Shown: positions 1-64,000 of the stretch, in pieces | Layout of the letters: each line of letters opens with the position of its first letter | Position numbering within the stretch: position 1 is the first letter of the stretch | NCBI GenBank assembly: GCA_965153285.1 | Contig: OZ229126.1 | Direction: 5' to 3' (one strand) | DNA from: Podarcis tiliguerta | Lineage: Eukaryota | Length of the DNA: 64,000 bases | Notes under the pieces: model-generated | What the model saw: the letters and a program-made list of their open reading frames with translations, nothing else | Database searches by the model: none | What the model was told of the DNA's origin: nothing | Program-made: the position numbers and the translations under genes

Positions 1-1297
1 TGTTTTCATGTTTATTCCAGAATTGGATGCCACTTGCAGGCAAGGTCATCCTTCTGAGGAGATAAAGAATAAAATAAGGGCTGCAATGGTTTGCTCATGA
101 GAGCAGACTTTCATGTTTGGGGGTGGGTGAAACAGGATTCATAGAGGCACTTTGTTAGTGGAGGAGAGAATACTGATCCCCAGGAAAGACTGAAGTGGAG
201 GAAATGTATACCCCCTCTAAGGATCCTGTTAACTCCAGGAACTGTTGGCACAACCTCTTCTCATTGGGAGAGAGAGATCTTTCCATTGACTTAAATAGGG
301 GAAAGAGCTGGTAGAAAAACTGGAGAGGAGAAAATGATACCCACCCACACCCAACAACCATGTTATAACAAAGGTCATTGATACAGGGTGGTTCTGCGTG
401 CGCACACACACATCATGGATTTGGGGGAGGATTTCACTTAGGGGAAGGCATAGATCCACTTGAAAAACAAAAACGTTTTTAACCCTTCCCCACAAATTGA
501 TGTACACTAAAAACTTGGTGTGCATCAAAAAGAAAGTTCCCCTGCCATCTAGTTAGACAGAGCAACTATATTCTGCGACTATATCCCTGCAGAGCATGTG
601 TGAATGTGCTGTATGCCTGAAAGCTTCAGAATATATGAAATTAATGCATCATTTCTGAAAACTGGTCCTAAGGTCTCTGTGCACTTCTCCTCTGATCCCA
701 CGTGGCATTCATGACAAATTCGCCCTGAGTTTCTAGATACTACAAACTCTTTTCTACTACTGAATTCTATTGAGACCTAATAAAATTGTACTGGAGGTCT
801 TTTTAGAGATTGTGTAGACCTTGCACTGGAAAACCCACTTCAGGGTAAACCTAGTTCTGATCTGTTCCTTTGGTTCTTTAAAGGAAAAAAATCCTTAGCT
901 TTACTATGAATTGAATAGTGTAGATCTTATATTAGTAAACAACTTTCCTGCTAATTCTGTTTCAGGATGCAACATAGCAACAGTCCTTCAAATGGTCCAT
1001 TAATGCATAATAGGACCACAAGTTGTGGGAGGCAGAAGGAGGATTTCAGAATGTATCATCCTTTCCACAGGGGTTGAATTATGGATAAGACATTCTTAAT
1101 TTCAGCCATGGCTATACTTTTGTAAAAATAAAAGAATAGCAATGTACATACATAATATTATGTTGTTCAAATCGTGTCAATATTATTTACCTCAAATTTC
1201 AATACTTAAATATAATATTAGTACAATTGTGGGTTTTCCAGTCAATCCACAAAAAGATACTTTCAAGTGTATTAAATTGAGTCTACAGTTTAAATAG

Positions 1298-1383
1298 TGA
1301 CTCTATACATGCCTACTCAGAACTAAGCTCCCTGTTTTTAATAACATTTACTCCCAGGTATGCATGTCTAGTGTTGCAGTCTT
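1298..1383. mobile_element. Old ~90-bp palindromic squamate MITE; further decayed copies near 3563-3645, 3675-3762, 14050-14133, 15363-15450, 29712-29800, 32855-32900, 54950-55032
   Basis: Recurrent pattern caatcctatacatg..tactcagaagtaag..ccc..tg..ttcaatgggacttact..caggtaag..tgtataggattgcagc seen in many decayed copies. Confidence 0.6.
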
Positions 1384-1795
1384 TAAAATGCAGTGTTTAT
1401 TTGAAGCAGTAACTCATACAGCAACACATGTTTATAAATATGGAAAGAATTCACTGTACCTTTTGTTTCTTTGTGTTGTAAAAAAAAACAACAACAGCAG
1501 AATTGTCATAACCAAACTATTTGCACATCAGGTTTTTAATATTCTACAATTGCACATTATCTCGGGGAAGCTGGAAAGTTGGAAGGCCCTTGAGTATATA
1601 ATATTTTGGAAGAATTAAATAATATTACCTCTGTACACTTTGAGTCTACAATCCTTGTGTTATTGATTTTATCCTCACAATGAGCTTATACAGATGTTGA
1701 TGGCTTAGACAGAAAACCTTCATAAGCCCGAGGACCATTCATTTCTTGGCAACCTTTCAAGAGCCCCATGTTATTGGTGGATACTGAGGGATGTA

Positions 1796-2037
1796 CAGTG
1801 GTACCTCGGGTTACAGATGCTTCAGGTTAAAGACGCTTCAGGTTACAGACTCCACTAACCCAGAAATGATACCTCGGGTTAAGAACTTTGCTTCAGGTTG
1901 AGAACAGAAATTGTGCGATGGCAGCACGGCAGCAGTGGGAGGCCCCATTAGCTAAAGTGGTACCTCAGGTTAAGAATAGTTTCAGGTTAAGAACGGACCT
2001 CCAGAACAAATTAAGTTCTTAACCCGAGGTACCACTG
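1796..2037 (+). mobile_element. Tc1/mariner (Tigger/pogo-like) MITE, copy 1
   Basis: 18-bp TIR cagtggtacctcgggtta...taacccgaggtaccactg. TA duplication at 1794-1795 and 2038-2039. Near-identical to copies at 4972 and 7675. Confidence 0.92.
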
Positions 2038-2289
2038 TAACTGTGGGCAAAGCAATACATGTGAATTTTGCAGCTGTACAAAAGGATACTTTATTGACAC
2101 TTCTTCCATTAGTACTCAAGCATCTTTGCTGCCTGAGGTGTATGTGTGTGAGGATGTGGCACTGAAACATTTGTATCATCATGCACTGTGTGGTGGGTGA
2201 ACCAGTCAAGACTTCTTAAACACCAGCCAGCTTCCCCTCCTCCTCTCTTCTTTCCAGTGGCACCCAACCGTCCCTTGCACATAGTGTGA

Positions 2290-2845
2290 TTCATTGCTCA
2301 CTTTGGGGCTTAGTAGGAATTTTTGGCATACCCACTGACTGGCACTGGTGGGTCGGGTTTTTTCACCTACTGTGTAGCACAAATGCAGTACAATTAGTTT
2401 AAGCGTTTCTCAAATAGGTTGATTTGATCACTTTGGTGAGAACACTCAAGAAGGGGGAAAGTTAAGTTCAGCAAGGTCACCCCTTTTAGGTACCACTCAC
2501 AGCTGGGGGACCCAGAGGAAAGTTAGGGACCACTTTTGAGATTATCCTGTGTAACCCATTCCAGAGTTATGAGGCTCTGGAGGCGGTGCTGAAGGAAAGC
2601 ATCCTTGCCCTCAGGGTATGGCTGGAGAAAGAGGGTCAGTGGTATCACTGTAGTGTCATTTCCCGTTGGCAGAATTTGTTGGCCTATTGGCTGCAGGCTT
2701 TGCCTGATATGTTTATCATTTGCCTGATATGTTTATCATTAGTTCCCCCATGAATAGTTTTCCCTCTACAAGTGTTGGCATTTCAAATAATAAAATGGCC
2801 CATAATTCAACCTTGTGTCCAATTCTTTATTTTGTCTGTCAAGTC
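2290..2845 (+). mobile_element. Diverged structured repeat (possibly DIRS/Ngaro-type non-autonomous retroelement) with ENE-like motif and downstream poly(A) signal; ends approximate
   Basis: Shares the gtaggaattttt...tttt(c)rcctac motif with 57.5 kb and 60.5 kb. Ends in aataaaatggccc...ttgtgtcc...ctttatt (AATAAA at 2789-2794). Classification is from recall only. Confidence 0.5.
2701..2740. repeat. Perfect 20-bp tandem duplication
   Basis: tgcctgatatgtttatcatt occurs twice in tandem. Confidence 0.95.
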
Positions 2846-4971
2846 AGAAGTGCTTACTATCTGAAATGATGACCTTGCCTATTATTTTCTCTCTGGACTA
2901 CTCTCGGGAGTGTGAATAAGGAAAAGCCATCGTGAAGCAGTGAGCCCTGAATTCATGTTAATTTTACAGAGTTCATTTAACAAATCAGGTTTCGATATCA
3001 TTCAGCTCAAAAAAGTTTGATCTTGGCTTCACAATTAAAACATTCGAGAATTTTAATTATGTAGAAAGATTACAGTTGTTTTTTTTCTCATTAAACACCA
3101 GCAGGAATGTGCAATAGGTCAAGAATAATCAACAAAAATGGTGTTATTCTTCAATAAATGAATAGTTTTTGAAGAATTTCTAAGTTCTTGATTAAAATAC
3201 TTCTAGAAACCATTTTTTTACATGATCATAAAGGAATAGCGGTCTCAAAAATACTTCATCTTTATCATTTCTGCAACAAAGTAATTGCCAATTAAAGGTA
3301 ACAATATAATCAGTAGATTAGACTAACAGACTTTAGGGCCATAATAATGGGGGGGGGGGAATGGAATTGTTGTGTTATGACATTATTTTGCATAATTTAC
3401 ACAGTTAAATAGCAAGCATTCTTCTTAATATAAAATGAAGTTTTTAAAAGTAGAAGCCCACAGTAGATATCTTATCATCCTCCCTCAAGCATAACACATG
3501 CTGATAACACTAAACAGGACTCTTTGGGGATACATGTAGCCTTAAATTCAATTTCATACATTTAGGTTGTAATTCTATATACATTTGCCTGGGAGTAAGT
3601 CCCACTGAATTGAATAGGACTGACTTTAGAGTACTTGTGTGTACCATTATTTGCGCATATACAATGTATTAAGACAGTAATCTTAAACACATTTATTAGA
3701 GTGAGAGTCTGCTCAAACTCAATGGTACTCTCTTCTGAGCAAACAGGTTTAAGATCATGCTGAATATTTTAGTTTGTTTGTGTGTTTCCCTACCTTGCTG
3801 TGCTACAGCACAGATTGGCTCCCATCAGCAGCAGCCCACACAAAGACTTTCACGTGTGCAAGGCTTCCCACCTCTCTTTCCCCCCAAATAGGCTCCAAGG
3901 TGTCAGCAGAACCTGCAGAACAGCATGAAAGTGAAGAGATGGATGGATCGCTCTGTATAGCAAGTGCAAGGTTGAATACCTTCCAGAGAAACTCCAGTTG
4001 GCCTACAAGATCCGGTGTCTACAAGTGGGAAACCCAGGCTGAAATCTCCACTTGAACATAAAACCATGGGCCATCCACTATCATTATGAAGCCTATTTCA
4101 TGGGTTTTAGTGAGAGTGAAATGTGCTAGCTCCAAACATGCCATACTGAACTCCTTAAAGAAGAACAGGGCGCAAATGTTATATGTAGAACATTGTATCC
4201 TGTATTGAAAGGATTGGTGGCATTTTATATAAACCAAATTAGATCTACCAGAAAACAACATATTTGCCCTCCTTTGGATTTCTTCTGGATTAAAAAGAGG
4301 CAAGGTCATAATTATACAGACTGCTATCTAATGTGGACTAAGTAGACAACCCAGCTAAGTGTTGTTGTCTTTTTACCTCTCTTCCACTTTTGCTTTCTTT
4401 GTCAGCACTAACTTAATATCCATTATTTATTAAATGTAATATCTGACCTCAGACACACTTTTCAAAGGTGCACAGGCCAAAAAAGAAAACCAGGCAGAGT
4501 GAGCCCAAAAAAATGCCTATGGTAGCTAAGTCAGCAGATTCAGTACTCTGAGCCATTTGCAAAGATGCAGGTGCACAAATCACTCTTGCCTCAGAAGAAG
4601 CACAGCATGCAGTTGGCTCAGGAAGAAATAAAGGTGATTTCCCTCCCCCTTTCAGGGCGAATACATTTTCTATTTAATTTGAACCACTTCTCATCACACA
4701 AAACTGAAAGATAATTTCAACTAATTTTTCCGAGACCCTAGCAAGCAGAAAGGAGGTCTTTCATTGTGTTTAGCATATCAGAGAGATAACAATCTCAAGA
4801 GTGTAGCATTCTTGCAGCTTATCTCATGTGAAATTAGTGTACTACAATTGGATCCCTCTCACCTGTCAATTGCTAATCAGATCTAGAAGTAGCATTTAGC
4901 AGAGCTTCTTTCTGGTTGTTGTTTTTTAATTGTTTAAAGTCATTTGTGTTGTCTGAATCAGGTGCACAATA

Positions 4972-5203
4972 CAGTGGTACCTCGGGTTAGATATACTTCA
5001 GGTTACATATGCTTCAGATTACAGACTGCACTAACCCAGAAATAGTGCTTCAGGTTAAGAACTTTGCTTCAGGATGAGAACAGAAATCGTGCTCCAGCGG
5101 CAGCAGCAGCAGGAGGAGGCCCCATTAGCTAAAGTGGTGCTTCAGTTTCAGGTTAAGTACGGACCTCCAGAACGAATTAAGTACTTAATCCGAGGTACCA
5201 CTG
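4972..5203 (+). mobile_element. Tigger-like MITE, copy 2 (small internal deletion)
   Basis: Same TIRs as copy 1. TA at 4970-4971 and 5204-5205. Confidence 0.92.
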
Positions 5204-6066
5204 TATGTTGTTTGGGCCAAATGCTTTGCACAGGTGGCTGCAATAGACAAGACATGAATGTTATGTAACACTATGACTTTTATATAATCAAATACATCCT
5301 GAAAAAGGTAAAAAAAAATGGCATATAAATGGATTTGGGAACAATTGGGGGGGGGAGAGGTATTAACAGTATGCTGCCCAGAACCCCCATCCCATTATAG
5401 AACTAATATATTATTAGTTGATAAGCAAAATTAATTTCAGCTAAAGAGCAAATGTAATGACTAGAGATTACTTTATGAGGACGTCATATTTGAAATATCA
5501 GAATTAACTTCCCTAGTTTAAAAAAAAAACATGCAGAAGAAATAGACAGTAAGTTAAAAAAAATAGAGCAGTCAGTGATTGAAACTTTGGGAAATCATGC
5601 AGTTCCGTGTTTGCCCTTTTTTATTCAACACATTGACAAGGATGCTATTGGATTTCTCATTGGTGCTGAGAGATACTTTAAAAGCAGACTCGCTAACACT
5701 AAGCAGATTTGCATGCATGTGGACTGAGGCCGTTATTGGAGTCAGAACCTCCAATAAGGAGTGTTGCTGCTTTTTTACATGCTCAACTCATGAAAATTAA
5801 TCAGATGAAGACTTTCACCAACTCCTGTTTACAGAAAACAACTGCCCTGCTTGATGTCAAAGGTACAAGCAAGTAGATTCAGTAAGCTCTTTTGGGTTTT
5901 ATGGGTTTCAGAGCTGAATTCACTTCACCTTGTAGCCTAGTATTTATATATATGCTTCCCATTATGTGTGAAGGGCACATGTGTTGAATTAGATAGCATT
6001 TAATTTTAAAACTCTGAAGCCAAGAAAGGATTAGGTTCTACAATTTCTTTAAGAAGTGCATCTAAG

Positions 6067-6245
6067 GATGTAGGAAGCTGCTTTCTACCGAATCAGATCA
6101 TTGATGCATCTAGTTCAGTGTTATGTACACTGACCAACAGCAGTTCTCCTGGGTTTCAGGTAGGGAATCTCCCTCATCCCCATGTGGAGACACCTGGGAT
6201 TGAACCTGCTACCTTCTGCCTGCAAAACAGATGCCCGGCCACCAA
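6067..6245 (-). mobile_element. tRNA-derived SINE (Squam2-like), diverged
   Basis: Minus strand shows a tRNA-like head with B box ggttcaatcc and a ..agcttcctac tail. Related to 53093-53575 and 22556-22650. Confidence 0.65.
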
Positions 6246-6418
6246 ATTTATACATGCCACTCAGACCTAATGGGAAAAGAGCTTTTGTACTTAATCACAA
6301 ATGACAATCTGATAATCCAATTGTATTTCAACTAAAACAAGTTGAGGAATACAGCCACTTGCCTACATACGGTACCTTTTACAAAAAGAAGTAACATACT
6401 TGCAAATTGGGGTGCTAT

Positions 6419-6665
6419 TGTTATTGTTTATTTCTTAAATTTATATACCACCCTATACTCGCAGGTCTCAGGGTGGTTCACAAGATAAAATTACAATATA
6501 GAAACGCAAAACACATAATCAAAATATAAACAGAATAGCCAAATAACCCCCCCCCAACACACAAAAACAGTTTAAAACTTTTTTTAAACAACAACAACAA
6601 TAATTTATTATTTGTACTCCGCCCATCTGGCTGGGTTTCCCCAGCCATTCTGGGCGGCTTCCACA
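6419..6665 (-). mobile_element. Two adjacent L2 LINE 3' tails
   Basis: 6590-6665 matches the L2 tail at 60044 (ccgcccatctggctgggtttccccagcca.tctgggcggcttcca). 6419-6560 is an older tail of similar architecture. Confidence 0.7.
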
Positions 6666-7248
6666 GAGACCAAAAATATACTAAAATGTAGTTTAATTGT
6701 GTACACCACATATTAGTTGGAAAAACACTGTGTTTTTAAAGATGTGCACATATGACAGGGAGCCCAGATCATCTGATTCCCTGGCACATAGGTGCAACTT
6801 TTTAAAAAAAATATGCATGTGCATATTTACATGTTTTAAAGCTAATGAATCCAGGGGCCATTAGACAAATACTGGCTGGGTCTTCCATTCATTAGCATAC
6901 CTTATTTCTTCGGGATGATGGGAAATCTGTGAACCTTCTGACAGAGGTACTTCAAATGTTTTCTCTCCCAACTCTTTACCCCCTATTGGGTAATCCTATC
7001 TCTGATGCTCCCTCCCCTGTGATTCCAATGATGATTCTCCACCCCACCCCAATGCTTAATAGCAGCATGGAAGGGTGGACATTTCCATCAGAATTGGAGG
7101 GGAGGGAGAGAAGGTTAAAAACTTTCCTCCCCCTGCAATTCCCCCTGTGCTGTTCAACTGCCCAGGGAACAACACCTGAAAGTGGTGAAAAGGAGAGTGA
7201 ACTACATAAGATTTTAATCCTTAACAGGTGTCTCCACAATGCATGGCT

Positions 7249-7394
7249 GATCTGAAGGCAGCCCTGTTCAGGGAAGTTTTTAATGTGTGATATATTGTGC
7301 TTTTAGTGTTTTTTTGTTGGGAGCTGCCCAGAGTGGCTGGGACAATCCAGACAGATGGACGGCATATAAATAAACAAATATCATCATCATCATC
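7249..7394 (+). mobile_element. L2 LINE 3' end
   Basis: ctgaaggcagccctgttcagggaagtttttaatgt (LKAALFREVFNV), then gcccagagtggctggg, then a (tca)n tail. Confidence 0.8.
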
Positions 7395-7674
7395 GTATGT
7401 TGTGGGCCGCGTTAAACTAGGCAGTGGGCCAGAATCAGCATGGGGAGTGCAATTTGCACCCTTCTGAACAAGAGATGCAGGTGGGGAGGCATGTTTCTTG
7501 GAGACTATGCATACTGACCGGCGAATGTGCACATTGCCCAGAGAATGCACAAAACGGGAGTTGAGGTTTGCCCATTCCACAGAGCCTGTGGGGAAGGTAC
7601 GCATATTGACAGGGAAATGTGCACACTTCCCTTTTCAGGGAAGGATTATGTACAGAACCTGATGGATGTACATA

Positions 7675-7900
7675 CAGTGGTACCTCGGGTTAAGAACTTA
7701 ATTCGTTCTGGAGGTCCGTTCTTAACGTGAAACTGTTCTTAACCTGAAGCACCACTTTAGCTAATGGAGCCTCCCGCTGCCGCCGCGCTGCTGCTGCGCG
7801 ATTTCTGCTCTCATCCTGAAGCAAAGTTCTTAACCCGAGGTACTATTTCTGGGTTAGCGGAGTCTGTAACCTGAAGCATCTGTAACCCGAGGTACCACTG
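7675..7900 (-). mobile_element. Tigger-like MITE, copy 3 (inverted)
   Basis: Same TIRs. TA at 7673-7674 and 7901-7902. Internal sequence is the reverse complement of copies 1 and 2. Confidence 0.92.
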
Positions 7901-9299
7901 TAATGGCCGTTTGCTTTGCACACCAACGACTCAACTTATCCCTCCATCTCTCCCCCCCCCCCCCCCAAAAAAAAAGAGACTCAGACTTCTTGCAAGGTCC
8001 TTAAGTCTTGTGCATTTCCTCCAGGTAAAATTTCCCCAGACATTAACAGGGTGGAGAAGAGCCCTTAAGTGGGGGGAAGCGGGTGGAGAAGCCGCCTCCC
8101 CTTTGCTCCGAGAAGGCTGCTAAGGCAAGAGGGCCGCAGCATGAGGCGGCGGCGGCGGCCCCGGCGAAGCTGAAGCCCGAGAAGAGTTGGGAGTCGAGGC
8201 GCACGCTTGAGCAGCAGTCAAAAGCTATGATATCGACACGCTCAGCTGCATCTTGTTAAAAGCTTCCTGCGGGTTGGCAGAACGAAATCTTTATTTAAAA
8301 CACACAAAGTATCGTCAAGGGAGAAAGAAGCGGAAGGGGGAAGACGGCGAGGGGGCGGGTTAGGTTGGAAGGGGGAATCGACGCGCTCTCTCGGCGAACC
8401 CAGCAAGCGGAGGGAAGCGAGCGAGGGCAACCGGCAGGAGGAGCACACGCCGTCGCCGGGTCGGGCGCGCCCGAGGCGGGAAGCACCGGCAGGGCGGGTC
8501 CTGTTCGGCGCTGCCCTCTCGTCCGACGCGCTCTCCTTCCCTTGTAAACGCAGCTCCTTGAGGGAGAACGAGGGCCTTCCTCGTATTAATAGCCTGGGAA
8601 TCATCTGTGCTTACACCTGGAAGAGATCGTGAGGGGGGAGGCGGGAAACCAGGCAGCTCCTCTGAAACCACCCATTCCCTGCCTTCTTAAAAGTGGTGAC
8701 TGGGGTCATTAGCACCGTGAAGGTGTATTCTTTTCATGCCTTATTAACTGCTTCATCGTCCAGGGCGGCGCGGAGTGGGGAGCAAGAGGAGATAAACCCG
8801 CCAAAGAGGGAGGGAGGGAGGGAGCGGCGGCGGGTTTTAGGACAGCAGGGAGCTGGCCGTTGTATCGGAGCGTAACGGGATAGCGGAGAGAAGGTCCGTC
8901 CGCCTCTGAGCCCCGTTTCCCCTCACCGAGCGGAGCGCGCGCGCGCGCGCCTCGAAGTGCGCCGGCGGGGGAAGAGGCGCGAGGCAGAAAGTTCATGAAG
9001 ATACATGCTCTCTCTCAGCTTGTCTTTTCTCAGGAGAGGGGGGGGGGACAACCTCCCCCCCCCCCAGCAACCAAGGCGTGGGTCTTATATGAGGGGGTCA
9101 CAAAAGGGAGAGGTGGAGCTGCTTCTTGTCAGGACTGAGAGGAGCGCGGAATAAAGTGGCGCCTGAGGTGACAAGCGTGAGAAAAGGAGGGTCACTTTCC
9201 AGCGAAACCGCCTTTGTGTTACACGTGTCCCCCCCCCCCCAAAGCATTCCGACACCTTCAACCTGCCGCCACCCCTCTTCTTCCCCCCTCCTCCACCCC

Positions 9300-9524
9300 T
9301 TTCTTGGTGGTAAAGCGCCAACAACCGTCTCGAGACGATAGTTTTTCCCCGCTCCCTGGGCGGTCTTTCCTTCCGCACCTCAGAGCGCCCCCCTTTTCCT
9401 TTCCCCTGCGGCTTTTGGCCGAGTATAGGCAGGCACCGGCGAGCGCGCGAGAGAGAAAGCAAGCAAGAAAGCGCCTCGCCTCGAGGCACTGCCAGCCATC
9501 AAGTGGCTCGTTAAGGAAATGCAG
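9300..9524 (+). other. Candidate first (5' UTR) exon; 5' end unknown
   Basis: Perfect donor CAG|GTGAGT at 9524/9525 inside the CpG island. Confidence 0.55.
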
Positions 9525-10324
9525 GTGAGTGTGAGGAGAGCGGCTTCGAGCTGCTGCTGCTGCTGCTGGTAGCGGCGGCGGTGGGGATGAGCCCTAGCGA
9601 GGGAAAAAGAGAGGAGCTCGTCTTTGCGCGTGTAAGGAAGGGGACGCTTTTTGTGTGTGCGTTGCTGCCGCCGCCGCTGCCGCCTCCTTTCCCTCTCGCC
9701 GGCGGGAGGAGCGCGCCGGTTGCCTCTCTCTCCCCGCGCCCTGCGTGGGTTTCTTCGGAGGGCTGCTCTTCCACAGCACCGGCGTCGACTCCCCGCTATC
9801 CGTTTGCTCCGCTTCTGCCGAGGAGCTCCTGACTTCCCAGCCTCCGCGCTAGCTCGCGCGCACACACACAAACACACACTCCTCCTCTCGCCGTCCCTCG
9901 CCTTTTCTTTATTTATTTTGCCCCTTTCTTCTTTCTTTTTTTAAAAAAGAGAAATCTTTCTCCTCGCCACCACACTCCTCCTCCTCTTTGGCAGCCTCAG
10001 CGCGAGGGGAGAGTTGCAGGTACCGTCTTCGTCTTCTTCTTCTTCGCGCCCTGGCAGAGCGGCGAATTGGGCACGGCGCGCGCGAGACCCTCTCCTGAGT
10101 TATTTATTGAGGGGTGGGAGAACGGCACCCGCTTCGCAATTGCGAGGAGAGAGGGAGGGGGGGAGGAGAGCACTTGAAGCGCCCGCCCGCCCGCCTCTCG
10201 CCCCTCCTCCCTCTCGCGCTCTTCTCCCCCTCCCTCCCCCGCACCCAGCCCTCCTCGCACCCGCAATCTTCTCTCGGCACCAAAACAAACCTGCTGGGCG
10301 TGTGACATGTGGTTGTCTTTGCAG

Positions 10325-10434
10325 TTCATTCGTGGCCTTTGTGGAATAGGAGCTCTGCTCGTAAGGTGACCGGCAGGAGCGGAAAGGAAAGACTCCTTAA
10401 GATTTTCCGGAGAGGTCCGAGCTGGCTGCATTTA
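10325..10434 (+). other. Candidate non-coding exon (110 nt)
   Basis: Acceptor ttgtctttgcag| ending at 10324 and donor TTA|GTAAGT at 10434/10435. Confidence 0.55.
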
Positions 10435-13382
10435 GTAAGTCGGTTTTCTTTCCTCCTACACTCTTTATTTTCTGTTTTGTCTCTTTCATCCCGTCTGCCC
10501 CGTAAGCAGATGCGATGCTGTACATATACAACATCGCGAGTCATGTAACTTAGGGGCGGCGGCGGCGACCATTGGTAGTGTGCGCGGGGTGGGGGGTGGG
10601 GGGGGGGAAGAGTGCATTGAGCTTTTTTTATTCCTCCTTTTTCTATATCGTGAAGCTCAAATGCCAGAAGAGTTGCAGGAGCAATGCTGTTGCTGTTGCT
10701 GGAGATGTTACGTCCCGAGTTAGGACATATAGGAACATTCATCTGAACCAGCCCCCCCCCCTCCCCCGTTTTCCAACAAAGAGATGCTCTTCCGTAGACA
10801 CCTAGAGGATTTTAAATGGAAAGGTAGCACTAGGTGTCAGTTAAGTCTTCAAGTACCAATATATGGTAGCAATATAGTCTTGTGGTTTACTTGCTTGGAT
10901 ACAGTTTGTCTTTACCTTAGCCCCATTCTTGGCTACCCTTGCCTTTTGAGACAGATTCTCAAATGTTAAGCATTGCCTACATCAAAACAGTGTTTTGATT
11001 TGAAAGTGGCACACGCAGGACACAACTTAGGCTCCAGATGCGGTGTTATTTTGTGCTGAGAATCTGTGTGTCCTGTGGGAGAATGAATTTTGGGCAAGGC
11101 CATGGAGGCTGTGTGATTGAGGTTAGTTAATGACAAGGAAGTAAGAGCTTTGCCTGACACAAGGGGTACCATCTTGGAGCCTAAGAAACATCTCTGCATT
11201 AAAAAAAAAAAGTTTTAAGAGCCTTATTCCACTTGGGTCAGACAGACGGATTGTAGCTGGTTTGGTTTGGGTTTTGTTGACCACCTGAAGGGGATCTGAG
11301 GATTAACTGATTGCAACTGGACAAAATAATGAGCAGTGAACATAGCCAATCCAAAAAAAGTGTGTGGACACACAAACACATATACACACACAGAGAGAGA
11401 GAGACTGTTTTCAAATATTTAATAAAACCTTTGTCAGTGGAAATAGAGTTGAGTCAGTTCTGAATGTACTAGGTTGAATCAATAACATTTCAGCATTGTT
11501 TGTTATTGCCAAATGGATTTTGATTAGAATAATTTTGTGCTCCTAGGCAAAGAAAAATGGTACATGCTGCGGATCGCAATATCTACAGTCATTAATTAAA
11601 CTCTCTTTTTTTCTAAAATAGAAACTACCTGTCTCATGAAAGATGATGTGGCAGCAAAAATTATTTAATGAGTAATGCTTTCATTGTTTTAATATTCCCA
11701 AGGTATTGAGGATTCACTATTTTCAGAGTTCCAATACCCTAGACAAACTATATTGAACATGCATTGCTCCCAAGTTCAAGTGTGACCATTAATGGTTGAT
11801 TTTGAAAGTTTCCTCCTTATACTATTGCCAATGGCTGTACTGAAACATGAAAGTTTTATTTCTTGCAATGCCAGTTTTCTCACTAGCACTTCTGATCAGA
11901 TTTGTAATATGCACTGTGCTAAGGCCAATTAGGCAAAACTGGCTTAAGATATTAATACTAGCACAAAGTATTGCTTGGCATGTACAGTTAAGTCAGAATT
12001 GCTTACAGTTACCAAAAACATAATGATGGGAATACTAGGAGAGCGTAGACTGCTAGTTCTAGGAAGAATGAATTAATGTTGGCTTCATGGTAGCTGGATT
12101 ACAATAGTTTTAAACAGCAGCATTTGTGGCCATCTAAAGGTTATTTAATGGTCTTTGAAACATGAAACAACTGAATGTAAGAGAGCTTTTCTTGCAAAAA
12201 ATAAGTGTCTTGTCAGGAATTGTATTGAGACTACACGAGATGGTCAGGTTCGGTTGGCTTATTAATAAAAGTGGTTCGCAACACATTAATGTATTCAGCC
12301 AAGCCAAGGGATTTGTTTGCTAGTTTTGCAGAATATTGTTTAGCACAGCAGTGCTGACTATTGTTGTTTGAGACTAGGATGCATTATCATTTTTTTGAAG
12401 TATTTTCTGGAAACTTTTCCTTCTTTTTTTGGCATGTTCTTTGAATGAGCACACATATGATGGGAATGCTGAACCCTGTCTTTGAAAATTATATTTATAT
12501 CACTGGAATGGCTTGATATAATTTTCCTGAAATGTATACTTGTGCATATTGTGTTTAATATCATGCAATTACATTTTGATAGTATAAAATACAGGTGAAC
12601 AAGAAACTGTTGTGGGCCAGTGCATTAGGGCACAGAGGAATTATGGGGGTAAAACCTTCTTCCCCTTTTGTGCTGTAAAGGTACTTGCATTTTTGAAGAG
12701 GATAGAATAAAGTTGCTGGTGTCAGCAGTAATGCATTTCATTATGCAATTGTTCTTGTTATTCAGATCAGATAATGGCCTGATGAAATACATAAGCAGTC
12801 TACAGGGAATGAATGATTAATTTCTCTAACGTGTGCTTACTATAGGACTTCTAATAAAGTACTGTCTACCAGTTCTTGCTTACAGTTGCAGTTAGTGGAG
12901 AAAAATAGTATTCTGTACTTACTGTTGTTGTGTTAGTAGCACTCATTTATTCTGTTAAATAAAAGAGGATCCTGAATTCAATAAGTTTGGCCTAATTCGT
13001 AAGAATAATAAGATACAGTGATGACCCACCAATTCATTTTGTGTAACCTGTGGGTGTTCTGAATAAGCAAAAAGCAAGCAAGCATGATGCTCATGTAAAA
13101 ATGGCATATGAAACATATTGTTAAACACAGAATGTCTAGCTATTTCTTATAACTAGGTGTACCTTTTAATAACTTTCTTCCCAAGCAAACATCCTAACAT
13201 AACTACTAATGACTTGAACACAAAGCATTCTACCAGTTTCAGGAGTCCTCTTGAAAATTATTGAAAGTATTCAGTAAGTTAGATTCTTATTATTTGTCAT
13301 CCACGGGCATTGCATTTTAAAAAGTTTTATGTTTAGTATGTGTCATGAAAATCGACTAATCTGTTTAGGATAAGCAGTGAGG

Positions 13383-13384
<2 letters not shown>

Positions 13385-13417
<33 letters not shown>
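13385..13417. repeat. (TA)n microsatellite; others include (TA)n 17561-17582, (CA)n 17704-17722, poly-T 19014-19033
   Basis: Read directly from the sequence. Confidence 0.95.
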
Positions 13418-13421
<4 letters not shown>

Positions 13422-15799
13422 GCAAAAGAATTTAATTTGTCAAATCAACTCCATGAAAACGTAGCATAAACAGAGATGTTAAGAGTTTCAGCTGTTGGAG
13501 CCGGTTAACAATGTAAGGTTTCACTGAGTTCATTCCAGCAATCTTCTGCACCCCCACCCCACCCCAATAGTTATTGTTGGAGTGACAAATTTTGTAAAGT
13601 ACTTAAGCTGATAATTTTTTACCTCCAAGAACTAGTAGATAATTCATATACCTTAGAGGTCTTTCAATCCATTTTACATTTGTCTCCCTCCCAACAAACA
13701 GATGCTTTTTGCTTTTTAAAAAATGCATAAAATGCATTTTTATTTTTGAAAGTTTTCCTGGTTTTCTTTCATCAGCATGAGGTTTTCTGGTAGGATCTTT
13801 GTTGAAGTTGATGAAGAACTGTTTGTTTTAGGCAAAATTAAACTGAAGGAATAATTGCATCATTTGGCAAGACTCTAAACCTTTCTGGGTTTGTAATGTA
13901 AATTTCAGGGTGTTTTTCTATATAAAGTGAGCACACCCAAAATCAAGAAGATAAAGGAAAGTCTTGCTCATAATGGGTATCTCAGTAGTAAAGTTTTGGA
14001 TTAGCACAATATAATAATTATTTTTGAAATTCTAAGAACAGAACTTGTGCAGCTTAATCTTGTAGATCTACTAAAAGATCATTGTCAGTTCAATGGGACT
14101 GATTCTCAAGTAAGCATGCATAGGATTGCAGCCTTGGTATATGAAATACTTTATATGAGTTTTGTAGTAATAGCGGCTTTGATACCATAACAGTATATGT
14201 ATTATGTAGTGTATTTGTATATGGTGACCTGAGACAACACTATAAAGTGCAATGCTAGTATTTTTAGATACATTACCAAGTCAACATGTTTTAACCGGCA
14301 AACTACTGTGTTGTGGATGAAACTGGGTTCTCCAGTTTATACTAAGATGTATGAATTGAAGTTCAGCTGAGCATTTGGCCCTAGTTAAGTTAAGCAATTG
14401 GCCTATTAAAAATTTAAAGAACCACTTCTATTAATGCTATCATTTATCAAATTGCAGTGAATTTTTCAGTTGTCGGCCACTGTTAACTAGAAGTGCAATT
14501 CCACAAATTGCAGCTGCTATTAAATAAGTTTGATGTCTTGTGGCAAGTATTCGTGATAAAAGCTGCAAATAATTCAGTTTTATCAAAATAAATGATACAA
14601 AAATTCAAAGCACAGTATGAACAATGCTCAAAATAGATAAGTAATTTGTTGTAATGAAGCTGTGTAGAATGCCTGCTAGCAATGAGCAGTGTGACATCCT
14701 ATTCATGATTAATAGATATTCTTTATGGGCCCCATCCCTTAATCTCTAGGACTGTAAGTGACAATAAGATTAGTTTCTATATATCAGGAGTCATGGATCA
14801 AGTGTTCACAGAGCATAATTTTTATGTAGGTGGCAATTTGGACGACTTTGGACTGGGGAGCTATGTACTGTAATCTTCATATGGGTTTGGTATGTAGAGA
14901 TGATATATTTGAGCAAATCTAAATTGCATAGGTAAAATGATTCTAATGACACTTCACCAACTGAAATATCTACCATGGCAGTGATATGACCTCTTTATTA
15001 ATTCAATTACTTTGTAGAGCGATAATATATTGAAAAGTTTTACAGTAAAGAATGCAGTCACATGGAGCACGTTGTACTTCAAACATCCTTAACTAGAAGC
15101 GTAATACCTGGATTTTAAATGGAGCTGATGGCATCAAAATGTAAAATACAATTCAGGATTTGGAGCCATCCCCAAGTATCACATTGAAAAATGACTTGCT
15201 GTATACTGAAACTCTGTAATGCAAACACTATGTAACATGCTTTAGGTAAGACACAGAGTTGCAAATTTGGCCTTTGTTTTTTTTCTTCCAGGTTGTTCTT
15301 TCCCTTGTGTGAAACATGAATGAGAGCAGGATATTTATTGTGCAAACTGGAATTCAGGACTTAAGGCTGAAATACATATACATACCTATTTGGTATGAAA
15401 TCTTATTGGGCACAGTGGGGCTTCAATCCGAGTAAATATAGCCATAGATTTGGTTTAAAAACTAATGACCAGAGTTTCGGTTCTTCTGAATGAGATATAA
15501 TTAAACAAAGGGTGGGGGGCTTTTAGCGTGTTGTGCCCAAGTTTTTACTAAGCCCTGGAAAGAAACATGAGAAGCAATTGACCATGCCTGCTTTGAGAGA
15601 GCACGGAAGCACCTGTGTAGGTGTGTAGGACTGCTGTACTAATAGATGTCCTCCAGTTTCTCAGTTGTGTTCCTTCTCTGAGAAAGAGGCTTCCACCCAC
15701 CAGCACCCCTTCTCAGGGCAGTTGAGTATTTCTTTAGAACATCCGTTGGTGTGGAGACCTGAGCTTACAGTATTGTTGTGAGATGGCTAAGGATAGTGG

Positions 15800-15954
15800 T
15801 AATAATAATAACAATAATAATAATTTATTATTTATACCCCTCCCATCTGGCTGGGTTTCCCCAGCCATTCTGGGTGGCCTCCAACAGAACATTAAAATAC
15901 AATAACCTATTAAACATTAAAAGCTTCCCTAAACAGGGCTGCCTTCAGATGTCT
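15800..15954 (-). mobile_element. L2 LINE 3' end
   Basis: (aat)n tail plus the same body as 60044-60200. Confidence 0.85.
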
Positions 15955-18900
15955 TTTTCTTTTTTTACATATCCTTTTCTTTTTTTCATTACTTTAAAAT
16001 AATTAAAACATATGCAACAATTACAGAAAAACAAAAAATAAAACAAACAACAAACATTTAGAGAATGGTCTCTGAGAACAGCAACAATTTTTTGTCAAAG
16101 TATGTATTGCTAAGACCACGACCATTTTAACAAACACCAAATAATGGATAGGGTACCATCCTTTGCCTGGATTGTTGGCCATAAAGAGGAATATATATTG
16201 TATCAGCGGCAGTTATGGCCTACAGGAGTTTATATATTATATGTGTTTTTCTTACCCGTCAATATTTATCCAGCACTCTGCAACCTCCTTGGTGGTGAAT
16301 TTTCCTGATCTCAGAAAGCTCCATGGAAGGAGCTACCTCCTGACACCTTCCTCTGGGCTTTGATTAAACATGGGCCTCCAGGAAAGCTGTAGAGTTCAGA
16401 CCACTGGTGAGATTATTTGTAGAAGGAAAGAGTGTGGACACCCATAATCACCCCCTTGACCATTTCAAAATTAAGGTAAATACATATAAAATATTGAACC
16501 CTACCCATAGGAATTTTGCTTAACATATGCTCTCTCCTTTGATAATCTCCAAATGCAATTTTCTCATGTGGAGAATGATTTTTCTTTCTTTTTTTAATGC
16601 AGGATGACAGAGCCATATTTCCCTCAAATATTGTGCTTGATGTTTCCTTTTCTGCACAACCCACTATCAAATACTGTATTTTCATGGAAAATAACATGTT
16701 GCATTAAGTGTCCTCTCCAACAGAGAATACACCTTGCTGGAGTCCAGATGATAGGCTTGTTAATATATGGGCATTCACTGATTGCATTAACGACAACTGA
16801 AAGCCAGTGTAGGATAACAGCTATTTCAAACTTGGTGAACAGAATAAATATTGGTGATCTTGAGGGGGTCACATAATCTAGGTGAAGCACTGCAGGACTG
16901 CTGAAAGTGAAGATACGCAAGGGAACTTTATTTTGCCTAGGCAGGATTTATCTCCCTTCTGGTCCCTGCCCCCCAACTCCAAATGCTCAGCTGGACAAGC
17001 CTCTTTTAATAAGTGTTTCTGTGACTCATAGCTATTTGTCAAACTCCTTCTAACTAATGTTGGTAGTCTTATTCAGCACTTCATATGCTTTGTCCAAGGA
17101 ACTTAAGACATTCTCCTTGAATTGCACTTATGGTTAAAATGTGTTGGTGACTTCAGCTACAAGAGATGGGAACAGGGTAGTTAACTCCAGTTTCATATAA
17201 ACATCAGGGTGGGATTGTTCACATTGGATACAGGACATGATGCGACACAGAATTGGAAGTTACAAATCTTTATGATTGTATGCTTTTATTTTAAGTTTAA
17301 TAATTATAATTCTGCCTGTCTTTGGCAAAAAAAAGAGCCCAATATAGCTATAACAATATCAATATGCTATATTAGTACAACCAATTCCTGGTTAAGAGGA
17401 CAGGCACACACATTTTCTGCATATAATTTTATTTTATTTTATTTTGAAATAAAAATGCAGGAAGCAGAACACACACACAACTATAACAATACAATTAAAG
17501 GAATAAATAAACTAATTAATTTTAATTAGAATCACTTATGAGACAAGTGAGTCAATGACTATATATATATATATATATATATCTCACACATATGCATCAT
17601 TGTCAGAAGAAAATATAGCTAACTGCATTCCACTGGAATTTTATCAGAAATGTTGAAGTGCTTCTGCACGTGAATTAAATGGGAACCATGGTGCCATAAA
17701 CATCACACACACACACACACACATGAGGATTCCTGGTTTGCTTTACTTTCTGAGTAAATTTTATATAATGATTGTCTCCCAAACATAATGAATTTATTGC
17801 TGTTTAGAAGGTTGATTTGGAGACTTCCAACTGCATGTTTTACACATCTTTGTTCCTGTAAAGCACTGTTTAAGAAGGTCTTTGTGTTAGGAATCTTTGT
17901 TATTAGGTTCAAAATGATGACTAAACATATCTTTTGGGATTACTGAGATCTAATGTGGATAAATTCCTAGCAGTGATCAGAAACCAAGTTCCCATCGAAG
18001 GTGAAAGTATGAACCTATCTGTTTGCACCTTACAACAATACTGGCTATAGTTGGGGTGTATTATAGGAAGTCTTGCCTACTGAGAACTTTCAGTTGTATC
18101 TAGCTTTGGGTTGTATAGCAGGCATGGTGTAAATACACTCCATCTGATGGTTTGAGTAACATATATTACATCTTTGCCATCTGTTTCTATGGTAAAAATA
18201 ATTACAGTTCTTTTCTGGTATGGGCAGGGGGAATTGTTCTGAATATTTTTGGAAGGGAGTTGCCACTTTCCTTACTGAGTCTCACTAGGAAGTGCAGCTA
18301 GTGGGAAGCTGTGGAAGAGCCTCATGTCACTTCCCAGAATGCCTTGCAAGTGATGGGGAATGATGTACTGTAGTATCACTGGCAAGTCATTCAAGGGAGT
18401 GTAGGGGGTGGGAAGTTGTGAAGACAGTATTGCACCCACCAGGAATAGTGTGCAGTTTTCTTTTTTATGTTAAAAAAGCAAGTAAAATCGGAAAGCCTTT
18501 GCTTACCTTGAACAAGGTTAAGTGGCAGCCCCCTCCAGAACCCTCTGCCCCATAATTTTTCATATCACCCACCCAACAAATTGTTAAAATAATTTTTTAG
18601 TACAGATCTACTTTAATAATAGTGTATACTGTAGCAAATACTGTCTTGCCATTCATTAAAAAATCTATGCTGTTGGGTTGTCAGTGAAAGGAAGAACTTC
18701 TCATGTCATTATCCAAATTAGCTATGCTAGAGCTTCACTTTTTAATGATTGTATATTTTGGTAATAAGCTTTTCAGACCATTATGACATGGCTTTTCATG
18801 GCAAACCTATTTTGTTACTGAATCTCTTTTGAAAAAATAAACTCATTTGCATTTATTCATTTCAAATATATTTCCATAGAGTTCAAATAATTCTTCTTCA

Positions 18901-19169
18901 ATAGTTTCAAGAATTTTCATTGGAGGGCAGTGACAGTTAATTTATTTAGAGATTAATAGTTCTTATTTAAGATAAAGGTGTATACCAAAGTTTGATGCTC
19001 TCGAAGTATGGACTTTTTTTTTTTTTTTTTTTTTGGTTGTCGAATATAACCAAACATTGCTGCAGAAAGATTCCCTAGGTATTATAGTTGCCCTACTCAT
19101 TGATTATCTACTCAGAGAATGATACCCAACAAATATTGATTAACTGCTGGGAGGGAAGCCTGATAATAT

Positions 19170-19430
19170 GTAAGGAGAGCCCAACTAGATCAGATGAAAG
19201 GTCAAGCTAGTCCAGCATTTTGTTCTCACAATGGCCCATCAGATACCAATGGGTAACCCACAAGAAGAACATGTGTGCAATGGCACTCGACCACCCATGA
19301 TACCCAGGAACTAGTAGTCGGGGCATACTCCATAGCCATTGTTACTAGTAGCTACTTAGAGCTTTATCCTTCAGGAATTTGTCAAATGCTCTTTTGAAAC
19401 TATAGCAGTTGGTTGCCTTCACCAAATCTT
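19170..19430 (-). mobile_element. Old CR1 LINE 3' end
   Basis: ctagtccagcatt.tgttctcaca.tggcc..cagat motif, related to 34435-34830. Confidence 0.65.
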
Positions 19431-22400
19431 CAGGTAGCAAGGCCCCCTAGTACTTTTCCTTTAAAGCCCAACCTAATCATGAACTTCAGTGTTGGCTTGT
19501 TATGATGAGTATGCCAAGTTTCCTGCCAGATATTTGTAGCATGAATGTAAAATGTGGCGGCAAAGGGAGTGAGCGAGTGCCAACCAAAATCGCACTTCCC
19601 ACTTTTTTGCCTCACTTACCGCTTCTTCATTTCTGTTCCTGTAATTTTTGTTTCAGCTTTGCAAAGCATAGGGTTCTGTTCCAGTAATGGTTCTTGTCTA
19701 CAAAAGCTAGAGAATGAATGTGAAGAGCAGCTTTCATCTGCCTTCAAAAACAAGGGATGTAAATCTTCAGACTATACAAATGATGTCCATTTATGTGAGA
19801 GCTAAATAAATTACCCATAGAATCTGAAGTGCCATGAATGAGCATAGACATTCTGGAAATCCTTGACCTTCCCGCCAACTTTTATGCTATGTTGATATTT
19901 TGAAAATTAGGAAGTAAATATGAAAGGACAAAAAGGATAGTTCCTCAAGTGGAAATATGTTAACTGACTTCTTTAATAGTCACAAACTTTAACATTGAAA
20001 TGTTGCATATAGCTGTCCAGGGCACTTAGTGATGTCATTGTAAAGGCAAATCTAACAGATTATATAGCATTGTGCAGTCATTCCCTGATAGGCACCCCTA
20101 TCATTTATTTTATTTATACAAATATTTATATATTGCTATATCTCCAAAATGTATCAAAGTGGTTTACAACAGTAAAAATATGCCTTGCTTAAGAAGAAAG
20201 AGGCTGCTGTCAGGAGAAAACTAGGGCTTATGGAACCATATCAAGACCAAAAAAAGTTGTCAAACAGTATTCTAAAGATGTAAATGTTTATATAGCTAAG
20301 ATGCATATATCTATCTATCTCTATAAATATAATCTTTCTTTTTCTCTCTCTCTCTCTATATATATACATATACATAGATATAGATATAGATAACTTATTA
20401 GATATAAAACTAATTGGATATGAAGCTTATTAAAGATACATAACTTATTAGAATCACTATTTTAAATTCAACAATTAAACTGAATAAGATATGGCACAGT
20501 CCTAATAAATACAAATATGCAATGTGAAGTTTTGTGATGGAGAGCTCATTCTGTATGAATTTCTTTTAAAATAACAGAAGGCAAATGGTGAAATCCAATC
20601 AGGATTCAGTGAAAATGAACACCCAGTTAAGTGTGTGTTGTTTCTGCAAGTATCAATATGCTGGCCATTGTGCCTACAAGATCTAAAGATTTCTAAAGTT
20701 TCCACCCTGAGGCCAGCCTATTGATTCACACACTACTTATATTTTAGGATGATAGTCCTGCTTTAAGTACGGAGTACTGTATATAATTAGATGCAAGACA
20801 AACTGTGTCATTTCTTTGTAATTATAAGTGAACTTTCTCCATCCATTTAGAGGTAGTGATTTACTTCAGAGGTAAGCTTTATTTAGGCATCCAGCTTGCA
20901 AGTGTGTGAGCAAACATGCCAGGGGAAGTGGATGCATGATGTCCTGCTAAACTCTGCTCCTTTCAGTATATCATCTTTGTACTGTTTCTCAATCCTCTGT
21001 AAGCAGGAGGGCAGATGTCTGTGGCATGAGCTTCCATGAGTAGAGGAGGTTTCCCATTTCTGATCTTTGCCTTCAAATTCTTAGAGGTCTGTGAACAGTA
21101 CAGTGGTGATGCACTAGAGGGCACAGAGCTTGGAACCTCCTTCCCTCCCCTTCACATGTTTACTTATGCTCTTGAAAATTGAACCTCCAGCCATAAGGGT
21201 TTGCTGCAGTGTGCTTTCCCTGTTTCATCTGATGAAATCATCTGGCATCCCTGGAAATGCATTGTTTTCCAAATATGAAACATAAACAAACATACAAGTG
21301 AAAACCAAAATTATGTTAGATGACATTTATTCAGCATAAGGGTCAGAGAAATTCAATAATATCTGAAGATGCCCAAAGAAAAAGTGTCTGCATTGATATG
21401 TCTGTATCATATCTGATATCTGCATAGGGAACTTTGAGTGACATTTATATCTACTGAGCTAGGTGGCCTCAGTGCTTGCAAACAACTTTATCACAAAAAG
21501 TCATGCTCAGATGATTTCCCACCACACTGTGGGTGAGAAGTCAGAGAGCTATGATTGCATGATTGGTATAATGAAACACAAGGATCAAAGGAGCTCAGAA
21601 GTGCCTGGTGGGTGCGATTCAGTAAATATATATATTTGTGGGTCCTTGTGTTAATAAAAATGTAGAAAACCTGTGTGCTTTATGAGCTGTGTGTGTGTGT
21701 AACTGCATTTAATGAATCAAAATTAGGCACAATATGTGCAAGCAACACATCTTTTTCTCTTCTCCTCCCTTCTATAACTACATTTCTGTAGCAATTACTC
21801 TGGCAAAAGCTGTAAAGCTATTTGAAAGAAATAGGATCAAATTGGAGCTTTCCTTCACTTGCTTCAAATCAGAATGGCATGGATAGTCTGAGAAGAACAG
21901 GGCATGGGAGAACTAATCCTACACTCTGAACTATTCTCACTTTTTTTTTTGCTGTGTCTGAACTGTTTTTCTAAAGAGTGACTGTCACGCACAGCTCTGA
22001 TCATGATGTTGGAGAAGCCTGCTCCAAGCATCCTGATACCATGTTTTGGAGTAGTTATATGTCAAACAAGGTGGAATGGTGATAGATCTCTGGCTGGATT
22101 TCCTGCTGGGTTAGAGCTTTCTTTCAGGGAGAAAGAATTTGATGTATGCCGTAGGGTAATCCTTAACAATGCTCAAAATTAGCCAGGTGCCAGGTGTATT
22201 CTGCCCAACATCTCCACCATCTGCGGATTATTCGATCTGGACTGTTTTCACACACTAATGCCACATCCTGTAGAATTCCATCAGCTATATTTTATCTGTA
22301 GAATTCAAATGAATTTCAGGAAACAAAATGCTTTTTCCCCAGGAGCATTCACCATTAAGGAAATGTGGTTGGAACAGGCCAATAAATATGTGAAACTCTC

Positions 22401-24707
22401 CCTGGATCAAGTGACTTTTCTTCTTTAAGTTGTCAGTGTTCTTAACCCAGCTCAAAGTTGTCATCTGAACTGGCCAGATGTTTAACTGATAATCAACCCC
22501 AGTCAGTCCATCATTTGCAAAATAAGACTTTAGAGCCGTCTTACCCCAAAATGTCAACTAAACTTTGGAGAACAGCTGCCAGGAAGTGTAGGTAATTCTG
22601 AGCTAGATGTGTCAACAATCTAACTCACTTTAAAACAGGTTTCTGTGTTACTTAGCTAACAAAATGGATGTTTTATGAACTTCCATACTATTTCCCTGTC
22701 TGCACTTTGTCACTGTAGCTACTGCAAATGACCTGAAATTTCCTGAAGTGGCAGCTATAGTAGTGAGTGACTGAAGTGAGCAGAAGCACCCTCTGTGTCT
22801 TTAGTGTCATAAATTCTGGTTTAGCAGATTGTATGATAGGCAGAAATCTGTATATCAGTGCTCATCAGCTGGACTCACAATTACTGTAGCAGGCTTTGCA
22901 CATGTCTCTTTCTAATCCTGTTATTTGATTTTCTCAAGTTGCGTTTCATTCACTATTTCACATTTTGGAGACGCCCATGGTACGTCGTTCTTTCTGCCAG
23001 ACTTTCCCCACAAAAGGCTTTGGGAAATTTAGTCTTTTTCACTCATAGACTTATGTGGATAATTTTATCATTTAAGCTGCCACTTGTTTCTGAGAGTATT
23101 CTAATAAACAGACTTTTGTGCACCTGGCATAAAAATCAGTAAATACTTTAAAAGCATTCTTCCTTGATCCTAATCTAGGGTCTCCAGCTTTCTCTGTTCT
23201 CTCAGTATTTTTTATTCTTTTTCATTTTTGCAGACTTACCATTTCTGCATCTCCCCAGAAAAGAGACACAAATTGACTGCCTGGTACATAACTCTCCCCT
23301 TTTCCCAGGATTTTCATTTAATGGTAGAGGTTCTTATCAGGTGTGCACATTGGATCCTGAGCTTTGGATCTCAGGCATGTTATGTCACACTCAGGGACTC
23401 CAGTAAAGAACAACCTACAGCAGCAGATACCTTTCACCACTGTGATGCTTTATCCTAGTAAAGTTGGGTAAAGACAGAAGATATGTCTTTAAGTCTGGCA
23501 GTAGGGTTAAAAAATGTTGCCTGGCAGCTGCAGTATTTTGGCAACGTGGAGAGACTTGAGCATAGATGATAGAGTGTGAGGCTGAGCTAAAGCTGAAGAG
23601 GTGATATGCTTAAGAAGCTATGGAAATTGTAAAAATCGTGACCCCAGAGGCAATAGTTAAGAGCAATAGGTAGACTCTTGCCTAGGTCTGGTTTCTACCA
23701 CAGACCATTTCCCTCTGTGATTTTAGACAAGGGCTGCTGTGGCTATCACAGCTTGCCCCTTTCTATTGGAATGCATGCTTTGCTTTGCTAGGAATTATTT
23801 TTATGCCTAATGGAGTATTGGCTTGTTTTCAGCCCAGGGAGCAGTATTGCTCAAAGGTGGCATAGAGTAGTAGACATAAGTGAAGCCATGTGAAAGGAGG
23901 TAAAAATAAGAGAAAACAAAACTGTATCAGTTGCCACTGACTTACAATGTATTAAGTGTAATTCTGAAGGAACAAATATGTTTCAATTAATGCCCCCTTC
24001 CTTCTTTACCACAATTGGTCTATTCCTTATGACACCATAGATGTATTGTGTATGGCTCATCAACACTTGAGTGTTGTCCTCGCCTTACTGTCACTATTGA
24101 TGGGTAGACCATATCCTACTTTTTAGCATAGTTGTTACTCTAATTAAATACACAGCTGACAAAGGGATACTATGGGAAGCATTGCTATTTGTTCTAAGCA
24201 GCTGAAGATGATGGGTTGGTTTGTTTGCTGTTTGCATATTCTTCTGTACCTTCCTGACTATATTAAAAAAAGGATTGGCAGTACCCTGAAGCAAGTTGTT
24301 GGAGGGGTTAAACTTACCTTCCCTGCAGCGAATGCGGTCATAAATTGTGAGCTGTGCTGTCTGTGCAGGCAGGAGGAAAACAGGGTGTAACTGATGACTA
24401 CCCTGCAGCATATATTTAAGTTCATGCAACTCATGGGACAATCAAGTTGGAATGGGTTGCTGCTGTTTTGGCTTCTTCACACCAGGGAAGTGGTGGTTTG
24501 AAGTTGAAGGAGTCAGACAGTGTCCTGCCAGCATTTCCACTTAGGTTGCAACTAGGAGGAGAAGGGAGACAGGAGGAGGAGAACTAGGAGGAGAAGGGAG
24601 TTCCTATATGAGAAGGATTTCCCTGGATGTTATGGTTTCCTGGATGAGATTACTGTCACTGTAAATTTAGGAAATGTAGAGTTGCTAGATATTTCAAAGG
24701 CCTGGGA

Positions 24708-24842
24708 CAAACATAGGCAAACTCAGTCCTCCAGATGTTTTGGGACTACAATTCCCATCACCCCTGACCACTGGTCCTGTTAGCTAGGGATCATGGGAGT
24801 TGTAGTCCCAAAACTCTGGAGGGCTGAGTTTGCCTATGCCTG
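24708..24842. mobile_element. hAT palindromic MITE
   Basis: Nearly fully self-complementary 135 bp. 8-bp TSD gcctggga (24700-24707) / gcctagga (24843-24850). Same family as 53867-54002. Confidence 0.9.
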
Positions 24843-27079
24843 GCCTAGGAGGTAGAGATTTGGATTTTAAACTCCCAGCTACCCATGAAGCTTGTTTGGG
24901 TGATTTTGGGCACATCCATAGCTTTGAAACAGCTGTTGCAACAAGAAAATGAGTGGGCAATATAACTGATATAGGAAAAATGACAGATAACAAGGTTTAA
25001 AATAATGTCTTAACATCAACAAAGGAATTCCAACCTCTGAGTTGTTTTTAGTTTCAATGACAACAATGTAAGCATGTGGCTCTCTTATTGTAGATTAGAC
25101 AAAGTAGCCTTATTCCCCCGCCACCTGCACTGCTTTCTTAAACAAATGTGACCTATTTTCTTGCTAACACCTCTTCTCTTGTTCTTATTTTTCTAAGATG
25201 CATGCTTAAAGTCTGCATAACAAAACATGTTGTGCCTTTACAACTAGAAATCTGAAAACAATTCAGCCATGAATAGTCATGGGAATTCATTAATATTAGA
25301 CACATTCTGATAAGTATCTGATGTATGATGTCTTCCCATTCCCATAATCTCAAGTGTGAATGCTGCATAGGCTGATATTAGATAAAAGGACTTTAAGTGT
25401 TAATTGGATTATTTTCCTCCCAAACCTCTAATGTGTGTGCCTTTCTCCCCAATACCTTCCATTGCCTGCTGAGTTAACTTCAGTGTGCATTTAGTTGCAA
25501 ATGAGAAATCTGAACTTGTAGAAAGTGCTAGACAGAATGGCTGTGTGATGCAAACATGACCACTAGGGAACTTTGTAGAACTGCTAGGCTACTTGTTACA
25601 AGAATAATTGTGTGCCTTTCTACAGTGAAGATTTTTAAGAATAAACATTGGCCTGGACAACGTTTAAGCAAACTGAACCCGATGTTATTAGAATTAAAAC
25701 ATCTCAGGCGGTGAGATGTAAAGTCACATAAGGTTAGGGATGTCTAATAGCATCTTTAGTAAGCACTATTGTTTCTGGGCTGGTGAAAGCAAGAATAAAT
25801 GCATCTCTCATCACCTTCCCAAAATGACAGAACTTCCTAGGTGAGATTCACCTAATCCCATCAGTGCAAGCCCTTCACAAGGACTTCCACTTCTGCAAAG
25901 GGGCTTTCTCTGTCCTCCCCTTGTGGCCCCTTGCACCTGCTGATGGGGGATGGGTTCAGAAGAACCCCCATAATGTTGTGTGGGGAGGAAAGAGTGGATC
26001 ATTCCATCTGGCAAGCTACAATGCTCATGCTGATGGGACATTTGCTAGAGCTCAACATTGAATTTCACCCCCAGGGTTCTATACCCTAAGCTAACAACTC
26101 CATTGCCACATTTTAGGTGAGCCCTTGCCCCAACCCCAGTTTTGTTAACTTATTGATGGGCAGGGCTCCGCTCTTTGCAGTTGTTTAACAAGCAGATAAA
26201 ACTTGGCCCATCACCAGATTGGCAGGTGTTATGCCAGGACACAGAAATTGCCAACTTTCTTGCAGCTTGGCCTTAACTAGCGCTAGTTCACTTATATCCT
26301 GCCCTTGCCCCCAGCTGACTTTATATAATGCTGTTCAAATTTTGAATTTTAGTTTTGTCATATAAGTGGACAGCTTGGAGGCAAATTTTAGTTAAGGCTA
26401 TGATTCTCAGCAATAATATAATCTGAGGCACATATTAGGCAGATATTTTAAAGAAGTGGCAGAAATAAAGAACCAGCAGGGGCAGAATAATGTCATCAGA
26501 ATGCATACCCTTTGAAAAATCACATGTTTAGCACTTTCCTCAACTTAGCAAGCATTTTTGTCATTAACCTATGTATATTTTTATTGCCAACACTCTTTCC
26601 AACATTAATTTGTTGATAAGCAGCTTAAAGGTTAGAAGGTTTTCACTTCAACACCACATACCATCACATCTGTGCATTTTATTTATAGACAGTAAAGTGT
26701 TAATTAAGAGTTTTATTTGACCTCAGATTCTTACAGTTCCGCAAATATATCTCTCTCTCCAAAAATTTCAGCTCAACAACGGCATAGCATATGAATGCTG
26801 ATCACATTTAATGCTGATGTTAACATATGGTCTAATTAAAAATTATAAAAAATAGTTCAGAATTTAAATAATTAAACCAAACTGTCATATGGGCATTTGA
26901 AATGTTTGCGTTTTTTTCTGGGTGTCCCCCCCCCCTCTTGACAACATAGCAGTGAAATCTTCCATCACGTCTGTTCCTTTAAAGTGCAAATTATTCAGTA
27001 AGCAAGTAGGATATTTCATTTAGTATAAATCGTGGAAAACATTTTCAGAACCATGTCGATCCTAACTTCTGGAAATGTT

Positions 27080-27410
27080 TCCAGAAGGTGGACTAAAAAG
27101 GGGGGAGGACATCTTTCCTGGCAATACATGATGTCATTGGTCAGTGAAAAAGAACAATAGACCAGGGGGCAGTCTTGACTTGAACTGGGCTGAAAAGAGA
27201 TCAGGCTTGACTTGCTCTCTGTACTTTATCCAAAGTTATGACTTCGCCTCTCCCTCTGATCCTAATGAGGGTTCAATGTATTTGGGACTATTAATGCTGT
27301 GAGCTCTTACACCTTCTGTTCAGTCTGTGTATATATGTGTAAATGAAACCAAATCACAAAGGCACCACAGACACCACTGACCTTCATTCTAAAAAAACCC
27401 ATCCCGAGGT
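27080..27410 (+). mobile_element. Decayed LTR fragment related to the 3' part of 31195-32120; ends approximate
   Basis: tatatatgtgtaaatgaaacc...aaaggcaccacagac.ccactg resembles 31996-32050. Confidence 0.4.
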
Positions 27411-28613
27411 GCATCATCATCATCATTTTATTATTTATACCTCGAGTTTTGTGGTTTGAAAGAGTAAATTTTTAAGCTGTTCCAGTTTTAATGGAAAGGC
27501 AGCTTAAACTATTTAAAGTGTGGTACCAGATCTGTTATATCACCTTGATTGTTCTACAAAAGAAAGTTTGAATAGAAAGGATGTAATAAGTTGTCATTAA
27601 CAATGGAGGAGAATTTTGCAGATTACTCCCTATACTAAAATAGCAATCTCAGGTATGTCATCCATCATAGATGCTATGCAATAAATTCACAAATCTACCA
27701 GTTTCTGAAATCCATTCTAATGTTGCTCAAACACATTCATGTAGAAATTCTCCACCATCTTAGTTTAAAAACAAACAAACAAACAAACCATTTTTTTTTG
27801 TTTTAATTCAAGTCTATTCATGCAGTTTTTGAAGTTGTTTTTGTATTCTACTTCTATTATGTGATATTTATCAACATTAAAATTTGGTTTCCACTTGTCA
27901 ACCTAGTTACAGAGTAGAACAGAATTCATTTACATTTGACTTACTGCCTGCAATGTGTGCAGTATTCGTCCCAATTTTATGTCATCAGCAACTTTAACAA
28001 TCTAGGTCAGTTATAAAAAGTAAGAAACCACAGAAGCTCTGGTAACGATGACCCTAATAAGACCCCAACTATTTTTCTCTCTCCCACTTTGAAGCATACT
28101 TTGAAGAAATGTTTTATCTTCTCTTCCTGGTGTAGTAAATAGAAGTATTCGGAAACATAGCTTTTATTCTTGAAAAATGAATCATTTTTACTCCATGATT
28201 TCATCCTCTTAGAATAGAAATGAACATTACCTTGCTTGGTAAGGAGACTGAAAATCTTTGGGAGAAAGGTCAAACTAAGTATTCTTAGGGCCCGGAATAT
28301 AAAACTTTAATTTTTGAGTGAAGCTGTAAAATGGCCTCATTTGCACAAGCTGGTACCTATAGCTGGAAATTCTGTCCACTAACTCCTGGATCCTGTTCAC
28401 CTTCATCACCAGCAAGGCTCTCATGTGCTTCTATAATCTCCAATTTAAATCCATGCTGCTTTTGCTAACTTATGTTCAGTGAATCAATTAAGGGCAAACA
28501 TGAAGTCAGTCACAATTTCTCGTTCTCACCACCGTGTTATCCTGGAATTGGCACTCAGGAAATGTATATTTTGTGGCTTCTTAGCAATTTCAGAATGGGC
28601 TTCTGACTACTAT

Positions 28614-28719
28614 TTGTTGTTGTTTAGTCGCGCCCGACTCTTCGTGACCCCATGGACCAGAGCACACCAGTCACTCCTGTCTTCCACTGCCTCCCGTAGT
28701 TTGGTCAGACTCATGTTGG
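28614..28719 (-). mobile_element. Bov-B (RTE) LINE extreme 3' end
   Basis: Encodes NMSLTKLREAVEDRSDWCALVHGVTKSRARL with a (caa)n tail. 13-bp TSD ttctgactactat at 28601-28613 and 28720-28732. Confidence 0.93.
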
Positions 28720-28867
28720 TTCTGACTACTATAGGCTTTGGCAAAAACCTAGCTGGGGGTTGTTCTTCTGCTTGCCAGGCAGAGTTATCCCAAGACATTT
28801 TAATGCCTGAGGCAAAGAATAGGATGGCACCATGCCCACTCCATCCCATGCATGCAAGATGTAAGTA

Positions 28868-29104
28868 CACTCGTACCTTGGTTCTCGAACGGAATCCATT
28901 CTGGAAGTCCGTCTGACTTCCGAAAACATTTGAAAACCAAGGTGCGGCTTCCCATTGGCTGCAGGAGCTTCCTACACTCAATCGGAAGCTGTGGAAGCAG
29001 CGTCGGATGTTCAGGTTCCAAAGAACATTCGCAAACTGGAACACTTACTTCCGGGTTTGCTGTGTCAAAAGGTACTAAGGCGTTCGACAACCAAAGTACG
29101 ACTG
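28868..29104. mobile_element. Second Tigger-like MITE family
   Basis: 24-bp imperfect TIR cactcgtaccttggttctcgaacg / cgttcgacaaccaaagtacgactg. TA at 28866-28867 and 29105-29106. Confidence 0.88.
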
Positions 29105-30200
29105 TACTGGCAGATGAATATTAGATCAACATTGGTGATGGAACAGTGCCCTCCATCACACCTGGGGGCAGCAGACAAGCTTAGAGGGTTTAGGACAGCC
29201 ATGTGGCATATACAACTCTGTCCTCCAACACATTGTCATTGTTCTCAGCCCCCTCATTCAGTTACCCTAGAATTAATCATAGGACCGGCCTTGTGGCGGG
29301 CAACTTCCAGATTTTCCCCTCCTGCATAATATTTTCCCGCAGAGATATAATCCAAGGGTGATTCTGCACCTGTCCTCTAGAGAAATGGACATCTATTTAT
29401 GCAATTGTACCTCCCCTTCTCCTCCCCTGCAGCCACAGTAACACCCAAAATTTCTTATGTTTAGTTTCTGCTACTGGGTGACAAATTCTACTGTATTGTT
29501 TCAGTGCTGATGGGTTTCTCTAATTCCTATGTTTGATCTGATGTTGATATGCTGAGTGATTCATCTTTTTAATTATTTTTGAGCAACTATATTTTAATTA
29601 ATGTAAAAAAAAATCATGTTAAGTTAATTACAAGTACTTGAGTGCCCTGACCTATGAGGAAAATAGAATATAATATATGTTATGTAGGAGTACCAAATTT
29701 TAACTGACAGCTTGTGTGCTATACTTCTAAGCATGCTAACCTAGAAATCAATTTCACTGAAACCAACAAGGCTGATTTCTGAGTAAACATGGTTAGAATT
29801 TTCTGTGTTGATGTATGTGTGTGTTATACACACAAGAGAATACTACATTTTAAAAATAAAATAAAATATTCAGATATGGAATAACACAAGGGGGGGGGGA
29901 GGAACAGTGGGGAATACAATTAAACATCAGTGTTAGCATAAAAGCCAAAGCTAATAAAAAAATACACCCCTGCTTAAACAAATGTATATTTACTACATGG
30001 TGGAAACTAAAAAGTAATGGGATCAGCTAAACATGCTGTGGGAGAAAATTTTACAGCTGCGGTATCCAGGCTGCAATCCTGGGCCCCCATTGATCCAGTG
30101 GGTAGGCATTAGTTCAAACCTCTATAGGTTTCTCAAGTTAACATTATTGGAATTTATGCCTGTTTACCCATTCCCACAAACAGATAAGACCAATGCAATG

Positions 30201-30426
30201 NNNNNNNNNNNNNNNNNNNNNNNNNNNNNNNNNNNNNNNNNNNNNNNNNNNNNNNNNNNNNNNNNNNNNNNNNNNNNNNNNNNNNNNNNNNNNNNNNNNN
30301 NNNNNNNNNNNNNNNNNNNNNNNNNNNNNNNNNNNNNNNNNNNNNNNNNNNNNNNNNNNNNNNNNNNNNNNNNNNNNNNNNNNNNNNNNNNNNNNNNNNN
30401 NNNNNNNNNNNNNNNNNNNNNNNNNN
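30201..30426. other. Assembly gap (226 N)
   Basis: Run of N. Confidence 1.
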
Positions 30427-30607
30427 TATCACCACCATCCTGCTTTTCCAGACAAAGAGCCCAAGTTACTTATTCTTCTTAAAGGTACACAAACAGAATT
30501 AGTATGCTTGGAGCTTGTTTAATGGATGAATATACAATTTCTCTATCAATTGCAGTTAAGACTGTAAACCATTCTCAACAGTACACTGTACCCTCATAGT
30601 TTTGGTG

Positions 30608-30863
30608 GAAGAAGAAGAAGAAGAGTTTGGATTTGATATCCCGCCTTTCAGTCCCTTTTAAGGAGTCTCAAAGCTGCTAACATTCTCCTTTCCCTTCCTC
30701 CCCCACAACAAACACTCTGTGAGGTGAGTGGGGCTGAGAGACTTCAAAGAAGTGTGACTGGCCCAAGGTCACCCAGCAGCTGCATGTGGAGGAGCGGAGA
30801 CGCGAACCCGGTTCCCCAGATTACGAGACTACCGCTCTTAACCACTACACCACACTGGCTCTC
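30608..30863 (-). mobile_element. tRNA-derived SINE (Squam3-like) with (ttc)n tail
   Basis: Minus strand starts gagagccagtgtggtgtagtggttaagagc (A box) followed by ggttcgcgtc (B-box-like). Matches copies at 53825 and 55625. Confidence 0.9.
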
Positions 30864-30987
30864 AGTAGATGCAAAACCTAACACAATACCTATAATATTT
30901 ATACCAAATCTTCTTCCTGTGTGTAGAAACTATATTTGCTTAAAACATACTTCATGATTCCCCACTCAGAAACAATATAGTTTCTTT

Positions 30988-31123
30988 TAGTGCTTTTTTT
31001 TTTCTGGGGTTACTCAAAGGTGTGCAGAACTGCCTCCCCCCATGTTAAAAGTGTGGCACTTACTATAACAATTTCATGGTGAGTACCGGCACCTTCTTTT
31101 CTTTTCCTTTTTAAAAAGCACTG
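30988..31123. mobile_element. Short non-autonomous DNA element with (c/t)agtgctttt...aaaagcactg ends; relative at 46396-46518
   Basis: Terminal inverted repeats and a shared internal ccggcacct motif. Confidence 0.6.
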
Positions 31124-31194
31124 GTTTTATGTTCTATTTTATGCTGAATGGAATGTAAGCATTAACAGTTATACAAACTGTCTTGCCTGCCTGC

Positions 31195-32120
31195 TGTGAG
31201 ATGTGGGGATGTACTGTATTAGCTGTAGGCCAGAAGGTCAGCTGAGTGACAGAGAAACTCAAGCTGTTTACATTGCTCCAAACAAGAGGTGATTATGTGT
31301 TTATATAAAGGAGCGAAGGCATCAATAGCCAGTAAATTCTAATTGGCCAGTTGTGGACATTCTGCTCCATCCCATCTGGTCATCACTACAGGCCAATGAG
31401 GGGGCAGGATACCACTCAGATTTAAATGATTGGCTGGGGATGGAGGGGAGGCTGGCTAGAGAAGATAAAAAGCTAGCCTCTGCTAAAGCTGTGCAGGTGT
31501 TGGTTAGTTGAAGGCAAAGCTGGAAGTTGGAGTCTGACACTCAGTTATGAGCTTGTGAGATGTGAGAAACCCTAAATTCCTGGGTCCAGTCTAAGTTAGA
31601 ATTAATCAAGGTTTGGGGAGGTAAACTGTGCCAAGCACTGAACCCCAGAATTCAGTGCTTGAGTTAAAAAAAAAAAAGCATCGTTAGAGGAACATAGCCT
31701 GAAAGTTCTTTATGCAAACGAAGGGGCAAGGAGATGGGTAATTAACAAAGCAGTTGCTCTGTGCCAGACAGCAGAGGAGTGTGAGGCTATCCTTCCTCGA
31801 GAGAGGTAGTTAGCTGGAGACAATAGGCCAGAGTTTTTTAGGACTGCAGTTGGCAATGAAGTGCTGACCAGAAACAAAAGCTAGGGAGCATGACTGATTT
31901 TTGTTTCGGATCCAAGGCAGTTGCACCTTTGGGAAAGATGCAAGAGACCCTTTTGGAGTGTAATGGTGGGAATCTCTCCATCATAGACTCAGGCTATATA
32001 TGTATGTAAATAAACCATATATCATAAAGACACAACAATCTCCGCTGTGCCTCATGTGCAAAACACAAGCCTGGACCCATGGAGTCTCACATCACTTGGC
32101 AACTAGGGTGGTGTGTAACA
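31195..32120 (+). mobile_element. Probable solo LTR; 5' end approximate
   Basis: AATAAA at ~32009, then a U5-like segment ending tgtgtaaCA at 32120. No TSD could be resolved. Confidence 0.5.
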
Positions 32121-33947
32121 ATATTAAGGGGCTTGGGTAAAAGGTAGCTGACAAGACTACAGATGAAGAAGAATAACTTCTGACTGTAGAAGCAACCTTC
32201 ACAAGAGTTCTATTGCTAGGTGTGAGTAGGATTTCTGGTGATCTGAGGAAAAAGTAGTTGATGGACCAGGAGAAAAACTGCAGGGAAAATCATGAGGGAG
32301 AAGAGATGGTAGATCAGGTTGAAAACCTCAGATACAATACTCGGTGCCTAGCTGGTGAGTGTTAACTCTGGAGAAGTGTTACTGGGAAATTGGCTTAAGA
32401 TTCAGAAACGTTGATGAACTGGTGCTCACACAGCTCTCAAAGTGACAGCGACCCTGTGTTATCCTTAGACATACCATTTGGAATTAACAGTAGCCTGATT
32501 GTTTGTACATTCCTGTTCAAAGGCACTGTAACAGTTAGCCAGCTAGGTCTTTTAAGTAAACACACATAAAACTATCACCATCTGTTAGTACTGATAATTT
32601 TTTAAAAAATATATATAATCAAATTTATTTTTGCAATGTATTTGGAACTCTGCTCTTTGTCCTTTGCTTAACCATAGCTACTGGTGGGTACTGTGAGAAA
32701 GAAAATAAATGGTGGCAAGGGTATCAAATGGTTAATAAAAACAGATATTGGGAAAAGTGAAGTGTGAGCTAGTGCTCAGTAATTAAGGGTGAAGGATTTT
32801 CCATATCTACATTTAGTGTTCCTCTGGAAGGGATTAAATCAGCCATAAAGTGAGGCTGCAATCCTAACCCCATGTGCCTGGGAGGGAGCCCAAATGAACT
32901 GAGTAGCTGTGAGCTTTCCCCATTTTAACACCCTCTTCCTCTTGGCACAGAATTAATTCCTTGTACCAGACAGTCAAAGCATTGTCGGTACATCATGCTT
33001 TTGCTTAGATCAGAGCAAGTTCTGTGGCTTGACTAACAGTGATCTTTATCTTAGTCTATAACTGGCTGACAACCATTGAGATAAACCCATTTCCTCTTTG
33101 GTTGGATTTGGATTGAATCCAGAATGACTGGAGCAACAGCTTCCCTGGATCACTGTTGGAGCTAATGAAGATGCCGGGAGTATTTCTAATATGGATTTCA
33201 CTGTATCTTCAGACATACCTTTTGAACTTTCATCTGATCAGCATCTGGAAACACATTTGCATTTTCTACACAGAATCTTAAGTGATATCTTATTTTTTTT
33301 ACTAAGGGCTTAGAATAAAAATCAGATTGAATTTCAGTGCATAATTAGATGTGTGTCTGATTATGTACAGGGTCAAGGACAGTTGCAGGTTTATGAGAAT
33401 AATGTAGGTGTTTAAAAGCCACAATTAATGTGTCAACTACACATATTCCCTGATATACTACCACTTTAACAGTTATCAGATGCATATTGTTTTTTTCAAA
33501 TGGAATAGAAAGGACAAGCAGAACAGTCCCTAGCTGCAGAAGGATCACCAGTTGCCAGTGGGAGCCCAACCCACTCTCTATTAAAAAATTAGATAATTCA
33601 GTTGTGCAGGATGTTACAGCAAGTGCCTTTTGCTTTCCATGAGTTCATATTGTGTATGTATGTGTGGGATTCCCAAGCAAGAAACAAAGCTGTGTTACGG
33701 AGTGATACTTCATCCTTAGATCTTGATCATATATTCTTTATAAATTATATTTGAGTCCTTGTGGGGAAAATTGATGTCTCCCTCACTTACAGTTATACTC
33801 TCAACACAAACAACAACTTTGCCTGGGGTTCGCTCTTATGTTCTTGGCCTTGACTGAATTCTGTTCATGGTGCAAAATTATTACATGAGGCAGTTTCACT
33901 GTCAAATCTGAAGCTCAAGCTCAATGTGCTACCACAAGCCTCCAGAT

Positions 33948-34171
33948 CCATGGTTCCCAACGTGAGGCACATGCCTGGGGGGGGCAATTTATTTTTTAAG
34001 GGGAGCAATTCGAGAAGGAGTTGTTAACAGTTAATGGCCTTTTAAGCTTCCTCCACTTGAATAGGAGTTCACTTTTTTTAATAATAAGAATTATATGTCA
34101 CGGAGCGGGGGGCATCAGGATTTTGAAAATGCTTAAGTGGGGCATGGCCAAAAAAAGGTTGGGAACCACTG
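33948..34171. mobile_element. hAT-Charlie-type MITE
   Basis: Ends ccatggttcccaac / gttgggaaccactg. 8-bp TSD ctccagat (33940-33947) / ctctagat (34172-34179), fitting the NTCTAGAN target preference of Charlie elements. Confidence 0.88.
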
Positions 34172-34434
34172 CTCTAGATAGTTGCACAAGGATGTGCCAA
34201 ACTGCAGCTTAAAGCCCTTTAAGTTGAAGTTGAATGCTGGTGGAGTGTAATCGAAATCAAGGAAAATAAATCACATTTGAACGTTAACATTAATGTAGAA
34301 ATTGGGTCATAAGTTTTGAGTTCAAATAGGTCAACAGTGATCTAGTCAAACACCCTCTTCAGAGACTGGAACATAATTTGTAAGCAGTTCCTTTCTGCTA
34401 GAGAAGAATCTACCAGAAATTTGGTGTTTCATGT

Positions 34435-34830
34435 GAGAACATAAAACCACCCTAGACCATCTTGTCCAGCATCCTGTTCTCACAGTAGCCAAAAGATGCC
34501 TCTCGAAAAACCACAGGCAGGGCCACCCTGTTTCCACTTTAATTCCCAGCAACTGGTTTTCAGAAGTATACTGCCTCTGCCACTGGAACTCGTACAAAGC
34601 CACAATGATTAGTAGCCACCAGATTTATCAAAACTTCTTTTAAAGTCATCCAGGTTGGTGGCAATCCTTACATCTTGTGATAGTGATACTTAAACTTTGT
34701 GCTCTGTGAAGAAATGATTTCCCTTGTCCTGCTTCTCTCCAACATTCAGCTTCATTGGGTGTTCCTTGGTTCCAGTATTATAAGAGAAAAAGGTTTCTCT
34801 AGTTGCTTTCTCAACACTATGCATCATTTT
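34435..34830 (-). mobile_element. Old CR1 LINE 3' end
   Basis: gaacataa..gaccatcttgtccagcatcctgttctcacagtagccaa.agatgcc tail. Confidence 0.7.
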
Positions 34831-35407
34831 ATGGTTATTTATCACACACAGCCCTTAGTTGCCTGCCACGTCTATGGCAAGGGTGCAGTATCTTTGTTTT
34901 TGTTCATAACTAGTAAAGCAAAGTAAGGTTAGGACACGTCACTTGATTTTGCACATCTAACTTGCATGTTTCGATCAGAAGTTCTACTAACAGAATTAAA
35001 CCTACACATGACCCTTCCATATTTTATATATGATAAGTGTGTCTGGACTGCATGCTGTATGCAGAAATATACAAACCAAAGTATGAGTTCATTCTTAATC
35101 AGTAATCAAATTGCATGCGGAGAAAGTCAACAGAATGAAGCATGCCTAATTCAGCATGGGATCACACTGTCATCTGCATCTGCCTATATACAAATCAGAT
35201 GATTTCACCTTGTATGTTGAATGCCAATTTGCAATGGCAAGAGATGCAGAAATACAACTTTTCCATTTCCTTTTTCACAGATTGTGGCCTCCCACTCTCA
35301 ATATGCATTATGTTGGGAATGTTTGAACTACAGTTCTTCCGAACCACTAGCAAATGTGTTAAGCTAAGCAGCTTCCAATATGGTTTCGAATTGGATGGGG
35401 GACCGCA

Positions 35408-35483
35408 AGTTGAGATTCCTTCATTGCAGGGGGTTGGACTTAGATAGCCCTCAGGATCCCTTCAAATAATTCAATTATTCTGA
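35408..35483 (+). mobile_element. Short CR1 3' tail
   Basis: gagattccttcattgcagggggttggact..gat..ccc..ggatcccttc, as at 40510-40580. Confidence 0.7.
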
Positions 35484-35834
35484 ATTTGGTGACTATAGAT
35501 CTTTTAATGGCCACAACTATAAGCACACTTCAGAATTATTTCCATTTTTGTGTGAATTGGTATAGGATGTAATCAATGTTAATTATGGTGTAGCCCACTC
35601 ACCCCAGCCTTTATTAGTCATTCTATATGAGTCCCCTTGTGCAGCTATTAAGAGAGGCTGCACTTCATAGCTAGTAGTTAAGTCCATAAACTGGAAGACC
35701 ATTGAACAAACTGTAGCACAGGTAAAAATCATGTCCTGGTCTCAGGACGTAGTTAAAGGTAACCTTGCTGAAGTTAAGCAGTGCTACATTTGCTCAGTAG
35801 CTGGATCAGTGACCACCTGGATATCCCATTGTGA

Positions 35835-36052
35835 AGTGCAAGTAGATAAATAGGTACCGTTCCGGTGGGAAGATAAACAGCATTTCCGTGCACTGCTCTG
35901 GTTTGCCAGAAGCGGCTTAGTCATGCTGGCCACATGACCCGGAAGCTGTCTGAGGACAAACGCTGGCTCCCTCAGCCTATAGAGCGAGATGAGCGTGCAA
36001 CCCCAGAGTTGTTCACGACTTGACCTAATGGTCAGTGGTACCTTTACCTTTA
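35835..36052 (+). mobile_element. Sauria SINE, 5'-truncated
   Basis: Reverse complement of the 62351 copy. (acctttt)-type tail gtacctttacctttacc. TSD ccattgtga / ccattgaga. Confidence 0.92.
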
Positions 36053-38137
36053 CCATTGAGATCATTAACTGAATCAGGAACAGTGAAGCATAGAATTAAA
36101 CTGCAGGACTTCATCTCACTTTTTCTTTTCTTTTTGTAATATCCATCCCTAACCAAAACAGCCCTAACTTACACATATAAGCATATAAAATGCACAATTT
36201 TATCCTATTTTAATTATAGGAATGGCTAAAAAAGTAATGTCCAAAATGTATCTAATTGGTGTGATAGATGTACAAATTAACATATTTGGCTTACTAACAT
36301 TTTGGCAGCAAACCTACATTTTTTATTTATACCCACCTGTGTAATGAGTGCTAGAGAGATAAATGATTAAGGGATTTCCCTGTAGTTACTGAACATATGG
36401 TGCATTCCAGTATTCTGTTGTACCCACAATGGTATTGTTTTGATAACAAATGCTTTGCATAACAATTTTTATACATGTGCTTCTCATGATAATTGATTAA
36501 TTTATTTAATGGGGGAAAGGCACTTCCATATTTCATCATAGTCCAACCCCCTTGTGAAGTTTCTGTTCTCAATTTGATTTGTGCTCTGTCCAAACGCTGA
36601 AAGGGAGATGTGATTAAAACAGGTATTGAGGTATTCATGATAGTAGAAAAGCATTCCTTTTCTAGGTAAGGTTGTTTGTGAAATAGAAGAGTCCTCAACT
36701 CTATAAGCTACATATTATCAAGCATAAATCAGAACTGGCACAATCTAACTGAAGCTGAGCACTTTTCAGTCTCAGTTATTTTCCTTTCTCCACTGAAATA
36801 TATGCTTACCTTCAGCTTGCATTGTGTTCTCAAGTTTTCATTTTTAGCCATTATATTAGCAAGAAATTACTAAATGTTCCTATATCTTAAAGGGATTCAG
36901 CTAGTTGAAAAAGGGAGTATATCTTCTGAAAACACAGGGAAAAAAACCCCAAAACAAAACCATTGAGTGGTTACGGTTACCATTTATGGATCATTTATCT
37001 GTGTGCATCTTTTGGGGGATGGGGGTTTCAACCCTAAAAATTCTTAGGAGATATCATTAGACTGGTACAACTTATAATGGAAAAATCAATGCGGTGAGAA
37101 AATTAAATTTTACTGAGAGCCTTTAGGCAAAGTGCAATGTTAAAAATGCATCTTAGTTTCCCTTGTGGTTTAGAGGAAAGGGAAGAAATGGAATCTGGGT
37201 TAGCTGTCAGCAAACAACATTTTTTTAATATAAACTGGCTAGACAGCCTGTGAACTAAACTCTTAATGCTTACTTCCTTGATTACTTAATATTGTGAAAA
37301 TAACCAGTCTAATTTGATAATTTGAAAGGTCAGAAGCTTCCTTAATCCCATTTTCTTCAAAGTTTGTCAGAATCAATGAGTAGATTTTTCCTACCAGGAA
37401 CAAGATTTTATTGAAGGAAAACTGATTTATGTTAACTTACACAGCAATGACATCTGAATCCCTAGAGAGTGAATGTGAATATGAGAGAGTCTGAAACAGA
37501 ATACAGTGTTTGTGGTTTATCTGAAAAGCAAACCAGATTCTCCCCCCCACACCCCCACCTTTTCTTTTCTGAGATAAGCATTTTTAGCTGTCATCATCAA
37601 TGATCACTGTCCTGGTTGGAAGACATTTGAAATGTATACAGGACAGATGGTATGTTGAACAAGCATACATCAATTAGTTTACAAGAAAATTCAAACTTTC
37701 TACATGAAATTATGCAAATAAGTGAAATGATGGAAACTAATGTATTAACTGTTGCAAATTAGATGACTTTTTTTTTGTCTAATTGCACTCACAGACTGAA
37801 AATTGTGCACTACCGTAAGACACTAAAGCAACATGAAATGTAAATCAAAGTTGCGACTTATGTAAAAGATTGCATTGGGATGCATGAAAAGAATTATAAT
37901 TAGGACAGAATTCGCTCAGAATAAAGGCCTACTATTAGGCATCAATTTAAGACTACGAGAGTTTGGGAATGTATCCAAGTCTCGTTCTTCCTGCTTCCCA
38001 GTAATATCTGGTGATAATGAATGTGTGAAATAGAATGGAGGTGAGGATAATTATGATATGATGACATCATGTCATGAGTTTTGAATCCGCATGGGTTGTG
38101 AAGGTGATACAGGTCTACTGGTGGTTGGTGGGGTTGC

Positions 38138-38420
38138 AGAGATTGGAAAATGTTTATTGAATATATGGAAATTAATTGTGTACAGCTGAAAACACTGGCA
38201 GCATTAAGAGAAATTCAACAGTGTAAATACGTTTTGATGGATGCAATAATGGAAAACTGATTGGTATAGTTTTTGGAAAATATGCAGGGATATATGTAAA
38301 TTGAACCATGGAAAGAGAGGAAAGGAAGTCATTGATATCTTAAATATGTAAAATGTTTATTTGAAATTGTAAAACAGAAAATTTAATTAAAATTATATTT
38401 AAAAAGAACAAATAAATAAT
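38138..38420 (+). mobile_element. L1-type LINE 3' end (ORF2 C-terminus, 3' UTR, A-rich tail)
   Basis: Translates DWKMFIEYMEINCVQLKTLAALR, followed by an AT-rich UTR and A-rich tail. Family assignment is from recall. Confidence 0.55.
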
Positions 38421-38987
38421 TGTGCAATTCCATACTGATAATGTGAAACATTGTTGCAGAACTTACAAATAAATTCTTTCAGGCTCACTATTATCTGTGC
38501 CTGTAGTGATCCACCACCCATTTAAGTTGATGGGGACCCAACACTTATTTATTGATAATGAACAGTTATATCAGGGTTTTTTTAAAAAAAAATATGACAT
38601 GATTGATCATGGGATATATCCTGGAGCGAGATGACTGAGGAATATAGGACAGAATAGGAAGCAGACTGAGGAACAAGTACAACTGGAGGAAAGAAGAGCA
38701 TGAATAGAAATGGGTTGAAGACAGGCAATTTAGGGTCAAGGAGAAAACAGAGTGGTGGCAAAACCTCCACAGGAACAGATATACTGTTGTCTAGAAGAGA
38801 ACAAATAGGCATCAAGTGCTAGGGAAATGAGTTTTGTGCTTTTCACTGCTAAGTCTCCTAAAGCACAAGCAGCTACTAGAAATGGCAAGAATGCAATGTA
38901 CTGATTATATTTAAAACCTACTGCCTTAACTACTGAAAAAAGAGTAAAAATAATAGTGACTCATTTCATGGTTAGTATTAAAAATAA

Positions 38988-38988
<1 letters not shown>

Positions 38989-39034
<46 letters not shown>

Positions 39035-39043
39035 TACTATTAC
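38989..39043. repeat. (TTA)n microsatellite
   Basis: Read directly from the sequence. Confidence 0.95.
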
Positions 39044-39646
39044 TAGTAGTACATCACCTTCAGCCAGTACATTGTCACACTGCCTAGTGTTTTTAGGGTA
39101 TTAATGAAAACTAGCTTATCTGACTTTTAAATTATATATTCTTTGATGAACTTGACCTTAGTCGACTTGACATGACTATCTTCCCCATTGCCGGGGGGTG
39201 GGGGGAGTTAGCAAAGCTTGAAAACCAGGCAGTGCTGAATGAAATATTTGAAGTTTAATTTCCTTGACATACTTAGGGAATTCAATCTTTGTGAATCCCA
39301 GCATGTAATGGCCTGATCTGCACTTTTGGACTAAGCTGCGGATCTGGATTTACCACCGAAGGGATTTTGCCCTCCTCTGAATTTTGCGATGAAGTCCAAA
39401 TGTATCAAAATGCATTTGAACTTAAATATGTATTTTGAGAAAAATATATGCATTTAAATATATTTAAAATGTATTTATGTTGAGAGGATTTTATACACAC
39501 CCACCCACCCACCAATATATGTTCTTCCTGATGTTTCGTTGGAATCTCCTTTAAATAATCAGTAATCCATTTTGAAGGCAATGTCTCTGTATCATATAAT
39601 AGATAGATGATAGATGATAGATAGATAGATAGATAGATAGACAGAC

Positions 39647-39999
39647 AGAAGGCTGATTGTCAAAGAATTGATGCTTTTGAATTATGGTGTTGGAGGAGAC
39701 TCTTGAGAGTCCCATGGACTGCAAGAAGATCAAACCTATCCTTTCTGAAGGAAATCAGCCCTGAGTGCTCACTGAAAGGACAGATCCTGAAGCTGAGGCT
39801 CCAATACTTTGGCCACCTCATGAGAAGAGAAGACTCCCTGGAAAAGACCCTGATGTTGGGAAAGATGGAGGGCACAAGGAGAAGGGGACGACAGAGGACG
39901 AGAAACTGCGGGAGGCAGTGGAAGACAGGAGTGCCTGGCGTGCTCTGGTCCATGGGGTCACGAAGAGTCAGGCATGACTAAACGACTAAACAACAACAA
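39647..39999 (+). mobile_element. Bov-B LINE 3' fragment inside a (GATA)n microsatellite, with 43-nt internal deletion
   Basis: Encodes RIDAFELWCWRRLLRVPWTARRSNLS..YFGHLMRREDSLEKTLMLGK with a (caa)n tail. (gata)n lies on both sides (39600-39640 and 40000-40020). Confidence 0.95.
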
Positions 40000-40362
40000 G
40001 ATAGATAGATAGATAGATAGAACATATATTGGTGTGTATATATATATATAACATATAAATAACATATATATATAACAAATATATAACATATAAAACATAT
40101 TTTATATTTTATATAACATATAAAACATATATATAACAATATATATAACATATATTGGTTTAATGCAGAAATAGACCAGAATTATGAATAAAATGTGCAA
40201 AACTTGCACTTACTGGAAATAGACTGATTCATGCATCCCTTGGTGTGCTCCTACTTGTGGTACACAAAAGCAACAAAGGATATAGGATAAGATATGTTTG
40301 GACACAGTAGTGTCTGGGAGCTGGCCCCTGGACATTGCCTTCAAAATGGATTACTGATTACT

Positions 40363-40580
40363 GAAAGGAGATTCCAACTAAACATCAGGAAGAACTTTCT
40401 GACAGTAAGAACTGTTTGACAGCGGAACAAACTCCCTCAGGAGGCTGTGGAATCTCCTTCTTTGGAGGTTTTTAATCAGAGGTTGGATGGCCATCTGTCA
40501 TGGATGTTTTAGTTGAGATTCGTGCATTGCTGGGGGTTGGACTAAATGACTCTTGGGGTCCCTTCCAACTCTATGATTCT
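40363..40580 (+). mobile_element. CR1 LINE 3' end
   Basis: aggagattccaactaaacatcaggaagaactttct...ggggtcccttccaactctatgattct. Confidence 0.92.
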
Positions 40581-41024
40581 TTGAAAACTGTAGCAGTGCT
40601 ACTTCTCCTATAGGAACAAATCAAAATATTTCCTCAGTTCTAGTCCATTATTATCCTGTACTTCTATAATGCCTTAAGTTCTCCTGCAGTTGATTTCTAA
40701 TGGAAAAAAAGAGAATTTCGATGATGGGTTTTACCCCTCAAAACATAAAACAGACCACTGCTACACAACCCTGACACCTTTTATTCTTTTGATTTCTATA
40801 CAAATAAAAATACTGTAAATGTTAGCTTTTCAAAGGAGAGTCATATATTTTCTCCAGCACCCCAGTGAAGTATTAAAAATAATAAGTAAACAAGATATCA
40901 AACTTTCAATAATTTTTTTAGAAGGCTTTTGTGCCAACCTTTAAAAAAATGTGTTATTTTGTGGCTTAGGGAAAGTATTATAGTTGTTTCGTTAAACATT
41001 TTTCTTTCCTGGAGATCTATATTC

Positions 41025-41260
41025 CATGGCCTGCCTTCTTCTACTCAGCCGCCCTACAGCTGAGGGTGAGGCGGCGAGCAGACTGCTTGGGCAGCACAGA
41101 GTCAGTGTATGCACAAGCCACTGTGTCTCTTCTGGGATGAGAGGTGCGGCTCGGGCGCACTGCAGGCCCCGTGGTGAGTGCCATCCAGCATTTTGCACCC
41201 CCACCCTCAGTGGTGACACCTGTGGCTGCCCACACCCACCTCATCCCCTCTCTGCCCTTG
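41025..41260 (-). mobile_element. GC-rich non-autonomous DNA-transposon-like fragment; related to 53169-53490
   Basis: Shared gtgtcacc.(c)tgagggtggg.(g)..ca motif. Ends not resolved. Confidence 0.45.
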
Positions 41261-42012
41261 TTTTCTTATAATGGCAATGATGACCACATGAGAGGTGCCA
41301 CAGCTGAGCTCTGGTAAGCTCTGGCTGCGGGGGGGGGGGGATGTCCTGCTTATTATCATCCTCAGCTGGTATTTAGGTTTATCTTCATTCTACTTCCTTG
41401 ACTTTATCCTCATTGCACTGCTTGTCCCATAATATCCATTCCCATGCTATGCACACCAACAGTTCCCAGACCCCCTTGTTAGTACCACTTGGATTTATAA
41501 CATTTTAACTATTAAGATGGCTCCACAGAACAAAATTCTGTGCAATTTTGTCAATTCTTACGTACTTAGGAATGCATCTGAACATTGCGTTTTTTCATAT
41601 GACATGCTTATTGTTTTCATAACCTTCACCTAAAAAGGAAGAGCTCTAGGCATTCCAAGATAACATATAATAGGCCCGTGAGCTCATCTATCAGCAGAAG
41701 CTGTTCCCAATTTAGCAAACCTCTCTGGGCATCCAGCATGGCTTAAAATAAGCTTATCCTGCATTTCTCATAGTGTAAGGTCCAAAGGTGAGCATTTCAT
41801 CGCAGTGGTTCAGGCACTGGTAACTTTTAGACTGGATTACTGCAGTGCATTTTATGTGGGGCTTTCCTTTCACTTGGTCTGGAAACTGCAGTGAGGTCCG
41901 AATGCTGCAGCACAATTACTTACTTGAGTATTGCCACCATAATATATCTCTCTGTGCTCATAGATCTTCACTGGCAGAGAGTTCACTACTAGGTAGAGTT
42001 CAAGTTGTTACT

Positions 42013-42244
42013 TTGTTGTTGTTTAGTCATGTCCGACTCTTCATGACCCCATGGACCAGAGCATGCCAGGCACTCCTGTCTTCCACTGCCTCCTGCAGTT
42101 TGGTCAAACTCATGTTGGAAGCTTCTTGAACACTGTCCAACCATCTCGTCCTCTGCCGTCCCCTTCTCCTTGTGCCCTCGATCTTTCCCAACATCAGGGT
42201 CTTTTTCAGGGAGTCTTCTCTTCTCATGAGGTGGCCAAAGTATT
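42013..42244 (-). mobile_element. Bov-B LINE 3' fragment
   Basis: ORF 42027-42227 MRREDSLKKTLMLGKIEGTRRRGRQRTRWLDSV...HGVMKSRT, with a (caa)n tail. Confidence 0.95.
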
Positions 42245-45200
42245 ACTACTGTTATATAAATCCATGTTTTGGCAGAACTATCCAGACGCATGATTTGGTT
42301 ACATCTGTTTTTAAATTTGTTAAACATTTTTCTGTTTTTATTGTTTTTAGAAGTTTTAGTTGCTTTAAATAATTTTAAAATGTTTTAAATATGACTTTAT
42401 TTTAATTTTAGCTGTGTTAACTATATATATTTTAATCACAGCTGTGTGCTGTTCCATTGAGAGGAAGTGTGGAATAAGAATTAAATCAATATTTTTTTTA
42501 AATAAATAAATCTTAAAGAACAAAAAAATGGCTCTTGCTGCATATTCAGTCCTACTGTGTGAAGTCAGGACTGAATAGGTTTCTGTTATTCAAATCAAAG
42601 GGCATGATAATTACCGAAAGGTCCCACAAATACTTATTACATTATGGCCTCTACCACACTTTAATTTTGTTCAGAATCATGTGCATGGAATATTGCACTA
42701 ATATTTCCTCAAAGGAAAACAGCTTCACAGTTTCCTTCTGTATGTATAAAGTATTTCATATAGTACATAACTTATTAACATTAATTTTGAGAGTAGTTTA
42801 ATTATATCAGGTGAATAAACCAGTATATCTAGAGGTAACGAGTGATGATGAAAGGCAAAACACAATATGTGTCCTAGATTTCCCTGGTATTTGGCAAATT
42901 GCTGTACTTTGTTGAATGCTGTGACAACTGGGGGAGCGATTATTGAATGAAAGATGTAAGTTATGTGCCTTTTAGGCTGGCTTTTCCATTTAATTCTTCG
43001 GATAATTTGCACTGCACATCAATCTCAGACCTTAGGTGTAAAGGCCAGCACCATTAGCATATATTGTAAGAACAGACTTCAGGTTTGTGCACTAAATCGT
43101 CTAGTAGTATGGGAAGATATGTATAAGGTAAATACTTTCTCCTGCATTTAGGTTTGTTACAAAAAGCACCCACCTTCCCTGAGAAGTATATTTCAAAAGG
43201 TCTCAAAACCATGTTTGTTTGGGGGTTTAGTTTTGCTTCGCAGTTTTCAGCATGCACTGTCGTTCCTAAAATAAGCATCCAGCTGTCAAGTCCTGCACCA
43301 CATTTCAGTATAGATTTGACAATAGGCATAGTAAAGCTGGTGGGGGAATGTCTTCAAGATTCTAACTGTATATGCCTACTATTCCTAGGACTATTTAAAA
43401 GTAGCTAGGTTTCTCCTGTGCCAGCTCCACTTGTTTTGAATGGATTTGAGCGGCGACAAATAACTTGCTAATGTCTTTAATTATTTTATTGTTCATGATG
43501 GGATGCATTCAAAATGAAACACCATGAGAAAAACCTGACAGGACCTGTATCCAAAACTAAATTATATATATATCTTTAAAATATTTTCAAACCAGAGGAG
43601 TAGCTTGGACTTTGTGATTGGTTTTGTTACTAAGTAGCAAATAATGTGTATTTATATAAAACGGCTGTTCCTCTGTTTATGTCTTATAACCATAATACAG
43701 AGTCATGTTACAGAAGACATAGGATGTACAGAATTGATGCCATGTTGTATCATGAAGCTGGTATCCTAAATGGGCAGTTCCATGCTGTGTGAGATAATTT
43801 ATATTTAACTGGTCAAACAGGTTTTGACACCGATCATTGTCTTCTGTGTTTGTATTTATAGCATGAAGATATCTTAAACCATTTTTTTCTATTTATTCTT
43901 CCGCTCTCCAACCCCCTTTTCAGTTGAAAACATGTCAACCAACATGACTTTAAAAGATTAAGAGTACCCCAAAGCTGCCTTGTTGAATGGTTTCCTCTTT
44001 GGGGATCTTTTTTCACAGGGCAGTGGATTTCTAGAGAATAATCATCATCATATTTTGCACTTCTTTATAGTCTTTTATCAGAAATTCAGAGAGGCCTATA
44101 GAAACATTAAACTCACCAAATATGACCATCAAGTACAGTCAAAATGTTCCTTATCCTATAGATTGGTGAAAATGAAGACAGAATAAGGGACCTGTCATAT
44201 TTTGCAGATCCTGGGATGATGTTGTTCCAGTGCTAAGAACAACTCGTAGGTGTTGGCTTAGGACCATTGACGAAATCTGAAAATATTTGCGGGAAGAATT
44301 TGTAGCAGAAATCCATTCTGTTTTTATTCCCCCTCAACTCTGTATGCTGATCTGAAAATCTCTGAGTTTAGCAGCTGACACACCAAGTAAAACAGTATAC
44401 AGAAGGGAAGACCTTACACAAACATAACCTTTTGCTAGCTACAAGGCAGAAGGGATAGCAGTCTGGATAACAGGACATCTATTAAAGTTCTAATCCTAGA
44501 AGTAGAAACTGACTAGTGGCGTTGTGCCAGGAACTTGGTGTTGGTTGTTGAAGTAGAGGGTGGTCATCAACTAAAATTTATCCAGAGTAGACCCACTACA
44601 TGACTACATTAATTTCAATAGGTTAACCCTTGAACAAATACCATTCTGAGATGGGCTCATAGGAACAGCTGATGAAAAAGTTACCTAGTTAAATTTAAAT
44701 ATTTCTGTTTCGAAATAGTTAAAATACCATATAAGATAAAAAGACAGAGTAACTAGGTTGAAGTTGATTTAGATAATATGTATTTTAGCATGATTTACTT
44801 GTTTAACATTTTCAAACACAGTGAGTTTCTTTTCCACAAACCCACAAAAGCAAACTAATTTACTCAGATGTCAACATTATTTGCTTGAAAAAAAATGTTA
44901 TACTTTCATTTTGGTTATCAGAATAACTGTACTAATACCTACATTAAATCCTTCTCATCCTCTCAATGATAAGTACTTTATAAAAGTCACTGTAGTTATA
45001 TCATTGCTATGGAACTTCCTTCTGTTAGACATGTGACAAATCTCTGTGCTTCAGTTTTTCCAGAAGACTATAATTATGGTGGCGTTTCAGACATGAAGTT
45101 TATTAGTTAGGTAATGGTCTCTCTGCATCTGTAAAAAAAGAACCCCTGCAATGTTGAATTTGTTAAAGTTTCAAATTTCATACTATTTTTATTGTTAGCC

Positions 45201-45639
45201 AATGTGTGTGGGCATTTGCCCAGAAAATTAGCATAAACATATTCTAAATAATCACCACCACTATCACAAAGGACAAGTTTATACTCTTTGGATTAGAAAT
45301 AACCACTGCACTTGCTTTTGAGAACCAGTCATTATACTGTTCTTGAACGTTTAGAGCACGAGTGGGAAAACTGCATCCCCACTACAACTTCCACCATCCC
45401 TAACCCTTGATCTTACTGGCTAGGATTGATGGGAATATGAGGTCTTTACATTGCTCAAAGATAGGTCTTCTCTTCCTGTATGTTTTTTCAATGTCTTCAG
45501 GTGCTGAAATTTGATGGCAGGTCAAACTGGGTCCTGACTGAGCATTCAGGATAATAAACTAGATGAAAGTGATCTAGCAGTTGGGACGCTTTGTTGTTCA
45601 ACACCCTCAGTTTTGACAGCATCATTCCCATTCTGATGA

Positions 45640-45949
45640 TCATAAAATTGTAGAGTTGGAAGGGACCCCAAGAGTCATTTAATCCAATCCTCTGCAATGC
45701 AGTGAATCTCGGCTAAAGCATCCATGACAGATGGCCATCCAACCTCTGCTTAGAAACCTCCTAGGAAGGAGAGATCACAACCTCCCAAGGGAGACTATTC
45801 CACTGTCGAACAGCTCTTACTGTCCAAAAGTTCTTCCCTGATGTTTAGTCGAAATATCCTTTCTTGTAACTTGAAGCCATTGGTTTGAGTCCTACCCTCC
45901 AGAGCAGGAGAAAACAAGCTTGCTCCCTCTTCCATGTGACAGCCTTTGA
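45640..45949 (-). mobile_element. CR1 LINE 3' end
   Basis: Encodes KGCHMEEGASLFSPALEGRTQTNGFKLQERIFRLNIR, followed by the CR1 tail. Confidence 0.93.
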
Positions 45950-46057
45950 TCAGAGGGCATATATTATACCTCCCTTCATCCAAGGATCACAATGCAGTTG
46001 ACACATAAAAACACAAAAATGCATACTATAGTAACAAACCAAAGCAATACCCCCACA

Positions 46058-46062
46058 ACACA

Positions 46063-46113
<51 letters not shown>
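46058..46113. repeat. Compound (CA)n(GA)n microsatellite
   Basis: Read directly from the sequence. Confidence 0.97.
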
Positions 46114-46117
<4 letters not shown>

Positions 46118-47297
46118 AAAGGCCTGGGAGAATGGGAGAAGAGGACTCTCTTTGCCGGGCACCTCAAGATAAGTAACTAAGGTGCTGGGTGAGCCTTCTA
46201 TGAGGCAAAACTATGCTATGAAGCTATTTTAGTAAAACAACAGTTTACAGTCACTTTACAGTTTAGGAGCCACACAAGGCTGAACATTGTATGAGCCAAG
46301 GCCAGGCAAGAAATCAAGAACTGAGAGCTCTACTTTGCTTGGGGAGCAAGTCAGAATAAGCAGGTAATACTCCAGATGGCTAGGTGACTTACATTCAGAG
46401 CTTTTTTCCAGCTGAAACTTGCCCGAACTCAGTCCCAGCACCTCTCAGGTGGGTTCCATTGCCATTCTAAGAGAACACCGTCAGTTCCAGCACCTCTTTT
46501 TCTAGAAAAATAGCACTGCTTTTACTTTTCGCAGAATGAGTTGTTAGTAAATAAATCTGGTCCAATGACAACAACAGTGGTGAGTCCAACTTTTAAATTT
46601 CTAGAGAAGGAATGAAAGCTTCTGTGTTGCTGGTGCTGTCTTATGATCTTTTTAGCCTTCAGTTTCAGACTGTGAATGCCTACTGTTGCACTTGAATGTC
46701 AGAACACAGAATGTCTGATAATTATGTTGTGATGTTTGTGCAGCAGTTATTAAGGGTTGCCAAACATCTTTCAAAGAAGATCAAGCCTTCCAGAGTCCTC
46801 GCTGCCCCCACTTAGGCATGTGTTGCATTTACAGTTTAAAAGGAAGCTGTTCTGAGAAATTACAGTTAAGGGTTTTGTTTTTTTTATTAAAAAAATCAAG
46901 AGTCTTGTAAATTATTCTTCATCAATAATCCAAACTGTTTATTAGTCTTCCAGCTGAAGGTTAATGGTTAGCAGTCAAGTTTAACAAATTACATGTATAT
47001 ATTTTTGGCCGTGGGGGTGGGTAGAGATAATACAAGCTCAGACTCAGAAGAAGATATTCTATGTAATTTGGTTGCTGTCACTCCTTTGGAAAGTCCTCAT
47101 TAACTCTGCAATTGATACACTGATAACCTCATATTGATCTGGTAAATTATGTTGCTTTCTGCTCCATGTATTCAACTTTTCATGTAAATATGCTAATTTA
47201 TAATGTAGATTTGTCTTATTTATCATCACTTGTTTTATGAACTCATACATTACAGAGCTTTTCAAAATTTATAGACTACTGCAGAACACTGTGCCTA

Positions 47298-47870
47298 CAT
47301 TCTCAAAGAGAAGGGAGTCTGAGATAGATGGGAGCTTCTTAAAGGTAAAATATTGAAGACACAAATGCAGACAATTCCAAGAAGAAAGAAAAGGAGGAGG
47401 CATCTAAAGGAACAAGTGTGGCTGCATAAGGAGCCTACAGATGAGCTGAGATTTAAGGAGGACCTGTATAAGAGATGGAAGAAAGGGGAAATCACAAAGG
47501 AAGAAAGGTATACACAAATAGAAATCAATTGCAAGGAAGGTCAAGCGGGCCAAAACTCAGAATGAGCTCAGCCTTTCAAGATAGGTTAAAAATAATTTTT
47601 AAAAGTTTCTTCAGCTACGTTTGAAGCAAGAGGGAGAACAAGTGATAGGTCCTCAGGATGGGGAAGAAGGAGAAACGCTATGGGGTGACAGAGAAAGTGG
47701 AACTGCTCAACTTTGCCTCTGTCTTCGCCCAAAAGGAAAGCAGTGACTTAGTGATAACAAAATTAATGATGCAAGGCGGAGGCTGCAGGTCAAGACAGGA
47801 AAAGAGGTGAATTCAAATCTTCAGGGCCTGGTGAGCTGAACAAAAAGGGTACGAAAAGGAGCTTTAGGGA
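47298..47870 (+). mobile_element. Degenerate internal CR1 ORF2 fragment (between endonuclease and RT)
   Basis: Frames give WELLKGKILKTQMQTIPRRKK..WLHKE..DELRFKEDLYKRWKKGEITKEE, then QNELSL, KSFFSYV, ELLN.FASVF, interrupted by stops and frameshifts. Confidence 0.85.
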
Positions 47871-48989
47871 AGTGATCTATTTCCCATCTGGGAAATAAGA
47901 GCTAAGTTGTGAGAGGTTTCTGTTGTGATGCATTCTTGGAAAGATTTCAGCTTAAAGGGTTTGTTGAAAGAGGAGGGTATTCAGTTGGTGCTAAAAAAAT
48001 AAATAATATTTAATAGGAATTCCGAAGTGTAGGTTCTACAACACTAAACGTGCAATTAGTACAATGAGTGTAGGGCCTCACCTACAGAGCACAATGATCA
48101 ATATTGCTGTGTGTGTCTATCTTGTTTAGCTTCAGTAGCATGGCTAAGATCACCAACACAAAACAGTTGTTTTTAGCAGAGTTGTTTTCCTTGTCACACA
48201 AACAGACACTCTGTATTTACACACGAAGCGCCTTTCTCTCTCCCTGGTCACAGAGAGGATTCTGTATTTCAAAGTCCTTGCTTGAACCAGCGTCCATTAG
48301 CAAGTGCTAAGTCCAGTTGCTCAGAGTCCTGCCGCAAACTCTGCCCTCTGAGTTCTGAAGCCTGACCATTCTCCAACTTATTCTTAGATGATTTCTTCAA
48401 GAAGTCTTCACATGAACCCACAGCCCCAAGAGATAGGATTCAACAGCTCCTGCAGTCTCCCATCATGACCCACACTGTATGCTGCAAACTGAGCTCTTTT
48501 ATACATGAAGTTACTTGCCAAATTTGCCCAGTAACATAGATAAGAAAGTGGGCTATGATTCAGCATTGCCAACTCTTGTAGAATTATGTACCTCATGGTA
48601 CATGAGGAGCAGTGCTTTCTATGATGCAAGAGGCCAACCCATCTACTCCTCCATAGTTCAATATATAAAGTTATTAAAAAGAGGTTTTCTTTGTTTATAT
48701 GTGAATGTCATTAGTCATAACATGACATGACCACAAGTTTCACAATAATCTATTTTGTGGAGCATGGTGGGGTTTTTTTCCTGTAAATGTTATTTTATTC
48801 ATACTTGCTATTTTAATCAAGTAGTTGCAGTTCCTTCTTTTTACTGCAGGAGTAAATAAATCCTGCATCAACCAAATGAAGAAAGATTTATAAATAAAAG
48901 AAATTGAAGAAAAGCTTGTCTGTAATCTGCCAGGCTCCTTGTCTACTTCTAAAGTTGCTTTTCTGGAGGTTCCAGCTGGTGCAACTTTC

Positions 48990-49117
48990 AGTGACATCAC
49001 ACACATGCGTGGAAGTGGCGATTCGTGACCCGCAGATGTGCAGACGCGGGTTGTGTTCGCTTCAGGATGTGAATGGGGCTCTAGAATGGATCCCGGTCGC
49101 ATCCAGAGGTACCACTG
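48990..49117. mobile_element. One-ended Tigger-like MITE fragment
   Basis: Right end ..atccagaggtaccactg followed by TA. Left TIR is absent. Confidence 0.7.
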
Positions 49118-49641
49118 TATATGCACAGCACCAGGAAATGATTAAATAATTTAATTCATACCACAAAATGGAGAGAGGGAGCTGGAGACTCTTCGCGACT
49201 CACAAAGAGGCCCTCCCCAGGGCCTGAATAGGACTTCAGTGAGGGCGGAGACTGGAGGCGCAGTGGGGCTTTGTTTAGGCTGCTCAGCTTCCCCACCTAA
49301 CAGCTGATGTTCAGGGTAGTGAAGCACTACCACCACTTTTCCATAATTAGTCTCCTGTCAGTCCCAGAGCTTCAAGACCAGTTGTGGATATTTGGGGGGG
49401 CAGTATTTTTGATATGTATTGGAGAGAGAGCAGCACAGATGACATTTCAAGGGTGCTTAGAGAGTGCTCTTCACTTACACGATTTTCACTTAGACGTGCA
49501 GGGTGCCAGAACGTAACCCCCATATAAGTGGGGAGTCGCCTGTAATTCTAAACCGCTTAGAGACAATTGTAGTAAATAAATAATTACAACACTTGGATCA
49601 CGAGAAATATTTCACATCCGAAGCTATTTAATGTATACATA

Positions 49642-49992
49642 AAAGGTAAAGGACCCCTGACAGTTAAGTCCAGTCGCTGACGACTCTTGGGTTGCGGCGC
49701 TCATCTCGCTGTACTGGCCAGTGTTTATCTGCATACAGCTTCTGGGTCATGTGGCCAGCATGACTAAGCCGCTTCTGGCAAAACCAGAGCAGTGCATGGA
49801 AACACTGTTTACCTTCCCACTGGAGTGGTACCTATTTATCTACTTGCACTGGTGTGCTTTCAAACTGCTAGGTTGGCAGGAGCTGGGACTGAGCAACAGG
49901 AGCTCACCCCATCATGGGGATTTGAGCCGCCAACCTTCTGATCGACAAGCCCAAGAGGCTCAGTGGTTTATACCACAGCACTACCCGCGTCC
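49642..49992 (-). mobile_element. Sauria SINE, near full length
   Basis: Collinear with the 62351 copy and has an aaaggtaaag tail. Flanked by ~77-bp direct repeats. Confidence 0.95.
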
Positions 49993-51959
49993 ACTTAAGA
50001 GACAATTGTAGTAAATAAATAATACAACACTTGGATGATGAGAAATATTTCACACACCAAGCTATTTAATATGATTAAATGCCAAATGACCTTAAATACT
50101 GCATTGCAAACTTTACTCAAAAACTTAGAGCATTATCATTTTTCCTGCTATGAAAGAGAAAAAAATTCTTGCTTTGGAGGTGTGGAGATCTATTTTCCTA
50201 ATTCTGAATTTGAAAAATGGAAGATTGTTTACTATGTGCTATAAAGAAGTTGGCTGCTTTGTAAGAGAAGTGTTGCACAAATAGCCAAATATTAATCATG
50301 AATGTTTACAGGCCAATGGACCAAAAGAATTGACACCGTCCCCAGAGTGGTTTTTTTTAAAGCAGGTATGGTGGGAGGAAGCGATCAAATGCCTGTTAAA
50401 AATGTATGAGGTGGGTGCATGTTCAGTGATGCAAGCCATTGCAAAATGTTTGTGATCATGCAAAGAGCCTTAGCGGAATGAAATACCTGTGGCTTTTTTG
50501 TAGGTGAATAAAATGGTTCATTGTAGCAAAGCTTATGAACTGGAACAGAAATCTTGAAATACAGATGTTTATATTTTCTTCCTACACTCCTCTTTTAAGG
50601 CTGAGCAAATGTCATTTCAGAATGGTGGGGAGGGTTTGAAAAATGGTTTATCTCAAAAGATAAATGTTGTTGTTGTTTACAGTACTCTTAACTAGTATTG
50701 TGGTAAAAGATCATGAGAACATACACCTAAGGTGTTATGAACTAGGGTTAAAAGGGTAAAAATTCTGGTGGAATTCAACATGACTAATCCAGACGTATAC
50801 AGCCATAGACTGACAGATTCTCTCTTTTATTTTCATTTTCCTTGATTGTTCTGTTTAAAAACCAATCTCCTTAACTTACATATTCCATTCAGAAGATATA
50901 AATAACATTGGAAATAGTTAGTAAACCTGTCAACTCTGCTGTAAGTGGGTGACTTCTTGAACCAGCTATACTACTTCATTGTCAGATGCTGCTTAAGGCT
51001 ATGGATGTCTTTAATTGTGTTGGGAGCAGTATTTGATTCACAGATTCAAAATCAAGGAATTGCTGAGGAATAGGCTGGTCCTGTGTCCTACTTTACAGGC
51101 AGTATGATGCTATCTCGCAGGCCTCTGTTTGAAGAGCTGCCTGATCAAAACCCAGTTTAGAGATTTGGGAGAAGAGGTGCTTTGAAGTTGCACACCAGCA
51201 CTTAGAACCTGAATAACAGACAGAGCAAACAGGTCACCTGGTCTCTCTCACAAAAATTAGCATATGCAAACCTCATGCAGATACACGTTTCTTTTTCCTT
51301 TTCCTTTTCCTTTTTTGGCAATGCATTTTCTCTCTTCTTTTTTTGGCAGAAGAGGACCCTGGGGAGGATAGAGATTGATGGGCAATGAGGCATTGGGTGA
51401 TATCCAACTAAGGCCCTCCACCAGCACAATGATGTTTACTTGCACAATATGACTTTCCCTTCTTCCCGGAGGCTAGTACCCATTGTTAAGTGCATGGTTT
51501 TGGTTTAATCATAGAGGTTGTCTAGCCCTACAACCCATCTGCACGATACAAATGCCTCCACTTCAGGATTTTATTCCTATGCCTAGATCTGAAAGAAGCA
51601 GAAACCAGTGATAAAGGGGTTAAAAAAAATCTCACAGGAGCTGCTGAGTTCAGAATTTTCTGCTTTTTAAAAAAGTGTCAATCATAATGACAAACAAAAG
51701 ATCACATGAAGATGGGTGGAGGAAGCAACTGTTCTGATAATGCATTTTTTTTTGTTTTATTGTTTACAAAACTATGTGTGATCTTGATAATGGACACTGT
51801 TTGGACAAATGAATGAAATATTCATGTTGATGTATTGCACATTAGTGCAAAGTAGTCTTTTTATTAGTCTTGAAGCAACTTCCCTGACTTTTTAAGCTGA
51901 AAACCAGAATTACTTAAGGATGTTCATTATTATTTATAGAAAATGTTTAAATAAAAAAT

Positions 51960-52069
51960 GGGTGGCATTCAACTCAAGAGTAGACCCATTGGAATTAATG
52001 AGCGTGGCTAAGTTTGATCTATTAATTCCAATAAGCCTACTTCGAGCAAAACATAGTTGAATACCACCC
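51960..52069. mobile_element. Palindromic MITE, PIF/Harbinger-like
   Basis: 15-bp TIR gggtggcattcaact / agttgaataccaccc with 3-bp flanking aat on both sides. Decayed relatives near 44560-44650 and 57970-58030. Confidence 0.7.
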
Positions 52070-52197
52070 AATGTTATGAAATGTCGATTATAATTTGAAC
52101 TTGATTTTCTTCCCTTTTTTTTTTAAAAAAAGTGGATAGTTAAAAACAAACAACTTTCTCAGTACTTTCCCCAGCATTCTCCAGATGTGTGGAGGAT

Positions 52198-52340
52198 CAC
52201 AGAATTGTAGAGTTGGAAGGGACCACAAGCGTCAACTAGTCCAACCCCCTATAATTCAGGAATCTTTCCCCCCCAAGATGGGGCTCAAATCCACAACCTG
52301 AATTTAAGAGTCTTATGCTCTGCCAACTGAGCTATCCCTG
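52198..52340 (-). mobile_element. tRNA(Lys)-like-headed SINE with CR1 3' tail
   Basis: Minus strand reads gggatagctcagttggcagagcataagactcttaa (tRNA-like), then gggggttggactag..gtcccttccaactctacaattct (CR1 tail). Confidence 0.8.
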
Positions 52341-53092
52341 GGAGATGACTCTAGTGGTAAACGAGTGGCAAGAGAGGCAAGATGAAGAAAAGTTTATCGG
52401 TGCAATAATTTCTTTTATCCACAGTCCTCCTTGCCTTCTTTCTGCCCAAATGATATTTTTCTGAGTGCTCGTGCACTTCTACTCTGAAGTGCATGTATAT
52501 TTTTATAAAAAACAACAAATTAATTAAATAAAAGTATTTAGTAACACTGTTGAGCAACCAGACTGTGGGCCTCTGAATCTGTATGGATTTTGCAGTGCAA
52601 TTAGAGCCTAATGGAGCCGTGTAGGTTTGATTTCTGAGAAATCCAAGCTCAGATGTCCCTATGTTGTTTAGTCTGTTCGCCACCTTCAAAACTGACTCTA
52701 GGCTGCTCTCCCCATCTGCCCATCTCATCTTAATGCATAGTATTCTCTGGCTAGCCCATGCTGTCAAAGAGAAAGGTGGGAAGAGAAGGGAATGGAAGTA
52801 GTCAGTAGAAACAACTGCCCTGAAACATGTTGTCCTATAATGAATAATCTGTGTTTCATTTAGAGAGCTTCTACTTTTCCTTCAGCTACTGAATGAAATC
52901 TTGGATTTGATCATATGAAGGCTGCCATGGGCAATATTCCTAAAGCAAAAACAAAAAATCTATCATGTTTTGCTGAAGCTATTGTTGAACGGAGGCATCT
53001 CACTGTCTGTACCTCAGGGGTTGGGTCAGCCCCAGGTGCTGAACTTAAGGGTAATGATGGATAGAGGAACAAGTTTGAAATACTGCTAATAT

Positions 53093-53575
53093 GCCTTTAT
53101 ACTGAGTCAGACCATTGGTCCAGCCACCTCAGTCTCATATCTGCACTGACTGGAAACAGCTTTCCAGTGATTTGGGAAGGGAGGAAGGCGGATGGGGTGC
53201 AGTTCGCACCCTGTGTCACCGTGAGGGTGGGTGACATTGCCGTGCCACACACACCCCACAATCGCTGCTTGGGTGGTGGGCCACTAGGGACAATGCTGCC
53301 ACAGATGGCTAGCGGCGCCCCCCAACATTCGCCGCATGGGCGGCTAGCAGCGCCCCTTCCAACACTTGGCCGCGTGGGTGGCAGACAACTAGGGACACTT
53401 GCCGTAGAGGAGGTTAGCCATGCCCTCATAGGCCGGCTAGCCTTGCCCCCGCGCCGGTCCGGGTGCTGCGGCAGGTAGCTCTGCCCCTGCCCAGCCCTGC
53501 TTAGAAATCCCAGGGATTGAATTTTGCAGTGTCTGCCTGCAAAGCAGATGCTCTATCACGGAACCATGGCCCTTC
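53093..53575 (-). mobile_element. Squam2-like SINE interrupted by a GC-rich insert (~53169-53490)
   Basis: 53093-53168 and 53490-53575 are the tail and head of the SINE seen at 6067-6245. Confidence 0.65.
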
Positions 53576-53824
53576 TTTCCCCTAATGTCTGCTAAGAGTG
53601 GTTTTCCAATGGGTGCAATTCTCTTCAGAAAGCCATTTCACTACTTCCTGGTGAGTGTGGTGCTAATCTAGGGAACTGCACTATCCCCTTTTTCCGTTAA
53701 TTATTCCTCCGTTTCAAATCCCTTGCCCCTTCTGCTCCAACCTTTATTATAAATCCAAGACACTCAATGTTGTGTTCTGCAAAAAGGAATTGAGCATCTG
53801 AATATTCATTTTCAGAGAGGATAT

Positions 53825-54209
53825 GAAGAGGAGTTTGGACTTTTCCACCTTTCACTCCCCTTAAGGCAGGCATGGGCAAACTTGGCCCTCCAGCTGTTTT
53901 GGGACTACAACTCGCATCATCCCTAGCTAACAGGACCAGTGGTCGGGGATGATGGGAATTGTAGTCCCCAAACAACTGGAGGGCCAAGTTTGGTCATGCC
54001 TGCCTTAAGGAGTCTCAAAGCAGCTAACAATCTCCTTTCCCTTCCTCCCCCACAACAAACAATCTGTGAGGTGAGTGAGGCTGAGAGACTTCAGAGAAGT
54101 GTGACTTGCCCAAGGTCACCCATCAGCTGCATGTGGAGGAGCGGGGACACGAACCCAGTTCACCAGATTACGAGTCCACCGCTTTTAACCACTGCACCAT
54201 GCTGGCTCT
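53825..54209 (-). mobile_element. Squam3-like SINE interrupted by a hAT MITE
   Basis: Collinear with 30608-30863 on both sides of the insert. Confidence 0.9.
53867..54002. mobile_element. hAT palindromic MITE nested in a SINE
   Basis: caggcatgggcaaact...agtttggtcatgcctg with perfect 8-bp TSD ccttaagg (53859-53866 and 54003-54010). Confidence 0.95.
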
Positions 54210-55467
54210 GCATATAAGGAAGCCGTCAGTTTATGGATCGAAAACCAGTTGTTTTCTCTTGGTTCCCCCCACCTCCTCTTCAAGTGTATTTCAAACGAAT
54301 ATACTTCTATTTAAAAGCCAATATTTAAAAGTTGTCCAAGTGAAATTTCTTTTACAATTCCACTGTGTGATTAAGTAGTTAGGAGGAAACCAACTGTGAA
54401 CTGATAAGTTCTGATTTGCTTTATGTTGTCCCGAAGATAATTTGAATTATTTGAATAAGCTGGTTATTTGTATCCCATGGAGATGTGCAAATCACACTGG
54501 AATCTTTGTTTCAGACAATGCCAGATCTCCTGGTGTGTGCACCAGTCTCAGACAACTGTTGCTCATAAATAAATATATTGGTTACGAGTTACTGTGGAGG
54601 TTGTCGTGCTTGTGTAGCATAAAGACCCCGGGTAGACACCAAGGCATGTGCAGGACATTTTACTGTGAGAAAATATAATGGTGGTGACGAGGTGGGAAAT
54701 ATTTGCATGTGCACACACACACACACACACACACACTACTTTTCCAGGGTTGAGCAAATATTTAAAATACATTGTGCAATAGGGAACCATACAGTACCAT
54801 CAAGCTTTTAATTAATTTAACATATAAAATAAAATATCTGAACTGGGATTTTTGTGTCAAGATTTTGGAAATTTATCTTTACTGTAGCAGAGTTAAATTT
54901 TGGCTCCACTGTATCTCAGTTTTGGATCTGTTTGCCATCTTACTCATTGTGGACATCTATGCATGTCTACTCAGAAATGCTGTTGGGTTCAATGGGACAT
55001 ACTCTCATGTATGTTGTTATAAGATTTCAGCAGTACAGACCAATTCTGTTGTCTCTGTTCCCCCATTGCAGAACACACATTACACCACAGGCAATGCTGA
55101 AATGAATGCAAGGCTTTGAATGCCTCCCACAGCTCCAGCATACAGCTGTCTTCTACTATGCAGATGAATTACCCAATGTTTCAAATGACTTACAATGGGG
55201 GGGGGGGGGTCACTGCAACTCTGACAATGACTGGTGGGCAATCTGGGACAAGAGGGTCCTTACAGAGCACCAACCTCCCCCCCTTTTTTTGAGAGTCGCA
55301 ATTGGTTGCTTTCTATGCAAGTCTATGGAGCCATTTCTCTATATACTTGGTAGGGAATCCCTCACCTCTGGAAACAGCTGGTGTAGGGATAGCCCACCTG
55401 AGGTCCCTGAGCTGATTTTTGTTGTTGTTGTTGTTGTGGGGGCGGGTAGAGTCACCAACCCTCCAAG

Positions 55468-56071
55468 TCTTCAGACATCTAAAGGGCTTTTACATGGAGG
55501 AAGGAGCAAGCTTGTTTCCTCCTGCTCTGGAAGGTAGGACCCAAACCAGTGGATTCACATTACAAGAAAGGAGATTCCAACTAAACACTAGGGATAACTT
55601 TCTGATTGGAACAGCTGTTTGACACCAGTGTGGTGTAGTGGTTAAATGCGGTAGACTCGTAATCTGGTGAACTGGGTTCGATTCCCCGCTCTTCCACATG
55701 CAGCTGCTGGGTGACTGACCTTGGGCTAAACACACTTCTCTGAAGTCTCTCAGCCCCACACACCTCACAGAGTGTTTGTTGTGGCGGAGGAAGGGAAAGG
55801 AGAATGTTAGCCGCTTTGAGACTCCTTCGGGTAGTGATAAAGCGGGATATCAAATCCAAACTCCTCCTCCTCCTCCTCCTCCTCTTCTTCTTCTTCTTCT
55901 TCGACAGTGGAATGGCGTCTGAGGGGGTGGTGGCCTCTCCTTCCTTGGAGGTTTTGAAGTAGAGGTTGGGTGGCCACCTGTTTTGGATGCTTTAGTTGAG
56001 ATTCTTGCATTGCAGAGGGTTGGACTAGATGACCCTTGGGGTCCCTTCCAATGCTACAATTCTATGATTCT
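55468..56071 (+). mobile_element. CR1 3' end split by a SINE insertion
   Basis: Encodes RHLKGFYMEEGASLFPPALEGRTQTSGFTLQERRFQLN. Resumes at 55900 and ends with ctacaattctatgattct. Confidence 0.92.
55625..55899 (+). mobile_element. Squam3-like SINE nested in CR1
   Basis: A/B boxes and (cct)n(ctt)n tail. TSD tttgaca (55618-55624) / ttcgaca (55900-55906). Confidence 0.92.
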
Positions 56072-57007
56072 GCAATTTCTCTGTGTATACATAAATGCGA
56101 GAAGGACCAAGGATTTTGTTGCCACAAAAGCTGTTTCCCCCCCATCATTTTTGGACACCCAAGGGTTTCCCTGCCCATGCAAGTCTATGGAGCGCTAATG
56201 CTGTACTAGATTATGAAGTTTCTTTTGTCTTTTGCTGTTTAAATGTTGTACTGATGTCTGGTCTGATGAGGGTCATCTTCTAGCAAACCACACAGATTTA
56301 ATATAGAATGCACTTTAACTAAAAAAGTTGAGATTTATGTTGTTTACTTTCCCCTTATTGTTACACAGCAATTAAAGCTAAGGAATGACTGCATGGTAAG
56401 TAGTAAAATAGATGCTCTCAGTCATCTCATAAAATATTTATGCTGTTTTATAATACAGTATAAGATGATACAGAGCTGAAAAGAGATTGGCAATAGGAGG
56501 TTATTCTTAGAACAAAGCATCTGTGTTTATAAAGCCCTTTTTTCATGACATCAGCAGCTAGATTTAACTAGGGTTAATGCAGAAATATTTGCTATTGATT
56601 CAGTATTGAAAAGAGCACAGCAGCATAATAATTCACTTAAAAGTACATATGAGGGTCCAGTAATTCATACAGTATGATTGAAATCTTGTTGTAATACAAA
56701 GCAAGCAGATTTTAACCATTAAAGAAGGCCAGCTACATTAACAGTCATCACTACACATTTAATAATGTTTGCTGTGCAAAATAATTTATTTTTTTTAATG
56801 CATACTAGTCACATTCTGAAATTAGGTTCAGGCACTTTACATTATAGCTCTGAATCTTTAAGCACTAAAGTACTGTAGTGACTGTCAGCATGTGGAACAT
56901 TTTGGAGAACAACGAAGAGAGTAAACACTTTTTCCCCACCCTTGCCGACTGCAAAATTTATTTCTGCAAAAAGAATCCCACTGTCATTTATTGCCTGGCA
57001 TCTAGCC

Positions 57008-57354
57008 TGTTATGTACTGAGTTGAATAGGACCCAAAATGCAGCAGTCTGATTGGTCCTAGAACAATAGGATTCAGAATGCAGCAGTCTGATTGGTCCTA
57101 GAGCAATGCAGCAGTATGATTGGTCTGCAGGAGCCACCCAATCCAACTCCAGATGGAAGTGAAGCCACAACCTGATTGGCCTACAGGAGAATTCCGGAAT
57201 TAGCCAATCACGTGCAGCCCGTTGTGTAAATAAGAAAGCAGATACTTTATATACTGTATATAAAGCAGATACTTTGGGGGAACTTTCATTCCTCCTCACC
57301 ACTATGAGCTGAATAAAGAACATGAAATCCACTCTCGATTCCGAGTATTTTTCA
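57008..57354 (+). mobile_element. Solo LTR
   Basis: TG...CA termini with 5-bp TSD tagcc (57003-57007 and 57355-57359). Contains repeated CCAAT boxes, TATATAAA (~57258) and AATAAA (57312). Confidence 0.93.
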
Positions 57355-57399
57355 TAGCCTTTTGCATGCTGTGCTGGTGTTTGGGACAGAACTGGGTGT

Positions 57400-57780
57400 T
57401 GGGCTGTTTAAGTCTGCTCAGCCTTTTCCTCAGCTTTCTGTGGGTTTTTTGCATCACCCACCCTCCTGCCTTTTATTCAGCCCGGGCATTTGCTGATCTC
57501 CCTTTTGGGGTATTAAGTAGGATTTCTCCCCCTGTAGGCTGATGGGCCTTACTGGCTAGTTCCTTTTCACCTACTCTGTACAGCATTGCTTTTGTTGCAG
57601 GTGTTTTTGCAGGTGATTGCTTTTAAATTGGTTAACTGGTCAAATCAGCAGGTAGGTTATCCAATACAAGTTAAGATTTGGTCGGCACCCTTAGGGACCT
57701 TTTAAGATTGTAGTTCCGAGACTTGCTTTCAGAGCTGTGGGACCTGCTGACAGCGTAAGGGGTGCCTTTGAAGCCAACCT
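57400..57780 (+). mobile_element. Diverged structured repeat with decayed ENE-like motif; ends approximate
   Basis: agtagg (57516-57521) pairs with cctact (57570-57575), preceded by ttttca. A second hairpin is ggcaccctta / taaggggtgcc. Confidence 0.45.
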
Positions 57781-57907
57781 GTCTGCATTAAAATTGCATG
57801 CACTTTGTATGTGCTCCAAATGTAAAATACGAACTTTTCCATGTTTTTCATAGTACTCATTTGTGAAATACATATGTTGCATGTATCTTTTAGGGCAAGC
57901 AATATTT

Positions 57908-57952
57908 TTGTGTGCACTTTTTGAAAAAATTGTGTGCACTTTTTGAAAAATT
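57908..57952. repeat. 22-bp tandem duplication
   Basis: ttgtgtgcactttttgaaaaa(a) occurs twice. Confidence 0.9.
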
Positions 57953-58279
57953 TGAAGTGTGCAATCTGGTTTCAGTTCAACTGAATTCTACCCAGAGTAG
58001 GCATATTGAAATTAATGGTGCTAAACTAGTTATTGTGAATATGAATAACATTAGATATAACTCGAACATTTGCTAAGGCTTGAACCTTTGGTGCATTTTC
58101 AGTGTGAGCACTTGCAAAAGGACATATTGACTTATCTTGGAATAGGGCACACAGCCTTGGCTCTAATGCAAATGATGGGCACTGTGTTAGTTTGCTCTTG
58201 GGAATTCTGGGACTGTCCATGGTGGAAAAAGATTTCTTCGGGGTCCTAGAAAGCATCTGCTTCCTTCCACTGTCTTGTG

Positions 58280-58528
58280 CATGGGTAGGCAAACTAGGGA
58301 CCGGGGTCCAGATCCGGCCCAATCGCCTTCTAAATCCGGCCCATGGATGGTCCGGGAAAGAGCGTGTTTTTACATAAGTAGAATATGTGCTTTTATTTAA
58401 AATGCATCTCTGGGTTATTTGTGGGGCATAGGAATTCATTCACCCCCCCAAAAAAATATAGTCCGGCCCCCCACAAGGTCTGAGAAACAGCGGACCAGCC
58501 CCCTGCTGAAAAAGTTTGCTGACCCCTG
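58280..58528. mobile_element. hAT non-autonomous element (OC1/OposCharlie1-like)
   Basis: Ends catgggtaggcaaact / agtttgctgacccctg with perfect 8-bp TSD gtcttgtg (58272-58279 and 58529-58536). Confidence 0.88.
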
Positions 58529-60043
58529 GTCTTGTGCAAAGAGAGGAAGGCAATGGTGGCAAATGAGCATTTGAAAAAAGAGCACTTTTGTATTGATCTG
58601 GGTACAGCAATATATGCCGTTTTGTATACAATTTCTTTGTAATATAATGTACTTCAGAGGCTACATTCCAACAGCGTTAAAAGCTCCTGTGTCTATTAAA
58701 ATCAATAGGCTTAGGGGTGCATAACTCACCTTTGGGTTTTGAACAGCAAAGTAATGCACTCCAAACTGTTCCTCTGATATGACATGTTGAAGAAAAAGGA
58801 GCAAATTCTGCTGCTTTCAAACTCTTCCCTTGCTTGCAACTTCAGCTGCATGGCAGAGGAATAGAATAGTCACAACTTCTAAGTATTTAATTCTACTTGA
58901 CTTTGTTTTCACTTGACTTACTCCTATCATGAGAAGCACGATAGATTTTCCTGAAGCCTCTTACTGTGGTATGTTCCTAAATTTTAAAATGATAATTCTA
59001 ATTATAATAAACGACGTGTAGTTTAGAATGCATAAATCAGTGAACAACTAAATGGACAGAATCCAAACAGAGTAGAATGCAGCCTACACTTGAGGTTTTT
59101 CTAATAATTTAGACAGAAGGCATGAAATATTTAACATGTAGTATTGGCTGAGGAGGTAGTTAAAATAGATTTCCTATACAGAAATCTAGGAATAAACACT
59201 GCGAAGCAACTGAGAGTCCAGAACAGTTTTTTTTTCCACACCTCTCCTTTGTCCTCCTCCCACCTCCACTGTACCCCTTAGCCGAAATTCAGTATTCAAC
59301 ATTATGCCAGTAATCTGTGGCAGAGTGAATGGATATGTGATAAATTGTCTTTTGAAGTTTATAAGGTGTTTGTCCGTAAAACAAGAGAAAATATTTTCCT
59401 CCCCATTACTCTCTTCCTGACAATCCAGGCTGGTGGGCTATCTAGAAGCTGTAAACACCTCTTTGCTTTTTAGCACAAAGTCCCATACATCCATTTCAAG
59501 GTTTTACAGCTATAAAGGCAAGCAAACAAAAAACCCTGACTGCCTACATAAACTGGAGTGGGCTGAAATGTTGTGATTTTGTTTATTGCTCTTTTACTGC
59601 AGTGGTCAAATAGTTCCTTTGAGACCAGACACTGGTACTCTGCCATCTGTACACTCGATGTTAGACAACTTGTATCAACTGAAGCACTGTGACAAATATT
59701 TATAACGAGCATGCTAATTAAATGAAATGCCACTATTCAGAATTGTGGAGGATATAAGATTAATGGCAAATTAAAAATAACTTGTCATCTTTCTTCTAAT
59801 AGATAATGATGTTGCTATCATGAGAGACACTGACTGTATTCCACTAGGGGTGAGCTGAAATGGGGTTTTTTCCATCAAATATTCTTGCCAGTGTTGAAAG
59901 GCAAACCAGCGTGTTTCCCTGTTCAGAAAAGTCTTGTCTCTTGACTCCAAATAGGCTTCATCTGCACTCAGTAATAAATATTCATGGTGAGATTTAGCAA
60001 CATGATCAGTCCGAGAAGCACTGCTCTTTTCCTGACTAAGCTG

Positions 60044-60270
60044 TAATAATAATATAATAATAATAATTTATTATTTATACCCCGCCCATCTGGCTGGGCT
60101 TCCCCAGCCACTCTGGGCGGCTTCCAAAAAAATATTAAAATACTGTACTACATCAAACATTAAAAGCTTCCCTAAACGGGGCTGCCTTCAGATGTCTTCT
60201 AAAAGTCTGGTAGTTGTTGTTCTCTTTGACATCTGGTGGGAGGGCGTTCCACAGGGAGGGCGCTAGTACC
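60044..60270 (-). mobile_element. L2 LINE 3' end
   Basis: Encodes APSLWNALPPDVKENNNYQTFRRHLKAAPFREAFNV with a (tta)n tail. Confidence 0.9.
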
Positions 60271-60870
60271 AATGCGGACGAACCAAAGCTCACCCCAGGG
60301 TTCCTGTGGTCCTGGCATGGCCCTAGCCCCTCAAGTGGGCTTTGGATGAGATCCAAGACCCCCAGATTTCTTTAATGGAATACCCAGTTTGGGAATACCC
60401 AAACAGAGGGGCAGGTGATGGCCGCACCTCCCCTCCCCACAATCCAACTGAGCCAATGCCTAACCGCCACCTTACAAGTTGTGACGATTGCTAAGGGGTA
60501 GGCAAAAGCCAAGTGGCTAGAGTCAGTTTGCCAAATGGAAAAAATTCCTACCCAGTCCCTGTTCCAAAACAGGTGACCCAAACCAAAGCATGGACAGACA
60601 AAACTACCTAATTCCTGGGGGGGGGGTTTCGGCAGCGCGATGCAAGTGCCCCTACTTGTATCACGCTGCCGCCTTTTAAGCCCTTGGGATCACACCACCC
60701 TCTGGGGATTGGCTAAACAGCCTGGCGTGATCCAAGGGCTATGGCCAGGGCTTTTAGCTACTCTCCCACCAACTAAGTCCCAGGGGCCCACGCACAACCA
60801 GCACCCTCTAATAGGAGGATCCCATTTACTGAAATATTAACTGGGTGGCGGGATGGGACTGAACTTAAAA
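60271..60870 (-). mobile_element. Highly structured repeat with best-preserved ENE-like motif; 3' part appears truncated at the L2
   Basis: Several strong hairpins plus gggtagg-aatttttt-ccatttggc..gccacttgg-cttttg-cctaccc on the minus strand. Confidence 0.6.
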
Positions 60871-62350
60871 AAAGCAGGGAGAAGCAATGGCAATAATCAC
60901 TTTAAAATGAAGAGCAGATTAATGTTTGAAGTTATCTGCTACCCCCAAACAGTACTTTTGACCTGGAAAACAAAATGGTTGAGCATTTGGAACAGAACAT
61001 TCATGTTAATGAGGTGACATAAGCCACTTTGCTCATGCAGCATCTTTTTGGACAGAGGAACCAAAGGTCTTCTTCTTTCTACTCTGAGCAGTGGTAGGGA
61101 AGCCATGGTGATGAGTCTGGGGCTGCCTGCTCCTCCCTATGTGATTGCAATAGAAATGGGATCCTTTCTGGCCCAGAAGGGGCAGATTATCTATCTCCCC
61201 ACCCCCACCCCCCACAGACCGACTCTGATAGGTAGGTTGCTGTGGGTCAAATTTGGCAAAAGCAGTTTGGCAAAAGCAGGTGCATCATAGGCACACCACA
61301 AACATCAGTGGACTGAGAGCATGTGGCCTGGCAGCTCACGGTTATGGATACTCCTGGCATGCCAGAGTCCAGTTTCTGGGGACACAGAGCTTATTGTTCT
61401 GCCTGGCTGTTTTTGCAGTGTACTGAGCAGACATACAGGTCACCTGATCATGTCATCTACACTCTGATGAGATGTGTTGCATTTCTGTTTAAATCACAGC
61501 ATACACCCCCCCCTCCCGAAACTTGTGCCTATACGAATAATTCATCATATGCAAATTTTATGCACATAAGTATCCTCTTTTTGGGTGAAGCATTTTTCTT
61601 CTCTCTCTCTTTTTTTGGGTGATATATTAGTTCTCTGCTTACTCCCTAGTTAGTGCATTTAGGATTGCTGCCTTAGTTATTTTTTCTGAATATCTTAAGA
61701 AATTAGGGGTGCGATTAGGGATATGTACTAGATTTTATGTTCACAACAGCCTTATGTGGTATAGATTAGGCCTGAAAGAAAAGCTCACATTACAGTGGCA
61801 GTGACTTGATAAAAACCGTCTAACATCTACTATTATGACCAGCCCTCTTTTGTTTCCAAAAATGATAATGAGGAAGAAGAGTCAATGACTATTCATGACA
61901 GCAACAGCTATGTAATGGGAAATGTTTTATCGTCATGGCCTGTGTCTTTCACCCCTCTTTGTTCCCTCTTGCCTGCATGTGAAAGAGTCCTTCCAGGACC
62001 CACTTGTCCTCTTCGTATGTCTTTCTGTCTTATCTATGACTTCTACTTTCTTTCTCTCTTTGTTAGTGTGTGTCTCTTTCTGTCTGTCTGCTTTCTCTTC
62101 CTGCTCTCTCCATGTGAGAGAGTAACAGAGAGTGAATTGATAGGATGCTCTTTTAAAAGAAATATTAACAAAGGCAGCACAACATGTAACTGGCAACACA
62201 GGGCACACGACTGAAAATATAGCAATGACTGTAAAGGGAAACAATACATTATACAATAAAAAAAAATACTTTTCAGGAAGCCACTCCATTGGGTGGTGTA
62301 AGCTGCCAGGGCATCATAAGTTGCATTCAATCTATTAATAAAGCTTACAA

Positions 62351-62699
62351 GGTAAAGGTAAAGGGACCCCTGACCATTAGGTCCAGTCGCGGATGACTCT
62401 GGGGTTGTGTTGCTCATCTCACTTTACTGGCCGAGGGAGCCGGCGTACAGCTTCGGAGTAATGTGGCCAGCATGACTAAGCCACTTCTGGTGAACCAGAG
62501 CAGCACACAAAAACACCGTTTACCTTCCCGCCAGAGTGGTACCTATTTATCTACTTGCACTTTGATGTGCATTTGAACTGCTAGGTTGGCAGGAGCTGGG
62601 ACCGAGCAACGGGAGCTCACCCCGTCACGGGGATTTGAACCGTCGACCTTCTGATCGGCAAGCCCTAGGCTCTGTGGTTTAACCCACAGCGCCACCCGC
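62351..62699 (-). mobile_element. Sauria SINE, near full length
   Basis: Minus strand starts gcgggtggcgctgtgggttaaacc (tRNA-like head) and ends with an (accttt)n tail. Flank aaagcttacaa is duplicated. Confidence 0.96.
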
Positions 62700-62833
62700 T
62701 TACAAAGCTTACAAAGGGAAACCAAATTTGATCAAAGTCGTCATGTTTTGCTGTGCCTCTTATTACTCTGTAGTGATATGTTAGATGACCCACACTCTTG
62801 ACTGCAAGTATTTCTCAGAGGCATCCTCTGGGG

Positions 62834-63039
62834 CAGGCATGCCCAAAGTCCATTTCAGGGGCCTAATCCGGCCCGACGGCCAATTTAATCTGGCCCCTAT
62901 AGCAGTATATGTCCTGGGGTAAAATCCTTTAAAAAGCTCAATAACTTCAATCCTAAGAAAAGCTCAACAACTTTGGTCGGCCCTCATGCATGTTCACTTC
63001 ATCAAATCTGGCCCTCTGAAAAAAGTTTGGGCACACCTG
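62834..63039. mobile_element. hAT-like MITE
   Basis: Ends caggcatgcccaaag / tttgggcacacctg with internal ccggccc motifs. TSD is degraded. Confidence 0.7.
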
Positions 63040-64000
63040 CCTGAGGATTTCCAGCTTTGAGCACCCTGCAGGCAAGTTGCCACCAGGAGCAAGGAAACCA
63101 AATACTTATGGTATTTATGGTGTACTGATGGGTTGATTGGGCTTTCAGGAAGTAATGGAACTGCTAGGAAGTGAGATCTGTTACATTAGATAGCCCAAAC
63201 CATAATGGTTTGATCACACTGCATTCCCACCACATGTGTAAAAAAATACCTTTACCACCACAGTAATGCCATCCTTGGGAAGTTGCTCTGTGCTTTCTCC
63301 ACTTTGATCCTTGTTTCCCAGTTCTGAGTTGTGCTTGTAAAAGAAAGCTCTGGGTTTTCCTATTCCCTGTAATGGAGAATCTGAAAAAGGTTTATCCTGG
63401 CCACTGAAAGGTAATCTAAGTAAGCCATTTGAATTTATCGTCATCAGTATTTAGAAATACATGTATGAAACCATGTTAAAATACATGCCTATCTAGGGCA
63501 TTCCAGTGAACAGGCCTTGAAATAAATACGTCAAACTACCACTAAGTTGGTGATTTCGCCTCCACCCCATATTACATATTTCTTATTGAATTTCAGACTG
63601 GGAATTTCTGTATTGCAGAAAGAAACTGTTCAGCTCCTTCTATATCTGCTTAGTTTCTTTTCTTCCGCCACCCCCTGCTTACTTGGTGCAGATTGCCTTT
63701 CTCTTTATTATATAGCCATTAATTATAAGCAAGGGATACTGATCTTAGTATTTATCCCTGCACTTCCTTCAAAATAACTCAAAGTAGTGCATACCACTAG
63801 ATATATAATTATTCAGTCCTAGATTACTTTTGGATAATTCACAGCAAGTGGATAATTCATCCAACCCCAATGCAGAAACAAGCACTCTACTTTTATATGC
63901 TACCATTATTATATGTTTTATAGAGGTGTATTTGCTGTGCTTTGTATTTGAAAGGATTAAGCCTGCTTTCTGCAGATGTTCTGTATCTGTAATGCAAAGA

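Follow-up and report, generated by a model that had tools for sequence, protein, structure and literature searches.

Three hairpins with U tracts on either side of an internal loop, found in a 64,000-nt stretch of Podarcis tiliguerta DNA (the window), are, to judge from their alignments, homologous and very old copies of one dispersed repeat. The hairpin is probably a selected module of this repeat, and the leading single mechanism for it is that of a PAN-type ENE, an RNA element that captures the poly(A) tail of its own transcript. Reading the hairpin as a PAN-type ENE-like element, with a triplex role proposed by analogy from its shape, its homology and its conservation, has in our estimate a probability of about one in three.

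Shape and conservation of the three hairpins

The hairpin that had been flagged in the sequence-only reading (c60; 60496-60553, minus strand) consists of a 7-bp lower stem, an internal loop with U6 opposite U4, and an upper stem of 3+4 bp (CCA..UGGC/GCCA..UGG). Direct reading of the site gave a perfect lower stem (GGGUAGG/CCUACCC) and the loop sequences AAUUUUUU on the 5' side and CUUUUG on the 3' side. In RNAfold this shape was both the MFE and the centroid structure, whether the hairpin was folded alone or together with 60-70 nt flanks (191 nt in total). A covariance model built from the three copies (R2) scores c60 at 61.3 bits. The second copy (c2; 2312-2371, plus strand) has a 6-bp lower stem (AGUAGG/CCUACU, read directly) with an outer U.G, a U5/U6 loop (AAUUUUU and UUUUUUCA) and a 6-bp upper stem. 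Its fold, including the lower stem, was retained when flanks were added (RNAfold), and it is the copy that most resembles an ENE. The third copy (c57; 57516-57575, plus strand) carries the lower-stem letters of c2, degraded UUUCU/UUUU tracts and a shifted, weak upper stem; its lower stem forms with 6-nt flanks, and the ENE-like shape is not the MFE structure of either the bare 60 nt or the piece with long flanks. All three sites read as the sequence-only reading had described them.

In the MFE and centroid structures of c60 (U6/U4) and c2 (U5/U6), the opposed U tracts are unpaired. At least five U on both sides are present in c2 alone; the 3' tract of the flagged c60 is U4, shorter than the run of about five U per side that some five U.A-U triples, as in PAN, would take, and its tracts permit at most four such triples. 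The lower stem is topped by two G-C pairs that are invariant in all three copies, and between these pairs and the U tracts lie one or two unpaired bases on each side (AA/CA in c2, A/CA in c57, AA/G in c60). Directly above the U tracts, C16 and G44 are invariant and complementary. Tight closure of the U loop from above is seen only in c60, immediately by CCA/UGG; in c2 and c57 just the C16-G44 pair is common at this place, and the real upper stems begin 5-6 nt further in.

The hairpins are no more stable than shuffled sequences: the folding z-scores of the short pieces were -1.3, -0.9 and -0.2, and those of the three sites with flanks were -0.9, +1.25 and +1.0. The weight of the argument rests on what the copies share and not on the fold.

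Evidence of common descent comes from several comparisons. A sensitive blastn search within the window linked c2 with c57 (64% over 77 nt, E = 0.1) and missed c60, and local alignment gave z-scores of 5.4 for c2-c57 and 3.3 for c2-c60, with both alignments centred on the hairpin. The earlier description of three diverged copies of a lizard repeat is thus borne out as regards homology. When the copies were aligned over 600 columns, three-way identity peaked at the hairpin (13 invariant columns per 30), against mostly 2-8 in the other windows of the alignment, two of which reach 9. Within the hairpin, conservation is uneven: the 27 end columns, which comprise the lower stem and the U tracts, show pairwise identities of 81%, 88% and 67%, and the 33 middle columns are ~46% identical, with several columns invariant. 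Conservation of the U tracts, on which the sequence-only reading had made its proposal depend, was therefore found, since together with the lower stem they form the best-kept block (67-88% pairwise); its statement that the upper stems differ entirely in sequence does not hold, given the identity and the invariant columns of the middles. The flanks of the three copies barely align and whole-element alignments are poor, with patches of shared letters extending upstream to the region of a TATA box and ~150 nt downstream.

The number of such sites can be compared with chance. The pattern GTAGGA-N30-55-CCTAC matches exactly c60, c2 and c57 in the window, where 0.30 matches are expected, and three or more matches occurred in 2 of 100 shuffles; the three matches also have extra letters in common on both sides. 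A scan for shape (a stem of 6 bp with two G-C pairs at its top and, on either side, a T4 run no further than 3 nt from it) returned 3 loci in the window, as compared with 0.5 +/- 0.7 per dinucleotide-shuffled window, and a single hairpin of ENE shape per 64 kb is near chance. Scanning metagenomes with the core pattern yielded 24 matches, all of them unrelated chance hairpins.

A consensus fold of the three copies (RNAalifold) places the lower stem at columns 1-6/55-60, above it an internal loop that is symmetric (14x14), and the upper stem at columns 21-26/35-40. Five of the six lower-stem pairs never vary among the copies and are thus uninformative on structure. The outer pair is A-U in c2 and in c57 and G-C in c60, which agrees with the claim that it covaries, and the U.G next to the c2 stem corresponds to a G-C in c60, where it adds one pair. 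In the upper stem, c2 and c60 both form pairs 21-24/37-40, three of them changed on both sides, and in c57, whose stem is shifted, these pairs are broken; the assertion that the diverged upper stems still pair is correct in the same columns for c2 and c60, and c57 has a weak stem in other columns. Double changes, one in the lower stem and three in the upper stem, affect 4 of 10 pairs among the 3 sequences, against 0 or 1 in slid controls, and the observed covariation score was reached by 26 of 500 shuffles. The covariation is weak: from three sequences it is suggestive and not significant, and there is little to speak for selection on an RNA structure.

Two further hairpins in the window were considered as members of the family and rejected. 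The first (c4; 4471-4521, minus strand), retrieved by a structure descriptor, is a separate ENE-shaped hairpin with a 7-bp stem and U7/U4CU6 tracts; it lies 39 nt upstream of an AATAAA (4426-4431) and has the 12-mer GCATGCTGTGCT in common with c57, in collinear position. In a leave-one-out test with model R2 it scored 12.4 bits (E = 1.2). Including it makes the lower stem more covarying, with three pair types at position 1; because it was found by a structure descriptor and scores so low when it is left out of the model, this covariation was discarded. The second (c2b; 2668-2724, plus strand), which follows c2 at 300 nt and precedes an AATAAA by 64 nt, is a possible degenerate relative and the sole extra match of the three-copy model in the window (25.7 bits, rough E = 8e-4); its own MFE structure is a different, non-ENE fold. 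The possibility that c2b and c4 form an inverted duplication was dropped, as their alignment identity is at background level. A hammerhead ribozyme of Penelope-like elements was also considered, on account of the CUGAUG in c57, but the site has neither the GAAA core nor an Rfam match.

It is rather unlikely, in our judgment, that the hairpin has no RNA function and is an ancestral short inverted repeat with T runs that the copies inherited, the apparent conservation and covariation being small-sample noise compounded by the way the motif was selected. The lack of a thermodynamic signal, the chance occurrence of such shapes about once per two windows, the 5% of shuffles that reach the covariation score and the poor alignment of whole elements all fit such an origin. 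However, neutral decay that erased the flanks should have erased the 27 end columns as well, yet these are retained in all pairs of copies, and the three exact pattern matches share extra letters on both sides where 0.3 matches would be expected. Pure inheritance without function thus appears disfavoured by the unevenness of the conservation. Because decay that blurs the flanks would also blur the hairpin ends, the copies would rather derive from deeply diverged sources, each keeping the core; and since all of these sources kept it, the core appears to be a module of the repeat under selection.

The host repeat and its transcription signals

The repeat that bears the hairpin is non-autonomous, unclassified and non-coding. 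Pfam domains of RT, RNase H, integrase and tyrosine recombinase were absent from the 224 open frames of at least 65 aa that we scanned, which gave two chance matches only (E = 0.005). The oppositely oriented c57 (plus strand) and c60 (minus strand), 3 kb apart, showed no detectable likeness as terminal repeats (blastn). A search near c57 for LTR ends with a target duplication gave a sole TG..CA candidate with a 5-bp duplication, which was rejected because it starts inside the CCAAT repeats described below. With no linked RT or recombinase ORF in the window, and neither paired terminal repeats nor a target-site duplication, the suggestion that the host is an element of DIRS/Ngaro type finds no support here. 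Among the Rfam 15 families, none that was relevant reached the gathering score in the window, and none matched c60, c2 or c57 at E <= 10. The ORFs spanning c60 and c57, by which we searched for other lizard copies, had no match in the protein collection, and ten ORFs of the window were not on record.

Other repeats adjoin the hairpin-bearing copies. A ~250-bp element is present in three copies that are 83-89% alike (1794-2042, plus strand; 4970-5205; 7673-7903), and its inverted-repeat ends (TACAGTGGTACCTCGGGTTA ... TAACCCGAGGTACCACTGTA) give it the look of a MITE; the c2 repeat has one copy immediately upstream, which may interrupt it. A SINE-like repeat occurs four times (6587-6682; 7250-7390, minus strand; 15799-15955; 60043-60198), with a shared stretch that opens with an (AAT)n-like run and then TTTATACCCCGCCCATCTGGCTGGG, and one of its copies, 300 nt downstream of the c60 hairpin, cuts off the c60 repeat. 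Elsewhere in the window, fragments at 28610-29044 (minus strand), 41992-42384 (minus strand) and 39903-39999, with several inverted copies, have translations that end in '...LVHGVTKSR.RL', a tail that we take to be typical of the 3' end of a reptile LINE/SINE, BovB-like. A CpG island at 8000-10500 (GC 0.59-0.61 amid DNA of 35-40% GC; CpG observed/expected 0.86-0.98, falling once to 0.64) probably marks the promoter or the first exon of a gene; its many overlapping open frames contain no Pfam domain. Positions 30201-30426 are a run of 226 N, either an assembly gap or masked sequence.

Upstream of c57, on the plus strand, there are two tandem 40-bp units (57025-57104), each containing an ATTGG (inverted CCAAT) box; over 57025-57215, this array comprises two and a half units followed by two more CCAAT boxes. 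A TATA box (TATATAAAG; 57257-57265, plus strand), read directly, is found ~250 nt upstream of c57, and the homologous stretch of c2 reads TACAAAAGG at ~2077-2085. Taken on its motifs, the region 57025-57265 is promoter- or enhancer-like, with the look of a textbook Pol II promoter within the repeat, and what lies upstream of c57 is reminiscent of an LTR or of a small Pol II unit that is self-contained.

These CCAAT repeats and the TATA box, together with the G.U pairs on the U-rich strand, make it likely that the U-rich strand is the sense strand of the element, and c2 folds more strongly in the sense than in the antisense orientation. The sequence-only reading had named a motif lying antisense to the element's transcript as an outcome that would count against it; the promoter-like motifs and the G.U pairs point to the orientation that it assumed. 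Of the words sampled from 57000-61000, 5-8% recur in six possible RNA runs that belong to three organisms, so that some part of this interval may be transcribed in several related species; DNA runs sharing words with the same interval came from four organisms.

The hairpins lie at differing distances from poly(A) signals. On the sense strand, the nearest signal variant to c60 is an ATTAAA 120 nt downstream (60371-60376, minus strand), and that to c57 is an ATTAAA 211 nt downstream (57787-57792, plus strand). For c2, an AATAAA with a GU-rich stretch after it (2789-2794, plus strand) is situated 417 nt downstream, and it is this signal that lies 64 nt from c2b. These distances (+120, +211, +417) are neither constant nor short. 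A further AATAAA (57312-57317, plus strand) precedes the c57 hairpin by 204 nt and follows the TATA box by ~50 nt; if it is used, the c57 hairpin would be located beyond the poly(A) site, within U5 or a leader, which would argue against an ENE. Runs of at least 6 A were absent within 500 nt downstream of c60 and c2, and c57 has one, 348 nt past the hairpin; ARAGORN detected no tRNA-like gene in the window. The observation that no A-tract or tRNA-like fold follows the hairpin is accordingly correct, save for the run past c57, and an ENE at these sites would therefore be of the tail-binding type.

The position of the poly(A) signals also bears on the alternative that the hairpin is conserved for another role in cis, which we consider rather unlikely: it could be a U-rich upstream cleavage/polyadenylation enhancer, of the sort to which 3'-processing factors bind, or act in packaging, export or RT-recognition, with the U tracts binding protein. 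The same conserved stem-loop that speaks for an ENE speaks for such a role, and what is kept is the letters of the stem and not its pairing alone (5 of 6 pairs invariant), as would suit sequence-specific recognition. The c4 and c2b hairpins, moreover, stand 39 and 64 nt upstream of AATAAA, and U-rich polyadenylation enhancers usually sit at such distances. Yet the three copies whose homology is clear lack a poly(A) signal at less than 120 nt, opposed U tracts that are closed by stems on both sides would not be needed, and no RT gene is linked to the hairpin.

Improbable is a linear 3' splice-site signal with an incidental hairpin, in which the 3' U tract plus CCUAC would be a polypyrimidine tract 32-42 nt after a branch-point-like motif (CUGAC/CUGAU) in the three copies, with a YAG past the stem: AGCA does follow the stem in 3 of 3 copies, as read directly (CTGAC then TGTGTAG/CA in c2, CTGAT then TGTACAG/CA in c57, CTGAC then CCCTTAG/CA in c60), but chance alone often places an AG after a pyrimidine tract, upstream we saw no donor site that is conserved, and neither the equally conserved 5' half (GTAGGAATTTTT) with its complementarity to the 3' half nor the compensating change in c60 is explained.

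The hairpin as a proposed PAN-type ENE

An ENE is a stem-loop with a U-rich internal loop that adjoins at least one G-C pair, situated close to the RNA's 3' end, and it contacts the tail through U.A-U triples and A-minor interactions (PMC7583470). In known ENEs the U tracts and the adjoining G-C pairs are kept and the upper stems are variable (PMC7583470, PMC12501189), and in the ENE of the Evade retrotransposon the G-C pairs and the U tracts are essential (PMC12501189). The lizard hairpin, with its retained U tracts and G-C pairs and its variable middle, matches this pattern (PMC7583470, PMC12501189). The ENE architecture that the sequence-only reading had assigned to it is hence partly upheld: the succession of stem, opposed U loop and stem is present and the pattern of conservation agrees, and the U4 tract of c60 and the absence of an Rfam match tell against the assignment.

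According to the mechanism that we propose, the hairpin would form the core that has been kept in an old dispersed repeat, one that is non-autonomous and has its own promoter-like region. In the sense RNA of the element, and given a position near enough to the 3' end, part of the poly(A) tail of the same transcript would be gripped between the two U tracts through U.A-U triples, and the two invariant G-C pairs atop the lower stem could offer a platform for A-minor contacts. The tail would thereby be shielded from deadenylases, and the RNA of the element would last longer.

Transposon ENEs have been described in plants, fungi and slime mould and in stickleback retroviruses, some of them within LTRs (PMC7583470, PMC13541005, PMC12501189), and have been proposed or shown to protect the RNA of the element from deadenylation (PMC12501189, PMC13541005, PMC7583470). 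The stickleback retroviruses are the only vertebrate case of a transposon ENE named in one review (PMC7583470), and we found no paper connecting a lizard repeat with a U-rich internal loop. Apart from transposons, where they come mainly from plants and fungi, ENEs are known in a few viruses and in MALAT1/NEAT1. The more far-reaching claim, that a high-copy, non-coding, promoter-bearing lacertid repeat carries a working single-domain PAN-type ENE, the first from an amniote transposon, in introns and intergenic DNA, we regard as doubtful. If it is true, host or read-through transcripts could gain stability from the repeat-borne ENE. A working ENE would extend to amniotes the hiding of transposon tails from deadenylases, and a widespread squamate repeat would supply many natural variants for the study of a minimal clamp. 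If it is not an ENE, the hairpin is nothing more unusual than the core that an old repeat has conserved.

The ENE of KSHV PAN, which lies ~100 nt from the 3' end of its RNA, is similar to the lizard hairpin in that U tracts face each other across an internal loop and G-C pairs top the lower stem, and in neither case is there an encoded A tract or tRNA-like fold downstream. PAN forms five U.A-U triples and its tracts abut the stems directly (PMC7583470), whereas the lizard tracts are U4-U6 and stand 1-2 unpaired bases off the lower stem. The lizard hairpins also differ from it in their distance of 120-417 nt to the next poly(A) signal and in giving no match by sequence or covariance model.

With the ENE+A of MALAT1 and NEAT1 (MEN beta), the likeness consists in an internal loop rich in U and, on their side, a vertebrate nuclear RNA. 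These elements need a downstream encoded A-rich tract and a tRNA-like fold cleaved by RNase P, and their loops are interrupted by C/G; the lizard hairpins, in contrast, have no A-rich tract, no tRNA-like fold and no C/G-interrupted loops. The upstream elements (USE) of poly(A) sites, for example those in retroviral LTRs, resemble the lizard repeat in placing U tracts upstream of AAUAAA in a promoter-bearing repeat, a likeness seen in the spacing of c4 and c2b from their AATAAA. Unlike these, the three homologous copies have no nearby signal, and USEs need no closed two-sided loop.

The transposon ENEs compared here are the dENEs of plants and fungi (TWIFB1), the ENE of Arabidopsis Evade/Copia93 and those of stickleback retroviruses. 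Most of these are double-domain and lie in a defined 3' UTR beside the poly(A) site, and function has been demonstrated for the Evade ENE; the lizard hairpin, in contrast, is a putative single-domain ENE in an unclassified non-coding repeat. What it has in common with them is that they too are borne by mobile elements, in some cases within LTRs.
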